In this document: positions 1 to 64,000 of the stretch, piece by piece
Layout of the letters: each line of letters begins with the position of its first letter
How positions within the stretch are numbered: the first letter of the stretch is position 1
Assembly (NCBI RefSeq): GCF_003790525.1
Contig: NZ_CP033635.1
DNA length: 64,000 bases
Direction: 5' to 3' (one strand)
DNA from: Escherichia coli
GTDB lineage: Bacteria; Pseudomonadota; Gammaproteobacteria; Enterobacterales; Enterobacteriaceae
The notes under the pieces: generated by a model
What the model was told of the DNA's origin: nothing
The model's database searches: none
Seen by the model: only the letters and a program-made list of their open reading frames with translations
Translations under genes and position numbers: made by a program

Positions 1-216
1 ATGAGCACCGGCCGTAAGCACGTTATGTTATTGTTTCATTAGTAATAATCACTTAAATGTATCGATGAAACAGGTATGACTTAGCGGGAGTGATTGTTTC
101 TGAGTGAACAGAGACCACTTTAGCCTGATAAATGAAAAATGAGCGATTTTTGCAAGTTAGTTTTTCTATAGCCGAGTACGCTCAGCGCCTCGCTTGATTA
201 CAATGAGGTTGCTGCT

Positions 217-1161
217 ATGAGTCCTGATAATATCGGTTCGGCTGTCAATCGCTTCTCAGGTTGGCCATCTAATGATCCTCTAAAAACAGATAACGAATCA
301 ATGACATCACCCGTGGCTGTGCAGGTAATAAAGATGATTGCCGCCATCCTTGACCCATATCGGATAGTCGTTGGAATCGATACACTTTATACAACGCAGC
401 GCGAAACATTTACCTCAGAGAGTCAACAGCTCATTGAATCAGCATTGCAAACACTTCATGTGATAAATTTAAATAACCTGGAAACAAATCTCGATGAGGA
501 CGGTCACTATCTGGCTTTTGGATATAACGTTGACACTCCTGACAGAATAACCGTTTCTGCTTATAATGAAAAAAAGCCTGGCTGCTATGGCCAATGTCTT
601 TTAATACAGGATGACGAAACAGACTTATTTAACCTGATAAAAGTTAAAATTTTTGAAGCCAGGCATAATTATGTCGCTCAATTGATGAGAGATCCGGAAT
701 TTATGTTCAAATTTAGTTATAGCGCTCAACAAAATAGATTAGAACCTCATCTTCTGGTTCCCACTTATTTCCCTCTAAAAACAAACGAACCGGTTACGCA
801 AGAGGATGTACTGTTACTTTATCGTTTCTTTAAAATGGATGGTGATTTTAATATATTAACATCAGATGAATACATGAGTATCATGACACCTCTGATGAAG
901 TGTGAGCGTAGCATCCACGACCACAACAGGTATGTGACGGGCAAAGATACCCTTCTTCTGGACTATCCTCCTTCTGGTAACCAGATATATTTCCATATTT
1001 TTCCTGACGAATCAGCAACACTAGTCCTTTATTTTTCAAACAATGACATTGAATGTTTCGTCTTTGAAAGAGATATTCCGAGCCAGTATCGCTTTTTCAA
1101 AATGTTTACCAATCTGGCACTGGTTATTGATCAGTTAACTGATGCCAATCAAATACTTTAA
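217..1161 (+). CDS. hypothetical protein, 314 aa, low-GC, no recognisable family
   Basis: ORF with AGG-type RBS about 9 nt upstream of the ATG. N-terminus is Ser/Thr/Asn/Pro-rich with no hydrophobic signal peptide. Internal repeated motif YRFFKM appears twice. GC clearly below the core genes in the window. Confidence 0.55.
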   Translation: MSPDNIGSAVNRFSGWPSNDPLKTDNESMTSPVAVQVIKMIAAILDPYRIVVGIDTLYTTQRETFTSESQQLIESALQTLHVINLNNLETNLDEDGHYLAFGYNVDTPDRITVSAYNEKKPGCYGQCLLIQDDETDLFNLIKVKIFEARHNYVAQLMRDPEFMFKFSYSAQQNRLEPHLLVPTYFPLKTNEPVTQEDVLLLYRFFKMDGDFNILTSDEYMSIMTPLMKCERSIHDHNRYVTGKDTLLLDYPPSGNQIYFHIFPDESATLVLYFSNNDIECFVFERDIPSQYRFFKMFTNLALVIDQLTDANQIL

Positions 1162-1241
1162 TTTTTATATATTCCCTGTGGCAAATATTGCTAAACAATG
1201 CCTGGGGATTAATTTTTATTACTCACGGAAAGATTTAAATA

Positions 1242-1664
1242 ATGATCCCATCTCAAATCTCTTTCAACACCCTTCCTGTCAATGCAACATACGCTTCAGA
1301 GACAACAGTTGACACACAAAAATTCTCTGACATCCTCTACTCAGCGGGGTGTTCCCTAAAGGATCTGGCTTATCTGAGCAGATGTCTGGCATCAATACAT
1401 CCGACTATCGCCAAAAACATTTATGAAACAGAAAATCTCAGCGATCAAAAATTACTACATATTGATTGCCGTAGTACAAATGAAATCAAGATAAATATCT
1501 TTTTTGGTCAACAACGAGAAGGATTAATTGAAATTAATTCTGACACTGTCATTTTTTCGATATTGTCTTCATTAATTGACTCCGCCATTTCTAAATTTCA
1601 ACACCAAATCCCCGTTAACGGTTCAGTTAATCGTGAACTATTGTATGAGGATTATACTGATTAA
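1242..1664 (+). CDS. hypothetical small acidic protein, 140 aa, partner of upstream ORF
   Basis: ORF starts 80 bp downstream of the 314-aa ORF on the same strand. By my count about 20 Asp/Glu against about 10 Lys/Arg. No transmembrane segment or signal peptide seen. Confidence 0.45.
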   Translation: MIPSQISFNTLPVNATYASETTVDTQKFSDILYSAGCSLKDLAYLSRCLASIHPTIAKNIYETENLSDQKLLHIDCRSTNEIKINIFFGQQREGLIEINSDTVIFSILSSLIDSAISKFQHQIPVNGSVNRELLYEDYTD

Positions 1665-2210
1665 ATCCACCCAGTCGCGAAAATGGCCTGCGTTATTGCC
1701 AGAGGTAATAAAACCTTTGATTAACGTTACTCATACTGGTAGCACCTTCATGTACCTCTCTTTTTTACGAAAAATCAAAAGAGCTAACTAAGGTCATAAT
1801 TCGCATGAATCATTAACCATTTGTTATTTTCAACATTATTTTTACATTAAGCAGAGATGAATTGCAGTGAAATTCGACTTAAATTTTATGAAATGCATTT
1901 ACTCATGGCTAAACCCATATCACTAAAATGCAAATTAGAAGTAGATCACAAATACCTCAATACACCAAATCAAGTTAATTTTAAAAATTTAACATTCATG
2001 ACATTAGTTGACATAACACACTGAATTAACATGAGAATTTAACAACATACTTTAAACAATCATTTCCCGAAAGACATTTTGAAAATAGATCAATTGCAAC
2101 ATTACGGTCAGATAAAGACACTCCTGTGATATTAAACCTGTGCCGTTATGAACGGCCATAAATACGACGTGTGTAACTTATTTTACTCTCTGTCTTACAA
2201 AGGATTACCC
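1665..2210. promoter_or_regulatory. AT-rich non-coding leader / promoter region upstream of the glutamate mutase operon
   Basis: About 540 bp without a convincing ORF, visibly far more AT-rich than the flanking genes, immediately upstream of the first gene of a six-gene coupled operon. Confidence 0.4.
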
Positions 2211-2660
2211 ATGAAGAAAGCAACACTTGTGATTGGCGTTATTGGCGCGGACTGCCATGCAGTAGGCAATAAAGTTCTGGACCGCGTTTTTAGCAACCAT
2301 GGCTTCAGAGTCATTAATCTGGGCGTAATGGTCAGCCAGGACGAATATATTGATGCGGCCATTGAAACTGGCGCTGACGCGATTGTCGTCTCCTCTATCT
2401 ATGGGCATGGCGATATCGACTGTCTGGGCATGCGCGAACGCTGCATCGAGCGTGGACTGGGGGACATCCTGCTCTATGTGGGCGGTAACCTGGTGGTCGG
2501 AAAACATGACTTCGCTGACGTGGAAACCAAATTCAAAGAGATGGGATTTGATCGCGTCTTTGCCCCAAGTCATGACTTAGAAGATGTTTGTCAGCTGATG
2601 GCCCACGATATCAACCAACGTCATGACGTTGATACTCGTATTCTTGAAGAGGCAATCTGA
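2211..2660 (+). CDS. glutamate mutase S (sigma) subunit, B12-binding component of methylaspartate mutase
   Basis: Translation from [21 protein letters not shown] matches the cobalamin-binding small subunit, including the DxHxxG motif (DCHAVG). Start chosen at the internal ATG preceded by AAGGA; the track ORF starts 21 codons earlier. Confidence 0.85.
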
Positions 2661-4048
2661 TGCAAATCGTCTCTGTCGATATTGGATCGACGTGGACCAA
2701 AGCAGCCCTCTTCGCCCGGGAGGGGGACGCGTTAACGTTGGTTAACCACGTACTGACCCCAACCACCACCCATCATCTGGCGAAGGGGTTTTTCTCCAGC
2801 CTGAACCTGGTGTTAAACGTAGATAATGCCCTCCCCCTGTTTAACAACGGTGAGGTTGCATTGAAGTATTCCTCCTCTGCCAAAGGTGGGCTGGCGGTTG
2901 CCGCAATGGGGTTGGTGCCTTCTATCACCCTGGAAACCGCGAAAGTAACCGCTCACTCTGCGGGGGCTAAAATTGCGCAATATTACTCCTACAAGCTGAA
3001 CCGCCGTGATATCCAGGCACTGGAAGAAACGCAGCCCGATATTCTCTTGTTCACCGGCGGCACCGACGGCGGAGAAGAAAGCTACGGCCTGAATAACGCC
3101 CGTGTGCTGGCAGAATCCAAACTCGACTGCGCCATTATTTATGCCGGAAACCGGGATATTCAGGACGAGGTGCAGGAGATCCTAGGGCATAAAGACCTGA
3201 CCATCGTCGACAACGTTCTGCCCGATCTTGACCATCCGAACCCTTTAGCTGCACGCCAGGCTATCTGCGACATATTCCTTAAACGCATCGTTAAAGGGAA
3301 AGGGCTGGATGTCGTTGTTGATAAAACAGGCGAAGAACCAATGCCGACACCGTGGACAGTCTTTGAACTGGTTAAGGCAATCAGTAATGTCGATCACAGC
3401 TGGAAAGAGTTCATGCTGATCGACATGGGTGGCGCAACCACCGATGTCTATTCCGCCTGTGCCAACACGCTCTCGCCCGACACCGTTTTACACGGCGTAC
3501 CGGAACCCTTCGTGAAACGGACGGTGGAAGGCGATCTGGGAATGCGCGTCTCGGCAATGGTGGTTGGTGAAAGTGCGAAAGAGTTAGTCAATGTGAATTT
3601 TGCTCAGCAACCCGCACAGCTGGACGCTTTTTATCATTACCTCCGTCATCTAGTCGCTCATCCCGACTACTTACCCGCGAATGCAGAAGAAAAATATTTC
3701 GATACCGTCCTGGCCGGACTGTGTGTGGGTTATGCCACCGAAAGACATGCGGGCACCAAAAAAGAGGTCTGCACCTGTGTCGGCAATGTCGATTTACAGA
3801 TGGGACGTGACCTGACAACCGTGCGTAAAGTCGTCGGAACCGGCGGATGGCTCTCGCGTGCCAGTCAGTTCGATATGCATCACTGGTTGAAATACCGCGA
3901 GTTAAACGACGACGGTAAACGCATTCTCTTACCGACCGAATTTGAATATTACCGCGATTCCCGGGGGCTATTACCACTGCTGGCAAACGTCGCCAGAGTC
4001 GATCCGCTGGCCGCCGCGCGCACCAGTATTCAATGCTTAACCCTATAA
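2660..4048 (+). CDS. glutamate mutase L component (MutL/GlmL-type accessory protein)
   Basis: 462-aa ORF whose ATG overlaps the upstream stop (TGATG), sitting between the S and E subunit genes as in clostridial glutamate mutase operons. Confidence 0.75.
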   Translation: MQIVSVDIGSTWTKAALFAREGDALTLVNHVLTPTTTHHLAKGFFSSLNLVLNVDNALPLFNNGEVALKYSSSAKGGLAVAAMGLVPSITLETAKVTAHSAGAKIAQYYSYKLNRRDIQALEETQPDILLFTGGTDGGEESYGLNNARVLAESKLDCAIIYAGNRDIQDEVQEILGHKDLTIVDNVLPDLDHPNPLAARQAICDIFLKRIVKGKGLDVVVDKTGEEPMPTPWTVFELVKAISNVDHSWKEFMLIDMGGATTDVYSACANTLSPDTVLHGVPEPFVKRTVEGDLGMRVSAMVVGESAKELVNVNFAQQPAQLDAFYHYLRHLVAHPDYLPANAEEKYFDTVLAGLCVGYATERHAGTKKEVCTCVGNVDLQMGRDLTTVRKVVGTGGWLSRASQFDMHHWLKYRELNDDGKRILLPTEFEYYRDSRGLLPLLANVARVDPLAAARTSIQCLTL

Positions 4049-4066
4049 CAATTAAGGCTGCAATCA

Positions 4067-5512
4067 ATGGAACTTCGAAATAAGAAATTAACCCATGACG
4101 AATTCATGACCGAGCGGCAACAGGTACTGAAAACCTGGGAAACCGGCAAGGATGTTGAAAACTTTGAAGATGGCGTTAAATACCAACAAACCATTCCTGA
4201 GCATAAACGCTTCTCTCTTGCCCTGCTGAAAGCAGACAAGGAAGGTAAAACTCTTAGCCAACCGCGCGCAGGCGTGGCGCTGATGGACGAACACATCGAA
4301 CTACTGAAAACACTACAAGAAGAATGCGATCTGCTGCCGAGCACCATCGACGCATATACCCGTCTGAATCGGTACGAAGAAGCGGCTGTAGGGATTAAAA
4401 AATCCATCGAAGCCGGAACCTCTAAACTGAACGGTTTACCGGTCGTTAACCACGGCGTCGCAGCTTGCCGTCGCCTCACCGAAACTTTGCAAAAACCGCT
4501 ACAGATCCGCCACGGCACGCCAGATGCGCGTCTGCTGGCTGAAATCTCGATGGCCAGCGGCTTTACCAGTTATGAAGGCGGCGGCATTTCCTACAATATT
4601 CCGTATGCCAAGCGCGTAACGCTGGAAAAATCGATCCGCGACTGGCAGTACTGCGACCGTTTAATGGGGATGTATGAAGAACACGGGATCCGCATCAACC
4701 GCGAACCGTTTGGCCCACTAACGGGTACCCTGATCCCGCCGTTTATCTCGCACTCTATCGCGATAATCGAAGGCTTGCTGGCGCTGGAACAGGGTGTGAA
4801 ATCTATCACCGTTGGTTATGGACAGGTCGGCAGCCTGACGCAGGATGTTGCGGCGATCCAGTCTCTGCGTGAACTTGCACACGAATATTTTCAGAGCTAT
4901 GGCTATACCGACTATGAATTAAGTACCGTGTTTCACCAGTGGATGGGCGGCTTTCCGGAAGACGAATCGAAAGCGTTCGCTATTATCTCCTGGGGCGCAG
5001 CCGTCGCGGGGATGTCTGGTGCCACCAAAGTCATCACCAAAAGTCCGCACGAAGCCTGGGGTATCCCGACTGCCGCTGCCAACATTCAGGGGCTGAAAGC
5101 CTCCCGCCAGATGCTCAACATGGTCAACGAGCAGAAATTCCCGCCGTGCCCTGCGGTTGAACTGGAAATTGAACTGATTAAGAGCGAGGTTCGCGCGGTA
5201 CTGAATAAAGTGTTCGAACTGGGTAATGGTGATATTGCGCGCGGTACGGTGCTGGCATTTGAAGCGGGCGTACTGGATGTGCCGTTTGCGCCAGCCGCCT
5301 GCAACGCGGGCAAAATTCTTCCGGTCCGTGACAACACCGGCGCGATACGCGTACTGGAAGCCGGAGCCGTTCCATTGCCAAAAGATATTCTCGACCTCCA
5401 CCACGATTACGTTGCGGAACGCGCACGCTTTGAAGGACGCCAACCGACATTCCAGATGGTTGTAGATGACATCAATGCTGTATCCCACAGTAAATTAATA
5501 GGAAGACCATAA
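4067..5512 (+). CDS. glutamate mutase E (epsilon) catalytic subunit
   Basis: 481-aa translation (MELRNKKLTHDEF ... FQMVVDDINAVSHSKLIGRP) colinear with clostridial GlmE/MutE across its full length. Confidence 0.9.
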   Translation: MELRNKKLTHDEFMTERQQVLKTWETGKDVENFEDGVKYQQTIPEHKRFSLALLKADKEGKTLSQPRAGVALMDEHIELLKTLQEECDLLPSTIDAYTRLNRYEEAAVGIKKSIEAGTSKLNGLPVVNHGVAACRRLTETLQKPLQIRHGTPDARLLAEISMASGFTSYEGGGISYNIPYAKRVTLEKSIRDWQYCDRLMGMYEEHGIRINREPFGPLTGTLIPPFISHSIAIIEGLLALEQGVKSITVGYGQVGSLTQDVAAIQSLRELAHEYFQSYGYTDYELSTVFHQWMGGFPEDESKAFAIISWGAAVAGMSGATKVITKSPHEAWGIPTAAANIQGLKASRQMLNMVNEQKFPPCPAVELEIELIKSEVRAVLNKVFELGNGDIARGTVLAFEAGVLDVPFAPAACNAGKILPVRDNTGAIRVLEAGAVPLPKDILDLHHDYVAERARFEGRQPTFQMVVDDINAVSHSKLIGRP

Positions 5513-6753
5513 TGAAAATAAAACAGGCTCTGTTCACCGCTGGCTACTCCTCATTCTATTTCGATGACCAGCAGGCGATAAAAAACGGAGCGGGTCATGA
5601 CGGCTTTTTTTATACCGGGGAGCCGGTAACACAGGGGTTTAACGCCGTTCGTCAGGCCGGGGAGTGCGTATCGGTACAGTTGATTCTGGAAAACGGCGCG
5701 GTCGCCGTAGGTGACTGTGCTGCCGTACAGTATTCCGGGGCAGGTGGTCGCGATCCACTGTTCCTCGCTGAGCACTTTATTCCGTTCCTCAACGACCATA
5801 TCAAGCCATTACTGGTAGGCCGCGATGTGGATGCTTTCCTGCCGAATGCCCGTTTCTTCGACAAATTGCGTATTGACGGCAACTTGCTGCATACCGCCGT
5901 GCGCTACGGATTATCACAGGCGCTGCTTGATGCTACCGCGCTGGCAACCGGCCGTCTGAAAACTGAAGTGGTCTGTGATGAATGGCAGTTGCCACGCGTG
6001 GCGGAATCCATTCCATTATTTGGTCAGAGCGGGGACGATCGATATATCGCCGTCGATAAGATGATCCTTAAGGGCATCGACGTGCTGCCCCATGCACTGA
6101 TTAATAACGTCGAAGAGAAACTGGGCTTTAAAGGTGAAAAACTGCGCGAATATGTCCGCTGGCTGTCGGATCGTATTCTGAGCAAGCGCACCAGCGCACG
6201 CTACCACCCTACCCTGCACATCGATGTATACGGCACTATCGGTCTGATCTTCGATATGGATCCGCTTCGCTGTGCGCAATACATCGCCAGCCTGGAAAAA
6301 GAAGCGCAAGGCCTGCCGCTCTACATTGAAGGGCCGGTCGATGCCGGTAACAAGCCCGATCAAATTCGCCTGCTGACCGCGATTACCAAAGAGCTGACGC
6401 GCCTCGGTTCCGGCGTGAAAATTGTGGCCGATGAATGGTGTAACACCTACCAGGATATTGTTGATTTCACTGATGCCGCCAGTTGCCACATGGTGCAAAT
6501 CAAAACCCCGGATCTGGGCAGTATTCACAACATCGTCGATGCAGTTCTTTATTGCAACAGCCACAGCATGGAAGCGTACCAGGGCGGCACCTGCAATGAA
6601 ACTGATGTCAGTGCCCGCACCTGTGTCCACGTCGCCCTTGCCGCTCGCCCCATGCGTATGCTGGTAAAACCAGGGATGGGCTTTGACGAAGGCCTCGATA
6701 TCGTCTTCAACGAAATGAATCGTACTATCGCGCTGTTGCAGGCTAAGGATTAA
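5512..6753 (+). CDS. 3-methylaspartate ammonia-lyase
   Basis: 413-aa translation colinear with clostridial methylaspartase (conserved blocks AVQYSGAGGRDPLF, HALINNVEEKLG, HMVQIKTPDLG, CNETD). Start overlaps the glmE stop. Confidence 0.92.
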   Translation: MKIKQALFTAGYSSFYFDDQQAIKNGAGHDGFFYTGEPVTQGFNAVRQAGECVSVQLILENGAVAVGDCAAVQYSGAGGRDPLFLAEHFIPFLNDHIKPLLVGRDVDAFLPNARFFDKLRIDGNLLHTAVRYGLSQALLDATALATGRLKTEVVCDEWQLPRVAESIPLFGQSGDDRYIAVDKMILKGIDVLPHALINNVEEKLGFKGEKLREYVRWLSDRILSKRTSARYHPTLHIDVYGTIGLIFDMDPLRCAQYIASLEKEAQGLPLYIEGPVDAGNKPDQIRLLTAITKELTRLGSGVKIVADEWCNTYQDIVDFTDAASCHMVQIKTPDLGSIHNIVDAVLYCNSHSMEAYQGGTCNETDVSARTCVHVALAARPMRMLVKPGMGFDEGLDIVFNEMNRTIALLQAKD

Positions 6754-6756
6754 CAA

Positions 6757-8127
6757 ATGGCTCGTTCTTTTAAAGTCTTATCGCCAACGGCAATCCTCGG
6801 GTATGGATTCCCGGAAGAGAGCTTCCGCAAAGCGATGGCAGAATCGCCCGATCTGATCGCCGTTGATGCAGGCTCTTCCGATCCTGGCCCCCACTACCTC
6901 GGGGCGGGCAAACCGTTTACCGATCGCGCAGGGGTCAAGCGTGATTTGCGCTATATGATCACCGCAGGCGTGCAAAATAATATACCGGTGGTGATCGGAA
7001 CGGCCGGCGGTTCTGGTGCCGCTCCACACCTGGAGTGGTGCCGAGAAATAATTCATGAGATTGCCCGGGAAGAGCAACTCGCGTTCTCGATGGCGCTGAT
7101 CCCGGCAGACGTTGACAAAGCCATCGTCCACCAGGCGCTGGATAACGGCAAAATCACGGCGCTGGATTTTGTCCCGCCGTTAACCCACGACGCGATTGAC
7201 GAAAGTACGTATATCGTCGCGCAAATGGGCATCGAACCCTTCCAGCGGGCGCTGAAAGAAGGCGCGCAAGTGGTGCTGGGCGGGCGCGCTTACGACCCGG
7301 CCTGCTTTGCTGCGCTCCCGATCATGCAAGGCTTTGATGAAGGTCTGGCGCTGCATTGTGGGAAAATCCTTGAATGCGCGGCAATCGCCGCAACGCCCGG
7401 CTCAGGCTCTGACTGTGCGATGGGCATCATTGATGACAACGGCTTTACGCTGAAGACATTTAATCCGAAGCGTAAATTTACCGAAACGTCAGCGGCTGCA
7501 CACACACTGTATGAGAAATCCGATCCCTACTTCCTGCCTGGACCTGGCGGCGTGTTGAACCTGAAAGGCTGCACATTTAAAGCGGTCAATGACGGCGAAG
7601 TGTACGTCAGCGGTTCTAAGCATGAAGAAACGCCGTATGCCCTGAAACTGGAAGGTGCGCGACGGGTGGGCTTCCGCTGTCTGACCATCGCAGGAACGCG
7701 CGACCCGATCATGATCGCCGGGATCGATAAAATCATCGATGAAGTCAAAACCAGCGTTTCACGTAACCTGTCGCTCGACGATGACAGCATTCGCATCAAT
7801 TTCCACCTGTACGGCAAAAACGGGGTGATGGGCGACCATGAACCGATGCAAACTGCCGGGCATGAGCTGGGGATTGTCCTTGATGTAGTTGCACCGACCC
7901 AGGAAATTGCCAATAGCGTTTGCTCGCTGGTGCGCTCTACCATGCTGCACTACGGCTATGAAAACCGCATCGCTACCGCAGGCAATCTGGCGTTCCCGTT
8001 CTCCCCTTCTGATATCCAGGGCGGGCCGGTATACGAATTTTCCATATATCACCTGATTGAAGCCAACGACGCTCTGCGTTTTGATTTCCATATTGAACAG
8101 GTGACGCCAGAAGGAGTTCAGGCATGA
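6757..8127 (+). CDS. uncharacterised 456-aa protein, possibly DUF1446/AtuA-like
   Basis: ORF begins 4 nt after the methylaspartase stop in the same operon. Family assignment is from memory and tentative; no catalytic motif recognised. Confidence 0.6.
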   Translation: MARSFKVLSPTAILGYGFPEESFRKAMAESPDLIAVDAGSSDPGPHYLGAGKPFTDRAGVKRDLRYMITAGVQNNIPVVIGTAGGSGAAPHLEWCREIIHEIAREEQLAFSMALIPADVDKAIVHQALDNGKITALDFVPPLTHDAIDESTYIVAQMGIEPFQRALKEGAQVVLGGRAYDPACFAALPIMQGFDEGLALHCGKILECAAIAATPGSGSDCAMGIIDDNGFTLKTFNPKRKFTETSAAAHTLYEKSDPYFLPGPGGVLNLKGCTFKAVNDGEVYVSGSKHEETPYALKLEGARRVGFRCLTIAGTRDPIMIAGIDKIIDEVKTSVSRNLSLDDDSIRINFHLYGKNGVMGDHEPMQTAGHELGIVLDVVAPTQEIANSVCSLVRSTMLHYGYENRIATAGNLAFPFSPSDIQGGPVYEFSIYHLIEANDALRFDFHIEQVTPEGVQA

Positions 8128-8441
8128 AACAGTCAATTGTCTCACTGGCGCAAGTCATTCGTTCGAAAAATGCCGGACCTTACGAACTGGTTTTAGATAT
8201 TTTATTTAAAACGAAAGAAAACTATGAGCGAGTTAAATCATCAGGGCAATTAACCCCAGAACTGATTGCGCGCTTATATCATGTTGAACCTGACTTTATT
8301 CACCGTATTGTCTGGTTTGATCCTTCTAACGCAGTAAAAATCGTCATGCCACGAGATATTATCTCCGGGAATGTAGGTGACAATGATGTCTATGGTGCAC
8401 AGCAACATGCACCTTTATTAAATATGAGTTTCGATTTGTAA
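8124..8441 (+). CDS. uncharacterised 105-aa protein, possibly DUF4387-like partner of the upstream ORF
   Basis: Start overlaps the upstream stop by 4 nt (ATGA). Family assignment tentative. Confidence 0.55.
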   Translation: MKQSIVSLAQVIRSKNAGPYELVLDILFKTKENYERVKSSGQLTPELIARLYHVEPDFIHRIVWFDPSNAVKIVMPRDIISGNVGDNDVYGAQQHAPLLNMSFDL

Positions 8442-8601
8442 AAATCCGAATACTTTTAGCCAACTGACATCCCGTCACTTATTGCAGTTCAACACTTCAG
8501 CTATTTGTAAGGTTGTAATAGCAGGTAGATGCCTGAATCTCTATTCAGGCTTCTACTTCTCCTGATTCTGATTTATCGCCGTGCACCTGATGGAGGAAAA
8601 A

Positions 8602-9882
8602 ATGAAGAAAATAAGTTTAACCACGATGATTCTTTTGGCGCTGGTACTTGGAATGATTATCGGCGTAGTGCTCAATAACACTGCTTCACCGGAAACCGCA
8701 AAACTCTATGCGCAAGAAATATCGATATTCACGACGATTTTCTTACGACTGATAAAAATGATTATCGCTCCGTTAGTGGTCTCTACCCTGGTGGTAGGTA
8801 TAGCTAAAATGGGAGATGCCAAAGCCCTTGGTCGTATTTTTTCTAAAACACTCTTTTTATTTATTTGCGCCTCATTGCTGTCAATCGCCTTAGGCTTGAT
8901 AACAGTAAATTTCTTCATGCCAGGCACAGGAATTAATTTTGTTGCACACGGAGCCGAAACCACCGGAGTGGTCGCGTCAGAACCCTTTACGCTAAAAGTA
9001 TTTATTTCGCATGCTTTCCCCACCAGCATTGTCGATGCCATGGCGCACAATGAAATTTTGCAAATCGTGGTGTTCTCAATTTTCCTCGGCTGTAGCCTGA
9101 CGGCGATTGGTGAGAAAGGCAGCGCCATCGTTCACGCCTTAGATTCGCTGGCACATGCCATGTTAAAGCTCACTGGCTACGTCATGCTCTTCGCTCCCCT
9201 GACCGTATTCGCCGCTATTTCAGCATTGATTGCTGAACGAGGACTGGCAGTTATGGTGAGCGCCGGGATCTTTATGGGTGAATTTTATTTCACCATGTTG
9301 TTACTTTGGGTGCTGCTTATCGGTCTGGCCATCGTTTATGTCGGCCCCTGCATCAGACGCCTGACCCGTGCCCTTTCGGAACCCGCCCTGCTGGCATTTA
9401 CCACATCCAGTTCTGAAGCGGCTTTTCCGGGAACGCTTGAAAAACTGGAGCAATTTGGCGTTTCCCCCAAAATTGCCAGCTTTGTCTTACCCATTGGCTA
9501 CTCATTTAATCTCGTTGGATCAATGGCCTACTGCTCCTTCGCCACAGTTTTCATCGCCCAGGCCTGCAATATCCATTTATCCATCGGTGAGCAAATCACC
9601 ATGCTGTTGATCCTGATGTTGACCTCGAAAGGAATGGCTGGCGTACCACGCGCCTCAATGGTGGTTATCGCCGCCACGCTCAACCAGTTCAATATTCCGG
9701 AAGCGGGGCTGATCTTGCTGATGGGCGTTGATCCGTTCCTTGATATGGGGCGTTCCGCGACAAACGTCATGAGCAACGCAATGGGCGCTGCGATGGTGAG
9801 TCGGTGGGAAGGCGAACATTTCGGCGAGGGCTGTCGGGGTAAAGCATTAAAACCCAATGAATCGAACGTTGCTCTGCCCTGA
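8602..9882 (+). CDS. dicarboxylate/amino acid:cation symporter (GltP/DctA family)
   Basis: Multi-pass hydrophobic protein with GltP-like blocks. Start set at the ATG (MKKISL) preceded by GGAGG; the track ORF begins at an upstream GTG. Confidence 0.8.
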   Translation: MKKISLTTMILLALVLGMIIGVVLNNTASPETAKLYAQEISIFTTIFLRLIKMIIAPLVVSTLVVGIAKMGDAKALGRIFSKTLFLFICASLLSIALGLITVNFFMPGTGINFVAHGAETTGVVASEPFTLKVFISHAFPTSIVDAMAHNEILQIVVFSIFLGCSLTAIGEKGSAIVHALDSLAHAMLKLTGYVMLFAPLTVFAAISALIAERGLAVMVSAGIFMGEFYFTMLLLWVLLIGLAIVYVGPCIRRLTRALSEPALLAFTTSSSEAAFPGTLEKLEQFGVSPKIASFVLPIGYSFNLVGSMAYCSFATVFIAQACNIHLSIGEQITMLLILMLTSKGMAGVPRASMVVIAATLNQFNIPEAGLILLMGVDPFLDMGRSATNVMSNAMGAAMVSRWEGEHFGEGCRGKALKPNESNVALP

Positions 9883-9989
9883 GGGGGATCTTAAGCAATC
9901 AGAAGCCAATGACTACGCATTTTTATAAGCCGGATCATGAAGTTAGACGGCAATTAAGTAAAACTAACGTTTAAGGTGAAAAGTGAAAT

Positions 9990-11642
9990 ATGTCCAAACC
10001 ATTTATCTGGCAAGAACCGTTTCTACAAAATAAAGACGGTACAGAATATACATTAATTAGCGATCAACATATTACAGTAACGGAATTAGACGGCGAAGAA
10101 GTGATAAAAATCGCTCCTGAAGCATTAACGCTGCTTGCCCGGCAGGCATTTTATGAAGCCTCTTTTTTCTTACGTTCCGCTCATTTGCAACAGGTCGCCA
10201 GCATTCTTAACGATCCGCACGCCAGTAGTAATGATAAATACGTTGCGTTGCAGTTATTACGTAATGCTGAAGTCTCAGCAAAAGGGGTATTACCCAACTG
10301 TCAGGATACCGGCACCGCAACTATTGTTGCCAGTAAAGGGCAACAGATATGGACCGGAGGTAACGACGCTGAAGCCTTAAGCAAAGGCATTTACACCACT
10401 TTTCAGGAAAATAATCTGCGCTTTTCACAAAATGCGCCACTGGATATGTTTACCGAAGTCAATACGCAAACCAATCTCCCGGCGCAGATTGATATCAGCG
10501 CCGTCGCTGGTGATGAGTACCATTTTCTCTGTATTAATAAAGGGGGCGGCTCTGCCAATAAAGCCGCGCTTTATCAGGAAACCAAATCCCTATTGCAACC
10601 AGAAAAACTGACCGCATTTTTAATCGAAAAAATGAAATCGCTGGGCACCGCTGCCTGCCCGCCTTACCACATCGCCTTTGTCGTCGGAGGGCTTTCAGCC
10701 GATCAAACCTTAAAAGTTGCCAAGCTGGCCTCAACGAAATATTACGACAATTTGCCCACCAGCGGAAACGAGCAAGGACAAGCATTCCGTGATATTGAGC
10801 TGGAAAAAGTATTGCTCGAGGCCAGTCAGCAATTTGGTATTGGTGCGCAATTTGGGGGTAAATATTTCGCTCATGATATTCGCGTCATTCGTCTGCCGCG
10901 TCACGGTGGCTCTTGCCCGATAGCTATGGCGCTCTCCTGTTCTGCGGATCGCAATATCAAAGCAAAAATTAACAAGCACGGTATCTGGCTGGAAAAACTC
11001 GAACACAATCCGGGGCAATATATTCCAGCCTCACTGCGGGAAGAAAATCACGCGCAACATGTACAGCTGGATCTAAACCGTCCGTTGCGTGACGTGATGC
11101 AGGATCTCGCCAGATTACCGGTAGGCACCCGCGTGTCGTTAAGTGGTCCCATCGTAGTGGCGCGCGATATCGCCCACGCCAAAATAAAAGCGCGGCTGGA
11201 TAGCGGCGAACCGATGCCGGATTACCTGAAGCATCATATTGTCTATTACGCTGGCCCGGCGAAAACACCGGAGAACATGGCCTGCGGTTCACTGGGTCCA
11301 ACCACGGGCGGTCGAATGGACGGTTATGTCGATACCTTCCAGGCGGCTGGCGGCAGTCTGGTGATGTTATCGAAAGGTAACCGCAGCCAGCAGGTCACCG
11401 ATGCCTGTCACAAACATGGCGGCTTCAATCTGGGGAGTATTGGCGGTGCAGCTGCGTTACTGGCGCAAGAATATGTCAAAAGTCTGCGTTGCCTGGAATA
11501 CCCGGAGCTGGGTATGGAAGCGGTGTGGATGATGGAAGTGGAAAATTTACCCGCATTCATCCTGGTAGATGATAAAGGCAATAATTTCTTTAGTCAGTTT
11601 GAGCAGCAACACCGCTGCGCCAGTTGCCCTGCGGGACATTAA
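9990..11642 (+). CDS. class I (Fe-S) fumarate hydratase paralog, FumA/FumB-like; candidate mesaconase
   Basis: 550-aa translation colinear with E. coli FumA (e.g. [35 protein letters not shown]). The mesaconase role is inferred from operon context only. Confidence 0.85.
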
Positions 11643-11651
11643 GGAAAATGA

Positions 11652-12254
11652 ATGGAAGCGCGAATTTCAACTGAACGGCATGTGCAGCGCCAGCAGAAAT
11701 TGAAGGAACAGGTCGATACGCGCGTCGCGGCGGCGATAGAGAAAAAAGGGATTTTGATTGTTTTCACCGGCAATGGCAAAGGGAAATCCACTGCCGCGTT
11801 TGGTACTGTGACGCGCGCGGTGGGTCATGGCAAAACGGTGGGGGTTGCGCAGTACATCAAGGGGCAATGGGACAACGGCGAATACAACCTTCTCCAGCCG
11901 CTGGGGGTTGAGTTTCATATTATGGGAACCGGTTTTACCTGGGAGACACAGAACCGGCAAGCGGATATCGACGCGGCGAAAGAGGTCTGGTCGGAAAGCA
12001 AACGGATGCTGGCTGACAAGCGTTACGACTTAGTGGTGCTTGATGAGCTGACCTATATGCTGGCTTACCATTATCTGGATACCGAAGAAGTGATCGCTTC
12101 TCTGCAAAACCGCCCGGCACAACAAAGTGTCATTGTCACCGGACGCGGTTGCCACAGTCAGATATTAAAAATGGCGGATACGGTCAGCGAAATCCGCCCC
12201 GTCAAACATGCTTTTGATAACGGCATTCAGGCCCAGCCGGGTATCGACTGGTAA
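11652..12254 (+). CDS. corrinoid adenosyltransferase paralog (BtuR/CobA family)
   Basis: 200-aa translation closely colinear with E. coli BtuR, including the P-loop-like block IVFTGNGKGKSTAAFG. Confidence 0.85.
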   Translation: MEARISTERHVQRQQKLKEQVDTRVAAAIEKKGILIVFTGNGKGKSTAAFGTVTRAVGHGKTVGVAQYIKGQWDNGEYNLLQPLGVEFHIMGTGFTWETQNRQADIDAAKEVWSESKRMLADKRYDLVVLDELTYMLAYHYLDTEEVIASLQNRPAQQSVIVTGRGCHSQILKMADTVSEIRPVKHAFDNGIQAQPGIDW

Positions 12255-12287
12255 TAACTGCGCCTGGCATCCCGCCAGGCGCAGGTT

Positions 12288-13193
12288 TTACATCTCCTGC
12301 GGTACGACCGATTTCGCCAGCAACCATTCACGAAATTGCTGCAAGTGCGGTGAGTCAGACTTCTCTTCCTGCCACGTCATAATAAAACGATTACCGGTAC
12401 GAATAGGCACATCACAGGGAATCACCATATCGCCACTATCCAAATCATGTTGAATAGCGAACCGTGGTAACAGCGCCACGCCGAGATTAGAGCGCACGGC
12501 GGCAATCAGCATTGAAAGCAAATCGAAACGTGGTCCGTTATTGACCAGCGGACTGCTAACGCCAGATAAAGCAAACCACTCTTCCCAGCCAGTAATACGG
12601 GTGCTTTGATGCAGAAGTGGTAACTCAGTAAGCAGTTCTGCCACTGACAGTTTTTGATCGGACATTGCAAGCAAACTGCCGCTGCATACCGGCAAAATCT
12701 CCTCATCAAAGAGATATTCTACTTCCGCCCAGGGCGCGCAAAAATTTTCGCGCATAATGACAGCATCGTACTCCCGATTAAGAAAATCGCCGTTATTAGC
12801 TAAAGAATGAATATTAACAATAATATCGGGATGTAACTTTGTGAATTCATGTAAATTTGGGATTAACCAGTGGGTACTAAACGTAGGATTCACGGCAAGT
12901 TCAATAACCTGAACCGTAGGCTGCCAGGTCATAATGGTATTGGTATCGCGTTCCAGCTTATTTAATGTTTCTTTTACTATCCCCAGGTAATACTTCCCTG
13001 CATCATTAAGAAAAATGCGTTTTTTAGAGTGTGAAAATAACGGAGTATGTAAAAATTCCTCCAGCGCACTTACTTGTCTGAATACTGCACTTTGGGTTAA
13101 CGCTAACTCCTCTGCCGCTCTGGTATAACTTTCATGACGTGCGACGACCTCAAAAGTCACCAGCAGTTCCGTTTTAGGTATTTTTCCTCGCAT
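12288..13193 (-). CDS. LysR-family transcriptional regulator
   Basis: 301-aa ORF with an N-terminal helix-turn-helix (TRAAEELALTQSAVFRQVSALEE) and a LysR substrate-binding domain. Convergent with the upstream operon. Confidence 0.85.
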   Translation of the reverse strand: MRGKIPKTELLVTFEVVARHESYTRAAEELALTQSAVFRQVSALEEFLHTPLFSHSKKRIFLNDAGKYYLGIVKETLNKLERDTNTIMTWQPTVQVIELAVNPTFSTHWLIPNLHEFTKLHPDIIVNIHSLANNGDFLNREYDAVIMRENFCAPWAEVEYLFDEEILPVCSGSLLAMSDQKLSVAELLTELPLLHQSTRITGWEEWFALSGVSSPLVNNGPRFDLLSMLIAAVRSNLGVALLPRFAIQHDLDSGDMVIPCDVPIRTGNRFIMTWQEEKSDSPHLQQFREWLLAKSVVPQEM

Positions 13194-13770
13194 AATGCCT
13201 TCCCTTAAAAATAGTTGAAACTATCAAAAAACCATTACTTATTGCTAAGTAATGGCAACCAAAGCAGCAATCAATATTTTATAAAAATCATGTTCGATAT
13301 TTATAACCTGGTAAGCCTGGCGTGACAATTGTCTTAATCAGATAATAATAATCCGAAAAGCACAGCACCTTTCGAATTATCAGGAATTACATTAAGTGAA
13401 AATTATTAAATTGATATCATTTATCATATCTGTGGATATTATGATAAACAATCAACATAGATTTTATTTTTGATTTATAGCATATCCCTCTAAGAATTTT
13501 TGCGATGCTTCAATATCCGGGGTAAAGACCCGATCCTGACTGACAAATGGCACGACTTGACGATAAGCGGTGAACATCGCTTTTGTTGATTTACTTAACG
13601 CTACGGTCAAACGCTGGGAAGCCAGTGCATCAGGTAACGATTCGAAATTCGCCGTCGTTCTTATTCGTGGCTTGCGGTCGGTCGCGGCAATCCACAGTGG
13701 CTGTGGTCATGCAGTCAAGCCTGCAGTCAGATTCCGACCGTGGTTAACGTTTAAGGCATAAAAAAGGCCA

Positions 13771-13858
13771 TCATATGATGGCCAACCATGTCGAAACCGA
13801 CAGCCCTTCGCCATTCCTGTAGAGGGAAGCGGCGAGGGCTATTTCTTATTACAGATAT
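13771..13858 (-). ncRNA. sdhX: sucD 3'-UTR small RNA (SdhX/RybD-type) ending in an intrinsic terminator
   Basis: Region immediately after the sucD stop on the minus strand ends in the perfect palindrome GGCCATCATATGATGGCC followed by a T-run. Identity as SdhX rests on position and recollection; 5' end approximate. Confidence 0.45.
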
Positions 13859-14728
13859 TTATTTCAGAACAGTTTTCAGTGCTTCACCGATATCCGCCAG
13901 GCTGCGAACGGTTTTCACGCCTGCGGCTTCCAGAGCAGCAAATTTCTCATCCGCAGTCCCTTTCCCACCGGCAATGATGGCACCCGCGTGGCCCATACGT
14001 TTGCCTTTCGGCGCAGTCACACCAGCGATGTAACCCACAACAGGCTTGGTAACGTGCTCTTTGATGTACGCAGCCGCTTCTTCTTCAGCGCTACCGCCGA
14101 TCTCACCGATCATCACGATCGCTTCGGTCTGCGGATCTTTTTCGAACATTTCGAGGATGTCGATAAAGTTAGAGCCAGGGATCGGGTCGCCGCCGATACC
14201 AACACAGGTCGACTGACCGAAACCGTAATCCGTGGTCTGTTTAACCGCTTCATAGGTCAGTGTACCGGAACGGGAAACGATACCCACTTTACCCGGTTTG
14301 TGAATGTGACCAGGCTGGATACCGATTTTGCATTCACCCGGAGTGATAACGCCCGGGCAGTTCGGGCCGATCATGCGAACGCCCGCTTCATCCAGTTTCA
14401 CCTTCACGGTCAGCATATCCAGCGTCGGGATGCCTTCAGTGATGGTGATAATCAGTTTGATGCCTGCATCAATAGCTTCCAGAATGGAGTCTTTGCAGAA
14501 CGGTGCTGGTACGTAGATAACAGAAGCGGTAGCGCCAGTAGCAGCAACAGCTTCACGCACGGTGTTGAACACCGGCAGGCCGAGGTGGGTGGTGCCGCCT
14601 TTACCTGGGGTTACGCCGCCAACCATTTTAGTGCCGTATGCAATAGCCTGTTCTGAGTGGAAAGTCCCCTGGCTACCGGTAAAGCCCTGGCAGATAACCT
14701 TGGTGTTTTTATCAATTAAAATGGACAT
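13859..14728 (-). CDS. sucD: succinyl-CoA synthetase alpha subunit
   Basis: 289-aa translation recognised as SucD. Confidence 0.97.
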
Positions 14729-15894
14729 TATTTCCCCTCCACTGCGGCAACAACCTGCTGAGCTGCATCCGTCAGACCTTTTGCTGCAATAATATTCAGG
14801 CCGCTGTCAGCCAGTTTCTTCGCGCCGAGTTCGGCGTTGTTACCTTCCAGACGTACCACGACCGGTACGTTAACACCCACTTCCGCTACCGCGCCGATGA
14901 TACCGTCAGCGATCAGGTCGCAACGAACGATACCGCCGAAGATGTTAACCAGAACGGCTTTCACTTTGTCGTCAGAGAGGATGATTTTGAACGCTTCGGT
15001 TACGCGCTCTTTGGTTGCGCCGCCGCCAACGTCCAGGAAGTTAGCTGGTTCGCCGCCGTGCAGTTTAACGATGTCCATGGTGCCCATCGCCAGGCCTGCG
15101 CCGTTAACCATACAACCGATGTTACCGTCCAGCGCAACGTAGTTCAGTTCCCACTGTGCAGCCTGTGCTTCACGCGGATCTTCCTGCGACTGGTCACGCA
15201 TTTCGCGCAGATCAGGCTGGCGGAACAGTGCGTTGCCATCAGCGCCCAGTTTGCCGTCGAGGCAAATCAGATCGCCCTGTTTGGTGATGACCAGCGGGTT
15301 GATTTCGATCAGCGCCAGGTCGCGCTCCAGGAAAATGGTCGCCAGGCCCATGAAGATTTTGGTGAACTGCTGAACCAGTTTACCTTCCAGACCCAGTTTG
15401 AACGCCAGCTCGCGTCCCTGATACGGCATCGGGCCAGTCAGCGGATCAAGCGCAACTTTGTGGATCAGGTGCGGAGTTTCTTCCGCCACTTTTTCGATTT
15501 CCACGCCGCCTTCGGTGGAGGCCATAAAGACCACGCGACGTGAACTACGGTCTACAACGGCACCGAGATACAGCTCTTTAGCGATATCGGTCGCTGCTTC
15601 AACCAGAATCTGGTTAACCGGTTGGCCATTGGCATCTGTTTGATACGTTACCAGACGCTTGCCCAGCCAGTTTTCTGCAAAAGCACGGATGTCTTCTTTG
15701 CTGTTTACCACTTTCACACCGCCCGCTTTACCGCGGCCACCAGCGTGAACCTGACATTTCACTACCCACGGACCGGCACCGATTTTTGAAGCGGCTTCTT
15801 CTGCTTCGCGCGGAGTAGTACAGGCATAACCCACCGGTGCTGGTAAGCCATAGCGGGCAAAAAGTTGTTTTGCCTGATATTCATGTAAGTTCAT
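14728..15894 (-). CDS. sucC: succinyl-CoA synthetase beta subunit
   Basis: 388-aa translation recognised as SucC; stop overlaps the sucD start. Confidence 0.97.
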
Positions 15895-15934
15895 GTGTTC
15901 TGTCCATCCTTCAGTAATCGTTATCTTTTAAACC

Positions 15935-15965
15935 GTAGACCGACACCCTATCCACGTCGGTCTAC
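15935..15965 (-). repeat. intergenic hairpin between sucB and sucC
   Basis: Perfect 10-bp inverted repeat GTAGACCGAC ... GTCGGTCTAC with an 11-nt loop. Confidence 0.5.
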
Positions 15966-15987
15966 AGTGCAGGTGAAACTTAAACTA

Positions 15988-17205
15988 CTACACGTCCAGC
16001 AGCAGACGCGTCGGATCTTCCAGCAACTCTTTGATCGTTACCAGGAAGCCCACGGATTCGCGACCATCGATCAGACGGTGATCGTAGGACAGCGCCAGGT
16101 ACATCATCGGCAGGATCTCAACCTGACCATTCACCGCCATCGGACGATCTTTGATAGCGTGCATACCCAGAATTGCGCTCTGCGGCGGGTTGATGATCGG
16201 CGTAGACATCAGGGAACCGAACACACCACCGTTGGTGATGGTGAAGTTACCACCGGTCAGATCTTCAACCGTCAGCTTGCCGTCACGGCCTTTAACTGCC
16301 AGCTCTTTAATTTTCTTCTCAATGTCTGCCATACCGAGGGTATCGACATCACGCAGTACCGGCGTCACCAGGCCGCGCGGCGTAGAAACCGCCATGCTGA
16401 CGTCGAAATAGTTGTGGTAAACCACGTCATCGCCGTCGATAGAAGCATTCACTTCCGGGTAACGTTTCAGGGCTTCAACCACCGCTTTCACGTAGAAGGA
16501 CATAAAGCCCAGACGGATGCCGTGGCGTTTTTCAAACGCTTCACCGTACTGCTTACGCAGATCCATAATCGGCTTCATGTTGACTTCGTTGAACGTGGTC
16601 AGCATGGCGGTGGAGTTTTTCGCTTCCAGCAGACGCTCTGCCACACGCTTACGCAGGCGAGTCATCGGCACACGTTTTTCGCTACGTGCAGCCAGGGCCG
16701 GTTGCGCCGCCGGAGCAGCCGCTGCCGGAGCAGACTCTTTCGCCGGGGCTTTCGCCAGATGTTTTTCCACATCTTCACGGGTCAGACGACCACCTACACC
16801 GGTGCCTTTAATGGCGCTGGCATCAAGATTGTGTTCAGCCAGCAGGCGACGGATCGCCGGGCTTAACGCATCGTTGTTTTGCTCTTCCAGAGACGCCTGC
16901 TGGCGTTGCGCCGGAGTGGACGCTTTCTCTTCAGATTTGGCGCTGGTTTCTTTACCGGCGCTGTTGCCTTCACGCAGGCGACCAAGGATCTGACGAGACG
17001 TTACCGTTGTACCTTCATCTTCCAGAACCGCATCCAGAATGCCGTCTGCTGATGCCGGTACTTCCAGTACCACTTTGTCAGTTTCGATTTCTACCAGCAC
17101 TTCATCACGTACGACTGCGTCGCCGGGTTTTTTATGCCAGGTTGCGACGGTGGCATCGGCTACGGATTCAGGCAGGTCAGGGACCAGAATATCTACGCTA
17201 CTCAT
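15988..17205 (-). CDS. sucB: dihydrolipoyllysine-residue succinyltransferase (2-oxoglutarate dehydrogenase E2)
   Basis: 405-aa translation recognised as SucB, with lipoyl domain and Ala/Pro-rich linker. Confidence 0.97.
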
Positions 17206-17219
17206 TGTGTATCCTTTAT

Positions 17220-20021
17220 TTATTCGACGTTCAGCGCGTCATTAACCAGATCTTGTTGCTGTTTCTGGTGAACGGACATATACCCTACCGCCGGAGAGGC
17301 GGAGGCCGGGCGGCCTGCATAACGCAGAGAAGCCCCAAACGGAATCACTTCACGGAAATGATGCTGGCTGCAGTACCATGCGCCCTGATTGAGCGGCTCT
17401 TCCTGGCACCAGACAAAATCCTTGACGTGAGCAAACTGCTGCAACACTTCCTGCATCGCTTTATGCGGGAACGGGTAGAGTTGCTCGATACGCACAATGG
17501 CGACATCGTGTTGATTGTTCTTACGACGCTGTTCCAGCAGGTCGTAATAAACCTTACCAGAACACATCACTACGCGCTTCACGCCCTTCGGATCAAGCTC
17601 GTCGATTTCACCGATGGCTGGCAGGAAGGTGCCGTTCGCCAGTTCTTCGAGGCTGGAAACCGCCAGCGGATGACGCAGCAGGGATTTCGGCGACATCACG
17701 ACCAGCGGACGACGCATCCCGCGCAGCGCCTGACGACGCAGCATGTGGTAAACCTGTGCCGGGGTAGACGGTACGCACACCTGCATGTTTTGCTCAGCGC
17801 AAAGTTGCAGATAACGTTCCAGACGCGCGGAGGAGTGCTCCGGCCCCTGCCCTTCGTAACCGTGCGGCAGCAACATCACCAGACCACACATCCGGCCCCA
17901 TTTCTGCTCGCCAGAGGAGATGAACTGGTCGATAACCACCTGAGCACCGTTGGCGAAGTCACCGAATTGCGCTTCCCAGATAGTCAGAGTGCGTGGTTCT
18001 GCGGTGGCATAACCGTATTCAAACGCCAGTACGGCTTCTTCAGACAGTACGGAGTCCCAGACACGGAACGCGCCCTGGCCGTTATGGATGTGTTGCAGCG
18101 GCGTGTAAGTGGAACCGTTAGACTGGTTGTGGATCACCGCGTGGCGGTGGAAGAAGGTACCGCGACCGGAGTCTTCACCCGACAGGCGAACCGGAATGCC
18201 TTCGTCAACCAGCGTGGCGTAAGCGAGGTTTTCCGCGCCGCCCCAGTCGAACAGTTTCTCACCAGCAGCCATCGCCTGGCGATCGCCATAAATCTTGGCA
18301 ACGCGAGACTGCATTTCAACTGCTTCCGGCACCGTGCTGATGCGTTTAGCCAGTTCCTGCAGGCGCTTCATCTCAACTTTGTTCGGGTACTCTTCGTCCC
18401 ATTCGTGGTTGAGGTACGGCGACCAGGTGAAAGAGTGCATGTTCATCGGACGCCACTCTGCTACAACGCAATCGCCAGCATCCAGCGCATCGCGGTACAG
18501 GTTAACCATCTCGGTGGCATCTTCCAGCGTCGCGACTTTTTCCTGCTCCAGCTTGTCAGCATAGATTTTGCGCGGCGTCGGATGTTTTTTGATTTTCTGA
18601 TACATCAGCGGCTGGGTTGCGCTCGGCTCGTCGGCTTCGTTGTGGCCGTGACGGCGGTAGCACACCAGGTCGATGAAGACATCACGTTTAAAGGTGTTAC
18701 GGAAATCGAGCGCCAGACGGGTCACAAAAGCAACGGCTTCCGGATCATCCGCGTTTACGTGGAAAATCGGTGCCTGAACCATCTTACCGATATCAGTACA
18801 GTACGGTGTAGAACGAGCATCCAGCGGATTAGAGGTGGTGAAGCCAACCTGGTTGTTGATAACGATACGTACCGTACCGCCAACTTCATAACCACGCGCT
18901 TTCGACATGTTCAGGGTTTCCTGAACCACGCCCTGCCCGGTCACTGCGGCGTCACCGTGGATGGTGATTGGCAGCACTTTGTTGCTGCTCGGCTCATCGA
19001 GTCTGTCCAGACGGGCACGAACAGAACCGATAACTACCGGGCTGACAATCTCAAGGTGAGACGGGTTAAACGCCAGCGCCAGGTGCACCAGGCCGCCATC
19101 GGTCTGGAAGTCAGACGAGAAGCCCATGTGGTATTTCACGTCGCCCGTGCCGAGGTGTTCTTTATGTTTACCGGCAAACTCGTCGAACAAGTCTTGCGGT
19201 TTTTTACCCAGCACGTTCACCAGCACGTTCAGACGACCACGGTGCGCCATCCCGAGAACCACTTCGCGGGTGCCGCTGTTGCCAGCGTGGCGGATCATCT
19301 CTTTAAGCATCGGGATTAACGCGTCACCGCCTTCCAGCGAGAAGCGTTTTGCGCCAGGGAATTTTGCGCCGAGGTAACGTTCAAGGCCTTCAGCGGCGGT
19401 CAGTTCGCTTAAGAAGCGTTTTTTCTCTTCGCTATTGAAAGTCGCGCGACCAGACTCGATACGCTGTTGGATCCAGCGTTTTTCTTCGGTGCTGGTGATG
19501 TGCATATACTCGGCACCAATCGGGCCGCAGTAGGTTTGCTTGAGGGCTTCCAGCAGCTCGCCGAGTTTCATGGTTTCTTTGCCGCTGGCAAATGAACCGA
19601 CGTTGAAGGTCTCCTGGAAGTCTGCTTCGGTCAGATCGTGGAAAGACGGATCCAGATCGGCCACTTTATCTTGCTGCCACAGTCCCAGCGGATCGAGATT
19701 CGCATGCTGGTGACCACGGAAGCGGTATGCGTTAATGAGCTGCAGGACTTTAACCTGCTTCACATTGGTGTCAGGGTCGGAGATCGTTGAAGAGTAACGT
19801 GAAGCGTCTTTCGCCAGGCGGCGGAAATATTCACGCGTTTGAGAGTGGAATTGATCCGGTTTGACTCCCGTACCAGGTAACTGCTGGAACGTCGAACGCC
19901 AGTTAGCGTCAACCGAGTCAGGATCGGTTAAGAAGTCTTCATAGAGCTGTTCTATCCAGCTCTGGTTTGCGCCAGAGAGGTAAGAAGAGTCCAACCAGGC
20001 TTTCAAAGCGCTGTTCTGCAT
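17220..20021 (-). CDS. sucA: 2-oxoglutarate dehydrogenase E1 component
   Basis: 933-aa translation recognised as SucA. Confidence 0.97.
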
Positions 20022-20221
20022 CGTGATCCCTTAAGCATCTTTTTTATGCTTACTTCGCCGTGGATACTACCACGCACAATGATGTGCGTGCCGGGGTTCA
20101 CTTGCGAGCTCTTGTCTACGTAGTGGCTCGCGAAGGAACCTTTAAAAACTGTCTTAGTGTCAGGGGCAGTTTTTAAAGATTTCCTGAATAGCCGGGGGAT
20201 TTCCCCGGCATCAACATTTAA

Positions 20222-20938
20222 TTACGCATTACGTTGCAACAACATCGACTTGATATGGCCGATGGCGCGCGTCGGGTTCAGCCCCTTCGGACATACACTG
20301 ACGCAGTTCATGATGCTGTGACAGCGGAATACACTGAATGCATCGCTCAAACCGTCGAGGCGGCTGTCAGTCTCGGTATCACGGCTATCGATCAGGAAAC
20401 GATATGCCGCTAACAAGCCTGCCGGGCCGATAAACTTATCGGGATTCCACCAGAAAGACGGACAAGAGGTTGAACAACATGCGCAGAGAATACATTCATA
20501 CAACCCGTCGAGTTTTTCGCGCTGCTCTGGCATCTGTAAATGCTCGCGAGCTGGCGGATTTTGTCCATTATTCAACAGGTAAGGCTTAATTTTCTCATAT
20601 TGCGCATAGAATTGTCCCATGTCTACCACCAAATCGCGGATCACCGGTAAACCTGGCAGCGGGCGAATCACAATCTTCTTGCCCGGCTGGTTGAGTGCCG
20701 AAATCGGGGTAATACAGGCCAGACCATTCTTACCGTTCATGTTCAGACCGTCGGAACCGCACACACCTTCGCGGCAGGAGCGGCGGAACGACAGGCTGGG
20801 ATCTTTCTCTTTCAGCTGGATAAGCGCATCCAGCAGCATCATGTCGCGACCTTCTTCCGCTTCCAGGGTGTAATCCTGCATACGCGGAGCATCATCAACA
20901 TCCGGGTTATAGCGATAAATTGAAAACTCGAGTCTCAT
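20222..20938 (-). CDS. sdhB: succinate dehydrogenase iron-sulfur subunit
   Basis: 238-aa translation recognised as SdhB, with Cys clusters. Confidence 0.97.
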   Translation of the reverse strand: MRLEFSIYRYNPDVDDAPRMQDYTLEAEEGRDMMLLDALIQLKEKDPSLSFRRSCREGVCGSDGLNMNGKNGLACITPISALNQPGKKIVIRPLPGLPVIRDLVVDMGQFYAQYEKIKPYLLNNGQNPPAREHLQMPEQREKLDGLYECILCACCSTSCPSFWWNPDKFIGPAGLLAAYRFLIDSRDTETDSRLDGLSDAFSVFRCHSIMNCVSVCPKGLNPTRAIGHIKSMLLQRNA

Positions 20939-20953
20939 TTTCCTGTCTCCGCA

Positions 20954-35289: not shown

Positions 35290-35320
35290 GCCATTTTTAT
35301 ACTTTTTTTACACCCCGCCC
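35290..35320 (+). promoter_or_regulatory. KdpE-binding site of the kdpFABC promoter
   Basis: CATTTTTATACTTTTTTTACACCCC about 75-100 bp upstream of kdpF, recognised as the T-rich KdpE operator. Confidence 0.6.
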
Positions 35321-35394
35321 GCAGATTTTTGCGAAATCTTTGCAGCCAGAATTCTACCCTTCCGATATCACTTTTAGGCCACTGGAGGTGCACT

Positions 35395-35484
35395 GTGAGT
35401 GCAGGCGTGATAGCCGGCGTGTTGCTGGTGTTTTTATTACTGGGTTATCTGGTTTATGCCCTGATCAATGCGGAGGCGTTCTGA
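35395..35484 (+). CDS. kdpF: potassium-transporting ATPase subunit F
   Basis: GTG-initiated 29-codon ORF ([28 protein letters not shown]); its stop overlaps the kdpA ATG. Confidence 0.85.
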
Positions 35485-37157
35485 TGGCTGCGCAAGGGTT
35501 CTTACTGATTGCCACGTTTTTACTGGTGTTAATGGTGCTGGCACGTCCTTTAGGCAGCGGGCTGGCGCGGCTGATTAATGATATTCCTCTTCCTGGCACG
35601 ACGGGCGTTGAACGCGTACTCTTTAGCGCGCTTGGCGTCTCTGACCGCGAGATGAACTGGAAGCAGTATCTCTCTGCCATTCTCGGCCTGAACATGCTGG
35701 GGCTGGCGGTGCTGTTTTTTATGTTGCTCGGTCAGCACTATCTGCCGCTTAATCCACAGCAGTTGCCAGGGCTGTCATGGGATCTGGCGCTGAATACCGC
35801 CGTCAGCTTTGTCACCAATACCAACTGGCAATCTTATAGCGGTGAAACCACGTTGAGCTATTTCAGCCAGATGGCGGGCTTAACGGTGCAAAACTTTCTT
35901 TCTGCCGCCAGCGGGATTGCGGTGATTTTTGCCTTCATCCGTGCATTTACCCGCCAGAGCATGAGCACACTCGGGAATGCCTGGGTCGATCTGCTACGCA
36001 TCACGTTATGGGTGCTAGTCCCTGTGGCGTTGTTGATCGCACTGTTTTTTATTCAACAAGGTGCGCTGCAAAACTTTCTGCCCTATCAGGCGGTGAATAC
36101 CGTTGAAGGAGCGAAACAGCTGTTACCAATGGGTCCGGTGGCTTCTCAGGAAGCGATCAAGATGCTCGGCACTAACGGTGGTGGCTTCTTTAATGCCAAC
36201 TCGTCGCATCCATTTGAAAACCCAACCACACTGACCAACTTCGTGCAGATGCTGGCGATCTTCTTGATCCCAACAGCGCTGTGCTTTGCCTTTGGTGAAG
36301 TGGCGGGCGATCGCCGCCAGGGGCGCATGTTGCTGTGGGCGATGTCAGTGATTTTTGTCATCTGCGTAGGCGTAGTGATGTGGGCAGAAGTTCAGGGTAA
36401 TCCTCATCTGCTGGCGCTCGGCGCGGACAGCAGCATCAATATGGAAGGTAAAGAGAGCCGTTTCGGCGTGCTGGTCAGTAGCCTGTTTGCGGTCGTGACT
36501 ACGGCGGCTTCCTGCGGCGCGGTGATTGCGATGCATGATTCGTTTACCGCTCTTGGTGGCATGGTGCCGATGTGGTTGATGCAAATTGGTGAAGTGGTAT
36601 TCGGCGGCGTCGGTTCCGGCCTTTACGGCATGATGCTGTTTGTCCTGCTGGCGGTGTTTATTGCCGGGCTGATGATTGGTCGTACACCGGAATATCTGGG
36701 TAAAAAAATCGACGTACGCGAGATGAAACTGACTGCACTGGCGATTCTGGTCACCCCGACGCTGGTGCTGATGGGCGCGGCTCTGGCAATGATGACCGAC
36801 GCCGGACGTAGCGCCATGCTCAACCCTGGCCCGCATGGTTTTAGCGAAGTGCTGTACGCCGTGTCGTCCGCCGCTAACAACAACGGCAGCGCCTTTGCCG
36901 GATTAAGCGCCAACTCTCCGTTCTGGAACTGTTTACTGGCGTTCTGCATGTTTGTCGGTCGCTTCGGGGTGATTATCCCGGTGATGGCGATTGCCGGTTC
37001 GCTGGTGAGTAAAAAGAGCCAGCCCGCCAGCTCCGGTACACTGCCTACGCACGGCCCGCTGTTTGTTGGCCTGTTAATCGGCACCGTGTTGCTGGTTGGC
37101 GCACTGACCTTTATCCCTGCCCTGGCGCTTGGTCCGGTGGCGGAATATCTCTCCTGA
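35484..37157 (+). CDS. kdpA: potassium-transporting ATPase K+-binding subunit A
   Basis: Start set at [14 protein letters not shown], giving 557 aa. Confidence 0.95.
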
Positions 37158-37179
37158 TGATATTGAGTGAGCACTGAAT

Positions 37180-39228
37180 ATGAGTCGTAAACAACTGGCG
37201 CTATTCGAACCAACACTTGTCGTTCAGGCGCTGAAAGAAGCGGTGAAAAAATTAAACCCGCAGGCGCAATGGCGCAATCCGGTGATGTTTATCGTCTGGA
37301 TCGGCAGTCTGCTGACCACCTTTATTAGCATCGCAATGGCAAGCGGCGCGATGCCTGGCAATGCGCTGTTTAGCGCGGCAATTAGCGCATGGCTGTGGGT
37401 CACCGTACTGTTCGCTAATTTCGCCGAGGCGCTGGCTGAAGGCCGCAGTAAAGCGCAGGCCAACAGTCTGAAAGGTGTAAAAAAAACCGCCTTTGCCCGC
37501 AAGCTGCGTGAGCCGAAATATGGCGCTGCGGCGGACAAAGTACCTGCCGATCAACTGCGTAAAGGCGATATCGTACTGGTAGAAGCTGGCGATATTATCC
37601 CCTGCGATGGTGAAGTTATTGAAGGGGGGGCATCGGTCGATGAAAGCGCCATCACCGGGGAATCGGCACCGGTGATCCGTGAATCCGGCGGCGATTTTGC
37701 CTCCGTCACTGGCGGTACGCGTATTCTTTCTGACTGGCTGGTGATTGAGTGCAGCGTTAACCCCGGCGAGACATTTCTGGATCGGATGATCGCGATGGTG
37801 GAAGGCGCGCAGCGACGCAAAACGCCAAACGAGATTGCCCTGACCATTCTCCTGATTGCCCTGACTATCGTCTTTTTACTGGCAACCGCCACGCTGTGGC
37901 CGTTTTCCGCGTGGGGCGGTAATGCAGTCAGCGTAACGGTACTGGTGGCGCTGCTGGTCTGTCTGATCCCAACGACCATTGGCGGTCTGTTGTCAGCGAT
38001 CGGCGTCGCCGGGATGAGTCGGATGCTGGGCGCGAATGTGATTGCCACCAGCGGACGTGCAGTTGAAGCGGCAGGTGACGTTGACGTTCTGCTACTGGAT
38101 AAAACCGGCACCATCACACTTGGTAACCGTCAGGCGTCGGAGTTTATCCCTGCGCAGGGCGTGGATGAAAAAACGCTGGCTGACGCCGCACAACTGGCTT
38201 CGCTGGCTGATGAAACGCCGGAAGGCCGCAGTATTGTGATCCTCGCCAAGCAGCGTTTTAACCTGCGTGAGCGCGATGTGCAGTCGCTTCACGCCACCTT
38301 TGTACCGTTTACTGCGCAAAGCCGGATGAGCGGGATCAACATCGACAACCGCATGATCCGTAAAGGTTCTGTCGATGCCATTCGCCGCCATGTTGAGGCT
38401 AACGGCGGTCACTTCCCTGCCGACGTCGATCAAAAAGTCGATCAGGTTGCGCGTCAGGGAGCCACGCCGCTGGTGGTGGTGGAAGGTTCTCGTGTGCTGG
38501 GCGTTATTGCGCTGAAAGATATCGTCAAAGGCGGTATTAAAGAGCGCTTCGCCCAACTGCGCAAAATGGGCATTAAAACGGTGATGATTACCGGTGATAA
38601 CCGTCTGACTGCCGCCGCGATAGCTGCGGAAGCGGGTGTCGATGATTTTCTCGCCGAAGCGACACCGGAGGCCAAGCTGGCATTGATTCGTCAGTATCAG
38701 GCGGAAGGCCGTTTGGTGGCGATGACCGGCGACGGCACCAACGATGCTCCGGCGCTGGCGCAGGCAGATGTCGCGGTGGCGATGAACTCTGGTACTCAGG
38801 CGGCGAAAGAAGCGGGCAATATGGTGGATCTCGACTCCAACCCGACCAAGTTGATCGAGGTGGTACATATTGGCAAACAGATGCTGATGACCCGTGGCTC
38901 GCTGACCACCTTCAGCATTGCCAACGATGTGGCGAAATACTTCGCCATTATTCCGGCGGCGTTCGCGGCAACGTATCCGCAGTTAAATGCGCTGAACATC
39001 ATGCGCCTGCATTCGCCCGACTCCGCCATTCTCAGTGCGGTGATTTTCAACGCCTTGATTATCGTCTTTTTGATTCCCCTGGCGTTAAAAGGCGCGAGTT
39101 ATAAACCGCTTACCGCTTCTGCCATGTTGCGCCGTAACTTATGGATTTACGGTCTGGGTGGGCTGCTGGTGCCGTTTATTGGTATCAAAGTCATTGATTT
39201 ACTGCTAACCGTTTGCGGTCTGGTGTGA
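37180..39228 (+). CDS. kdpB: potassium-transporting P-type ATPase catalytic subunit B
   Basis: 682-aa translation with P-type ATPase motifs ([18 protein letters not shown]). Confidence 0.97.
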
Positions 39229-39236
39229 GGTTTACC

Positions 39237-39809
39237 ATGAGTGGATTACGTCCGGCATTATCGACATTTCTCTTTCTGTTATTGATTACTGGCGGCGTTT
39301 ACCCGCTGCTGACCACCGCGCTGGGGCAATGGTGGTTTCCCTGGCAGGCCAACGGTTCGTTGATTCGTGAAGGTGATACGGTGCGCGGTTCGGCATTGAT
39401 CGGGCAGAATTTTACTGGCAACGGCTATTTTCATGGTCGCCCGTCGGCAACGGCAGAAATGCCCTATAATCCACAGGCTTCTGGCGGGAGCAATCTGGCG
39501 GTCAGTAACCCTGAGCTGGATAAACTAATAGCCGCACGCGTTGCTGCATTACGGGCCGCTAACCCGGATGCCAGCGCGAGCGTTCCGGTTGAGCTGGTGA
39601 CGGCATCGGCAAGCGGGCTGGACAATAATATCACCCCGCAAGCGGCGGCATGGCAGATCCCACGCGTGGCGAAAGCGCGTAATCTCAGCGTTGAACAGCT
39701 CACGCAACTGATCGCAAAATACAGCCAACAACCGCTGGTGAACTATATCGGCCAGCCGGTCGTCAACATTGTCGAACTCAATCTGGCGCTGGATAAGCTT
39801 GATGAATAA
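39237..39809 (+). CDS. kdpC: potassium-transporting ATPase subunit C
   Basis: Start set at [17 protein letters not shown], giving 190 aa. Confidence 0.93.
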
Positions 39810-42486
39810 CGAACCCTTACGTCCCGACCCCGATCGTCTGCTGGAACAAACTGCCGCGCCGCATCGGGGGAAGCTGAAAGTTTTCTTCGGTGCCTGCGCA
39901 GGCGTCGGGAAGACCTGGGCGATGCTGGCAGAAGCCCAGCGACTGCGGGCGCAAGGGCTGGATATTGTGGTTGGCGTGGTAGAAACCCACGGGCGGAAAG
40001 ATACCGCCGCAATGCTGGAAGGGCTGGCTGTTCTGCCGTTAAAACGCCAGGCGTACCGTGGGCGGCACATCAGCGAGTTTGATCTCGATGCCGCCCTCGC
40101 CCGCCGTCCGGCACTGATCTTAATGGACGAACTGGCGCACAGTAATGCGCCAGGTTCTCGTCATCCCAAACGCTGGCAGGATATTGAAGAACTGCTGGAA
40201 GCTGGCATTGATGTTTTCACTACCGTCAACGTTCAGCATCTGGAAAGTCTGAATGATGTGGTCAGCGGCGTCACCGGAATTCAGGTACGGGAAACCGTGC
40301 CCGATCCTTTTTTTGATGCCGCCGACGACGTAGTACTGGTGGACTTGCCCCCGGACGATCTGCGCCAGCGACTGAAAGAAGGCAAAGTCTATATTGCCGG
40401 GCAGGCGGAGCGCGCCATTGAACATTTTTTTCGTAAAGGTAATCTGATCGCCCTGCGCGAACTGGCACTGCGCCGTACTGCCGATCGCGTTGATGAGCAA
40501 ATGCGCGCCTGGCGGGGGCATCCTGGCGAAGAGAAAGTCTGGCACACGCGCGACGCGATCCTTTTATGCATCGGGCATAACACCGGCAGCGAAAAACTGG
40601 TCCGCGCGGCGGCGCGGCTGGCGTCACGGCTGGGAAGCGTCTGGCACGCGGTGTATGTTGAAACCCCTGCCCTGCACCGCTTACCGGAGAAAAAACGTCG
40701 GGCAATTCTCAGCGCCTTACGTCTGGCGCAGGAGCTGGGCGCAGAGACGGCAACACTTTCTGATCCAGCGGAAGAGAAAGCGGTAGTGCGTTATGCCCGT
40801 GAACATAATCTCGGCAAGATTATTCTCGGTCGCCCAGCCTCGCGCCGCTGGTGGCGTCGGGAAACGTTTGCTGACCGACTGGCGCGAATCGCCCCCGATC
40901 TCGATCAGGTGCTGGTCGCGCTTGATGAACCACCCGCCCGCACGATAAACAACGCGCTGGATAGCCGCTCTTTTAAAGACAAGTGGCGGGTACAGATTCA
41001 GGGATGCGTGGTTGCCGCCGCGTTATGCGCCGTTATCACCTTAATTGCCATGCAGTGGCTGATGGCGTTTGATGCCGCCAACCTGGTGATGCTGTATCTG
41101 CTTGGCGTGGTGATGGTGGCGCTATTTTATGGACGCTGGCCTTCAGTGGTTGCCACCGTCATTAATGTGGTGAGTTTCGATCTCTTTTTTATCGCCCCAC
41201 GCGGCACGCTCGCCGTCTCTGATGTGCAATATCTACTGACCTTCGCGGTGATGTTAACCGTCGGGCTGGTGATCGGGAACCTTACTGCGGGCGTGCGTTA
41301 TCAGGCGCGGGTAGCCCGTTACCGCGAGCAACGCACACGGCACTTATATGAAATGTCGAAAGCTCTGGCTGTGGGCCGCAGTCCGCAGGACATCGCCGCC
41401 ACCAGCGAACAATTTATTGCCTCCACGTTTCATGCCCGCAGTCAGGTGCTGTTACCCGATGACAACGGTAAATTGCAGCCGTTAACACATCCGCAAGGAA
41501 TGACGCCGTGGGACGATGCCATCGCGCAGTGGAGTTTTGATAAAGGCCTGCCTGCGGGCGCGGGCACCGACACGTTACCCGGTGTACCGTACCAGATTTT
41601 GCCGCTAAAAAGCGGCGAGAAAACCTACGGACTGGTGGTGGTGGAACCGGGGAATCTGCGTCAATTGATGATCCCGGAACAGCAGCGCCTGCTGGAGACG
41701 TTTACGCTGTTAGTCGCCAATGCCCTTGAGCGGCTGACGCTGACCGCCAGCGAAGAACAGGCGCGGATGGCAAGCGAACGAGAACAGATCCGCAACGCCC
41801 TGCTGGCGGCACTTTCGCATGATTTACGCACGCCGCTTACGGTGCTGTTCGGTCAGGCAGAAATCTTAACGCTCGATCTGGCAAGCGAAGGATCGCCCCA
41901 CGCCCGCCAGGCCAGCGAGATTCGCCAGCATGTGCTGAACACGACCCGACTGGTGAATAATCTACTGGATATGGCGCGAATTCAGTCCGGCGGCTTTAAT
42001 TTGAAGAAAGAGTGGTTAACGCTGGAAGAAGTGGTCGGCAGCGCGCTGCAAATGCTGGAACCGGGTTTATCGTCGCCCATCAATCTTTCTCTGCCAGAAC
42101 CGCTGACCTTAATCCACGTTGACGGGCCACTGTTTGAACGGGTGCTGATTAATCTGCTGGAGAACGCGGTGAAATACGCGGGTGCGCAGGCCGAAATTGG
42201 TATCGATGCCCACGTTGAGGGCGAAAATCTACAACTGGATGTCTGGGATAATGGCCCCGGTCTTCCACCAGGCCAGGAGCAGACGATTTTCGATAAGTTT
42301 GCTCGTGGAAATAAAGAGTCGGCGGTGCCGGGGGTAGGGCTTGGGCTGGCAATTTGTCGGGCGATTGTGGATGTACACGGCGGCACCATTACCGCGTTCA
42401 ACCGACCGGAAGGTGGTGCCTGTTTTCGTGTTACACTTCCCCAGCAAACTGCCCCTGAACTTGAAGAATTTCATGAGGATATGTGA
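39802..42486 (+). CDS. kdpD: sensor histidine kinase KdpD
   Basis: Start set at [14 protein letters not shown], giving 894 aa; overlaps the kdpC end. Confidence 0.95.
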
Positions 42487-43160
42487 CAAACGTTCTGATT
42501 GTTGAAGATGAACAGGCTATTCGTCGCTTTCTGCGCACGGCGCTGGAGGGCGACGGGATGCGCGTCTTTGAGGCCGAAACGCTGCAACGCGGCTTGCTGG
42601 AAGCGGCAACCCGTAAGCCAGATTTGATTATTCTCGATCTCGGCCTGCCCGATGGTGATGGGATTGAGTTTATCCGCGACCTGCGCCAGTGGAGCGCGGT
42701 GCCGGTGATTGTGCTTTCCGCACGCAGCGAAGAGAGCGACAAAATCGCCGCACTGGATGCCGGAGCGGATGATTACCTGAGTAAGCCGTTTGGCATTGGC
42801 GAATTGCAGGCCCGTCTGCGCGTCGCTTTACGCCGCCACTCCGCCACCACCGCGCCCGATCCGCTGGTGAAATTTTCCGATGTGACCGTCGATTTAGCCG
42901 CCCGCGTGATTCACCGGGGTGAGGAAGAGGTGCATCTCACGCCGATTGAATTCCGCCTGCTGGCCGTGCTGCTCAACAACGCCGGAAAAGTGCTCACCCA
43001 GCGCCAGTTACTCAATCAGGTGTGGGGACCAAACGCGGTCGAACACAGTCATTATTTGCGTATTTATATGGGGCATCTGCGACAAAAACTGGAGCAAGAT
43101 CCCGCCCGCCCCCGCCATTTCATTACTGAAACCGGTATTGGGTATCGGTTTATGCTTTGA
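42483..43160 (+). CDS. kdpE: response regulator KdpE (OmpR family)
   Basis: 225-aa translation; GTG start overlapping the kdpD stop. Confidence 0.93.
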   Translation: MTNVLIVEDEQAIRRFLRTALEGDGMRVFEAETLQRGLLEAATRKPDLIILDLGLPDGDGIEFIRDLRQWSAVPVIVLSARSEESDKIAALDAGADDYLSKPFGIGELQARLRVALRRHSATTAPDPLVKFSDVTVDLAARVIHRGEEEVHLTPIEFRLLAVLLNNAGKVLTQRQLLNQVWGPNAVEHSHYLRIYMGHLRQKLEQDPARPRHFITETGIGYRFML

Positions 43161-43197
43161 ATATTAATTTTAATACATCCTGCCTTTTATTAATTAA

Positions 43198-43226
43198 AGC
43201 CGTAATAATAAATACGGCTTTTTATC
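43198..43226 (+). terminator. intrinsic terminator downstream of kdpE
   Basis: Hairpin AGCCGTA-ATAATAAA-TACGGCT followed by TTTTTAT. Confidence 0.6.
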
Positions 43227-43393
43227 TTAAACAACACACAAAAATAACAATTCAATATTTTATATTACTGAGTAAAAAGTTCATCATTAAATAAATTAAG
43301 ATTGATCATTTTTTATTGATCACCTTCACAGTTCAACAGTATTTCCTGGATAGAATACCTTCACCTTCATTCACATCAGGAAAGGTAAATTAA

Positions 43394-43498
43394 ATGGAAA
43401 ATAACAGCCGCACTATGCCCCATATAAGGCGGACAACTCATATTATGAAGTTTGCTCATCGCAATAGCTTCGACTTTCACTTCTTCAATGCCCGTTAG
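43394..43498 (+). CDS. speFL: speF leader peptide (ornithine-sensing arrest peptide)
   Basis: 34-codon ORF MENNSRTMPHIRRTTHIMKFAHRNSFDFHFFNAR about 260 bp upstream of speF. Confidence 0.8.
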   Translation: MENNSRTMPHIRRTTHIMKFAHRNSFDFHFFNAR

Positions 43499-43755
43499 TC
43501 TACCGACTAAGGGCACTTCAGCGTACAGGTCTTCCTGACTCTCTGTATTACAGGCATATGCCTGTATTCCGCAGTGCTCATTCTCTGTTAACCCTTGTAT
43601 TATCAGCCACCGGACTGATAAGGGTTTCTGCATTCTGAAAAAAGCAAACTTCTGATTAATTTATCAGCGGGGTAACTTTGCTTTTTTTCCGGCACGATCG
43701 ATTTCTCATTCGAGAAATTGAGGACCTGCTATTACCAAAAATAAAGAGTTGGAAA

Positions 43756-45954
43756 ATGTCAAAATTAAAAATTGCGGTTAGTGATTCTTGCCCGGACTGT
43801 TTTACCACGCAGCGAGAATGTATCTATATTAATGAAAACAGTAATATCGATGTGGCGGCAATAGTTTTATCGCTCAACGATGTTACACGCGGAAAACTCG
43901 ATGAAATCGATGCCACGGGTTATGGCATCCCGGTATTTATTGCTACTGAAAATCAAGAACGTGTACCCGCAGAGTATTTGCCCCGTATTTCGGGTGTCTT
44001 TGAGAATTGCGAATCGCGACGAGAATTTTATGGTCGTCAGTTAGAAACCGCAGCCAGCCATTATGAAACTCAACTGCGCCCGCCCTTCTTCCGCGCACTG
44101 GTCGATTATGTCAATCAGGGTAACAGCGCGTTTAATTGCCCCGGTCATCAGGGCGGCGAATTTTTCCGTCGCCATCCGGCGGGGAATCAGTTTGTGGAAT
44201 ACTTTGGTGAGGCGCTGTTCCGTGCTGACTTGTGCAACGCGGATGTGGCAATGGGCGATCTGCTGATTCACGAAGGCGCGCCATGCATTGCACAGCAACA
44301 TGCGGCAAAAGTGTTTAATGCCGATAAAACATACTTCGTTCTAAATGGCACTTCATCTTCTAACAAAGTGGTTTTAAACGCCCTGTTAACACCGGGGGAT
44401 CTGGTGCTGTTTGACCGTAATAACCATAAATCTAATCACCACGGAGCGTTGCTACAGGCTGGCGCAACACCAGTTTATCTGGAAACCGCACGCAACCCGT
44501 ATGGCTTTATCGGTGGTATTGATGCCCACTGCTTCGAAGAAAATTACCTGCGCGAACTGATTACAGAAGTCGCACCGCAGCGGGCAAAAGAGGCGCGTCC
44601 TTTCCGCCTCGCCGTTATTCAGCTAGGCACTTACGACGGTACGATTTATAACGCCCGTCAGGTGGTGGATAAAATTGGTCATCTGTGTGACTACATCCTC
44701 TTTGACTCCGCATGGGTCGGCTATGAGCAGTTTATCCCGATGATGGCGGACTGTTCACCACTGTTGCTGGATCTTAATGAGAACGATCCGGGTATTCTGG
44801 TTACGCAATCTGTGCATAAACAGCAGGCTGGTTTTTCCCAGACTTCACAAATCCATAAAAAAGACAGCCATATCAAAGGGCAACAGCGTTATGTACCGCA
44901 CAAACGCATGAACAACGCCTTTATGATGCATGCCTCCACCAGCCCGTTCTATCCGCTGTTTGCCGCACTGGATATCAACGCCAAAATGCATGAAGGCGTC
45001 AGCGGTCGTAATATGTGGATGGATTGTGTGGTAAATGGCATTAATGCCCGCAAACTGATCCTCGATAACTGTCAGCATATTCGTCCATTCGTACCTGAAC
45101 TGGTGGATGGTAAACCCTGGCAGTCGTATGAAACAGCGCAAATTGCGGTTGATCTGCGCTTCTTCCAGTTTGTACCAGGTGAGCACTGGCATTCTTTTGA
45201 AGGCTATGCAGAGAATCAATACTTTGTCGATCCGTGCAAACTGTTGCTGACAACCCCAGGTATTGATGCACGTAACGGCGAATATGAAGCGTTCGGTGTA
45301 CCCGCGACGATTCTTGCTAACTTCCTGCGCGAAAATGGCGTAGTGCCGGAAAAATGCGATCTTAACTCCATCCTCTTTCTGCTGACTCCGGCAGAAGATA
45401 TGGCCAAACTTCAGCAACTTGCTGCTCTGCTGGTACGCTTCGAAAAACTGCTTGAGTCCGACGCGCCATTATCAGAAGTACTGCCTTCCATCTACAAACA
45501 GCATGAAGAGCGCTACACCGGTTATACCCTGCGTCAGTTGTGTCAGGAAATGCATGATTTGTATGCCCGTCACAACGTGAAACAACTGCAAAAAGAGATG
45601 TTTCGTAAGGAACACTTCCCACGTGTCAGCATGAATCCACAAGAAGCCAACTACGCCTATTTACGCGGTGAAGTGGAGCTGGTTCGTCTGCCGGATGCAG
45701 AAGGCCGTATCGCTGCAGAAGGTGCGCTTCCTTATCCTCCGGGAGTGCTGTGTGTTGTTCCGGGTGAAATCTGGGGTGGTGCTGTTCTGCGTTACTTCAG
45801 CGCTCTGGAAGAAGGGATCAACCTGCTGCCAGGTTTTGCACCGGAGCTTCAGGGTGTCTATATCGAAGAACATGATGGTCGTAAGCAAGTTTGGTGCTAT
45901 GTCATCAAGCCTCGTGGTGCGCAAAGCACCCTGCTGAAAGGGGAAAAATTATGA
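43756..45954 (+). CDS. speF: inducible ornithine decarboxylase
   Basis: Start set at MSKLKIAVSDSCPD, giving 732 aa. Confidence 0.96.
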   Translation: MSKLKIAVSDSCPDCFTTQRECIYINENSNIDVAAIVLSLNDVTRGKLDEIDATGYGIPVFIATENQERVPAEYLPRISGVFENCESRREFYGRQLETAASHYETQLRPPFFRALVDYVNQGNSAFNCPGHQGGEFFRRHPAGNQFVEYFGEALFRADLCNADVAMGDLLIHEGAPCIAQQHAAKVFNADKTYFVLNGTSSSNKVVLNALLTPGDLVLFDRNNHKSNHHGALLQAGATPVYLETARNPYGFIGGIDAHCFEENYLRELITEVAPQRAKEARPFRLAVIQLGTYDGTIYNARQVVDKIGHLCDYILFDSAWVGYEQFIPMMADCSPLLLDLNENDPGILVTQSVHKQQAGFSQTSQIHKKDSHIKGQQRYVPHKRMNNAFMMHASTSPFYPLFAALDINAKMHEGVSGRNMWMDCVVNGINARKLILDNCQHIRPFVPELVDGKPWQSYETAQIAVDLRFFQFVPGEHWHSFEGYAENQYFVDPCKLLLTTPGIDARNGEYEAFGVPATILANFLRENGVVPEKCDLNSILFLLTPAEDMAKLQQLAALLVRFEKLLESDAPLSEVLPSIYKQHEERYTGYTLRQLCQEMHDLYARHNVKQLQKEMFRKEHFPRVSMNPQEANYAYLRGEVELVRLPDAEGRIAAEGALPYPPGVLCVVPGEIWGGAVLRYFSALEEGINLLPGFAPELQGVYIEEHDGRKQVWCYVIKPRGAQSTLLKGEKL

Positions 45955-47270
45955 GTCAGGCTAAATCGAACAAGATGGGCGTCGTTCAGTTAACCATACT
46001 GACGATGGTCAACATGATGGGCTCCGGTATCATCATGCTGCCGACAAAGCTTGCCGAAGTTGGGACAATCTCAATTATCTCCTGGCTGGTGACAGCCGTA
46101 GGCTCAATGGCACTGGCGTGGGCATTCGCAAAATGCGGTATGTTCAGCCGTAAGGCAGGTGGTATGGGCGGTTATGCGGAGTATGCTTTCGGTAAATCCG
46201 GTAACTTTATGGCGAACTACACCTACGGTGTCTCGCTGCTGATTGCTAACGTCGCGATTGCTATTTCGGCGGTTGGTTACGGCACCGAACTGCTCGGCGC
46301 GAGTTTGTCGCCAGTGCAGATTGGTCTTGCGACCATCGGGGTGCTGTGGATTTGTACCGTGGCTAACTTCGGTGGTGCGCGCATTACCGGGCAAATCAGT
46401 AGCATTACTGTGTGGGGGGTAATCATTCCGGTCGTCGGTCTGTGCATTATCGGCTGGTTCTGGTTTAGCCCGACGCTGTACGCTAACTCATGGAACCCTC
46501 ATCATGTACCGTTCTTTAGCGCTGTAGGTTCCTCCATCGCCATGACGTTGTGGGCTTTCCTCGGTCTGGAGTCTGCCTGTGCCAACGCCGAAGTAGTGGA
46601 AAACCCGGAACGTAACGTGCCAATAGCAGTCCTTGGCGGTACGTTAGGTGCGGCAGTGATTTATATCGTCTCCACCAACGTGATTGCCGGGATTGTGCCC
46701 AATATGGAGCTGGCAAATTCAACGGCACCATTTGGCCTGGCCTTCGCACAGATGTTCACACCAGAAGTGGGTAAAGTCATTATGGCGCTGATGGTGATGT
46801 CCTGCTGCGGTTCACTGCTTGGCTGGCAGTTCACCATTGCCCAGGTGTTTAAATCTTCATCTGATGAAGGCTACTTCCCTAAAATTTTCTCCCGTGTAAC
46901 CAAAGTGGATGCACCGGTTCAGGGAATGTTGATCATTGTGATTATTCAGAGTGGATTGGCACTGATGACCATTAGCCCGTCACTGAACAGCCAGTTCAAC
47001 GTGCTGGTTAACCTGGCCGTGGTGACCAATATCATCCCGTATATTCTGTCGATGGCAGCATTAGTTATTATTCAGCAGGTCGCCAATGTGCCACCGTCAA
47101 AAGCGAAAGTAGCAAACTTTGTTGCCTTTGTTGGTGCGATGTACAGTTTCTATGCGCTGTACTCATCCGGGGAAGAAGCCATGCTGTACGGTTCCATCGT
47201 GACCTTCCTTGGTTGGACACTGTATGGTCTGGTATCTCCACGCTTTGAACTGAAAAATAAACACGGTTAA
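45951..47270 (+). CDS. potE: putrescine:ornithine antiporter
   Basis: Start set at MSQAKSNKMGVVQL, giving 439 aa; ATGA overlap with the speF stop. Confidence 0.96.
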   Translation: MSQAKSNKMGVVQLTILTMVNMMGSGIIMLPTKLAEVGTISIISWLVTAVGSMALAWAFAKCGMFSRKAGGMGGYAEYAFGKSGNFMANYTYGVSLLIANVAIAISAVGYGTELLGASLSPVQIGLATIGVLWICTVANFGGARITGQISSITVWGVIIPVVGLCIIGWFWFSPTLYANSWNPHHVPFFSAVGSSIAMTLWAFLGLESACANAEVVENPERNVPIAVLGGTLGAAVIYIVSTNVIAGIVPNMELANSTAPFGLAFAQMFTPEVGKVIMALMVMSCCGSLLGWQFTIAQVFKSSSDEGYFPKIFSRVTKVDAPVQGMLIIVIIQSGLALMTISPSLNSQFNVLVNLAVVTNIIPYILSMAALVIIQQVANVPPSKAKVANFVAFVGAMYSFYALYSSGEEAMLYGSIVTFLGWTLYGLVSPRFELKNKHG

Positions 47271-47286
47271 AAAAAGCGAAATAAAA

Positions 47287-47320
47287 AAGGGCGATTGAAT
47301 GATCGCCCTTTCTGTTTGTT
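47287..47320 (+). terminator. intrinsic terminator downstream of potE
   Basis: Hairpin GGGCGAT-TGAATG-ATCGCCC followed by TTTCTGTTTGTT. Confidence 0.65.
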
Positions 47321-47353
47321 GACAAAGAGTTCGTTATTTATGCCGCATCCGGC

Positions 47354-47495
47354 AGGTGTAGGGTCCAAACGCGGTCGAACACAGCAACTATTTGCGTAAT
47401 TATATGAGGCATTTGCGACAAAAACTGGAACAGGATCTCGTCCGCCCCGCCATTTCATTACTGAAACCGGTATTGGGTATCGGTTTATGCTTTGA
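47354..47495 (+). repeat. degenerate direct repeat of the kdpE 3' end (about 142 bp), non-coding fragment
   Basis: Aligns base-for-base with kdpE 43014-43160 at roughly 90% identity with one 3-bp gap; the last ~50 nt, including the TGA, are identical. Confidence 0.85.
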
Positions 47496-47618
47496 AAAAA
47501 GTGGCAATGTATGGATAAAGTCATTTTTTATTCAAATATAAGGAACTTAATATTTAAAAAATGTCCCATACAATGCCTCATCATAAATGACACCGTAGCA
47601 CACAAGGAGCAAGTAGCG

Positions 47619-48269
47619 ATGCGTGAAGTGAGTCAGTTAGTAAATACTGAAGATTCAGCCTGGCCAATAATCCAGAATTGGTTAAAAGAAGCCACAAACC
47701 ATGCCGAACTCTTACCGGTTAATAAAGATTTAGCCGAAACCGCACTTTATCAATTACAGGTTACAACAAAATCACCGATGGGTGCGCTTGTCTATGGCTC
47801 CGGAGGTCTGCTGATTGATAACGGTTGGTTACGCATAGCAGGCTCTGGTCACCCCCGGTTACCACGAGATCCAGCAAGTTGGACACAACGCCCTGAATTC
47901 GCAAGCGTGCGGGCTTTACCCATCGCCGATGATGTCGCAGGGGGAATTTTTGCTCTTAATGGTGGCGATCTTGGGGAAGATACTGGCTGCGTTTATTATT
48001 TTGCGCCAGATACGCTGAATTGGGAAAGTCTGGAGGTTGGATATTCTGAGTTTCTTCAGTGGGCATTATCCGGTGATTTAGATACCTTCTATGAAAATGT
48101 ACGCTGGCCGCAATGGCAAGAAGACGTAATAAAATTATCGGCAACGGAAGCCTTCACTTTCTACCCTTTCTTATGGGTACAATGTGAAGAAGCAAGAACA
48201 AGAAAAGTTATTTCGCTTACTGAACTCTGGGAAATGCAGTATCAAATGAAAGAAACAATCACGCAATAA
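47619..48269 (+). CDS. uncharacterised protein, YbfG-like (possibly DUF2625)
   Basis: 216-aa ORF from the ATG preceded by AGGAG (MREVSQLVNTEDSAWP...). Family name recalled, not verified. Confidence 0.6.
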   Translation: MREVSQLVNTEDSAWPIIQNWLKEATNHAELLPVNKDLAETALYQLQVTTKSPMGALVYGSGGLLIDNGWLRIAGSGHPRLPRDPASWTQRPEFASVRALPIADDVAGGIFALNGGDLGEDTGCVYYFAPDTLNWESLEVGYSEFLQWALSGDLDTFYENVRWPQWQEDVIKLSATEAFTFYPFLWVQCEEARTRKVISLTELWEMQYQMKETITQ

Positions 48270-48309
48270 GACATGTTCAGGTCCGGGTTTCATTCCCGGA
48301 CTCGCTATT

Positions 48310-48804
48310 TTAATGTGTGTTTATCGCTTTCAATTCTTGCTGGCAATTTTCTGACTGACAGCGTCGCAACTCAATAATCCCTACATGCATCATCGAGCCA
48401 AAAAATCCGCTTTCGCTGACATAATCCTCATTAACTAGCGGTCGAGTGCCGGGCTTACCCTGGCAAATCCCCATAAAAAATGAGGTGTAGCATTGCCATT
48501 CAGGATTTAAACCGGTCTTTTCTTGTGCTGACATATCATGAAGATAAGTAAGTTCTTTTTCGTTCCCGCCTGACAACTGCCAGCGGCGGGTATTATCAGG
48601 TAAGTTATCGCCACGGCAATTTGTCTTACACCGGGAAGGCGCAATATTTACCGTAATGCTCCCCGTTAATCCTCTGGTTTTATCTTTAGGGGTCAGTAAC
48701 CAGTCACCAGCTAATGATGATTGTTCAGGTTGGGCGCATGCTGTCAGCAGTAGTGTGGCGGTAATTAATGCCACTCTGACGACCAGACTCCTTTTGGTCT
48801 TCAT
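48310..48804 (-). CDS. ybfP: lipoprotein YbfP
   Basis: Start set at MKTKRSLVVRVALITATLLLTAC (lipoprotein signal with lipobox LTAC), giving 164 aa. Confidence 0.85.
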   Translation of the reverse strand: MKTKRSLVVRVALITATLLLTACAQPEQSSLAGDWLLTPKDKTRGLTGSITVNIAPSRCKTNCRGDNLPDNTRRWQLSGGNEKELTYLHDMSAQEKTGLNPEWQCYTSFFMGICQGKPGTRPLVNEDYVSESGFFGSMMHVGIIELRRCQSENCQQELKAINTH

Positions 48805-48855
48805 TTTGAATTCCCTTGAGCTATTCAGTTTGTTGGCAAAGTGCTCGTTGTTCAT

Positions 48856-48960
48856 GCCGGATGCGGCGTGAACGTCTTATCCGGCCTACAAAATCGCGTA
48901 AATTCAATATATTGCACCATCTTCCCAAGCCTGATAAGCGTAGCGCATCAGGCAGTCATA
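48856..48960. repeat. REP (repetitive extragenic palindrome) cluster between ybfP and pgm
   Basis: GCCGGATGCGGCGTGAACGTCTTATCCGGCCTAC and GCCTGATAAGCGTAGCGCATCAGGC match the enterobacterial REP consensus. Confidence 0.8.
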
Positions 48961-49008
48961 AGTAAAAAAAGGCGATCTTCTGACCGCCCTTTTTCTTATT
49001 AAATGTGT

Positions 49009-50649
49009 TTACGCGTTTTTCAGAACTTCGCTAACAATCTCAACCGCTTCTTTCTCAATCTGCTTGCGATGTTCTTCCCCGAGGAAGCTTTCGCAGTAGA
49101 TTTTGTATGCGTCTTCTGTGCCTGACGGACGCGCGGCGAACCAGCCGTTGTCAGTCATCACTTTCAGACCGCCAATAGAAGCACCATTACCCGGAGCCGC
49201 CGTCAGGCGTGCGGTGATCGGGTCACCTGCCAGGGTGCTGGAGCTCACCATTTCCGGAGACAGCTTAGACAGCGCCGCTTTTTGTGCGGAAGTCGCAGCT
49301 GCCTGCAAACGGTTATAGCTCGGCGCACCAAAGCGTTCTGCCAGTTCGTTGTAGTGTTCCTGCGGGTTCTTACCAGTGACAGCGGTGATTTCCGCCGCCA
49401 GCAGACACATGATGATGCCGTCTTTATCAGTCGACCACGGCGTGCCGTCGAAACGCAGGAAGGAAGCCCCTGCGCTCTCTTCGCCGCCAAAGCCGAAGCT
49501 GCCATCGAACAGACCATCAACAAACCATTTGAAACCTACCGGGACTTCTACCAGCTTACGGCCCAAGTCATTGACCACACGGTCGATCATCGCAGATGAA
49601 ACCAGCGTTTTACCGACAGCAACATCTTTGCCCCACTGCGGACGGTGCTGGAACAGGTAGTTGATCGCCACCGCCAGGTAGTGGTTCGGATTCATCAAAC
49701 CTGCCGGAGTGACGATACCGTGACGGTCATAATCCGGGTCGTTAGCAAACGCCAGATCGAACTTATCACGCAGTGCCAGCAGACCCGCCATCGCACACTC
49801 GGAGGAGCAGTCCATACGGATCGCACCGTCTTTATCGAGGTGCATAAAGCGGAAGGTTTGATCGACCTGATCGTTAACGATGGTCAGGTTGAGGTTGTAA
49901 TACTCGCCAATGCGCTTCCAGTATTCGATACCGGAACCGCCCAACGGATCAACGCCCAGCGTCAGGCCCGCTTTCTGAATCGCCGCCATATCAACGATAT
50001 CGGCCAGACCTTCCACAAACGGCTGCACCAGATCCTGCTCTTTCACATGACCGGATGCCATCGCTTCGTCGAGGGAGATACGCTTCACGCCTTTCAGGCC
50101 ATCGGCCAGCAGTGCGTTGGCCCTGTCTTCCACCACTTTGGTGACGTTGGTATCAGCCGGGCCACCATTTGGCGGGTTGTACTTGATACCACCATCTTCC
50201 GGCGGGTTATGGGACGGTGTAATCACGATACCGTCTGCCAGCGGGCCACCTTTTTTATTGTGAACCAGGATGGCATTGGAAACGGCAGGCGTTGGAGTGA
50301 AGCCATTGTTTTCCTGCACAATAACATCAACGCCGTTCGCTGCCAGCACTTCCAGAACGGAAATAAACGCAGGCTCGGACAGGGCGTGAGTATCTTTACC
50401 CACATAGCAAGGGCCAGTGATGCCGTTTTTCGCACGTTCTTCAGCAATTGCCTGAGCGATCGCCAGAATGTGCGGCTCGTTAAAGCTGTGGCGCGCTGCA
50501 CTGCCACGGTGACCGGAAGTACCGAATTTCACCGCGTGCTCCGCATTCCCTGCTTCTGGTTTCAGTACATAATATTGCGCCGTCAGTTGGGCGACGTTAA
50601 TCAAATCACTCTGTTGTGCAGGTTGGCCTGCACGATTGTGGATTGCCAT
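49009..50649 (-). CDS. pgm: phosphoglucomutase
   Basis: Start set at [16 protein letters not shown], giving 546 aa; contains the active-site TxSHNP motif. Confidence 0.96.
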
Positions 50650-50674
50650 TGCTTTGTCCTTTGTCTGCAACGTT

Positions 50675-51220
50675 TTAGATAGTTCCGCAAACCTTCTCAA
50701 TCAATTCCGCCGGGAATTGCATCGACTGCATGATGTGTTCGATCATGCTGCATTTACGGCCGGTGTTGGTGTTGGTGATCACCCAATACGGCGTACCAGG
50801 CACATGTTTCGGCTTGGTCTGATTACCATTTTTCAGCAGCGTTTGTTCATCTGCCGCAAAGTAAACGCGTGTACGACCGTGCAACGATTCCGTTGCTTCG
50901 GCAAACGCCTGGGCGTCAAGAGAATATAGTGTAGACAACAGCAGCATAAAGCGATTGACCGCTCGCTTTTGCTCTGCGTATTCATCCGAAAGCAGAAGTT
51001 CACGCATTGCGCGAACCTTGTCTTTAATCGTTTTGACCGGCTTCGCTTCGACGATAGCAGGTGACGCAACGCGAACCTCTTTCGTCACCGGAGCAGCAGG
51101 CTGTGATGCGGCGGAAAATTTCAACATACGCCGTAAAATGTCGGATGCGCTCTCGCCGATATGCTTAGTGTGGCTGGCAATATAGCTGTAGAGTTCATCA
51201 TCAACTTCAATCGTTTTCAT
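50675..51220 (-). CDS. seqA: replication initiation negative regulator SeqA
   Basis: Start set at [17 protein letters not shown], giving 181 aa. Confidence 0.95.
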
Positions 51221-51404
51221 CTTAATCCAGTGCAGTGTCTTAGCTGAATACAAGTCGCCAGGAGTATATGAATAAATCCCGGCAGCGGATAGCGTCAAGC
51301 CTGGCTTGCAGAAAAACTCGGAATAAACCTTATTTGTTGCAGCCCTGTGGCACAATGGTCAACATAATACCCTAACCCGACAACGCGAAAAAAAGAACTT
51401 TGCC

Positions 51405-52169
51405 ATGAAATTGAATATCCGCGCGCAAACTGCACAAAACCAGCACAATAATTCTCCCATCGTTCTTGTCCATGGTCTGTTTGGCAGCCTCGACAACCTT
51501 GGCGTACTGGCTCGCGATCTGGTAAACGATCACAATATCATCCAGGTTGATATGCGTAACCACGGTCTTTCACCGAGAGATCCGGTAATGAATTACCCGG
51601 CGATGGCGCAGGATCTTGTTGATACCCTGGATGCACAGCAGATCGACAAAGCAACATTTATCGGTCACTCCATGGGCGGTAAAGCGGTAATGGCTCTTAC
51701 TGCACTAGCCCCCGATCGCATTGACAAGCTGGTGGCGATTGATATTGCGCCGGTCGACTATCACGTACGCCGTCATGATGAGATTTTCGCGGCCATCAAC
51801 GCAGTCAGTGAATCAGACGCACAAACACGCCAGCAAGCAGCGGCAATAATGCGCCAGCATCTTAATGAAGAAGGGGTGATTCAGTTTCTGTTAAAATCTT
51901 TTGTTGACGGGGAGTGGCGCTTTAACGTGCCAGTATTGTGGGATCAGTATCCGCATATTGTGGGTTGGGAGAAAATCCCGGCATGGGATCATCCTACCCT
52001 GTTTATCCCTGGCGGCAATTCTCCGTATGTTAGCGAGCAGTACCGTGATGATTTACTGGCACAATTTCCACAGGCTCGGGCGCATGTGATTGCAGGCGCG
52101 GGTCACTGGGTCCATGCTGAAAAACCGGATGCGGTATTACGCGCTATCCGTCGCTATCTCAATGATTAA
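51405..52169 (+). CDS. ybfF: alpha/beta-hydrolase esterase
   Basis: 254-aa translation with the GHSMGG nucleophile elbow. Confidence 0.92.
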   Translation: MKLNIRAQTAQNQHNNSPIVLVHGLFGSLDNLGVLARDLVNDHNIIQVDMRNHGLSPRDPVMNYPAMAQDLVDTLDAQQIDKATFIGHSMGGKAVMALTALAPDRIDKLVAIDIAPVDYHVRRHDEIFAAINAVSESDAQTRQQAAAIMRQHLNEEGVIQFLLKSFVDGEWRFNVPVLWDQYPHIVGWEKIPAWDHPTLFIPGGNSPYVSEQYRDDLLAQFPQARAHVIAGAGHWVHAEKPDAVLRAIRRYLND

Positions 52170-52308
52170 CGCAACTGATTAAAAACCCAGCGTCCGCGTC
52201 GCTTTCCGCGCGTGGGCGTTGGCGTGACTCATCGCGCTGATGTATTATGGCGCGCTATCCATCCGGGCAGGCGCCTGGCTGATTGTTTCCCCCGAAGTCA
52301 CCAAGATC

Positions 52309-52602
52309 ATGGCCAAAGAACAAACGGACCGTACGACATTAGATCTGTTCGCGCACGAGCGTCGACCGGGACGACCGAAAACTAATCCGCTTTCGCGCGA
52401 TGAACAGCTGCGTATTAATAAACGCAACCAACTAAAACGCGACAAAGTACGTGGCCTTAAGCGTGTCGAACTGAAGTTGAACGCGGAAGCTGTCGAGGCA
52501 CTGAACGAGCTGGCGGAATCGCGCAATATGAGCCGTAGCGAGCTGATCGAAGAGATGTTAATGCAGCAACTGGCGGCGCTGCGTAGTCAGGGCATCGTTT
52601 AA
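52309..52602 (+). CDS. ybfE: small DNA-damage-inducible protein YbfE
   Basis: Start set at [14 protein letters not shown], giving 97 aa. Confidence 0.8.
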
Positions 52603-52741
52603 ATTTCCACTTTCATGTAGCACAGTGTGCAGTCCTGCTCGTTTGCTGATTCCGCAAGACTGCCTGTTCTGCTATGATTGCCTTTATCCGTGGGCAATTT
52701 TCCACCCCCATTTCAATAAGTTTCAAGAGGTTATTTCACTC

Positions 52742-53272
52742 ATGGCTATCACTGGCATCTTTTTCGGCAGCGACACCGGTAATACCGAAAATATCGCAAA
52801 AATGATTCAAAAACAGCTTGGTAAAGACGTTGCCGATGTCCATGACATTGCAAAAAGCAGCAAAGAAGATCTGGAAGCATATGACATTCTGCTGCTGGGC
52901 ATCCCAACCTGGTATTACGGCGAAGCGCAGTGTGACTGGGATGACTTCTTCCCGACTCTCGAAGAGATTGATTTTAATGGTAAACTGGTTGCGCTGTTTG
53001 GTTGTGGCGACCAGGAAGATTACGCAGAATACTTCTGCGATGCATTGGGCACCATCCGCGACATCATTGAACCGCGCGGCGCAACTATCGTTGGTCACTG
53101 GCCAACCGCGGGCTACCACTTCGAAGCGTCAAAAGGTCTGGCTGATGATGACCACTTTGTCGGTCTGGCTATCGACGAAGATCGTCAGCCGGAACTGACC
53201 GCTGAACGTGTAGAAAAATGGGTTAAACAAATTTCTGAAGAGCTGCATCTCGACGAAATTCTCAATGCCTGA
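52742..53272 (+). CDS. fldA: flavodoxin 1
   Basis: Start set at [16 protein letters not shown], giving 176 aa. Confidence 0.96.
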
Positions 53273-53477
53273 TGTGATGCGGCGTAGACTCATGTCTACG
53301 CCGTATTAATAGATAATGCCAATCAAAATAATTGCTACAAATTTGTAACTTTTGCTGTTGTACCTGTACAATGTCCCGGTGTTCAAGTGGCCTTGCCGTT
53401 GTAAATGTAAGCTGTGCCACGTTTTTATTAACAATATTTGCCAGGGACTTGTGGTTTTCATTTAGGCGTGGCAATTC

Positions 53478-53496
53478 TATAATGATACGCATTATC
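53478..53496 (+). promoter_or_regulatory. Fur box in the fur promoter, overlapping the uof start
   Basis: TATAATGATACGCATTATC matches the 19-bp Fur consensus GATAATGATAATCATTATC at about 16 of 19 positions. Confidence 0.65.
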
Positions 53497-53568
53497 TCAA
53501 GAGCAAATTCTGTCACTTCTTCTAATGAAGTGAACCGCTTAGTAACAGGACAGATTCCGCATGACTGA
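53482..53568 (+). CDS. uof: upstream ORF of fur (translationally coupled leader)
   Basis: 28-codon ORF MIRIISRANSVTSSNEVNRLVTGQIPHD whose stop overlaps the fur ATG. Confidence 0.75.
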   Translation: MIRIISRANSVTSSNEVNRLVTGQIPHD

Positions 53569-54007
53569 TAACAATACCGCCCTAAAGAAAGCTGGCCTGA
53601 AAGTAACGCTTCCTCGTTTAAAAATCCTGGAAGTTCTTCAGGAGCCGGACAACCATCACGTCAGTGCGGAAGATTTATACAAACGTCTGATCGATATGGG
53701 TGAAGAAATTGGTCTGGCTACGGTATATCGCGTACTGAACCAGTTTGACGACGCTGGTATCGTCACCCGCCACAATTTTGAAGGCGGTAAATCCGTATTT
53801 GAACTGACACAGCAACATCACCACGATCACCTGATCTGCCTCGACTGCGGCAAGGTAATCGAATTTAGTGATGATTCCATCGAAGCGCGTCAGCGTGAAA
53901 TTGCCGCAAAACATGGCATTCGCCTGACTAACCACAGTCTCTATCTTTACGGTCACTGTGCCGAAGGCGATTGCCGCGAAGATGAGCACGCGCACGAAGG
54001 CAAATAA
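53561..54007 (+). CDS. fur: ferric uptake regulator
   Basis: 148-aa translation recognised as Fur. Confidence 0.98.
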   Translation: MTDNNTALKKAGLKVTLPRLKILEVLQEPDNHHVSAEDLYKRLIDMGEEIGLATVYRVLNQFDDAGIVTRHNFEGGKSVFELTQQHHHDHLICLDCGKVIEFSDDSIEARQREIAAKHGIRLTNHSLYLYGHCAEGDCREDEHAHEGK

Positions 54008-54023
54008 GCCAGCCTGAACGAGA

Positions 54024-54052
54024 AAAGCCAACCTGCGGGTTGGCTTTTTTAT
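54024..54052 (+). terminator. intrinsic terminator downstream of fur
   Basis: Hairpin AAGCCAACC-TGCG-GGTTGGCTT followed by TTTTTAT; A-run on the 5' side. Confidence 0.65.
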
Positions 54053-54090
54053 GCAAGGGAAATAAGAAAAGCGAGAGTTACAGCTCTCAC

Positions 54091-54417
54091 TTATTTGTTA
54101 TTACTGCGAATTTCCTGCCAGACCTTATCACAATCGGCTTTCACCGCCTGATCATTTCCGGTTTGCGTTGCGCGCAGACACTGCTGATAATCCAGTACGC
54201 GGACACTTTCCTGGTCGGCAAACTGCTGATGTTGTTTCTCTTTCTTCAGCACGTTTAACACGCTCTGGCAGGCTTCAATTTTTTCTGGCGAACCTTGTGC
54301 GGTGTTGATACAGGCGCTGTATGCCTCTTTCAGACGACTGTCTTCCTGTGGCGCGGTTGATTGCACACAAGCTACCAGCCCCGATGCCATTATGGCGATG
54401 AGAATCAGTTTTTTCAT
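54091..54417 (-). CDS. chiQ: chitobiose-associated lipoprotein
   Basis: 108-aa translation with a lipoprotein signal (LVACVQ), recognised as YbfN/ChiQ. Confidence 0.88.
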   Translation of the reverse strand: MKKLILIAIMASGLVACVQSTAPQEDSRLKEAYSACINTAQGSPEKIEACQSVLNVLKKEKQHQQFADQESVRVLDYQQCLRATQTGNDQAVKADCDKVWQEIRSNNK

Positions 54418-54466
54418 AGCAAATTCCTCAAACGTGCGGCAGGCACAAAACCTGCCGCGTCGGGCA

Positions 54467-55873
54467 TCAGAAGATGGTGAATGGTGCGATTACCATAAAT
54501 TTCACGTCACGCTCATCCTGGAAGATGTTGCCGTAACCACCGCCCCAGCTTGGGATGTCGGAGTGGTTGTCGTATTCGGTGAAGTGCAGTTTGAACATCG
54601 TGCCTTTGGCGCGACCGTCCTGAATGGTGTACACCGCATCCAGGCTGTAGGCAGACTCTTCAATAGTCCGGTTTTTATCGTAGTACGCATCCGGATTGCT
54701 CTGCCAGGTCGCAGGTTTAGCATCCCATGCGTAAACGTAGGAAGCGCCGATGGCGAAGCCTGGAAGATTCCAGTTTTTCAGGTCATACATCGCACCGAAG
54801 AAGATCGCTTTTTCGCCGTTGGCGTTGAAGTCGGAACGGTTATCCCACCAGATATCCAGGCGACCGTTCGAGGAAGCGTAGGTTGGAGTCATACGTTGCA
54901 GGAAGTATCCCTGCTGACCGTCAGCCTTAACCCAGGTACCTTCGAGGCGCAAATCCACTACGTCAGCCGCCCGGTAACCAAAGGTCAACGCCTGCAGCCA
55001 GGCGGTGCCGTCATAAAGATCGTTGACGCTGCGATCGTCAACTTTATCGCGCGTACCATAGAACTGGTAGCTGGTGGTTAACGGGCTACCGGCGATATCA
55101 AATTTGTAGCTGGCTTTGGCAAAATATTGATCGATATACCCTTCGGCCTGACCAAACGCCGCTTCCAGTACGAAGTTATTTTTGAAGTCGTACTTCGCCC
55201 CAAGGGAGTGTAGATAATCAACTTTGGTGGTTTTATCGTTCTGATAAAACTCATCCATTTCCAGATGCCACGGTGCTTTGTATTCGTTGGTCCACATGTA
55301 GGAGAAACTCAACGCACCAGCATCGCCATAATCAAAATTCGCCCCGGCTTCCGCCCCCTGATAAGTACCCGGCATAAAGCTCCAGTGCGGCGCTAACAGC
55401 GTTTGACCAGTTGGCTGAATGTAACCTGCCCTCGCCCAAACCGGACCGTATTTAAATTTAGCCGCCGCTTTATACAGACTTATACCGCTTTTATCGCCGG
55501 ACCAGTCTTCGTCATAGGCTTTATTACTTTTTGAAAACGCGATTTCGTTCGGGTGAGAGCTGTCGCCGTTTTCTGCCATTTCAATCGCTGTAAACGCGGC
55601 AATATCCAGACCGAACATATCAGCGGCATAGCCAGACTGAAAATCGAGATTAGCGTTCCAGGTGGAGTGAGAAAGGTTGGTTTTATATTTGTCGCCGTCG
55701 GTAACATCTTTACGGTCGCGTTCACGCTGCCAGTAATAGATACCGCCGGTTAAGGTTGAATCGTCGATGAATCCTTCGGCGCGAGCCTCCGGAATTGCCA
55801 TAAAGCCCGACATAGCTGTAACACCGGCGATAGCCAGCGCCAGCGTACTACGTTTGCCACTAAACGCACGCAT
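54467..55873 (-). CDS. chiP: chitoporin (OprD-family outer membrane porin)
   Basis: 468-aa translation ending in the outer-membrane beta-barrel terminal F, recognised as YbfM/ChiP. Confidence 0.93.
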
Positions 55874-56228
55874 GGGTTAATCCTCTTTGACGTATAAATT
55901 GCTGCACCAAAGGTGAACAGCGAAAAAAATAAAAATTAAAAAAGTAGCGTTGAGAAAAGTCTCGCTGACTACAGGAACAGACTATTTTTCGCGACGCGAA
56001 TTATCAATCTCTTTCTGTAACCAGAATGTAATAACATGAGCAACCGCACATATTTTGATGATTTTTGTTACAAGGCTTAAGTTTGCAGTTGAAAGGCTTG
56101 CAGAAGAATAAAAACGTGAAATTCCAGCAAGATGAAAGCGGTTACATTTTATTTAATTATGATTTGTAATTTTAAATTTGCTTTATGAATAAATTACGAA
56201 GCGGAATTAATTCGCGAAGAAAAGCAGA

Positions 56229-56256
56229 AAAAAAACGCCGCGGAGCGCGGCGTTTG
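56229..56256 (-). terminator. intrinsic terminator downstream of glnS
   Basis: Hairpin ACGCCGCG-GAGC-GCGGCGT with a T-run on the minus strand (A7 on plus) and a T-rich stretch on the other side. Confidence 0.6.
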
Positions 56257-56275
56257 GGTTTGTTTGCTATTTTTT

Positions 56276-56305
56276 GCCGGATGCGGCGTGAACGCTCTAT
56301 CCGAC
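56276..56305. repeat. REP element downstream of glnS
   Basis: GCCGGATGCGGCGTGAACGCTCTATCCGAC matches the REP consensus. Confidence 0.7.
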
Positions 56306-56314
56306 AACGTAAAC

Positions 56315-57979
56315 TTACTCGCCTACTTTCGCCCAGGTATCACGCAGCCCAACGGTGCGGTTAAATACCGGTTTTTCCGCCGTAGAATGGCGGCTGTCGA
56401 GGCAGAAGTAACCTTCACGCTCAAACTGGAATGCTTTACCCGCAACCGCATCTTTCAGCGACGGTTCAGCAAAGCCCTGTTTGATCACCAGCGATTCCGG
56501 GTTAATCACCGACAGGAAATCATCCGCAGCACCAGGGTTCGGCACGCTGAACAGACGGTCATACAAACGGATTTCAACCGGCAGCGCATGTGCCGCGCTC
56601 ACCCAGTGAATAACACCTTTGACTTTACGACCATCTGCCGGATCTTTGCTTAAGGTGTCGGCGTCATAAGTACAGAAGATGGTGGTGATATTGCCTTCGG
56701 CATCTTTCTCCACGCGTTCTGCCTTAATGACGTAAGCATTACGCAGACGCACTTCTTTACCCAGCACCAGACGTTTGTACTGCTTGTTAGCTTCTTCGCG
56801 GAAATCGGCGCGATCGATCCAAATCTCACCGCTAAATGGCACCTGGCGGCTGCCCATTTCCGGTTTATTCGGATGGTTCGGCATGGTAACCATTTCGCCT
56901 TCGCCCTGGTAGTTTTCGATAACCAGTTTCACCGGATCGATAACCGCCATTGCGCGCGGCGCATTTTCGTTGAGATCTTCACGGATGCAGGATTCCAGCG
57001 ACGCCATCTCAATGGTGTTGTCCTGCTTGGTCACGCCGATGCGTTTGCAGAACTCACGAATAGAAGCTGCAGTGTAACCACGACGACGCAGACCGGAAAT
57101 GGTCGGCATACGCGGGTCATCCCAGCCTTCAACGTGCTTGTCGGTCACCAGCAGGTTCAGCTTACGCTTGGACATCACAGTGTATTCCAGATTCAGGCGC
57201 GAGAATTCGTACTGGCGCGGGTGAACAGGAATGGTGATGTTGTCCAGCACCCAGTCGTACAGGCGACGGTTGTCCTGGAACTCAAGCGTACACAGAGAGT
57301 GCGTAATACCTTCCAGCGCATCGCTGATGCAGTGGGTAAAGTCGTACATCGGGTAGATGCACCACTTGTTGCCAGTCTGGTGGTGTTCAGCAAACTTAAT
57401 GCGGTACAGCACCGGATCGCGCATCACGATAAACGGCGAAGCCATGTCGATCTTCGCACGCAGGCAGGCTTTACCTTCTTCAAAACCGCCGGTACGCATT
57501 TTCTCGAACAGCGCCAGGTTCTCTTCAACGCTGCGATCGCGGTACGGGCTGTTTTTACCCGGCTGCGTCAGGGTGCCACGGTATTCGCGGATCTGTTCCG
57601 GTGTCAGTTCATCAACGTACGCCAGGCCTTTATTGATCAGTTCGATCGCATAGGCGTGGAGCTGATCAAAATAATCGGAGGAGTAACGGACGTTACCAGA
57701 CCAGTGAAAACCTAACCACTCAACGTCGTTTTTGATCGACTCAACATACTCGATATCTTCTTTTACCGGGTTAGTGTCGTCGAAACGCAGGTTGCACTGG
57801 CCTTTATAGTCCTGGGCGATCCCGAAGTTCAGGCAGATAGATTTCGCATGGCCAATATGCAGATAGCCATTCGGCTCCGGCGGGAAACGGGTGTGTACTG
57901 TGGTGTGCTTACCACTGGCCAGATCTTCATCGATGATCTGACGAATAAAGTTAGTCGGGCGGGCTTCTGCCTCACTCAT
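56315..57979 (-). CDS. glnS: glutaminyl-tRNA synthetase
   Basis: 554-aa translation with HIGH (HIGHAK) and KMSKS-like (VMSKR) motifs. Confidence 0.98.
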
Positions 57980-58135
57980 CGTGGATTCCTCAAAGCGTAA
58001 ACAACGTATAACGGCGTATGATCTTATAAGCGGGACAGGCTGACAACTGTTAGTTAGTGAAAATCGACAATCTCACTGAGATTATGGGGATTATTGATGA
58101 AAAAAAAAGCGGCAGAGAAGATCTCCACCGCTTGT

Positions 58136-58170
58136 CATTGTTGGATGCGACGCTCAAGCGTCGCATCAGG
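58136..58170. repeat. REP-type palindrome downstream of nagE
   Basis: GATGCGACGCT-CA-AGCGTCGCATC perfect inverted repeat within a REP-like context (GCCTGATGCGACGC on the minus strand). Confidence 0.65.
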
Positions 58171-58181
58171 CATAAAGAAGA

Positions 58182-64000: not shown

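Follow-up and report, generated by a model that had tools for sequence, protein, structure and literature searches.

Gene overlaps along a 64,000-nucleotide stretch of Escherichia coli DNA (contig NZ_CP033635.1; hereafter, the window) are best read as the ordinary junctions of compact E. coli operons, and the metabolic island at one end of it as the known methylaspartate cluster carrying a putative two-subunit citramalate lyase, CmlAB; we give this joint reading a probability of roughly 0.8. The overlap phenomenon is ordinary and already known: short overlaps are textbook features of operons in bacteria and put the prior odds of a physical complex at only about 30%, and the present analysis adds nothing on translational coupling. 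What would change is the naming of two genes, annotated by RefSeq as ‘acyclic terpene utilization AtuA family protein’ and ‘DUF4387 domain-containing protein’, which would become CmlA and CmlB in about one-fifth of complete E. coli genomes.

Overlapping junctions in the window

Gene coordinates were transferred exactly from the RefSeq annotation of a record that is 100% identical to the window (E. coli strain XDL), and each start/stop junction was read straight off the window sequence. Overlaps occur in 14 of the 48 same-strand adjacent pairs of the whole window. A preliminary description had named eight of them, all of which are present in the sequence, and had placed them within 35395–47270, a span that holds only the kdp and speF–potE junctions; those of sdh and the island lie elsewhere in the window. 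Its motif statements are correct for seven junctions and wrong for kdpF/kdpA.

In the kdp operon (plus strand), kdpF (35395–35484; 29 aa, GTG start) ends in a TGA stop that has 1 nt in common with the ATG of kdpA (35484–37157), so that the junction at 35482–35486 reads cTGATGg, a 1-nt overlap and not the ATGA previously described. kdpB (37180–39228) starts 22 nt past kdpA with no overlap, and kdpC (39237–39809) 8 nt past kdpB. The TAA stop of kdpC lies within the sensor kinase gene kdpD (39802–42486), giving an 8-nt overlap (ATGAATAA, 39802–39809), and kdpD overlaps the response regulator gene kdpE (42483–43160; GTG start) by 4 nt in GTGA (42483–42486). Farther along the same strand, the genes for the inducible ornithine decarboxylase speF (43756–45954) and the antiporter potE (45951–47270) share ATGA (45951–45954; 4-nt overlap); the leader peptide ORF speFL (43394–43498, plus strand) lies upstream of speF and outside any overlap. 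A consensus scan of the kdp and speF/potE junctions returned no terminator-like site. The kdp–potE stretch is present in at least 5033 of 5426 complete E. coli genomes.

On the minus strand, sdhC–sdhD–sdhA (20954–23465) contains a 7-nt overlap between sdhC and sdhD and a 1-nt overlap between sdhD and sdhA (TGATG at 22720), and sucC–sucD (13859–15894) contains a 1-nt overlap at 14728. The earlier list, although its entries exist, was incomplete: it lacked sdhC/sdhD and sucC/sucD, together with pxpB/pxpC (7 nt), pxpC/pxpA (11 nt), ybgA/phrB (4 nt) and uof/fur (8 nt). Searched in full against Rfam at gathering thresholds, the window gave no match, and nothing significant was obtained from Pfam or PADLOC for two low-GC hypothetical ORFs (217–1664) or for the ORF at 48310–48804.

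Start codons at the overlaps

The start/stop motif alone is not significant. Among all stop trinucleotides in the window, 33% carry a start codon at −4 and 8.6% at −1, and one at either position also accompanies 10 of the 48 real stops that no downstream gene overlaps. What makes the junctions non-random is the conserved proteins that start exactly at them. NCBIfam, Pfam or PDB alignments of full length start at residues 1–6 of KdpA (TIGR00680, residues 1–557 against profile 1–561), KdpD (NF007793, 1–894 against 1–895), KdpE (NF007820, 1–225 against 1–225), PotE (equivalog model, from residue 3), SdhA, GlmL, Mal and CmlB. The possibility that the annotated starts are wrong, with the true starts downstream and the overlaps mere annotation artefacts, would gain from the nearby alternative starts that only three genes offer, namely an in-frame Met at codon 9 of potE, GTG/ATG at codons 15–18 of kdpA and TTG/GTG at codons 3 and 12 of sdhA. 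It is nevertheless highly improbable, given that the full-length equivalog models align from residue 1–6 of every downstream protein, that the MAAL_N domain of Mal is complete (1–159 against profile 1–159), that DUF4387 begins at residue 6 of CmlB and that the crystallized CmlA and CmlB chains align from residue 1 of the window proteins. Moving to the next in-frame start would delete 25–74 residues in seven of the ten genes (kdpD, kdpE, sdhD, sucD, glmL, mal and cmlB). On the basis of these full-length alignments and distant alternative starts, we rejected annotation artefacts as the source of the overlaps; the overlapping start codons are very probably the genuine starts of the downstream proteins.

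Shine–Dalgarno-like motifs within the upstream gene are strong (top 1.5–3% of the coding-region background) at kdpF>kdpA (GGAGG within the 3′ end of kdpF, −9.5 kcal/mol), speF>potE (AGGGGA, −7.8 kcal/mol), sdhD>sdhA, sucC>sucD and cmlA>cmlB (AGGAG, −8.3 kcal/mol), moderate at kdpD>kdpE and glmS>glmL, and weak at kdpC>kdpD (−3.1 kcal/mol), glmE>mal and uof>fur. The energy needed to open the ribosome-binding region was higher for genes with overlapping starts (9.6 versus 7.8 kcal/mol; P = 0.04; n = 14 versus 42), a difference on which we do not rely, as it is slight and the upstream coding sequence, being richer in GC, confounds it.

Coupling and complexes

At each junction, a genuine, conserved downstream gene has its start codon at, or slightly ahead of, the stop codon of its upstream neighbour. 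A ribosome ending the upstream gene would thus sit at the next start and may reinitiate there (termination–reinitiation). Alternatively, the terminating ribosome may unwind the local mRNA, allowing a new ribosome to bind the Shine–Dalgarno-like motif in the upstream 3′ end. Either route would tie translation of the downstream gene to that of the upstream gene. Coupled, co-directional overlapping pairs and termination–reinitiation have been described by Huber et al. in 2019 (PMC6728339) and 2023 (PMC10666635) and in a review (PMC12548453), and those pairs have in common with the pairs of the window ATGA and TGATG/TAATG junctions, Shine–Dalgarno-like motifs in the upstream gene (of varying strength in the window), location in operons and enrichment in complexes. 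Overlaps of −4 and −1 are the dominant spacing within E. coli operons, and four of five native overlapping pairs tested in E. coli were strictly coupled, the fifth, bioBF, being initiated de novo (PMC6728339). These five include none from the window, and coupling of the window pairs is suggested by analogy with them only.

The preliminary description took the overlaps as a sign of stoichiometric coupling; on this reading, every overlap would reflect selection for a fixed 1:1 subunit stoichiometry and would itself identify partners. E. coli pairs at spacings from −8 to +10 nt show a 4.5-fold enrichment in complexes (PMC10666635), and the window contains genuine complexes at kdpF/A, sdhC/D, sdhD/A, sucC/D, pxpB/C and cmlA/B. 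However, 30.4% of E. coli pairs at this spacing are subunits of one complex and 69.6% are not (PMC10666635); of the 17 pairs so spaced in the window, about 7 are complex subunits by annotation. Products that form no stoichiometric complex are encoded by the overlapping pairs kdpC/kdpD (a pump subunit, then a sensor kinase), kdpD/kdpE, speF/potE, glmE/mal, ybgA/phrB and uof/fur, and mal/cmlA, fumD/cobO and nagA/nagC are likewise close or overlapping without encoding subunits of one enzyme, whereas kdpA and kdpB encode subunits of one pump and yet are separated by 22 nt. The premise that overlapping genes are subunits of one complex fails at pairs such as kdpC/kdpD, speF/potE and glmE/mal, and we regard selection for stoichiometry at every overlap as quite unlikely. 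The arrangement is enriched in heteromeric complexes without being restricted to them, and an overlap predicts a complex weakly.

The accessory island and its putative citramalate lyase

The island lies between cydA and sucD, where K-12 has mngR–mngA–mngB, and occurs in 1117–1138 of 5426 complete E. coli genomes (~21%). It is the known accessory methylaspartate-pathway cluster. On the plus strand, glmS (2211–2660), encoding subunit S of glutamate (methylaspartate) mutase (NCBIfam equivalog score of 254 against a cut-off of 110), shares 1 nt (TGATG at 2660) with the mutase accessory gene glmL (2660–4048; NF040745, 511.6 bits against a cut-off of 475, from residue 4). glmE (4067–5512; mutase subunit E; Pfam PF06368, 713 bits) follows 18 nt past glmL and shares 1 nt (TAATG at 5512) with mal (5512–6753; methylaspartate ammonia-lyase; TIGR01502, 543.9 bits against a cut-off of 286, from residue 2). 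The next two genes, 3 nt past mal, are the ORFs that the preliminary description had called unknown: cmlA (6757–8127), for an AtuA-family protein and putative large subunit of citramalate lyase, and cmlB (8124–8441), for a DUF4387 protein and putative small subunit, which overlap by 4 nt in ATGA (8124–8127). A GltP-like dicarboxylate/amino-acid symporter gene, fumD and the adenosyltransferase gene cobO follow on the same strand (8602–12254) at spacings of +160, +107 and +9 nt. fumD (9990–11642) encodes a 550-aa class I fumarase/mesaconase with Fumerase and Fumerase_C domains and is annotated as a class I fumarate hydratase. A LysR-type regulator gene (12288–13193, minus strand) forms the island edge nearest sucD.

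A strong terminator-like hairpin (12258–12284) lies just past these plus-strand genes, and a weak one (8531–8550) accompanies the 160-nt and 107-nt gaps that flank the transporter gene. The consensus scan also matched weak plus-strand hairpins of 5–6 pairs within cmlA (8068–8080) and cmlB (8394–8413), and promoter-like sites were rarer than in shuffled sequence.

The two ORFs are no longer unknown, as both match the chains of PDB entries 9ERQ and 9EVF, deposited as citramalate lyase subunits CmlA (chain A) and CmlB (chain B). CmlA aligns with 9ERQ chain A over its entire length (973 bits, residues 1–456 against 1–456, ~91% identity) and with the AtuA family of Pfam (PF07287, 72 bits); CmlB aligns with chain B (193.5 bits, residues 1–104 against 1–104) and carries DUF4387 (PF14330). 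The lengths of both proteins are the same or nearly the same as those of the crystallized chains. From these matches it follows that the pair encodes a heteromeric enzyme, which, judged by sequence, is very probably the two-subunit citramalate lyase CmlAB. As in 9ERQ/9EVF and CmlAB of Raoultella planticola, a 456-aa AtuA-family subunit is combined with a 105-aa DUF4387 subunit, and the B gene directly follows the A gene. For the R. planticola enzyme, direct cleavage of citramalate into pyruvate and acetate has been reported (bioRxiv 10.64898/2026.01.16.699985). A literature search found no primary paper on CmlAB, only this preprint using the enzyme, and neither CmlA nor CmlB is covered by a model in NCBIfam release 20; the putative function here is taken from the names given by the PDB depositors and from the preprint.

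Gene order and spacing across genomes

cmlB adjoins cmlA on its downstream side in all 79 assessable loci, which span many phyla; mal lies directly upstream of cmlA in 68 of 74 loci, and the full glmS–glmL–glmE–mal order precedes cmlAB in 54 of 63, so that the order glmS–glmL–glmE–mal–cmlA–cmlB recurs across many phyla. Together with the 9ERQ/9EVF matches, this conserved order bears out the earlier proposal that the island genes, including the supposedly unknown pair, form one functional unit. The overlaps that had been offered as the argument for it are weak evidence, as most closely spaced E. coli pairs are not complexes.

Spacing is less uniform than order. cmlA and cmlB overlap in all 24 Enterobacterales loci; outside Enterobacterales, with starts placed by homology, they overlap in 21 of 57 loci and are spaced by 0–25 nt in 32 of 57. 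Being mostly separated there, the genes do not require the overlap to make the enzyme. glmE and mal overlap in all 22 Enterobacterales loci and in 26 of 41 others. These distributions bear on the possibility that overlaps are neutral by-products of compaction and stop-codon drift, with each gene initiated independently and no functional coupling. The motif is cheap, as the frequencies at stop trinucleotides given above indicate, most downstream genes have a Shine–Dalgarno-like motif of their own, spacings differ greatly from phylum to phylum at cmlA/cmlB, mal/cmlA, glmS/glmL and glmL/glmE, and de novo initiation is exemplified by bioBF. Against neutrality stand the strict coupling of the other four tested native pairs (PMC6728339), the fixation of the cmlA/cmlB overlap throughout the Enterobacterales loci and the −4 overlap of glmE/mal in the 26 distant loci, which is far commoner there than any other single spacing. 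We consider neutrality doubtful without being far-fetched, and retain the reading of the overlaps as ordinary compact operon junctions.

Outside Enterobacterales, a conserved protein of ~315 aa (X315) is usually encoded past cmlAB, in 42 of 57 loci by the gene next to cmlB on its downstream side; E. coli lacks it. Its predicted fold comprises a TsaE-like P-loop ATPase domain followed by an AlaX-like domain, and on this model X315 might be an ATP-dependent activase or maturation factor with which enteric bacteria have dispensed. One could combine this with the fixed 4-nt cmlA/cmlB overlap and suppose that co-translational assembly of CmlAB lies behind the overlap in Enterobacterales, the heteromer needing strictly coupled synthesis, and that X315 is a third partner of the lyase elsewhere. 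We consider this combination speculative and unlikely.

Pathway and relation to known clusters

In the proposed route, glutamate would be taken up by the GltP-like symporter and converted to 3-methylaspartate by GlmS/GlmE, with GlmL and CobO supporting the B12 cofactor; Mal would then form mesaconate, FumD would convert it to (S)-citramalate, and CmlAB would cleave the latter to pyruvate and acetate. If the pair is CmlAB, the island would encode the whole route from glutamate to pyruvate and acetate. Kronen & Berg described in 2015 a FumD-containing glutamate-fermentation cluster of pathogenic Enterobacteriaceae (PMC4682846), which has the following genes in common with the island: glmS, glmL, glmE, mal with a DUF1446/AtuA gene on its downstream side, fumD, and genes for a glutamate transporter, a cobalamin adenosyltransferase and a LysR regulator. 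As an accessory cluster, it is also similarly distributed (26.5% of E. coli in that study, 21% of complete genomes here). At that time, neither the function of the DUF1446 gene nor what becomes of citramalate was known (PMC4682846); the pair now bears the name citramalate lyase in PDB entries, and its assignment as CmlAB would close this gap. The clostridial glutamate fermentation operon (mutS–mutL–mutE–mal) represents the same pathway and the same S–L–E–mal order, but has a two-subunit mesaconase where the island has a class I fumarase of a single chain. The putative citramalate lyase of clostridial clusters is CitDEF-like (PMC4682846), an enzyme of the citrate lyase type to which the putative AtuA/DUF4387 lyase of the island is unrelated.

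Overlapping junctions

All same-strand junctions of the window were read directly from the sequence, using a gene map taken from the RefSeq annotation of NZ_CP043033.1 (3458793–3522792), which transfers base for base. Several complete Escherichia coli genomes are 100% identical to positions 35000–48000 (megablast), and no annotated coding sequence contains an internal stop. The accessory methylaspartate-pathway island (glmS-glmL-glmE-mal-cmlA-cmlB, a GltP-like symporter gene, fumD and cobO; 2211–12254, plus strand) is followed by a divergent LysR gene (12288–13193), sucDCBA-sdhBADC on the minus strand, gltA and housekeeping genes, kdpFABCDE (35395–43160), speFL, speF-potE (43756–47270) and a last block with pgm, seqA, fur and the nag genes.

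Neighbouring genes overlap in 14 of the 48 same-strand pairs. All eight overlaps named in a preliminary description are present: kdpF/kdpA (1 nt, cTGATGg), kdpC/kdpD (8 nt, ATGAATAA), kdpD/kdpE (4 nt, GTGA), speF/potE (4 nt, ATGA), sdhD/sdhA and glmS/glmL (1 nt, TGATG in both), glmE/mal (1 nt, TAATG) and cmlA/cmlB (4 nt, ATGA). The observation is therefore real, apart from one misnamed motif (kdpF/kdpA, given as ATGA, was the single error) and an incomplete list, which lacked sdhC/sdhD (7 nt), sucC/sucD (1 nt), pxpB/pxpC (7 nt), pxpC/pxpA (11 nt), ybgA/phrB (4 nt) and uof/fur (8 nt). The span assigned to the overlaps, 35395–47270, fits the kdp and speF-potE junctions; the other named junctions are located elsewhere.

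By itself, the overlap motif is no more than expected by chance: across the window, ATG, GTG or TTG occurs at the −4 position of 33% of stop trinucleotides and at −1 of 8.6%, and such a start codon also accompanies 10 of 48 real stops that have no overlapping downstream gene. What is non-random is that, by alignment, conserved proteins start exactly at the overlaps. KdpA, KdpD, KdpE, PotE, SdhA, GlmL and Mal give full-length NCBIfam equivalog alignments from residue 1–6, MAAL_N aligns over residues 1–159 (profile 1–159), DUF4387 aligns from residue 6, and the crystallized CmlA and CmlB chains align with the window proteins from residue 1 and match them in length exactly or nearly so. Starting at the next in-frame start would remove 25–74 residues from kdpD, kdpE, sdhD, sucD, glmL, mal and cmlB products; close alternatives occur only in potE (Met9), sdhA and kdpA. 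True starts downstream of the overlaps, the finding that would have undone the description, are thus very unlikely.

Strong Shine–Dalgarno-like motifs (top 1.5–3% of the coding-region background) lie within the upstream gene at kdpF>kdpA, speF>potE, sdhD>sdhA, sucC>sucD and cmlA>cmlB; at kdpD>kdpE and glmS>glmL the motif is of moderate strength, and kdpC>kdpD and glmE>mal have a weak one. The opening energy of initiation regions was slightly higher for genes with overlapping starts (9.6 versus 7.8 kcal/mol, p = 0.04), a weak difference, confounded by GC content, that is compatible with dependence on an upstream ribosome.

Overlap and complex membership

Spacings of −4 and −1 nt dominate among co-directional genes. 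In most prokaryotic groups, overlaps involve about 15% of gene pairs, and of five overlapping native pairs from E. coli that were assayed, four showed strict coupling by termination–reinitiation (PMC6728339). Of the 820 E. coli pairs with spacings of −8 to +10 nt, 30.4% encode subunits of heteromeric complexes; at distances above 20 nt the share is 6.8% (PMC10666635). With an overlap, the odds of a complex are therefore approximately 4.5-fold higher but still roughly one in three. The window resembles this genome-wide pattern, with annotated subunits of the same complex in 7 of its 17 pairs at −8 to +10 nt (kdpF/A, kdpB/C, sdhC/D, sdhD/A, sucC/D, pxpB/C and cmlA/B). Close pairs that do not form one complex include kdpC/kdpD, kdpD/kdpE, speF/potE, glmE/mal, mal/cmlA, ybgA/phrB, uof/fur, fumD/cobO and nagA/nagC, yet kdpA and kdpB, which encode subunits of one pump, are separated by 22 nt. 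The 'stoichiometric coupling' that had been read from the overlaps is therefore overstated.

Conserved synteny of the cluster

The claim that the island genes, including the pair then without assigned function (cmlA-cmlB), form one functional unit was a correct conclusion drawn from a weak premise; the strong argument for it is synteny rather than overlap. We annotated 82 non-duplicate cmlA loci by phmmer with the window proteins as queries, placing starts by homology (Enterobacterales, Betaproteobacteria, Riflebacteria, Aminicenantes, Spirochaetes, Lentisphaerae, Clostridia, Desulfobacterales, Planctomycetes and others). Between distant phyla, CmlA homologues are 57–70% identical. cmlB lies immediately 3′ of cmlA in all 79 assessable loci, mal immediately 5′ of the pair in 68 of 74, and the order glmS-glmL-glmE-mal is found upstream in 54 of 63. 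cmlA and cmlB overlap by 4 or 1 nt in 24/24 Enterobacterales loci; in other phyla they overlap in 21 of 57 loci (20 by 4 or 1 nt) and are 0–25 nt apart in 32. Likewise, glmE and mal overlap in 22/22 Enterobacterales loci, with a 4-nt overlap in 26 of 41 others. Adjacency of cmlA and cmlB is thus universal and tight spacing the rule; the precise overlap differs between lineages. Five loci (L035, L066, L068, L080 and L082; Accumulibacter, Shewanella and Desulfospira) carry cmlA-cmlB without adjoining glutamate mutase or methylaspartase genes; other pathways that yield citramalate or mesaconate may therefore use the lyase as well.

Identity of the cmlA–cmlB pair

The 456-aa AtuA-family (Pfam) product of cmlA (6757–8127) matches chain A of PDB 9ERQ/9EVF over residues 1–456 of both (973 bits, approximately 91% identity), and the 105-aa DUF4387 protein encoded by cmlB (8124–8441) matches chain B over residues 1–104 of both (193.5 bits); the depositors named these chains "Citramalate lyase, subunit A (cmlA)" and "subunit B (cmlB)". 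Kronen & Berg described the same enterobacterial cluster in 2015 and characterized FumD as a mesaconase, leaving the DUF1446 gene 3′ of mal without an assigned function and the fate of citramalate open (PMC4682846). According to a 2026 preprint, "Cml (cmlAB) from Raoultella planticola", a gift of the Berg laboratory, converts citramalate directly to pyruvate and acetate, and growth on mesaconate depends on Cml (bioRxiv 10.64898/2026.01.16.699985). Taken together, the PDB matches, this activity and the gap left in 2015 indicate that the pair probably supplies the missing final step of the pathway. Overlaps of this kind, the gene cluster and the lyase itself have all been described already. A literature search found no primary paper on CmlAB, and NCBIfam (release 20) lacks models for both subunits. 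RefSeq still names the products of 6757–8441 'acyclic terpene utilization AtuA family protein' and 'DUF4387 domain-containing protein', and some records label cmlA '3-methylaspartate ammonia-lyase'.

In 42 of 57 non-enterobacterial loci, cmlB is followed, mostly within 0–25 nt, by a conserved gene of approximately 315 aa (for example, L003:11712–12665, L004:11677–12618, L029:9857–10780 and L078:10837–11766, with about 40 other loci) that is absent from the window, E. coli and Enterobacterales. Its product belongs to no Pfam or NCBIfam family, with matches only at the Walker-A level; an AlphaFold model (pLDDT 85.6) resembles a P-loop ATPase domain of the TsaE/YjeE type with an AlaX/tRNA_SAD-like domain after it, and many His, Cys, Asp and Arg residues are invariant. 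One possible role for the protein is that of an accessory factor to CmlAB.

Island distribution and flanking sequences

The 11.2-kb glmS-to-LysR stretch occurs in 1117–1138 of 5426 complete E. coli genomes, always at ≥95% identity, versus at least 5033 for the kdp–potE stretch. In K-12, mngR-mngA-mngB take the place of the glmS-to-LysR stretch between cydA and sucD. The GC content over glm–cml is unremarkable (0.52–0.56), and the flanks are AT-rich. A strong terminator-like hairpin lies 3′ of cobO (12258–12284) and a weak one between cmlB and the transporter gene. The nine genes may be carried on one transcript or on two to three. The gap between the gltP-like gene and fumD is 107 nt in E. coli, versus approximately 1.1–1.3 kb in most other Enterobacterales loci (L007–L021 of the comparative set; Klebsiella, Citrobacter and others). 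Kronen & Berg (PMC4682846; figure 5 legend) list a glutaminase (GlsA) in the enterobacterial clusters that they depict; a GlsA-like gene may fill this gap, and the E. coli cluster appears to be a shortened version.

Two low-GC (0.34–0.39) hypothetical open reading frames (ORFs; 217–1664; 314 and 140 aa) between cydA and glmS, where the island has its far edge, had no significant match in Pfam or PADLOC. A minus-strand terminator-like hairpin (13783–13766) lies in the 665-nt sucD–lysR spacer (13194–13858); in K-12, the SdhX small RNA is annotated immediately after sucD, and Rfam at gathering thresholds gave zero matches over the whole window. A type 1 fimbrial protein pseudogene fragment that lacks the N terminus lies between gltA and abrB (25568–25963). 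The stretch 3′ of potE (47362–48804; GC content approximately 0.44–0.45) may be another small accessory insertion; it holds a frameshifted winged-helix pseudogene fragment, a DUF2625 gene (47619–48269) and, on the minus strand, a 164-aa ORF of unannotated family (48310–48804).

What the first reader, a model, noticed from the sequence alone, without database searches (positions are those of the whole stretch)
43014..47495. speFL-speF-potE module bracketed by direct repeats of the kdpE 3' end
The last ~145 bp of kdpE (43014-43160) recur in degenerate form (~90% identity, one 3-bp gap, identical final ~50 nt including the stop) at 47354-47495, just past the potE terminator. The roughly 4.2 kb between the repeats holds exactly the speFL-speF-potE unit. 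This is the signature of an ancient insertion of the acid-inducible ornithine decarboxylase/antiporter module into or beside the kdpE 3' end, with the downstream copy left as a non-coding relic.
Basis: seen in the sequence. Interest (0 to 1): 0.55.

Follow-up and report, generated by a model that had tools for sequence, protein, structure and literature searches.

The report
Known kdpE-fragment pseudogene (ybfI) scar
The second copy of the kdpE gene end is real, but it is the already annotated E. coli pseudogene ybfI. It is a scar left when two alternative gene cassettes of one variable chromosomal slot were joined in about a third of E. coli strains; it does not mark the original arrival of the speF-potE genes.

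Summary
Window 43017-43161 (the last 145 nt of kdpE) recurs at 47353-47496 with 91% identity, a 1-nt gap (not 3) and the last 51-52 nt identical. The copy carries a TGG>TAG stop and a frameshift. It is pseudogene ybfI (b4636) of K-12.

In 30 of 80 other Enterobacterales species, speFL-speF-potE already lies between kdpE and pgm with no second kdpE end. In species without the module, kdpE faces pgm directly or with other cargo, never ybfG.

The relic is specific to E. coli and polymorphic (about 1823 of 5426 complete genomes). In every relic-bearing locus read here it comes with ybfG-ybfP. A second, overlooked repeat pair (47310-47353 and 48824-48868) brackets relic-ybfG-ybfP.

The best reading is that this allele is a tandem merger of a speF-cassette allele and a ybfG/ybfP-cassette allele, through one illegitimate joint (truncated REP to kdpE -145). 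Rare genomes show precise loss of either cassette. Relic-bearing genomes also carry a deeply divergent block of about 975 nt (43163-44136) that starts 3 nt after the kdpE stop, so speF may have been re-acquired. Which cassette came second is unresolved. This is an ordinary kind of feature at a locally interesting locus.

The parts
42483..43160 (+). kdpE (response regulator), intact, GTG start, 225 aa
   Evidence: ORF list; annotated kdpE in the matching records
43017..43161 (+). Repeat copy A: the last 48 codons of kdpE plus 1 nt
43163..44136 (+). Deeply divergent haplotype block: kdpE-speFL intergenic region with a kdpE terminator-like hairpin at 43196-43221, speFL, the speF leader and speF codons 1-127. 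It holds 279 fixed differences between relic-bearing and relic-free E. coli, against 3 elsewhere in 41960-47270
   Evidence: hairpin
43394..43498 (+). speFL leader peptide (MENNSRTMPHIRRTTHIMKFAHRNSFDFHFFNAR)
43756..45954 (+). speF, inducible ornithine decarboxylase, 732 aa
45951..47270 (+). potE, putrescine-ornithine antiporter, 439 aa
47286..47311 (.). TERM1: bidirectional terminator-like hairpin after potE. It differs at 1 of 20 stem-loop positions from the single potE/pgm hairpin of E. albertii
47310..47353 (+). Repeat copy B': X' (about 30 nt) plus a truncated REP head (GCCGCATCCGGC). It is a copy of 48824-48868. Its right end is the novel joint to the relic, with about 1 nt of overlap
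47353..47496 (+). Repeat copy A': 5'-truncated kdpE relic, which is pseudogene ybfI (b4636). It has TGG>TAG, 1-nt deletion, H>N and I>N changes
47497..47618 (+). Spacer between the relic stop codon and ybfG. It is 98.4% conserved between the two deep alleles, against 92.4% for the relic
47619..48269 (+). ybfG, DUF2625 protein, intact here (a pseudogene in K-12). The closest homologues outside E. coli are at most 57% identical
48310..48804 (-). ybfP, lipoprotein, 164 aa, convergent with ybfG. They share a hairpin at 48280-48302
48824..48868 (+). Repeat copy B: X plus the head of a full REP element, upstream of ybfP
48853..49008 (.). REP pair (BIME) and the pgm-proximal terminator-like hairpin TERM2. 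This stretch is homologous to the kdpE-pgm spacer of Escherichia genomes that lack speF. The consensus terminator scan did not call TERM2 in the window
   Evidence: not listed

Best explanation
The space between the convergent genes kdpE and pgm is a variable cargo slot. E. coli carries several structural alleles of it:
- a speFL-speF-potE cassette alone (T1, about 61% of genomes);
- no speF at all but ybfP (T8, 4.5%);
- the window's allele (T2, about 34%), which holds both the speF cassette and a ybfG-ybfP cassette in tandem.

T2 has the layout A-[speF cassette]-B'|A'-[ybfG/ybfP cassette]-B. A is the last 145 nt of kdpE. B is a ~45-nt spacer plus REP head. This layout is what results when two alleles that share both flanks are joined head to tail: kdpE-speF cassette-B and kdpE-ybfG/ybfP cassette-B. 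It needs one illegitimate joint, a broken REP element fused to kdpE 145 nt before its stop, plus one ordinary homologous exchange in a flank (homology-facilitated illegitimate recombination or Campbell-type integration).

The relic is therefore the displaced kdpE end of the ybfG-allele chromosome. It lost its function at once and has decayed since.

The two repeat pairs remain recombinogenic. A/A' exchange deletes the speF module precisely, and B'/B exchange deletes relic-ybfG-ybfP.

Shown: the anatomy, the distribution, the E. coli origin of the relic, its decay, and one recent A/A' deletion.
Inferred: the merger mechanism, the existence of the two single-cassette parents, and (leaning only) that the speF cassette was the later partner, re-acquired from a divergent Escherichia-like lineage.
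For: Anatomy:
- Two interleaved repeat pairs, with a joint that has about 1 nt of overlap.
- The speF cassette and the ybfG/ybfP cassette occupy equivalent positions, each from TGAA| to |X.

Distribution:
- The relic with its flanks is in 1823 of 5426 E. coli genomes. It is in none of 80 other species.
- 30 of those 80 species have the speF module without a relic, and 41 have kdpE next to pgm.

Origin and decay of the relic:
- Its inferred ancestor differs from E. coli kdpE alleles at 7-11 sites, from cryptic clades and E. albertii at 14-15, and from Citrobacter or Klebsiella at 18 or more. The shared changes are 1 nonsense, 2 non-synonymous and 1 synonymous, which fits decay after inactivation.
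- YbfG has no homologue above 57% identity outside E. coli, so the relic did not arrive with ybfG from its original donor.

Single-cassette forms:
- kdpE-ybfG-ybfP-pgm occurs in 2 genomes and potE-TERM1-X-REP-REP-pgm in 2 genomes.
- CUWW10 is 100% (left flank) and 99.9% (right flank) identical to K-12-like relic-bearing strains, so its loss of speF is recent and occurred through the repeats.

Hints that speF was re-acquired:
- Fixed differences between relic-bearing and relic-free genomes are confined to 43163-44136.
- That block branches outside E. coli plus E. albertii, while the rest of speF lies inside E. coli.
- TERM1 is of the E. albertii type. X-REP-REP-TERM2 is shared with speF-less alleles.
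Against: - Neither parental allele is shown to be old. CUWW10 is a recent derivative. R32 (the speF-only form with X) carries the ybfP-proximal type of X, so it also looks derived.
- X is tied to ybfP in the speF-less T8 allele. A speF allele with X would itself need an earlier joining event, so at least two events are required.
- The relic ends in TGA-A like speF-bearing kdpE alleles. The speF-less alleles T3 and T8 end in TAG-GGG.
- The divergent block could be an unrelated introgression that is merely linked to the relic. It is found in 1695 genomes against 1823 with the relic, and I could not cross-tabulate genome by genome.
- The donor lineage of the block was not found.
- E. fergusonii, E. 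marmotae, E. ruysiae and Salmonella were not among the 80 loci.
Confidence: 0.55

Rival explanations
1. The speFL-speF-potE module originally entered the genome at the kdpE 3' end and duplicated 145 nt of the target. The ancestral order was kdpE-ybfG.
For: The repeats bracket the module. Two E. coli genomes have kdpE-ybfG without the module. A divergent block starts right after the repeat.
Against: The module lies after kdpE without any relic in 30 other species and in about 61% of E. coli. No other species has ybfG after kdpE. ybfG/ybfP are restricted to E. coli. The model does not explain the X'-REP copy between the potE terminator and the relic. CUWW10 is a recent deletion.
Confidence: 0.12
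2. Tandem duplication first. A speF-bearing or ybfG-bearing ancestor duplicated the segment from kdpE -145 to the REP, which created the joint. One copy's cassette was later replaced by the other cassette.
For: It gives the same final layout and the same joint. Both cassettes have identical boundaries (TGAA| and |X).
Against: It needs an unstable 1.6-4.3 kb tandem duplication to persist until a second rare event. No genome with two copies of the same cassette was seen: no genome has more than 3 places for the relic query, and the median is 1.
Confidence: 0.15
3. The ybfG-ybfP cassette, with a kdpE tail attached, was inserted into a speF-bearing E. coli. This is the opposite polarity of the same merger. 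The divergent speF 5' block is then an unrelated, linked introgression.
For: The relic was seen only together with the ybfG spacer in the loci read. The speF module next to kdpE is the widespread state. This locus has other divergent patches, for example potE 46465-46665.
Against: The right flank of T2 (X-REP-REP-TERM2) matches speF-less alleles. TERM1 and the 5' block look foreign to E. coli T1.
Confidence: 0.15
4. The relic is the remnant of a separate paralogous response-regulator gene, or a chance similarity.
For: PGAP labels it only as a 'winged helix-turn-helix domain-containing protein'.
Against: It is 91% identical in DNA to kdpE itself, E=1e-52. It shares allele states with Escherichia kdpE, and the homology runs through the stop codon.
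Confidence: 0.01

Closest known systems
ybfI (b4636), annotated pseudogene of E. coli K-12 MG1655
   Same: It has the same position (between potE and ybfG), the same 5' joint and 3' flank, and shares the inactivating changes (TAG, AAC, AAT)..
   Different: The window's allele differs from the K-12 allele at 10 sites plus a 1-nt deletion. Its last 51 nt are identical to the resident kdpE. No paper on E. coli ybfI was found in the library.
Displaced gene ends flanking integrated elements (for example tRNA or gene 3' ends duplicated at the att sites of genomic islands and prophages)
   Same: There is a direct repeat of a gene's 3' end. The upstream copy keeps the gene intact, the downstream copy is a fragment, and loss can be precise.
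   Different: There is no integrase, recombinase or mobility gene between or beside the repeats. The repeat is 145 nt and 9% diverged, not a short identical core. The 'element' is a housekeeping-type operon that sits at this site in many genera without repeats.
Homology-facilitated illegitimate recombination or Campbell-type single-crossover integration (mechanisms known from transformation and merodiploid studies; cited from general knowledge)
   Same: There is one joint without homology, flanking homology is duplicated, and the product resolves back by recombination between the duplicated flanks.
   Different: The mechanism is inferred from the layout only. Neither the event nor the parents were observed.
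REP/BIME-associated rearrangements in E. coli intergenic regions
   Same: The joint lies inside a REP head. REP pairs flank ybfP in the T8 allele and lie next to pgm in T2 and T3.
   Different: The partner of the joint is a coding sequence (kdpE), not another REP.

Membership tests
E. coli pseudogene ybfI | A fragment homologous to the kdpE C-terminus, lying between potE and ybfG | tested here: met
   NC_000913 annotates ybfI at 716721-716870 between potE and ybfG. The K-12 copy aligns to the window's relic with the same joint and flanks.
Integrase-mediated genomic island (att duplication of a gene 3' end) | A tyrosine or serine recombinase gene at one end of the inserted segment | tested here: not met
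   The only genes between kdpE and pgm are speFL, speF, potE, ybfG (DUF2625) and ybfP (lipoprotein, no NCBIfam hit).
Integrase-mediated genomic island (att duplication of a gene 3' end) | A short, identical core repeat at both ends | tested here: not met
   The repeat is 145 nt with 12 mismatches and 1 gap. The identical 51-52-nt 3' stretch is lineage-specific and absent in K-12.
Transposon or IS insertion with target-site duplication | A transposase and terminal inverted repeats, with a duplication of 2-14 bp | tested here: not met
   No transposase ORF. The only inverted repeat found in 38000-52000 is a 26-nt, 73% match 7.5 kb apart. The duplication is 145 nt.
Hetero-allelic tandem merger (HFIR or Campbell type) | Both flanks duplicated in direct orientation around a single novel joint | tested here: met
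   A/A' (43017-43161 and 47353-47496) and B'/B (47310-47353 and 48824-48868). The joint is CGGC|AGGTG.
Hetero-allelic tandem merger (HFIR or Campbell type) | Independent existence of both single-cassette parental alleles | tested here: inconclusive
   Both forms exist, 2 genomes each. CUWW10 is a recent derivative, and R32 carries the X-type rather than the X'-type spacer.
Hetero-allelic tandem merger (HFIR or Campbell type) | Direct observation of the recombination event and its RecA dependence | not testable with these tools
   This needs experiments.
REP (repetitive extragenic palindrome) elements | The consensus head GCCGGATGCGGCG recurs in intergenic regions | tested here: met
   4 matches with at most 1 mismatch in the window, against 0.22 expected. 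There is a weak naRNA4 (REP-derived RNA) hit at 48850-48886. The same REP pair lies at another locus in L003.

The most novel reading that the evidence does not exclude
E. coli lineages such as K-12 lost speF-potE, as the T8 and T3 alleles have. They later re-acquired it from an Escherichia-like lineage that branches outside E. coli plus E. albertii, and the kdpE relic is the scar of that event. On this reading, the speFL-speF leader studied in K-12 is a xenologous minority allele. It has about 77% nucleotide identity to the majority allele, a ~50-nt deletion in the leader, and SpeFL residues 5-7 SRT instead of NRL. About 61% of E. coli would then regulate speF through a different leader. The two-cassette allele could also resolve to either cassette through its repeat pairs.
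Probability: 0.3. Interest if true: 0.45.

Novelty: already known. Interest (0 to 1): 0.3.

Why it matters
The repeat itself is an annotated pseudogene, so it adds little on its own. The context is worth more.

- The kdpE/pgm slot in E. coli has at least five structural alleles. About 4.5% of complete genomes lack the inducible ornithine decarboxylase and antiporter altogether.
- The repeats allow precise loss of the module.
- The K-12 speFL-speF regulatory region, the model for ornithine sensing by the ribosome, belongs to a deeply divergent minority haplotype. People who extrapolate K-12 speF regulation to pathogenic lineages (B2, E, B1) should know that the leader differs there.

Tried and rejected
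- **Close relatives of YbfG outside E. coli.** The only candidates at 75-86% identity (P0005, P0006; loci L089-L091) are E. coli sequence riddled with C>T or A>G transitions. They are artefacts, not natural intermediates.
- **Donor of the divergent speF 5' block.** No locus among the 80 species is closer than about 78%. A protein search with the SpeF N-terminus returned only fragments, with nothing between E. coli types and Salmonella or Enterobacter at 69-74%.
- **Plasmid origin of the ybfG-ybfP segment.** No plasmid carries it. The 'plasmid' hits are multi-Mb chromosome-sized records in PLSDB, which happened to reveal the T8 allele.
- **Rfam.** Only two sub-threshold hits.
- **Literature.** 'ybfI' returns only Bacillus subtilis papers, and no paper links ybfG or ybfP with speF or potE.
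- **Promoter scan.** The counts do not exceed shuffled sequence, so no function is claimed for the relic.
- **Integrase island, transposon duplication, paralogous regulator, chance match.** All were rejected; see the membership tests.
Full report
**1. The observation**

The window is E. coli. It is 100% identical to strain AR_0013 over 47270-47640 and to SMS-3-5 over 43161-44150.

- kdpE is 42483-43160.
- Its last 145 nt (43017-43161) recur at 47353-47496. The first 96 nt are 88% identical, then there is a 1-nt gap, then 52 of 52 nt are identical, including the stop.
- BLAST of the kdpE end against strain AR_0013, whose relic is identical to the window's, gives 91.0%, 12 mismatches, one gap, E=1.5e-52.
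- The copy has TGG>TAG at its third codon and a frameshift.
- The perfect 3' identity is specific to this lineage. Here it is 13/93 against 0/51 differences (Fisher p=0.004). In K-12 it is 11/93 against 3/51. This suggests a local gene-conversion tract.

**2. It is already annotated**

PGAP marks the copy as a frameshifted, N-terminally truncated winged-helix pseudogene. The MG1655 record names it ybfI (b4636), between potE and ybfG. The K-12 and window copies share the same 5' joint, the same 3' flank and four to five inactivating or neutral changes, so they have one origin. I found no paper on E. coli ybfI in the library.

**3. Other species**

I fetched 80 species-level kdpE loci from Enterobacterales and typed them by tblastn. 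kdpE and pgm are convergent neighbours throughout.

| State between kdpE and pgm | Loci |
|---|---|
| speFL-speF-potE present | 30 |
| kdpE and pgm less than 1.3 kb apart, no speF | 41 |
| Other cargo | 3 |
| Held sequence ends before pgm | 6 |

- The 30 include E. albertii, part of Citrobacter, Enterobacter, Kluyvera, Lelliottia, Leclercia, Cedecea and Atlantibacter.
- The 41 include a cryptic Escherichia (L004) and E. whittamii (L005).
- One of the three cargo loci, Entomohabitans, holds a 7.5-kb cysteate-utilisation cassette.
- None of the 80 has ybfG or ybfP there, and none has a second kdpE end.

So the speF module sits beside kdpE widely without any repeat. Species without it do not show kdpE-ybfG.

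**4. Structural alleles within E. coli**

| Allele | Layout | Genomes (of 5426) |
|---|---|---|
| T2 (window, K-12, B strains, IAI39, SMS-3-5, CE10) | kdpE-S-TERM1-X'-truncated REP\|relic-spacer-ybfG><ybfP-X-REP-REP-TERM2-pgm | 1823 |
| T1 (ST131, O157:H7, O91:H21) | kdpE-S-one terminator-pgm | about 3330 |
| T8 | kdpE(TAG)-REP pair-ybfP-X-REP pair-pgm; no speF, no ybfG, no relic | 244 |
| T4 | kdpE-spacer-ybfG-ybfP-pgm | 2 |
| T6 | potE-TERM1-X-REP-REP-TERM2-pgm | 2 |

S stands for speFL-speF-potE. The left junction of T8 matches that of the cryptic clades. IS1-mediated deletions also occur.

**5.

The 44 nt between the potE terminator and the relic (47310-47353) are a copy of the sequence upstream of ybfP plus the head of a REP element (48824-48868). 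The allele is therefore A-[speF cassette]-B'|A'-[ybfG/ybfP cassette]-B.

- Both cassettes lie between the same boundaries (TGAA| and |X).
- There is a single novel joint, where a truncated REP meets kdpE 145 nt before its stop. The overlap is about 1 nt.
- TERM1 differs at 1 of 20 positions from the single E. albertii hairpin.
- TERM2 and the REP pair match the speF-less alleles and the E. coli T1 terminator.

**6. Source and age of the relic**

- The inferred ancestral relic differs from E. coli kdpE alleles at 7-11 sites, of which 4-5 are private to the relic. It differs from cryptic clades and E. albertii at 14-15 sites, and from Citrobacter or Klebsiella at 18 or more.
- The shared private changes are one nonsense, two non-synonymous and one synonymous. 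That is decay after inactivation, not divergence of a working gene.
- YbfG has no homologue above 57% identity outside E. coli. The relic therefore did not travel with ybfG from its original donor. An E. coli chromosome with kdpE directly followed by the ybfG spacer must once have existed.
- The two relic alleles differ by 7%, while the adjacent spacer differs by 1.6%. The relic is unconstrained and old, roughly as old as the split between K-12-like and SMS-3-5-like lineages.

**7. The repeats are active**

CUWW10 (T4) is 100% identical to K-12 over 1445 nt left of the junction. It is 99.86% identical to a K-12-like relic-bearing strain over 4330 nt to the right. Its kdpE is of kdpE type through to the last diagnostic site. 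This is a recent precise deletion of speFL-speF-potE, with the exchange in the last ~20 nt of the repeat. That placement keeps kdpE intact. GF4-3 is an independent case. R32 (T6) carries the ybfP-proximal type of X abutting TERM1, as expected for an exchange at the left edge of B'/B.

**8. A deep haplotype block**

I compared three T2 genomes with four T1 or T6 genomes.

- 279 fixed differences fall in 43163-44136, and only three fall elsewhere in 41960-47270.
- The block starts 3 nt after the kdpE stop. It covers the intergenic region, speFL, the leader and speF codons 1-127.
- It is about 77% identical to E. coli T1, E. albertii and Citrobacter alike.
- A neighbour-joining tree places speF nt 1-400 of T2 outside E. 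coli T1 plus E. albertii, while nt 601-2199 fall inside E. coli.
- The T2-type block is in 1695 genomes, close to the 1823 with the relic.
- Its leader lacks about 50 nt that are present in T1 and E. albertii. SpeFL differs at residues 5-7.
- No donor was found.

**9. Explanation**

The layout is what a tandem merger of two alleles sharing both flanks would give. It needs one illegitimate joint and one homologous exchange. The relic is the displaced kdpE end of the ybfG-allele chromosome.

Three things lean towards the speF cassette being the later partner, re-acquired from a divergent Escherichia-like lineage:
- the foreign 5' block;
- the E. albertii-type TERM1;
- the speF-less type of the right flank.

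The opposite polarity and a duplication-first route are not excluded. At least two events are needed, because X is tied to ybfP in the speF-less T8 allele. I put 0.55 on the merger model as a whole.

**10. Verdict**

It is wrong that this records the ancient arrival of the module or an ancestral kdpE-ybfG order. The kind of feature is ordinary. The locus-level polymorphism and the divergent K-12-type speF leader are the parts worth following up.

Noticed in passing
window 47310-47353 and 48824-48868: A second direct repeat of about 45 nt (about 85% identical, spacer X plus REP head) brackets relic-ybfG-ybfP. It interleaves with the kdpE repeat.
   Followed up: yes
window 43163-44136: The K-12/window-type intergenic region, speFL, leader and speF 5' end form a deeply divergent haplotype. 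It is about 77% identical to the majority E. coli type, has a ~50-nt leader deletion, and has SpeFL residues 5-7 SRT instead of NRL. It is found in about 1695 of 5426 genomes.
   Followed up: partly
L094 5467-8595 (E. coli 64A:C) and 244 complete E. coli genomes: This allele lacks speFL-speF-potE and ybfG entirely. kdpE ends in TAG and is followed by a REP pair, ybfP, X, a REP pair and pgm. About 4.5% of complete E. coli genomes therefore have no inducible ornithine decarboxylase or antiporter at this locus.
   Followed up: partly
window 46465-46665 (potE): A 200-nt patch is only about 86% identical to every other E. coli compared, including K-12, but 100% identical to AR_0013. It looks like another introgressed patch.
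   Followed up: no
window 47619-48269: ybfG (DUF2625) is intact here at 216 aa. It is annotated as a pseudogene in K-12 MG1655.
   Followed up: no
L043 10687-18076; L056 10696-18121; L062 10692-11647: The convergent kdpE/pgm spacer holds other cargo in other genera. Entomohabitans has a cysteate cassette (CuyA, CuyB, a taurine-like ABC transporter, a LysR regulator and an adenine deaminase-like protein). Serratia has a PadR-like regulator. The cargo in L056 was not identified.
   Followed up: partly
window 47286-47311 vs 48960-48996; L002 13348-13403; L006 14861-14923: The hairpins after potE and before pgm are related but distinct. E. albertii's single hairpin is of the potE-proximal type. 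The single hairpin of E. coli T1 is of the pgm-proximal type, as if T1 arose by recombination between the two.
   Followed up: partly
L089, L090, L091 (Logan contigs): These are E. coli relic/ybfG-region sequences with dense C>T or A>G transitions. They are probably deaminated or mutagenised libraries and mimic 75-86% 'homologues' in protein searches.
   Followed up: yes
PLSDB records NZ_CP134663.1, NZ_CP141089.1, NZ_OL790696.1: These records of 4.8-4.9 Mb, the size of E. coli chromosomes, are filed as plasmids. kdpE is flagged there as a predicted aminoglycoside-resistance gene.
   Followed up: no
L003 8248-8945; L087 4524-5221: Independent IS1 insertions with adjacent deletions remove kdpD(3')-kdpE-speF-potE-relic in L003, or speF-potE-relic in L087.
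   Followed up: partly

Follow-up and report, generated by a model that had tools for sequence, protein, structure and literature searches.

A 34-codon leader ORF upstream of speF in Escherichia coli is identical to the ornithine-sensing arrest peptide SpeFL

In the stretch of Escherichia coli DNA analyzed here (64,000 nucleotides, referred to as the window), the genes kdpD-kdpE-(leader)-speF-potE follow one another on the plus strand, and the locus raises the question of what occupies the long interval between kdpE and speF and how that interval might control the inducible ornithine decarboxylase encoded beyond it. The interval, estimated at about 600 bp in a preliminary reading of the DNA letters without database searches (the sequence-only reading), measures 595 bp (43161..43755) between the last nucleotide of kdpE at 43160 and the speF ATG at 43756. 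It matches the corresponding region of SMS-3-5 and of further E. coli chromosomes at 100% identity, and the layout kdpE-speFL-speF-potE is the same in K-12 MG1655. Coordinates of the genes, ORFs, and RNA elements discussed below, together with the basis of each assignment, are collected in Table 1.

Table 1. Positions and basis of assignment of features in the kdpE-speF-potE region of the window.
Feature	Position	Strand	Basis
kdpE, response regulator	42483..43160	+	NCBIfam NF007820, 487.6 bits (cut-off 325); RefSeq annotation in a 100%-identical genome
kdpE intrinsic terminator (predicted)	43196..43228	+	Terminator scan; stem-loop 43196..43221, then T-rich tail
TGATCA-N8-TGATCA block, possible regulator site	43304..43321		GATC cores invariant or nearly so (15 leaders, ~10 genera); present in Salmonella, E. 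albertii, and the majority E. coli allele
Putative -10 TAGAAT (43351..43356) and putative transcription start (~43363)	43351..43363	+	Inference
85-aa antisense ORF, a chance ORF and not a gene	43376..43633	-	Stops, length range, no synonymous bias, no family match
Shine-Dalgarno region of speFL, AGGAAAGG	43378..43385	+	Read from the sequence; AAAGG conserved in alignment
speFL, 34-codon leader ORF, TAG stop	43394..43498	+	Identical to K-12 b4803 and PDB 6TBV/6TC3; coding-type conservation in 46 loci
Sensor motif HIRRXXH (HIRRTTH), codons 10-16	43421..43441	+	Sequence; motif and mutational data in 10.1101/604074
Rare Arg codons AGG-CGG, codons 12-13	43427..43432	+	Sequence
CU-rich tract UUUCACUUCUUC, codons 28-31, proposed Rho entry/anti-SD	43475..43486	+	By homology; position equivalent to Salmonella nt 112-124 (PMC6386406)
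Hairpin over the speFL stop codon, the RNA polymerase pause hairpin of the published work	43489..43515	+	Single-sequence fold; conservation; 10.1101/604074
Hairpin P2 (CAGG-UCUU-CCUG), within the region equivalent to the Salmonella DS hairpin	43526..43537	+	Consensus fold; 88% paired, no compensatory change
Hairpin P3 (ACAGGC-loop-GCCUGU)	43550..43565	+	Consensus fold; 98.9% paired, variable loop
Nested hairpin P4/P4b	43593..43624	+	Compensatory changes in 8/10 pairs
P5, A-tract/U-tract stem around inner hairpin CUGAU..AUCAG, then U7-CC	43639..43690	+	Scan, consensus fold, pairing counts
Hairpin P6 (AUCGAUUUCUC-loop-GAGAAAUUGA)	43698..43721	+	98.7% paired; 3 compensatory pairs (one with UA replaced by CG in 4 sequences)
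speF, inducible ornithine decarboxylase, the regulated gene	43756..45954	+	TIGR04301 ODC_inducible, 1429 bits (cut-off 1310); RefSeq
potE, putrescine-ornithine antiporter, co-transcribed with speF	45951..47270	+	RefSeq annotation transferred from 100%-identical locus L001; ORF end

The sequence-only reading placed an intrinsic terminator ahead of the short ORF in the interval, and a hairpin with a T-rich tail is indeed found there, 36 nt past the kdpE stop codon. The hairpin (AAAGCCGTA-loop-TACGGCTTT) has nine pairs, four of them G-C, and a loop of eight nucleotides, and is followed by TTATCTT; the scan that detected it returned four terminator-like sites in all, compared with 0.6 expected from shuffled sequences. 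With a G+C-containing stem, a U-tract, and a location downstream of a stop codon, the element has the attributes by which an intrinsic terminator is defined, and it is assigned as a predicted terminator of kdpE.

Beyond the terminator, the same reading noticed a 34-codon ORF ending in a Phe/His-rich tail and took it for the ornithine-sensing ribosome-arrest leader that controls speF. The ORF lies on the plus strand, beginning 233 nt after kdpE and ending 257 nt (43499..43755) before speF, and its translation is MENNSRTMPHIRRTTHIMKFAHRNSFDFHFFNAR, with the C-terminal end RNSFDFHFFNAR corresponding to the tail in question. All 34 residues are identical to K-12 MG1655 b4803, and all 34 are likewise identical to the SpeFL chain resolved in the stalled-ribosome cryo-EM structures 6TBV and 6TC3. 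The UniProt entry for the peptide is SPEFL_ECOLI, and RefSeq places the label 'leader peptide SpeFL' on exactly the same ORF in SMS-3-5. Relative to K-12, the window differs at 14 of the 595 intergenic positions, none of them within speFL or the 113 nt that follow it, and these differences are neutral polymorphism only.

The residues with known functions are also in place. P9-H10-I11-R12-R13-T14-T15-H16 is present in the window peptide, as are all of the C-terminal effector residues F20, F26, F28, F30, F31, and N32 (KF20AHRNSF26DF28HF30F31N32AR), and the published description of the leader (10.1101/604074), which includes a speFL-speF spacer of 257 nt, agrees with the window in the spacer length, the UAG stop, the HIRRXXH motif, the AGG-CGG codon pair, and the Phe core. 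In every feature tested the window matches the SpeFL/orf34 leader known from K-12 (b4803) and Salmonella (orf34), although the Salmonella leader is about 120 nt longer, with a spacer of 378 nt (locus L009). The ORF is assigned, with a probability of roughly 0.96, as the known E. coli SpeFL ornithine-sensing arrest leader of speF, with stalling and Rho dependence taken over from the identical and homologous sequences in which they have been described. None of the results contradicts the assignment, and among its defining features only the Pfam score is marginal. The identification proposed from the letters is thus borne out by the matches to b4803, to 6TBV and 6TC3, and to the RefSeq, UniProt, and published records (10.1101/604074); the peptide itself is already known, and nothing new about it emerges here. 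What the comparison does illustrate is that an arrest-peptide leader can be recognized from raw sequence by a first-stage reader.

Pfam PF10940 'Leader peptide SpeFL' (formerly DUF2618) is the sole Pfam match to the peptide, which is short, at E = 4e-5 and 23.8 bits against a gathering cut-off of 25 bits, and in the NCBIfam search no model matches the 34-aa peptide. Since the E. coli sequence scores below the Pfam cut-off and NCBIfam offers no matching HMM, annotation based on HMMs would miss the founding member of the family.

The conservation of the ORF was examined in other genomes. Upstream regions of 80 speF loci, fetched from contigs representing one genome per species, were searched for the pattern MENN...HIRR..H..., and a SpeFL-type ORF was found in 48 of them, distributed over Escherichia, Citrobacter, Salmonella, Raoultella, Kluyvera, Enterobacter, Kosakonia, Hafnia, Edwardsiella, Proteus, Morganella, Serratia, Yersinia, and other genera. 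With the window included, 49 leaders are recognized, of which 46 have exactly 34 codons and were used for codon statistics; not one of the 46 contains an internal stop. HIRR occurs in 49 of 49 MENN-type leaders, a count that is not independent evidence because the search pattern required HIRR. Variation at codon positions 1, 2, and 3 across the 46 ORFs is 4.3, 2.9, and 11.0, respectively, and is thus highest at the third position. The speFL frame is the only one with a synonymous excess (11058 synonymous vs 7573 non-synonymous differences); in four of the five other frames, synonymous differences number 1056-1602 vs approximately 17000-18000 non-synonymous, and the remaining frame, antisense frame rev 1, has 8428 synonymous vs 10683 non-synonymous differences and contains stops in 45 of 46 sequences. 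The check proposed with the sequence-only reading, conservation of the 34-codon ORF at the amino-acid level across genomes carrying speF, therefore has a positive outcome in 46 loci, and the ORF is preserved as coding sequence across Enterobacterales.

These statistics bear on the possibility that speFL is simply a chance ORF in an AT-rich spacer and that speF is controlled by a promoter and RNA structure only. Counting both strands together, the 595-bp AT-rich interval is overlapped by about ten ORFs 20 aa or longer, so that by existence alone the speFL ORF is no more than chance would give; moreover, the spacer RNA is itself conserved and structured. It is conservation that sets speFL apart: a length of 34 codons in 46 of 49 leaders, variation concentrated at third positions, and no stops are not expected of a chance ORF, and relatives of the peptide precede speF even where the spacer is not conserved, in Hafnia, Serratia, Yersinia, Proteus, and Shewanella. 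In Salmonella, start-codon and stop-codon mutants abolish speF expression (PMC6386406). A chance origin for the ORF is accordingly considered to have a negligible likelihood.

Outside the set defined by the search pattern, SpeFL-like leaders having an (I/V/T)RRxxH core and a Phe/Cys-rich tail are observed before speF in Shewanella, Plesiomonas, and gut MAGs of Sutterella/Burkholderiaceae, the last being beta-proteobacteria (loci L052-L055, L058-L060, L063, L065-L068; for example, MHVN..VQN.VIRRIRHIMCF.CRSCFS..RF). The SpeFL family has been described in gamma-proteobacteria (10.1101/604074). No SpeFL-like leader was found in the Pseudomonas loci or in several loci resembling second speF copies (L071, L072, L079, L081, L028).

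The longest ORF in the interval is not speFL but an 85-aa ORF on the opposite strand, and it could be argued that this is the real gene and that the 34-codon ORF is incidental, particularly as some pipelines deposit it in E. coli and Shigella. The public records name it only 'hypothetical protein', however, and it is unannotated in both RefSeq records inspected that carry the K-12/window allele (MG1655 and SMS-3-5). In its frame (reverse frame 0) a stop lies opposite speFL in 17 of 49 loci, among them the majority E. coli allele, the length of its counterparts ranges from 20 to 127 aa, and synonymous and non-synonymous differences number 1514 and 17117, respectively, indicating no synonymous bias. 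No Pfam or NCBIfam family matches it. The 85-aa ORF is ruled out as a gene by the stops in relatives, the lack of amino-acid conservation, and the lack of a family, in agreement with the doubt that the sequence-only reading had cast on it, and the probability left for the argument that it is the gene of the interval is minute. The present check thus removes a spurious ORF that some pipelines still deposit.

The action of SpeFL has been described for the same peptide sequence by Herrero del Valle et al. (10.1101/604074). Toeprints that depend on ornithine and resist puromycin place codon 33 or 34 in the P site; stalling is lost on a frameshifted speFL template and is abolished or impaired by point mutants of His10, Ile11, Arg12, Arg13, His16, Phe26, Phe28, Phe30, and Phe31. 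In the 2.7 Å structure a single L-ornithine is bound between 23S rRNA and Pro9, Arg12, and Arg13 of the HIRRXXH loop, the core formed by Phe20/26/28/30/31 compacts, Asn32 displaces U2585, and RF1 is blocked at the UAG stop (10.1101/604074). Bicyclomycin renders expression constitutive, showing that speF control is Rho-dependent (10.1101/604074). In Salmonella, mutants in the orf34 start codon or with premature stops undergo Rho-dependent termination about 157 nt into the transcript (Ben-Zvi et al., PMC6386406), and a CU-rich tract just ahead of the stop, in the nt 112-124 domain, is the proposed Rho entry site (PMC6386406). Relief of the premature termination by stalling or by bicyclomycin has been published for E. 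coli and Salmonella. [quoted passage not shown]

Applied to the window, these results suggest the following course of events. At low ornithine the ribosome would complete speFL and depart, while slow decoding at rare Arg codons 12-13 would hold back the ribosomes that follow, exposing a C-rich Rho entry site that overlaps the 3' end of speFL; Rho would then end transcription just past the stop-codon hairpin, where RNA polymerase would pause. At high ornithine one L-ornithine would be trapped by 23S rRNA and the three HIRRXXH-loop residues Pro9, Arg12, and Arg13, compaction of the C-terminal Phe-rich domain would move U2585 to a position that blocks RF1, and the ribosome would stall, Arg34 occupying the P site and UAG the A site, as more ribosomes queue behind it. 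The stalled and queued ribosomes would cover the Rho entry site and allow transcription to continue into speF-potE. [quoted passage not shown]

A known parallel is TnaC, the leader peptide of tnaCAB. Like SpeFL, TnaC acts with a free amino acid to block a release factor at the stop codon, and the stalled ribosome masks a Rho site, which lets transcription proceed (10.1101/604074). The two peptides have no sequence similarity, however, and they differ in ligand (Trp for TnaC, ornithine for SpeFL), in the binding pocket within the tunnel, and in the genes regulated.

The two rare Arg codons invite a different interpretation, in which the leader is an attenuator responding to codon supply: the speed of the ribosome over these codons would report arginine or its tRNA and set the RNA fold and Rho access, the peptide being irrelevant. 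Both codons are conserved, codon 12 being AGG in 34 of 46 loci and codon 13 CGG in 24 of 46, and in Salmonella the effect of arginine has been reported to be exerted via the two Arg codons and via alternative RNA folds, which change the sensitivity to RNase G (PMC6386406). An irrelevant peptide is nevertheless difficult to reconcile with amino-acid conservation over its whole length, including a C-terminal Phe core far from the Arg codons, or with the published loss of stalling on frameshift, the impaired point mutants, and the ornithine seen in the tunnel by cryo-EM (10.1101/604074). As an explanation on its own, codon supply is very improbable; codon supply and ligand sensing are more aptly regarded as two levels of a single system than as competing mechanisms.

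Further sequence properties of the leader were compared with this scheme of ornithine-dependent arrest and Rho-dependent termination. Over 43430..43534 there are 7-9 more C than G per 60 nt, and a modest excess continues to about 43610. The supplementary 3'-end tables of PMC7815308 for E. coli assign no 3' end to speFL and list one antisense to speF only. In Salmonella a long-range helix hides the speF ribosome-binding site (PMC6386406). The energy of the best duplex that the speFL region forms with the speF translation-initiation region in the window is -13.4 kcal/mol vs a shuffle mean of -13.2 kcal/mol, and 228 of 500 shuffles are as good; because the duplex is no better than shuffled sequences, a sequestering helix of the Salmonella type is unsupported and is not claimed for the window allele.

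Transcription of the leader probably starts a short distance upstream of the ORF. The block GGATA(A/G)AATA is conserved in the leader alignment at the putative -10, and the start is placed near 43363 because this block aligns with Salmonella, where transcription has been mapped to begin 31 nt upstream of the orf34 ATG (Ben-Zvi et al., PMC6386406). The Shine-Dalgarno sequence of the Salmonella ORF is given as AGGA (PMC6386406). A scan for consensus sigma-70 promoters upstream of speFL returned no site, and a clear -35 is missing. The TGATCA-N8-TGATCA block is kept in genera ranging from Escherichia to Salmonella, Citrobacter, Kosakonia, and Enterobacter and may be a binding site for a regulator of the acid-inducible promoter. 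Two GATC (Dam) sites lie within the block, which precedes the -10-like TAGAAT by about 30 nt.

The 257 nt that separate speFL from speF form a conserved, structured RNA in their own right. The Rfam speF leader element of alpha-proteobacteria, RF00518, is a conserved structured RNA upstream of an ornithine decarboxylase gene. It is ruled out here, as a search of 43000..43900 against Rfam at E <= 1 did not match any family; the enterobacterial leader differs from it in using a translated peptide and Rho. The stop-codon hairpin of speFL has 90% of its cells paired in 25 Enterobacteriaceae sequences vs 20-39% in slid controls; at its outermost pair, in which the wobble base of codon 32 is joined to a nucleotide past the end of the ORF, UA/CG covariation is seen in 6 sequences. 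For the remaining spacer, 15 whole leaders from about ten genera were aligned, and in the five consensus hairpins 95% of cells are paired vs 37-47% in slid controls, with 15 compensatory pairs vs 3-7, the structure having been derived from the same alignment as that used for the pairing counts. P2 falls where the 'downstream-of-stop' (DS) hairpin was described in the Salmonella leader (PMC6386406). The consensus fold also contains a long-range GGAA/UUCC pairing between 43396..43399 and 43687..43690, for which covariation is uninformative since the sequences are invariant.

P5 and P6 are distinguished by their position. In Enterobacteriaceae P5 lies at a fixed 78 and 104 nt from the speF ATG, loci with long spacers included, and the distance of both P5 and P6 from the ATG remains constant even when the spacer is 50-120 nt longer. 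In Hafnia, Serratia, Yersinia, and Proteus neither P5 nor P6 is recognizable at the sequence level, and only the peptide is kept. Within P5 the terminator scan located a second terminator-like hairpin followed by seven U (43666..43688) inside the leader; in the Salmonella leader an intrinsic terminator was reported not to be found (PMC6386406). Five of the differences between the window and K-12 fall in P5 (70-115 nt upstream of the speF ATG), and its outer stem is kept across genera.

The leader also exists in two forms within E. coli. A leader of the K-12/window type (at least 95% identity) is present in 1,706 of 5,426 complete E. coli genomes, and approximately 3,300 carry a divergent version, so that the lower count reflects neither a search artefact nor loss of the locus but an alternative allele, divergent in the leader and in the 5' portion of speF. 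The SpeFL encoded by the divergent allele, MENNNRAMPHIRRTTHIMKFSHRNSFDFHFFNAR (N5, A7, S21), is the same peptide as in E. albertii; the allele has a spacer of 304-309 nt, and the 5' part of its speF is 83-87% identical to that of the window. Divergence is confined to approximately 42.8-44.7 kb of the window (loci L083, L004, and L003), where identity falls to 53-89% over the 3' end of kdpE, the leader, and roughly the first kb of speF, compared with 95-99% in both flanks. This distribution of identity looks like a local recombination patch centered on the regulatory region.

In addition to the scheme above, the 257-nt spacer, with its conserved and covarying hairpins P3-P6, might be more than a passive runway for Rho, with P5 as a second, independent checkpoint (e.g., an intrinsic attenuator or a pH/polyamine switch) that is undescribed for E. 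coli in the two published studies, in which case the sharply divergent patch that covers the leader in two thirds of E. coli genomes would reflect selection on that regulation. This is regarded as rather unlikely, and the uncatalogued structured spacer and the two-allele patch are put forward as modest leads.

Two E. coli genomes carry natural loss-of-function variants of the locus. In MB10 (L084) an IS1 follows speFL codon 25 and speF-potE is deleted, and in ECONIH6 (L085) a frameshifted speF pseudogene lies behind an intact speFL.

The speFL-speF-potE cassette is bracketed by two direct-repeat copies of the 3' end of kdpE (145 bp, about 90% identical) at 43017..43161 and 47353..47496; the second copy comes shortly after potE, where K-12 has the ybfI pseudogene. 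The arrangement of the repeats suggests that the cassette was inserted at the end of kdpE. Finally, an unrelated AT-rich ORF of 45 aa is present in the window at 43157..43294 (+), where the majority allele has a 44-aa ORF (L083 2121..2255, +) that is annotated in RefSeq as the 'hypothetical protein' WP_001295874.1 and overlaps the start of speFL on the same strand; both of these ORFs are probably spurious.

Follow-up and report, generated by a model that had tools for sequence, protein, structure and literature searches.

The window analysed here is a stretch of 64,000 nucleotides of Escherichia coli DNA (RefSeq assembly GCF_003790525.1, contig NZ_CP033635.1), in which the gene ybfG lies within a small accessory islet between potE and pgm. 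The features of this region, with positions counted from the first letter of the window, are as follows.

47279..48959, no strand assigned: accessory islet of ~1.68 kb (1681 bp) containing kdpE′, ybfG and ybfP, between potE and pgm
47353..47496, + strand: kdpE′ fragment, corresponding to the final 145 nt of a kdpE-like gene; a 1-nt deletion shifts its frame
47492-47521 and 47547-47574, + strand: two weak sigma-70-like promoter matches from a consensus scan, 9/12 each
47605..47610, + strand: Shine-Dalgarno sequence AAGGAG, 8 nt 5′ of the ybfG ATG
47619..48269, + strand: ybfG, an intact 216-codon DUF2625 gene with a SUKH-fold product, predicted to be an orphan immunity protein
47826..47828, + strand: codon 70 of ybfG, TGG (Trp) in the window and a TAG amber codon in K-12
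47943..47945, + strand: codon 109 of ybfG, GGA (Gly) in the window and in BL21, GTA (Val) in K-12
48280..48302, + strand: terminator-like hairpin that separates the convergent genes ybfG and ybfP; its 8-bp stem includes 6 G-C pairs, and a T-rich tail follows
48310..48804, − strand: ybfP, third member of the islet, coding for a 164-aa lipoprotein; existing annotations call the product a lipoprotein or hypothetical

The initial annotation had described a single uninterrupted frame of 216 codons with a good ribosome-binding site, lying downstream of a repeat of kdpE, and each of these elements is present. The frame comprises 651 nt from the ATG at 47619 to a TAA ending at 48269, and the AAGGAG motif with its 8-nt spacing can be read directly from the sequence. 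The sigma-70-like matches upstream barely exceed the number expected from shuffled sequence and are not evidence of function. The repeat at 47353-47496 aligns with the last 145 nt of kdpE (43017-43161) at 91% identity (132/145), with a deletion of one nucleotide. It is annotated as a partial winged-helix pseudogene in strain AR_0013, K-12 and BL21, and we take it to be the fragment called ybfI in K-12. Its 3′ end coincides exactly with the kdpE stop codon, it has diverged by 9% from the resident kdpE, and the 1-nt deletion is missing from the K-12 copy. This arrangement suggests that ybfG may once have stood directly 3′ of a kdpE-like gene, and the genome concerned may have been that of an ancestor or of a donor.

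The islet has a GC content of 44.6% (window 47323-48960), compared with 51% for potE and 55% for pgm. In the ST131 strain 4433, the one genome lacking the gene that we inspected, potE abuts pgm and the whole islet is missing. Two copies of a terminator-like hairpin, imperfectly matched (31/44), bracket the islet (47279-47322 and 48960-49003). In ST131 a single copy stands between potE and pgm, which is compatible with recombination at the hairpin as the way in which the islet was gained or lost. The product of ybfP carries the lipobox LLLTAC and eight cysteines in its mature part and is 93% identical to K-12 YbfP; a Pfam scan of the protein matched no family. We considered YbfP as a functional partner of DUF2625 and rejected it, as the two genes adjoin in E. 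coli loci only and in none outside E. coli among the loci fetched. A 1.9-kb contig deposited as “MAG: Collinsella sp.” (JAIJJM010000630.1) encodes proteins 95% (YbfG) and 93% (YbfP) identical to those of the window, and is almost certainly an E. coli contamination of the bin. On a larger scale, window positions 26026-49966 are 98.2% identical to AR_0013 (NZ_CP032204.1), while 13720-25393 match AR_0013 about 7.4 kb lower and 1-13700 are unmatched in the AR_0013 stretch fetched. An insertion or a replacement near the end on the suc/sdh side thus distinguishes the strain of the window from AR_0013.

According to a domain search, the 216-residue product of ybfG is a full-length member of the family DUF2625 (PF10946; 290.1 bits against a cut-off of 27, E=8e-87), with residues 5-202 covering model positions 2-206 of 207. 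The NCBIfam equivalog NF008494 is matched at 510.1 bits (cut-off 278). Because this match extends over positions 1-216 of 216 and the homologues all begin at M1, we place the start of ybfG at 47619; the alternative ATG at 47511, which would give 252 codons, is ruled out by the family alignment, by NF008494 and by the position of the ribosome-binding site. The frame is not one that arose by chance, and conserved homologues are abundant: 610 were found in several phyla, with 45-57% identity and lengths that all lie at ~215-225 aa. YbfG of the window retains all 27 columns that are invariant in a 40-sequence cross-phylum alignment, including Gly-109 and the polar residues Asp-67, Arg-72, Ser-76, Arg-83, Asp-104 and Asp-105. 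Position 70 in this alignment is a tryptophan, except for a tyrosine in Burkholderia and related members, and the window keeps Trp-70. The closest known counterparts of YbfG are the RefSeq proteins WP_001209503.1 and WP_001208814.1 (NF008494, PRK11408, PF10946). Over the ybfG region the DNA of the window and that of AR_0013 show 100% identity, and WP_001209503.1 is the product of the AR_0013 gene. The RefSeq name of the protein is “DUF2625 domain-containing protein”, and databases assign no function to it. The PADLOC models of anti-phage defence matched neither YbfG nor YbfP. The term DUF2625 is not mentioned in searchable papers, although supplementary tables of earlier polymorphic-toxin surveys, which lie outside such a search, may already contain the functional lead described below. 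Text matches to “NucB” in one preprint (bioRxiv 10.1101/2025.10.28.685041) refer to the stain NucBlue and were discarded.

The initial annotation took the locus to be fragmented or annotated as a pseudogene in K-12, and the comparison bears out the second description. In K-12 (NZ_CP132594.1) the same 651-nt frame is annotated as “pseudogene, internal stop”, and the K-12 gene does not encode the uninterrupted protein. The frameshifts that an alignment to the K-12 region was expected to locate are absent: the two frames are collinear, the gene contains no indel, and what interrupts the K-12 frame is a TAG triplet in the place of codon 70. The K-12 gene is the positional orthologue of ybfG of the window. 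The order speF, potE, kdpE′, ybfG, ybfP, pgm is identical in both strains, with 96.1% identity over 1039 nt and 96.6% nucleotide identity for the gene. The K-12 copy differs by the amber codon and by a valine in place of Gly-109, neither of which is found in the window, and by 10 other differences at non-conserved residues. BL21(DE3) has an intact ybfG (product WP_001208814.1), from which K-12 departs in two codons only, W70* (TGG to TAG) and G109V. Since Gly-109 is invariant and position 70 is a tryptophan (tyrosine in some members), both changes strike conserved positions. The W70 amber is the lesion that makes ybfG of K-12 a pseudogene. The second change, at positions 3172-3174 of the K-12 locus (equivalent to 47943-47945 of the window), replaces an invariant glycine of the family, and therefore repair of the stop codon alone might not restore function. 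Presumably the K-12 gene is the one formerly split as ybfG and ybfH in the b0691 region. Its deletion in K-12 serves as a neutral pseudogene control (bioRxiv 10.1101/2022.09.01.506172). K-12 ybfG knock-outs are valid for this purpose for one reason only, namely that the gene was inactive in K-12 beforehand.

How widespread is the intact gene? In 5426 complete E. coli genomes we tallied coverage classes and the alleles of a 61-mer around codon 70. Some part of ybfG is present in 1852 genomes (34%) and at least 80% of the gene in 1777, and about two thirds (about 66%) of the genomes lack it. The 61-mer with the BL21-type TGG occurs in 1277 of the 5426 genomes and that with the K-12 TAG in 364, and an allele at least 99% identical to that of the window in 129. 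Several genomes, AR_0013 among them, are 100% identical to the window allele. Among the matches listed, six of seven TAG carriers are laboratory or K-12-type strains (MG1655, ER1709, Stbl4, DSM 498 and others). Partial copies are found in about 75 genomes, with 5′ deletions in the three among those listed; other lesions are one IS1 insertion and a frameshifted and deleted copy in APEC 102026. The suggestion that this strain may retain a functional ancestral form thus holds in so far as its allele is intact, but the allele is not special to this strain, with 1277 + 129 genomes carrying TGG against 364 with the amber codon, most of them laboratory derivatives of K-12. An intact ybfG is the majority state among carriers and K-12 is the exception; the gene is already annotated and its product named in RefSeq. 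The window and BL21 alleles differ in 10 synonymous and 10 non-synonymous codons, with a Nei-Gojobori dN/dS of 0.27 (Fisher p=0.005), and none of the 10 amino-acid differences falls in an invariant column. A dN/dS of 0.27 and replacements that spare the invariant columns point to purifying selection on both intact alleles. The intact frame alone changes nothing; its value is that of a functional lead for DUF2625.

No solved structure is related to YbfG by sequence, the best E-value of 0.022 belonging to an unrelated adhesin. An AF2 model built from the 40-sequence alignment is of high confidence (pLDDT 91.6, pTM 0.89). A Foldseek comparison of this model with the PDB returned Tdi2, Tdi1, Lin2918, Knr4, BF1740, Atu4351 and YobK, with Syd and the SUKH domain of FBXO3 also among the structural neighbours, and the best matches are immunity proteins. 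Judged by the structural similarity of the predicted model, YbfG is a protein of the SUKH superfamily with a shape closest to that of DNase-immunity proteins. Assignment to the Pfam family SMI1_KNR4 (PF09346, SUKH-1) was rejected: residues 89-135 score 15.8 bits (E=0.021), below the gathering cut-off of 25.4, which leaves kinship at the level of the superfamily only. The type VI immunity proteins Tdi1 and Tdi2 (PDB-codes: 8g0k, 8fzz) and Atu4351 (PDB-code: 6itw), which belong to the GAD-like/DUF1851 families, share 11-13% identity with YbfG, and their toxin is Ntox15. Membership in this group was likewise rejected, as neither family is matched at E-values up to 10 in 40 DUF2625 members, and the toxins paired with DUF2625 are of the NucA/NucB type and not Ntox15. 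In comparison to SUKH-1 immunity proteins such as YobK and RhsPI, DUF2625 proteins are larger and have an extra N-terminal lobe.

In a collection with one genome per species (100,044 species), relatives of DUF2625 were found in 489 stretches, of which the best 80 loci were kept; these come from Bacteroidota, Proteobacteria and Myxococcota, plus two Firmicutes. The neighbours of DUF2625 are heterogeneous, with 151 Pfam families among 129 flanking genes, and a conserved operon partner was not found: clustering of the neighbours over 68 loci yielded genus-level synteny only. A NucA/NucB-like sequence was detected by tblastn neither in the 64-kb window nor in 78 of the 80 loci. In the window, the neighbours of ybfG are potE, kdpE′, ybfP and pgm. 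Since a toxin is not adjacent, ybfG, if an immunity gene, can only be an orphan. Some solitary copies stand among small genes on the same strand, next to DUF596 and DUF7661 in Citrobacter and next to DUF6620, DUF2314 and SUFU in Flavobacterium, and these groups may be multi-immunity clusters.

Two loci link the family to a toxin. In Clostridium homopropionicum a 1605-aa Rhs protein with a C-terminal DNase_NucA_NucB domain has its stop codon 30 nt before the start of a DUF2625 gene, and in Anoxybacillus the stop codon of a 457-aa protein that bears this domain at its C-terminus precedes DUF2625 by 20 nt. Identity between the two toxin domains is 68% over 105 aa, while the N-terminal bodies are unrelated. 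According to a profile search, the toxin domain is part of Rhs, filamentous-haemagglutinin-like and PT-HINT proteins from many phyla, with Salmonella among the carriers. We also carried out the reciprocal test, in which metagenomes were scanned with patterns of the toxin domain only. Of the 19 loci returned, 12 (L105-L115, L123) have a DUF2625 gene directly 3′ of the toxin; in the others this place is taken by DUF6707 (three loci), by ComJ/Nin (one) or by a 101-aa open reading frame of no known kind (two), and in one locus the contig is truncated. Relative to the end of the toxin stop codon, the DUF2625 start in the 10 loci with a delimited frame lies anywhere from 4 nt 5′ to 30 nt 3′. Five of these downstream frames, one for each distinct pair, score 79-267 bits on PF10946 (cut-off 27). 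The metagenome toxins paired with DUF2625 carry RHS repeats, and those with other partners carry PT-HINT and DUF4280, or PT-VENN.

One identical cassette of toxin domain and DUF2625 occurs on four different bodies, of at least 1431 aa (Rhs), 541, 215 and 139 aa. A cassette carried on differing toxin bodies is a hallmark of toxin-immunity modules. In total, DUF2625 is adjacent to a toxin in 14 loci, which represent about six to seven independent pairs after near-identical loci are collapsed. At the level of the family, DUF2625 in these loci lies on the same strand as the toxin, directly 3′ of its C-terminal domain, and moves with it as a cassette. The toxin-linked proteins align with YbfG over the full length, the motifs of the family are common to both, and the closer pairs are 40-46% identical.

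DUF6707 comes after the same type of toxin in Salmonella and Flavobacterium, and ComJ/Nin does so in Pseudomonas. Because the same toxin type precedes unrelated proteins elsewhere, DUF2625 is one of several partners. Nin/ComJ and DUF6707 resemble DUF2625 in occupying the slot directly after NucA/NucB-type toxin domains, but neither has a tblastn match to it. DUF6707 was considered as a remote relative of DUF2625 and dismissed, as there is no cross-match by tblastn and its sequence, read by eye, appears rich in helices. In different genomes the toxin domains are 49-60% identical to the query, and the four partners (DUF2625, DUF6707, ComJ/Nin and the 101-aa frame) are apparently unrelated. The Salmonella toxin is an Rhs orphan module 3′ of a PAAR-Rhs gene, with VgrG genes on the flanks, and its toxin domain is 56% identical to the Firmicute domain.

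We consider it probable that the proteins of the DUF2625 family confer immunity to DNase toxin domains of the NucA/NucB type, and that ybfG of E. coli is an orphan copy that has no toxin of its own. In the mechanism that we propose, YbfG would act in the cytoplasm as a SUKH-fold member of DUF2625, a putative orphan immunity protein that binds and neutralises the NucA/NucB-type DNase domain on polymorphic toxins of competitors (Rhs, CdiA-like and type VI effectors). Inspection of the sequence by eye, without a predictor, revealed no obvious signal peptide or hydrophobic segment, and this would be in keeping with the inhibition of a DNase in the cytoplasm. E. coli would then carry the gene without the toxin, in a small, dispensable islet of low GC between potE and pgm; the strain of the window would hold a working copy, and the K-12 lineage would have lost it through the W70 amber, with G109V as a further change. 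That YbfG binds and inhibits such a DNase, and that the E. coli orphan still does so, we infer. A NucB-like C-terminal domain of WapA is toxic on expression in E. coli (PMC12704120), and divergent orphan SUKH immunity genes have been found experimentally to protect gut Bacteroidales from type VI effectors (bioRxiv 10.1101/2025.05.03.651265). These Bacteroidales rAID genes resemble ybfG in that immunity is kept without the toxin, theirs being demonstrably protective; they differ in that they sit in recombinase-associated arrays, whereas ybfG occurs singly, in an islet of 1.7 kb that has no recombinase.

Several observations count against this assignment of ybfG to orphan immunity. A toxin is not adjacent in the window or in 78 of the 80 reference loci, DUF2625 is only one of several partners of the same toxin type, and the toxin-linked cases are all from Firmicutes or unassigned metagenome contigs, with none from Enterobacterales. 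The conservation of the orphans across phyla (45-57% identity, 27 invariant residues) is atypical of fast-evolving immunity genes and could point to a different, conserved partner. Moreover, ybfG has been lost or broken repeatedly in E. coli (absent from ~66%; amber, 5′ deletions, frameshift, IS1).

Could these observations be better explained by a gene that has no function, or by one with another function? The loss and decay would suit a passenger gene devoid of function: the islet would be a horizontal acquisition in decay, a process that has yet to reach the frame of this strain. Besides the presence of the gene in only 34% of genomes, the missing islet of the one gene-lacking genome inspected and the GC content of 44.6%, this explanation can draw on lesions that are independent of each other (the amber of the K-12 lineage, the frameshift and deletion of APEC 102026, ~75 partial copies and one IS1), on the K-12 knock-out that the literature treats as neutral, and on the adjoining kdpE′, itself a pseudogene. 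We nevertheless regard it as unlikely, because a dN/dS of 0.27 (p=0.005) between diverged intact alleles indicates purifying selection and the invariant residues of the family are all kept. Trp-70 is retained in 1277 + 129 genomes, so that the amber, in a count that refers to the codon-70 allele only, is missing from most carriers, and both a ribosome-binding site and a terminator-like hairpin are present.

Syd, which binds SecY, and Knr4/Smi1 illustrate another role for the fold, namely that of an adaptor with a housekeeping or regulatory partner in place of a toxin. Syd, Knr4 and the SUKH domain of FBXO3 are indeed among the structural neighbours of YbfG, conservation across phyla is strong and includes the six invariant polar residues, and DUF2625 members are mostly solitary in varied contexts. 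However, the best structural matches are immunity proteins, the sporadic distribution reminiscent of horizontal transfer and the dispensability in E. coli are a poor fit to a housekeeping partner, and the 14 toxin-adjacent occurrences, including those of the reciprocal search, speak for a toxin; an adaptor therefore appears improbable to us. We give very little credence to the idea that YbfG inhibits an endogenous nuclease, as Nin/ComJ does with NucA in Bacillus subtilis, and not the toxin of a competitor. Pseudomonas and a single metagenome locus do have ComJ/Nin in the slot after the toxin domain, and enzymes of the NucA/NucB family also occur as ordinary secreted nucleases. Against this, a NucA/NucB-like sequence is absent from the 64-kb window and from 78 of the 80 DUF2625 loci, the 120 entries listed, out of 227 relatives of the toxin domain, include no E. 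coli protein, and E. coli K-12 is not known to have a PF14040 nuclease.

Immunity to NucA/NucB-type toxin domains thus remains our preferred reading of DUF2625. More tentative, and in our judgement somewhat short of an even chance, is the broader proposal that DUF2625 is an undescribed SUKH-type immunity family specific to NucA/NucB-like DNases, whose solitary copies in Proteobacteria and Bacteroidota, ybfG among them, work against Rhs, CdiA or type VI DNase effectors of competitors, the Salmonella Rhs orphan toxin being one such case. If this is true, wild E. coli strains that bear the islet would resist such an attack, and K-12 and the two thirds of strains that are devoid of the gene would not. 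A domain of no assigned function can now be linked with a specific type of toxin and with a known fold, and ybfG becomes testable as an orphan immunity gene. Should it prove to be one, its patchy distribution in E. coli would be that of a variable trait of interbacterial defence.
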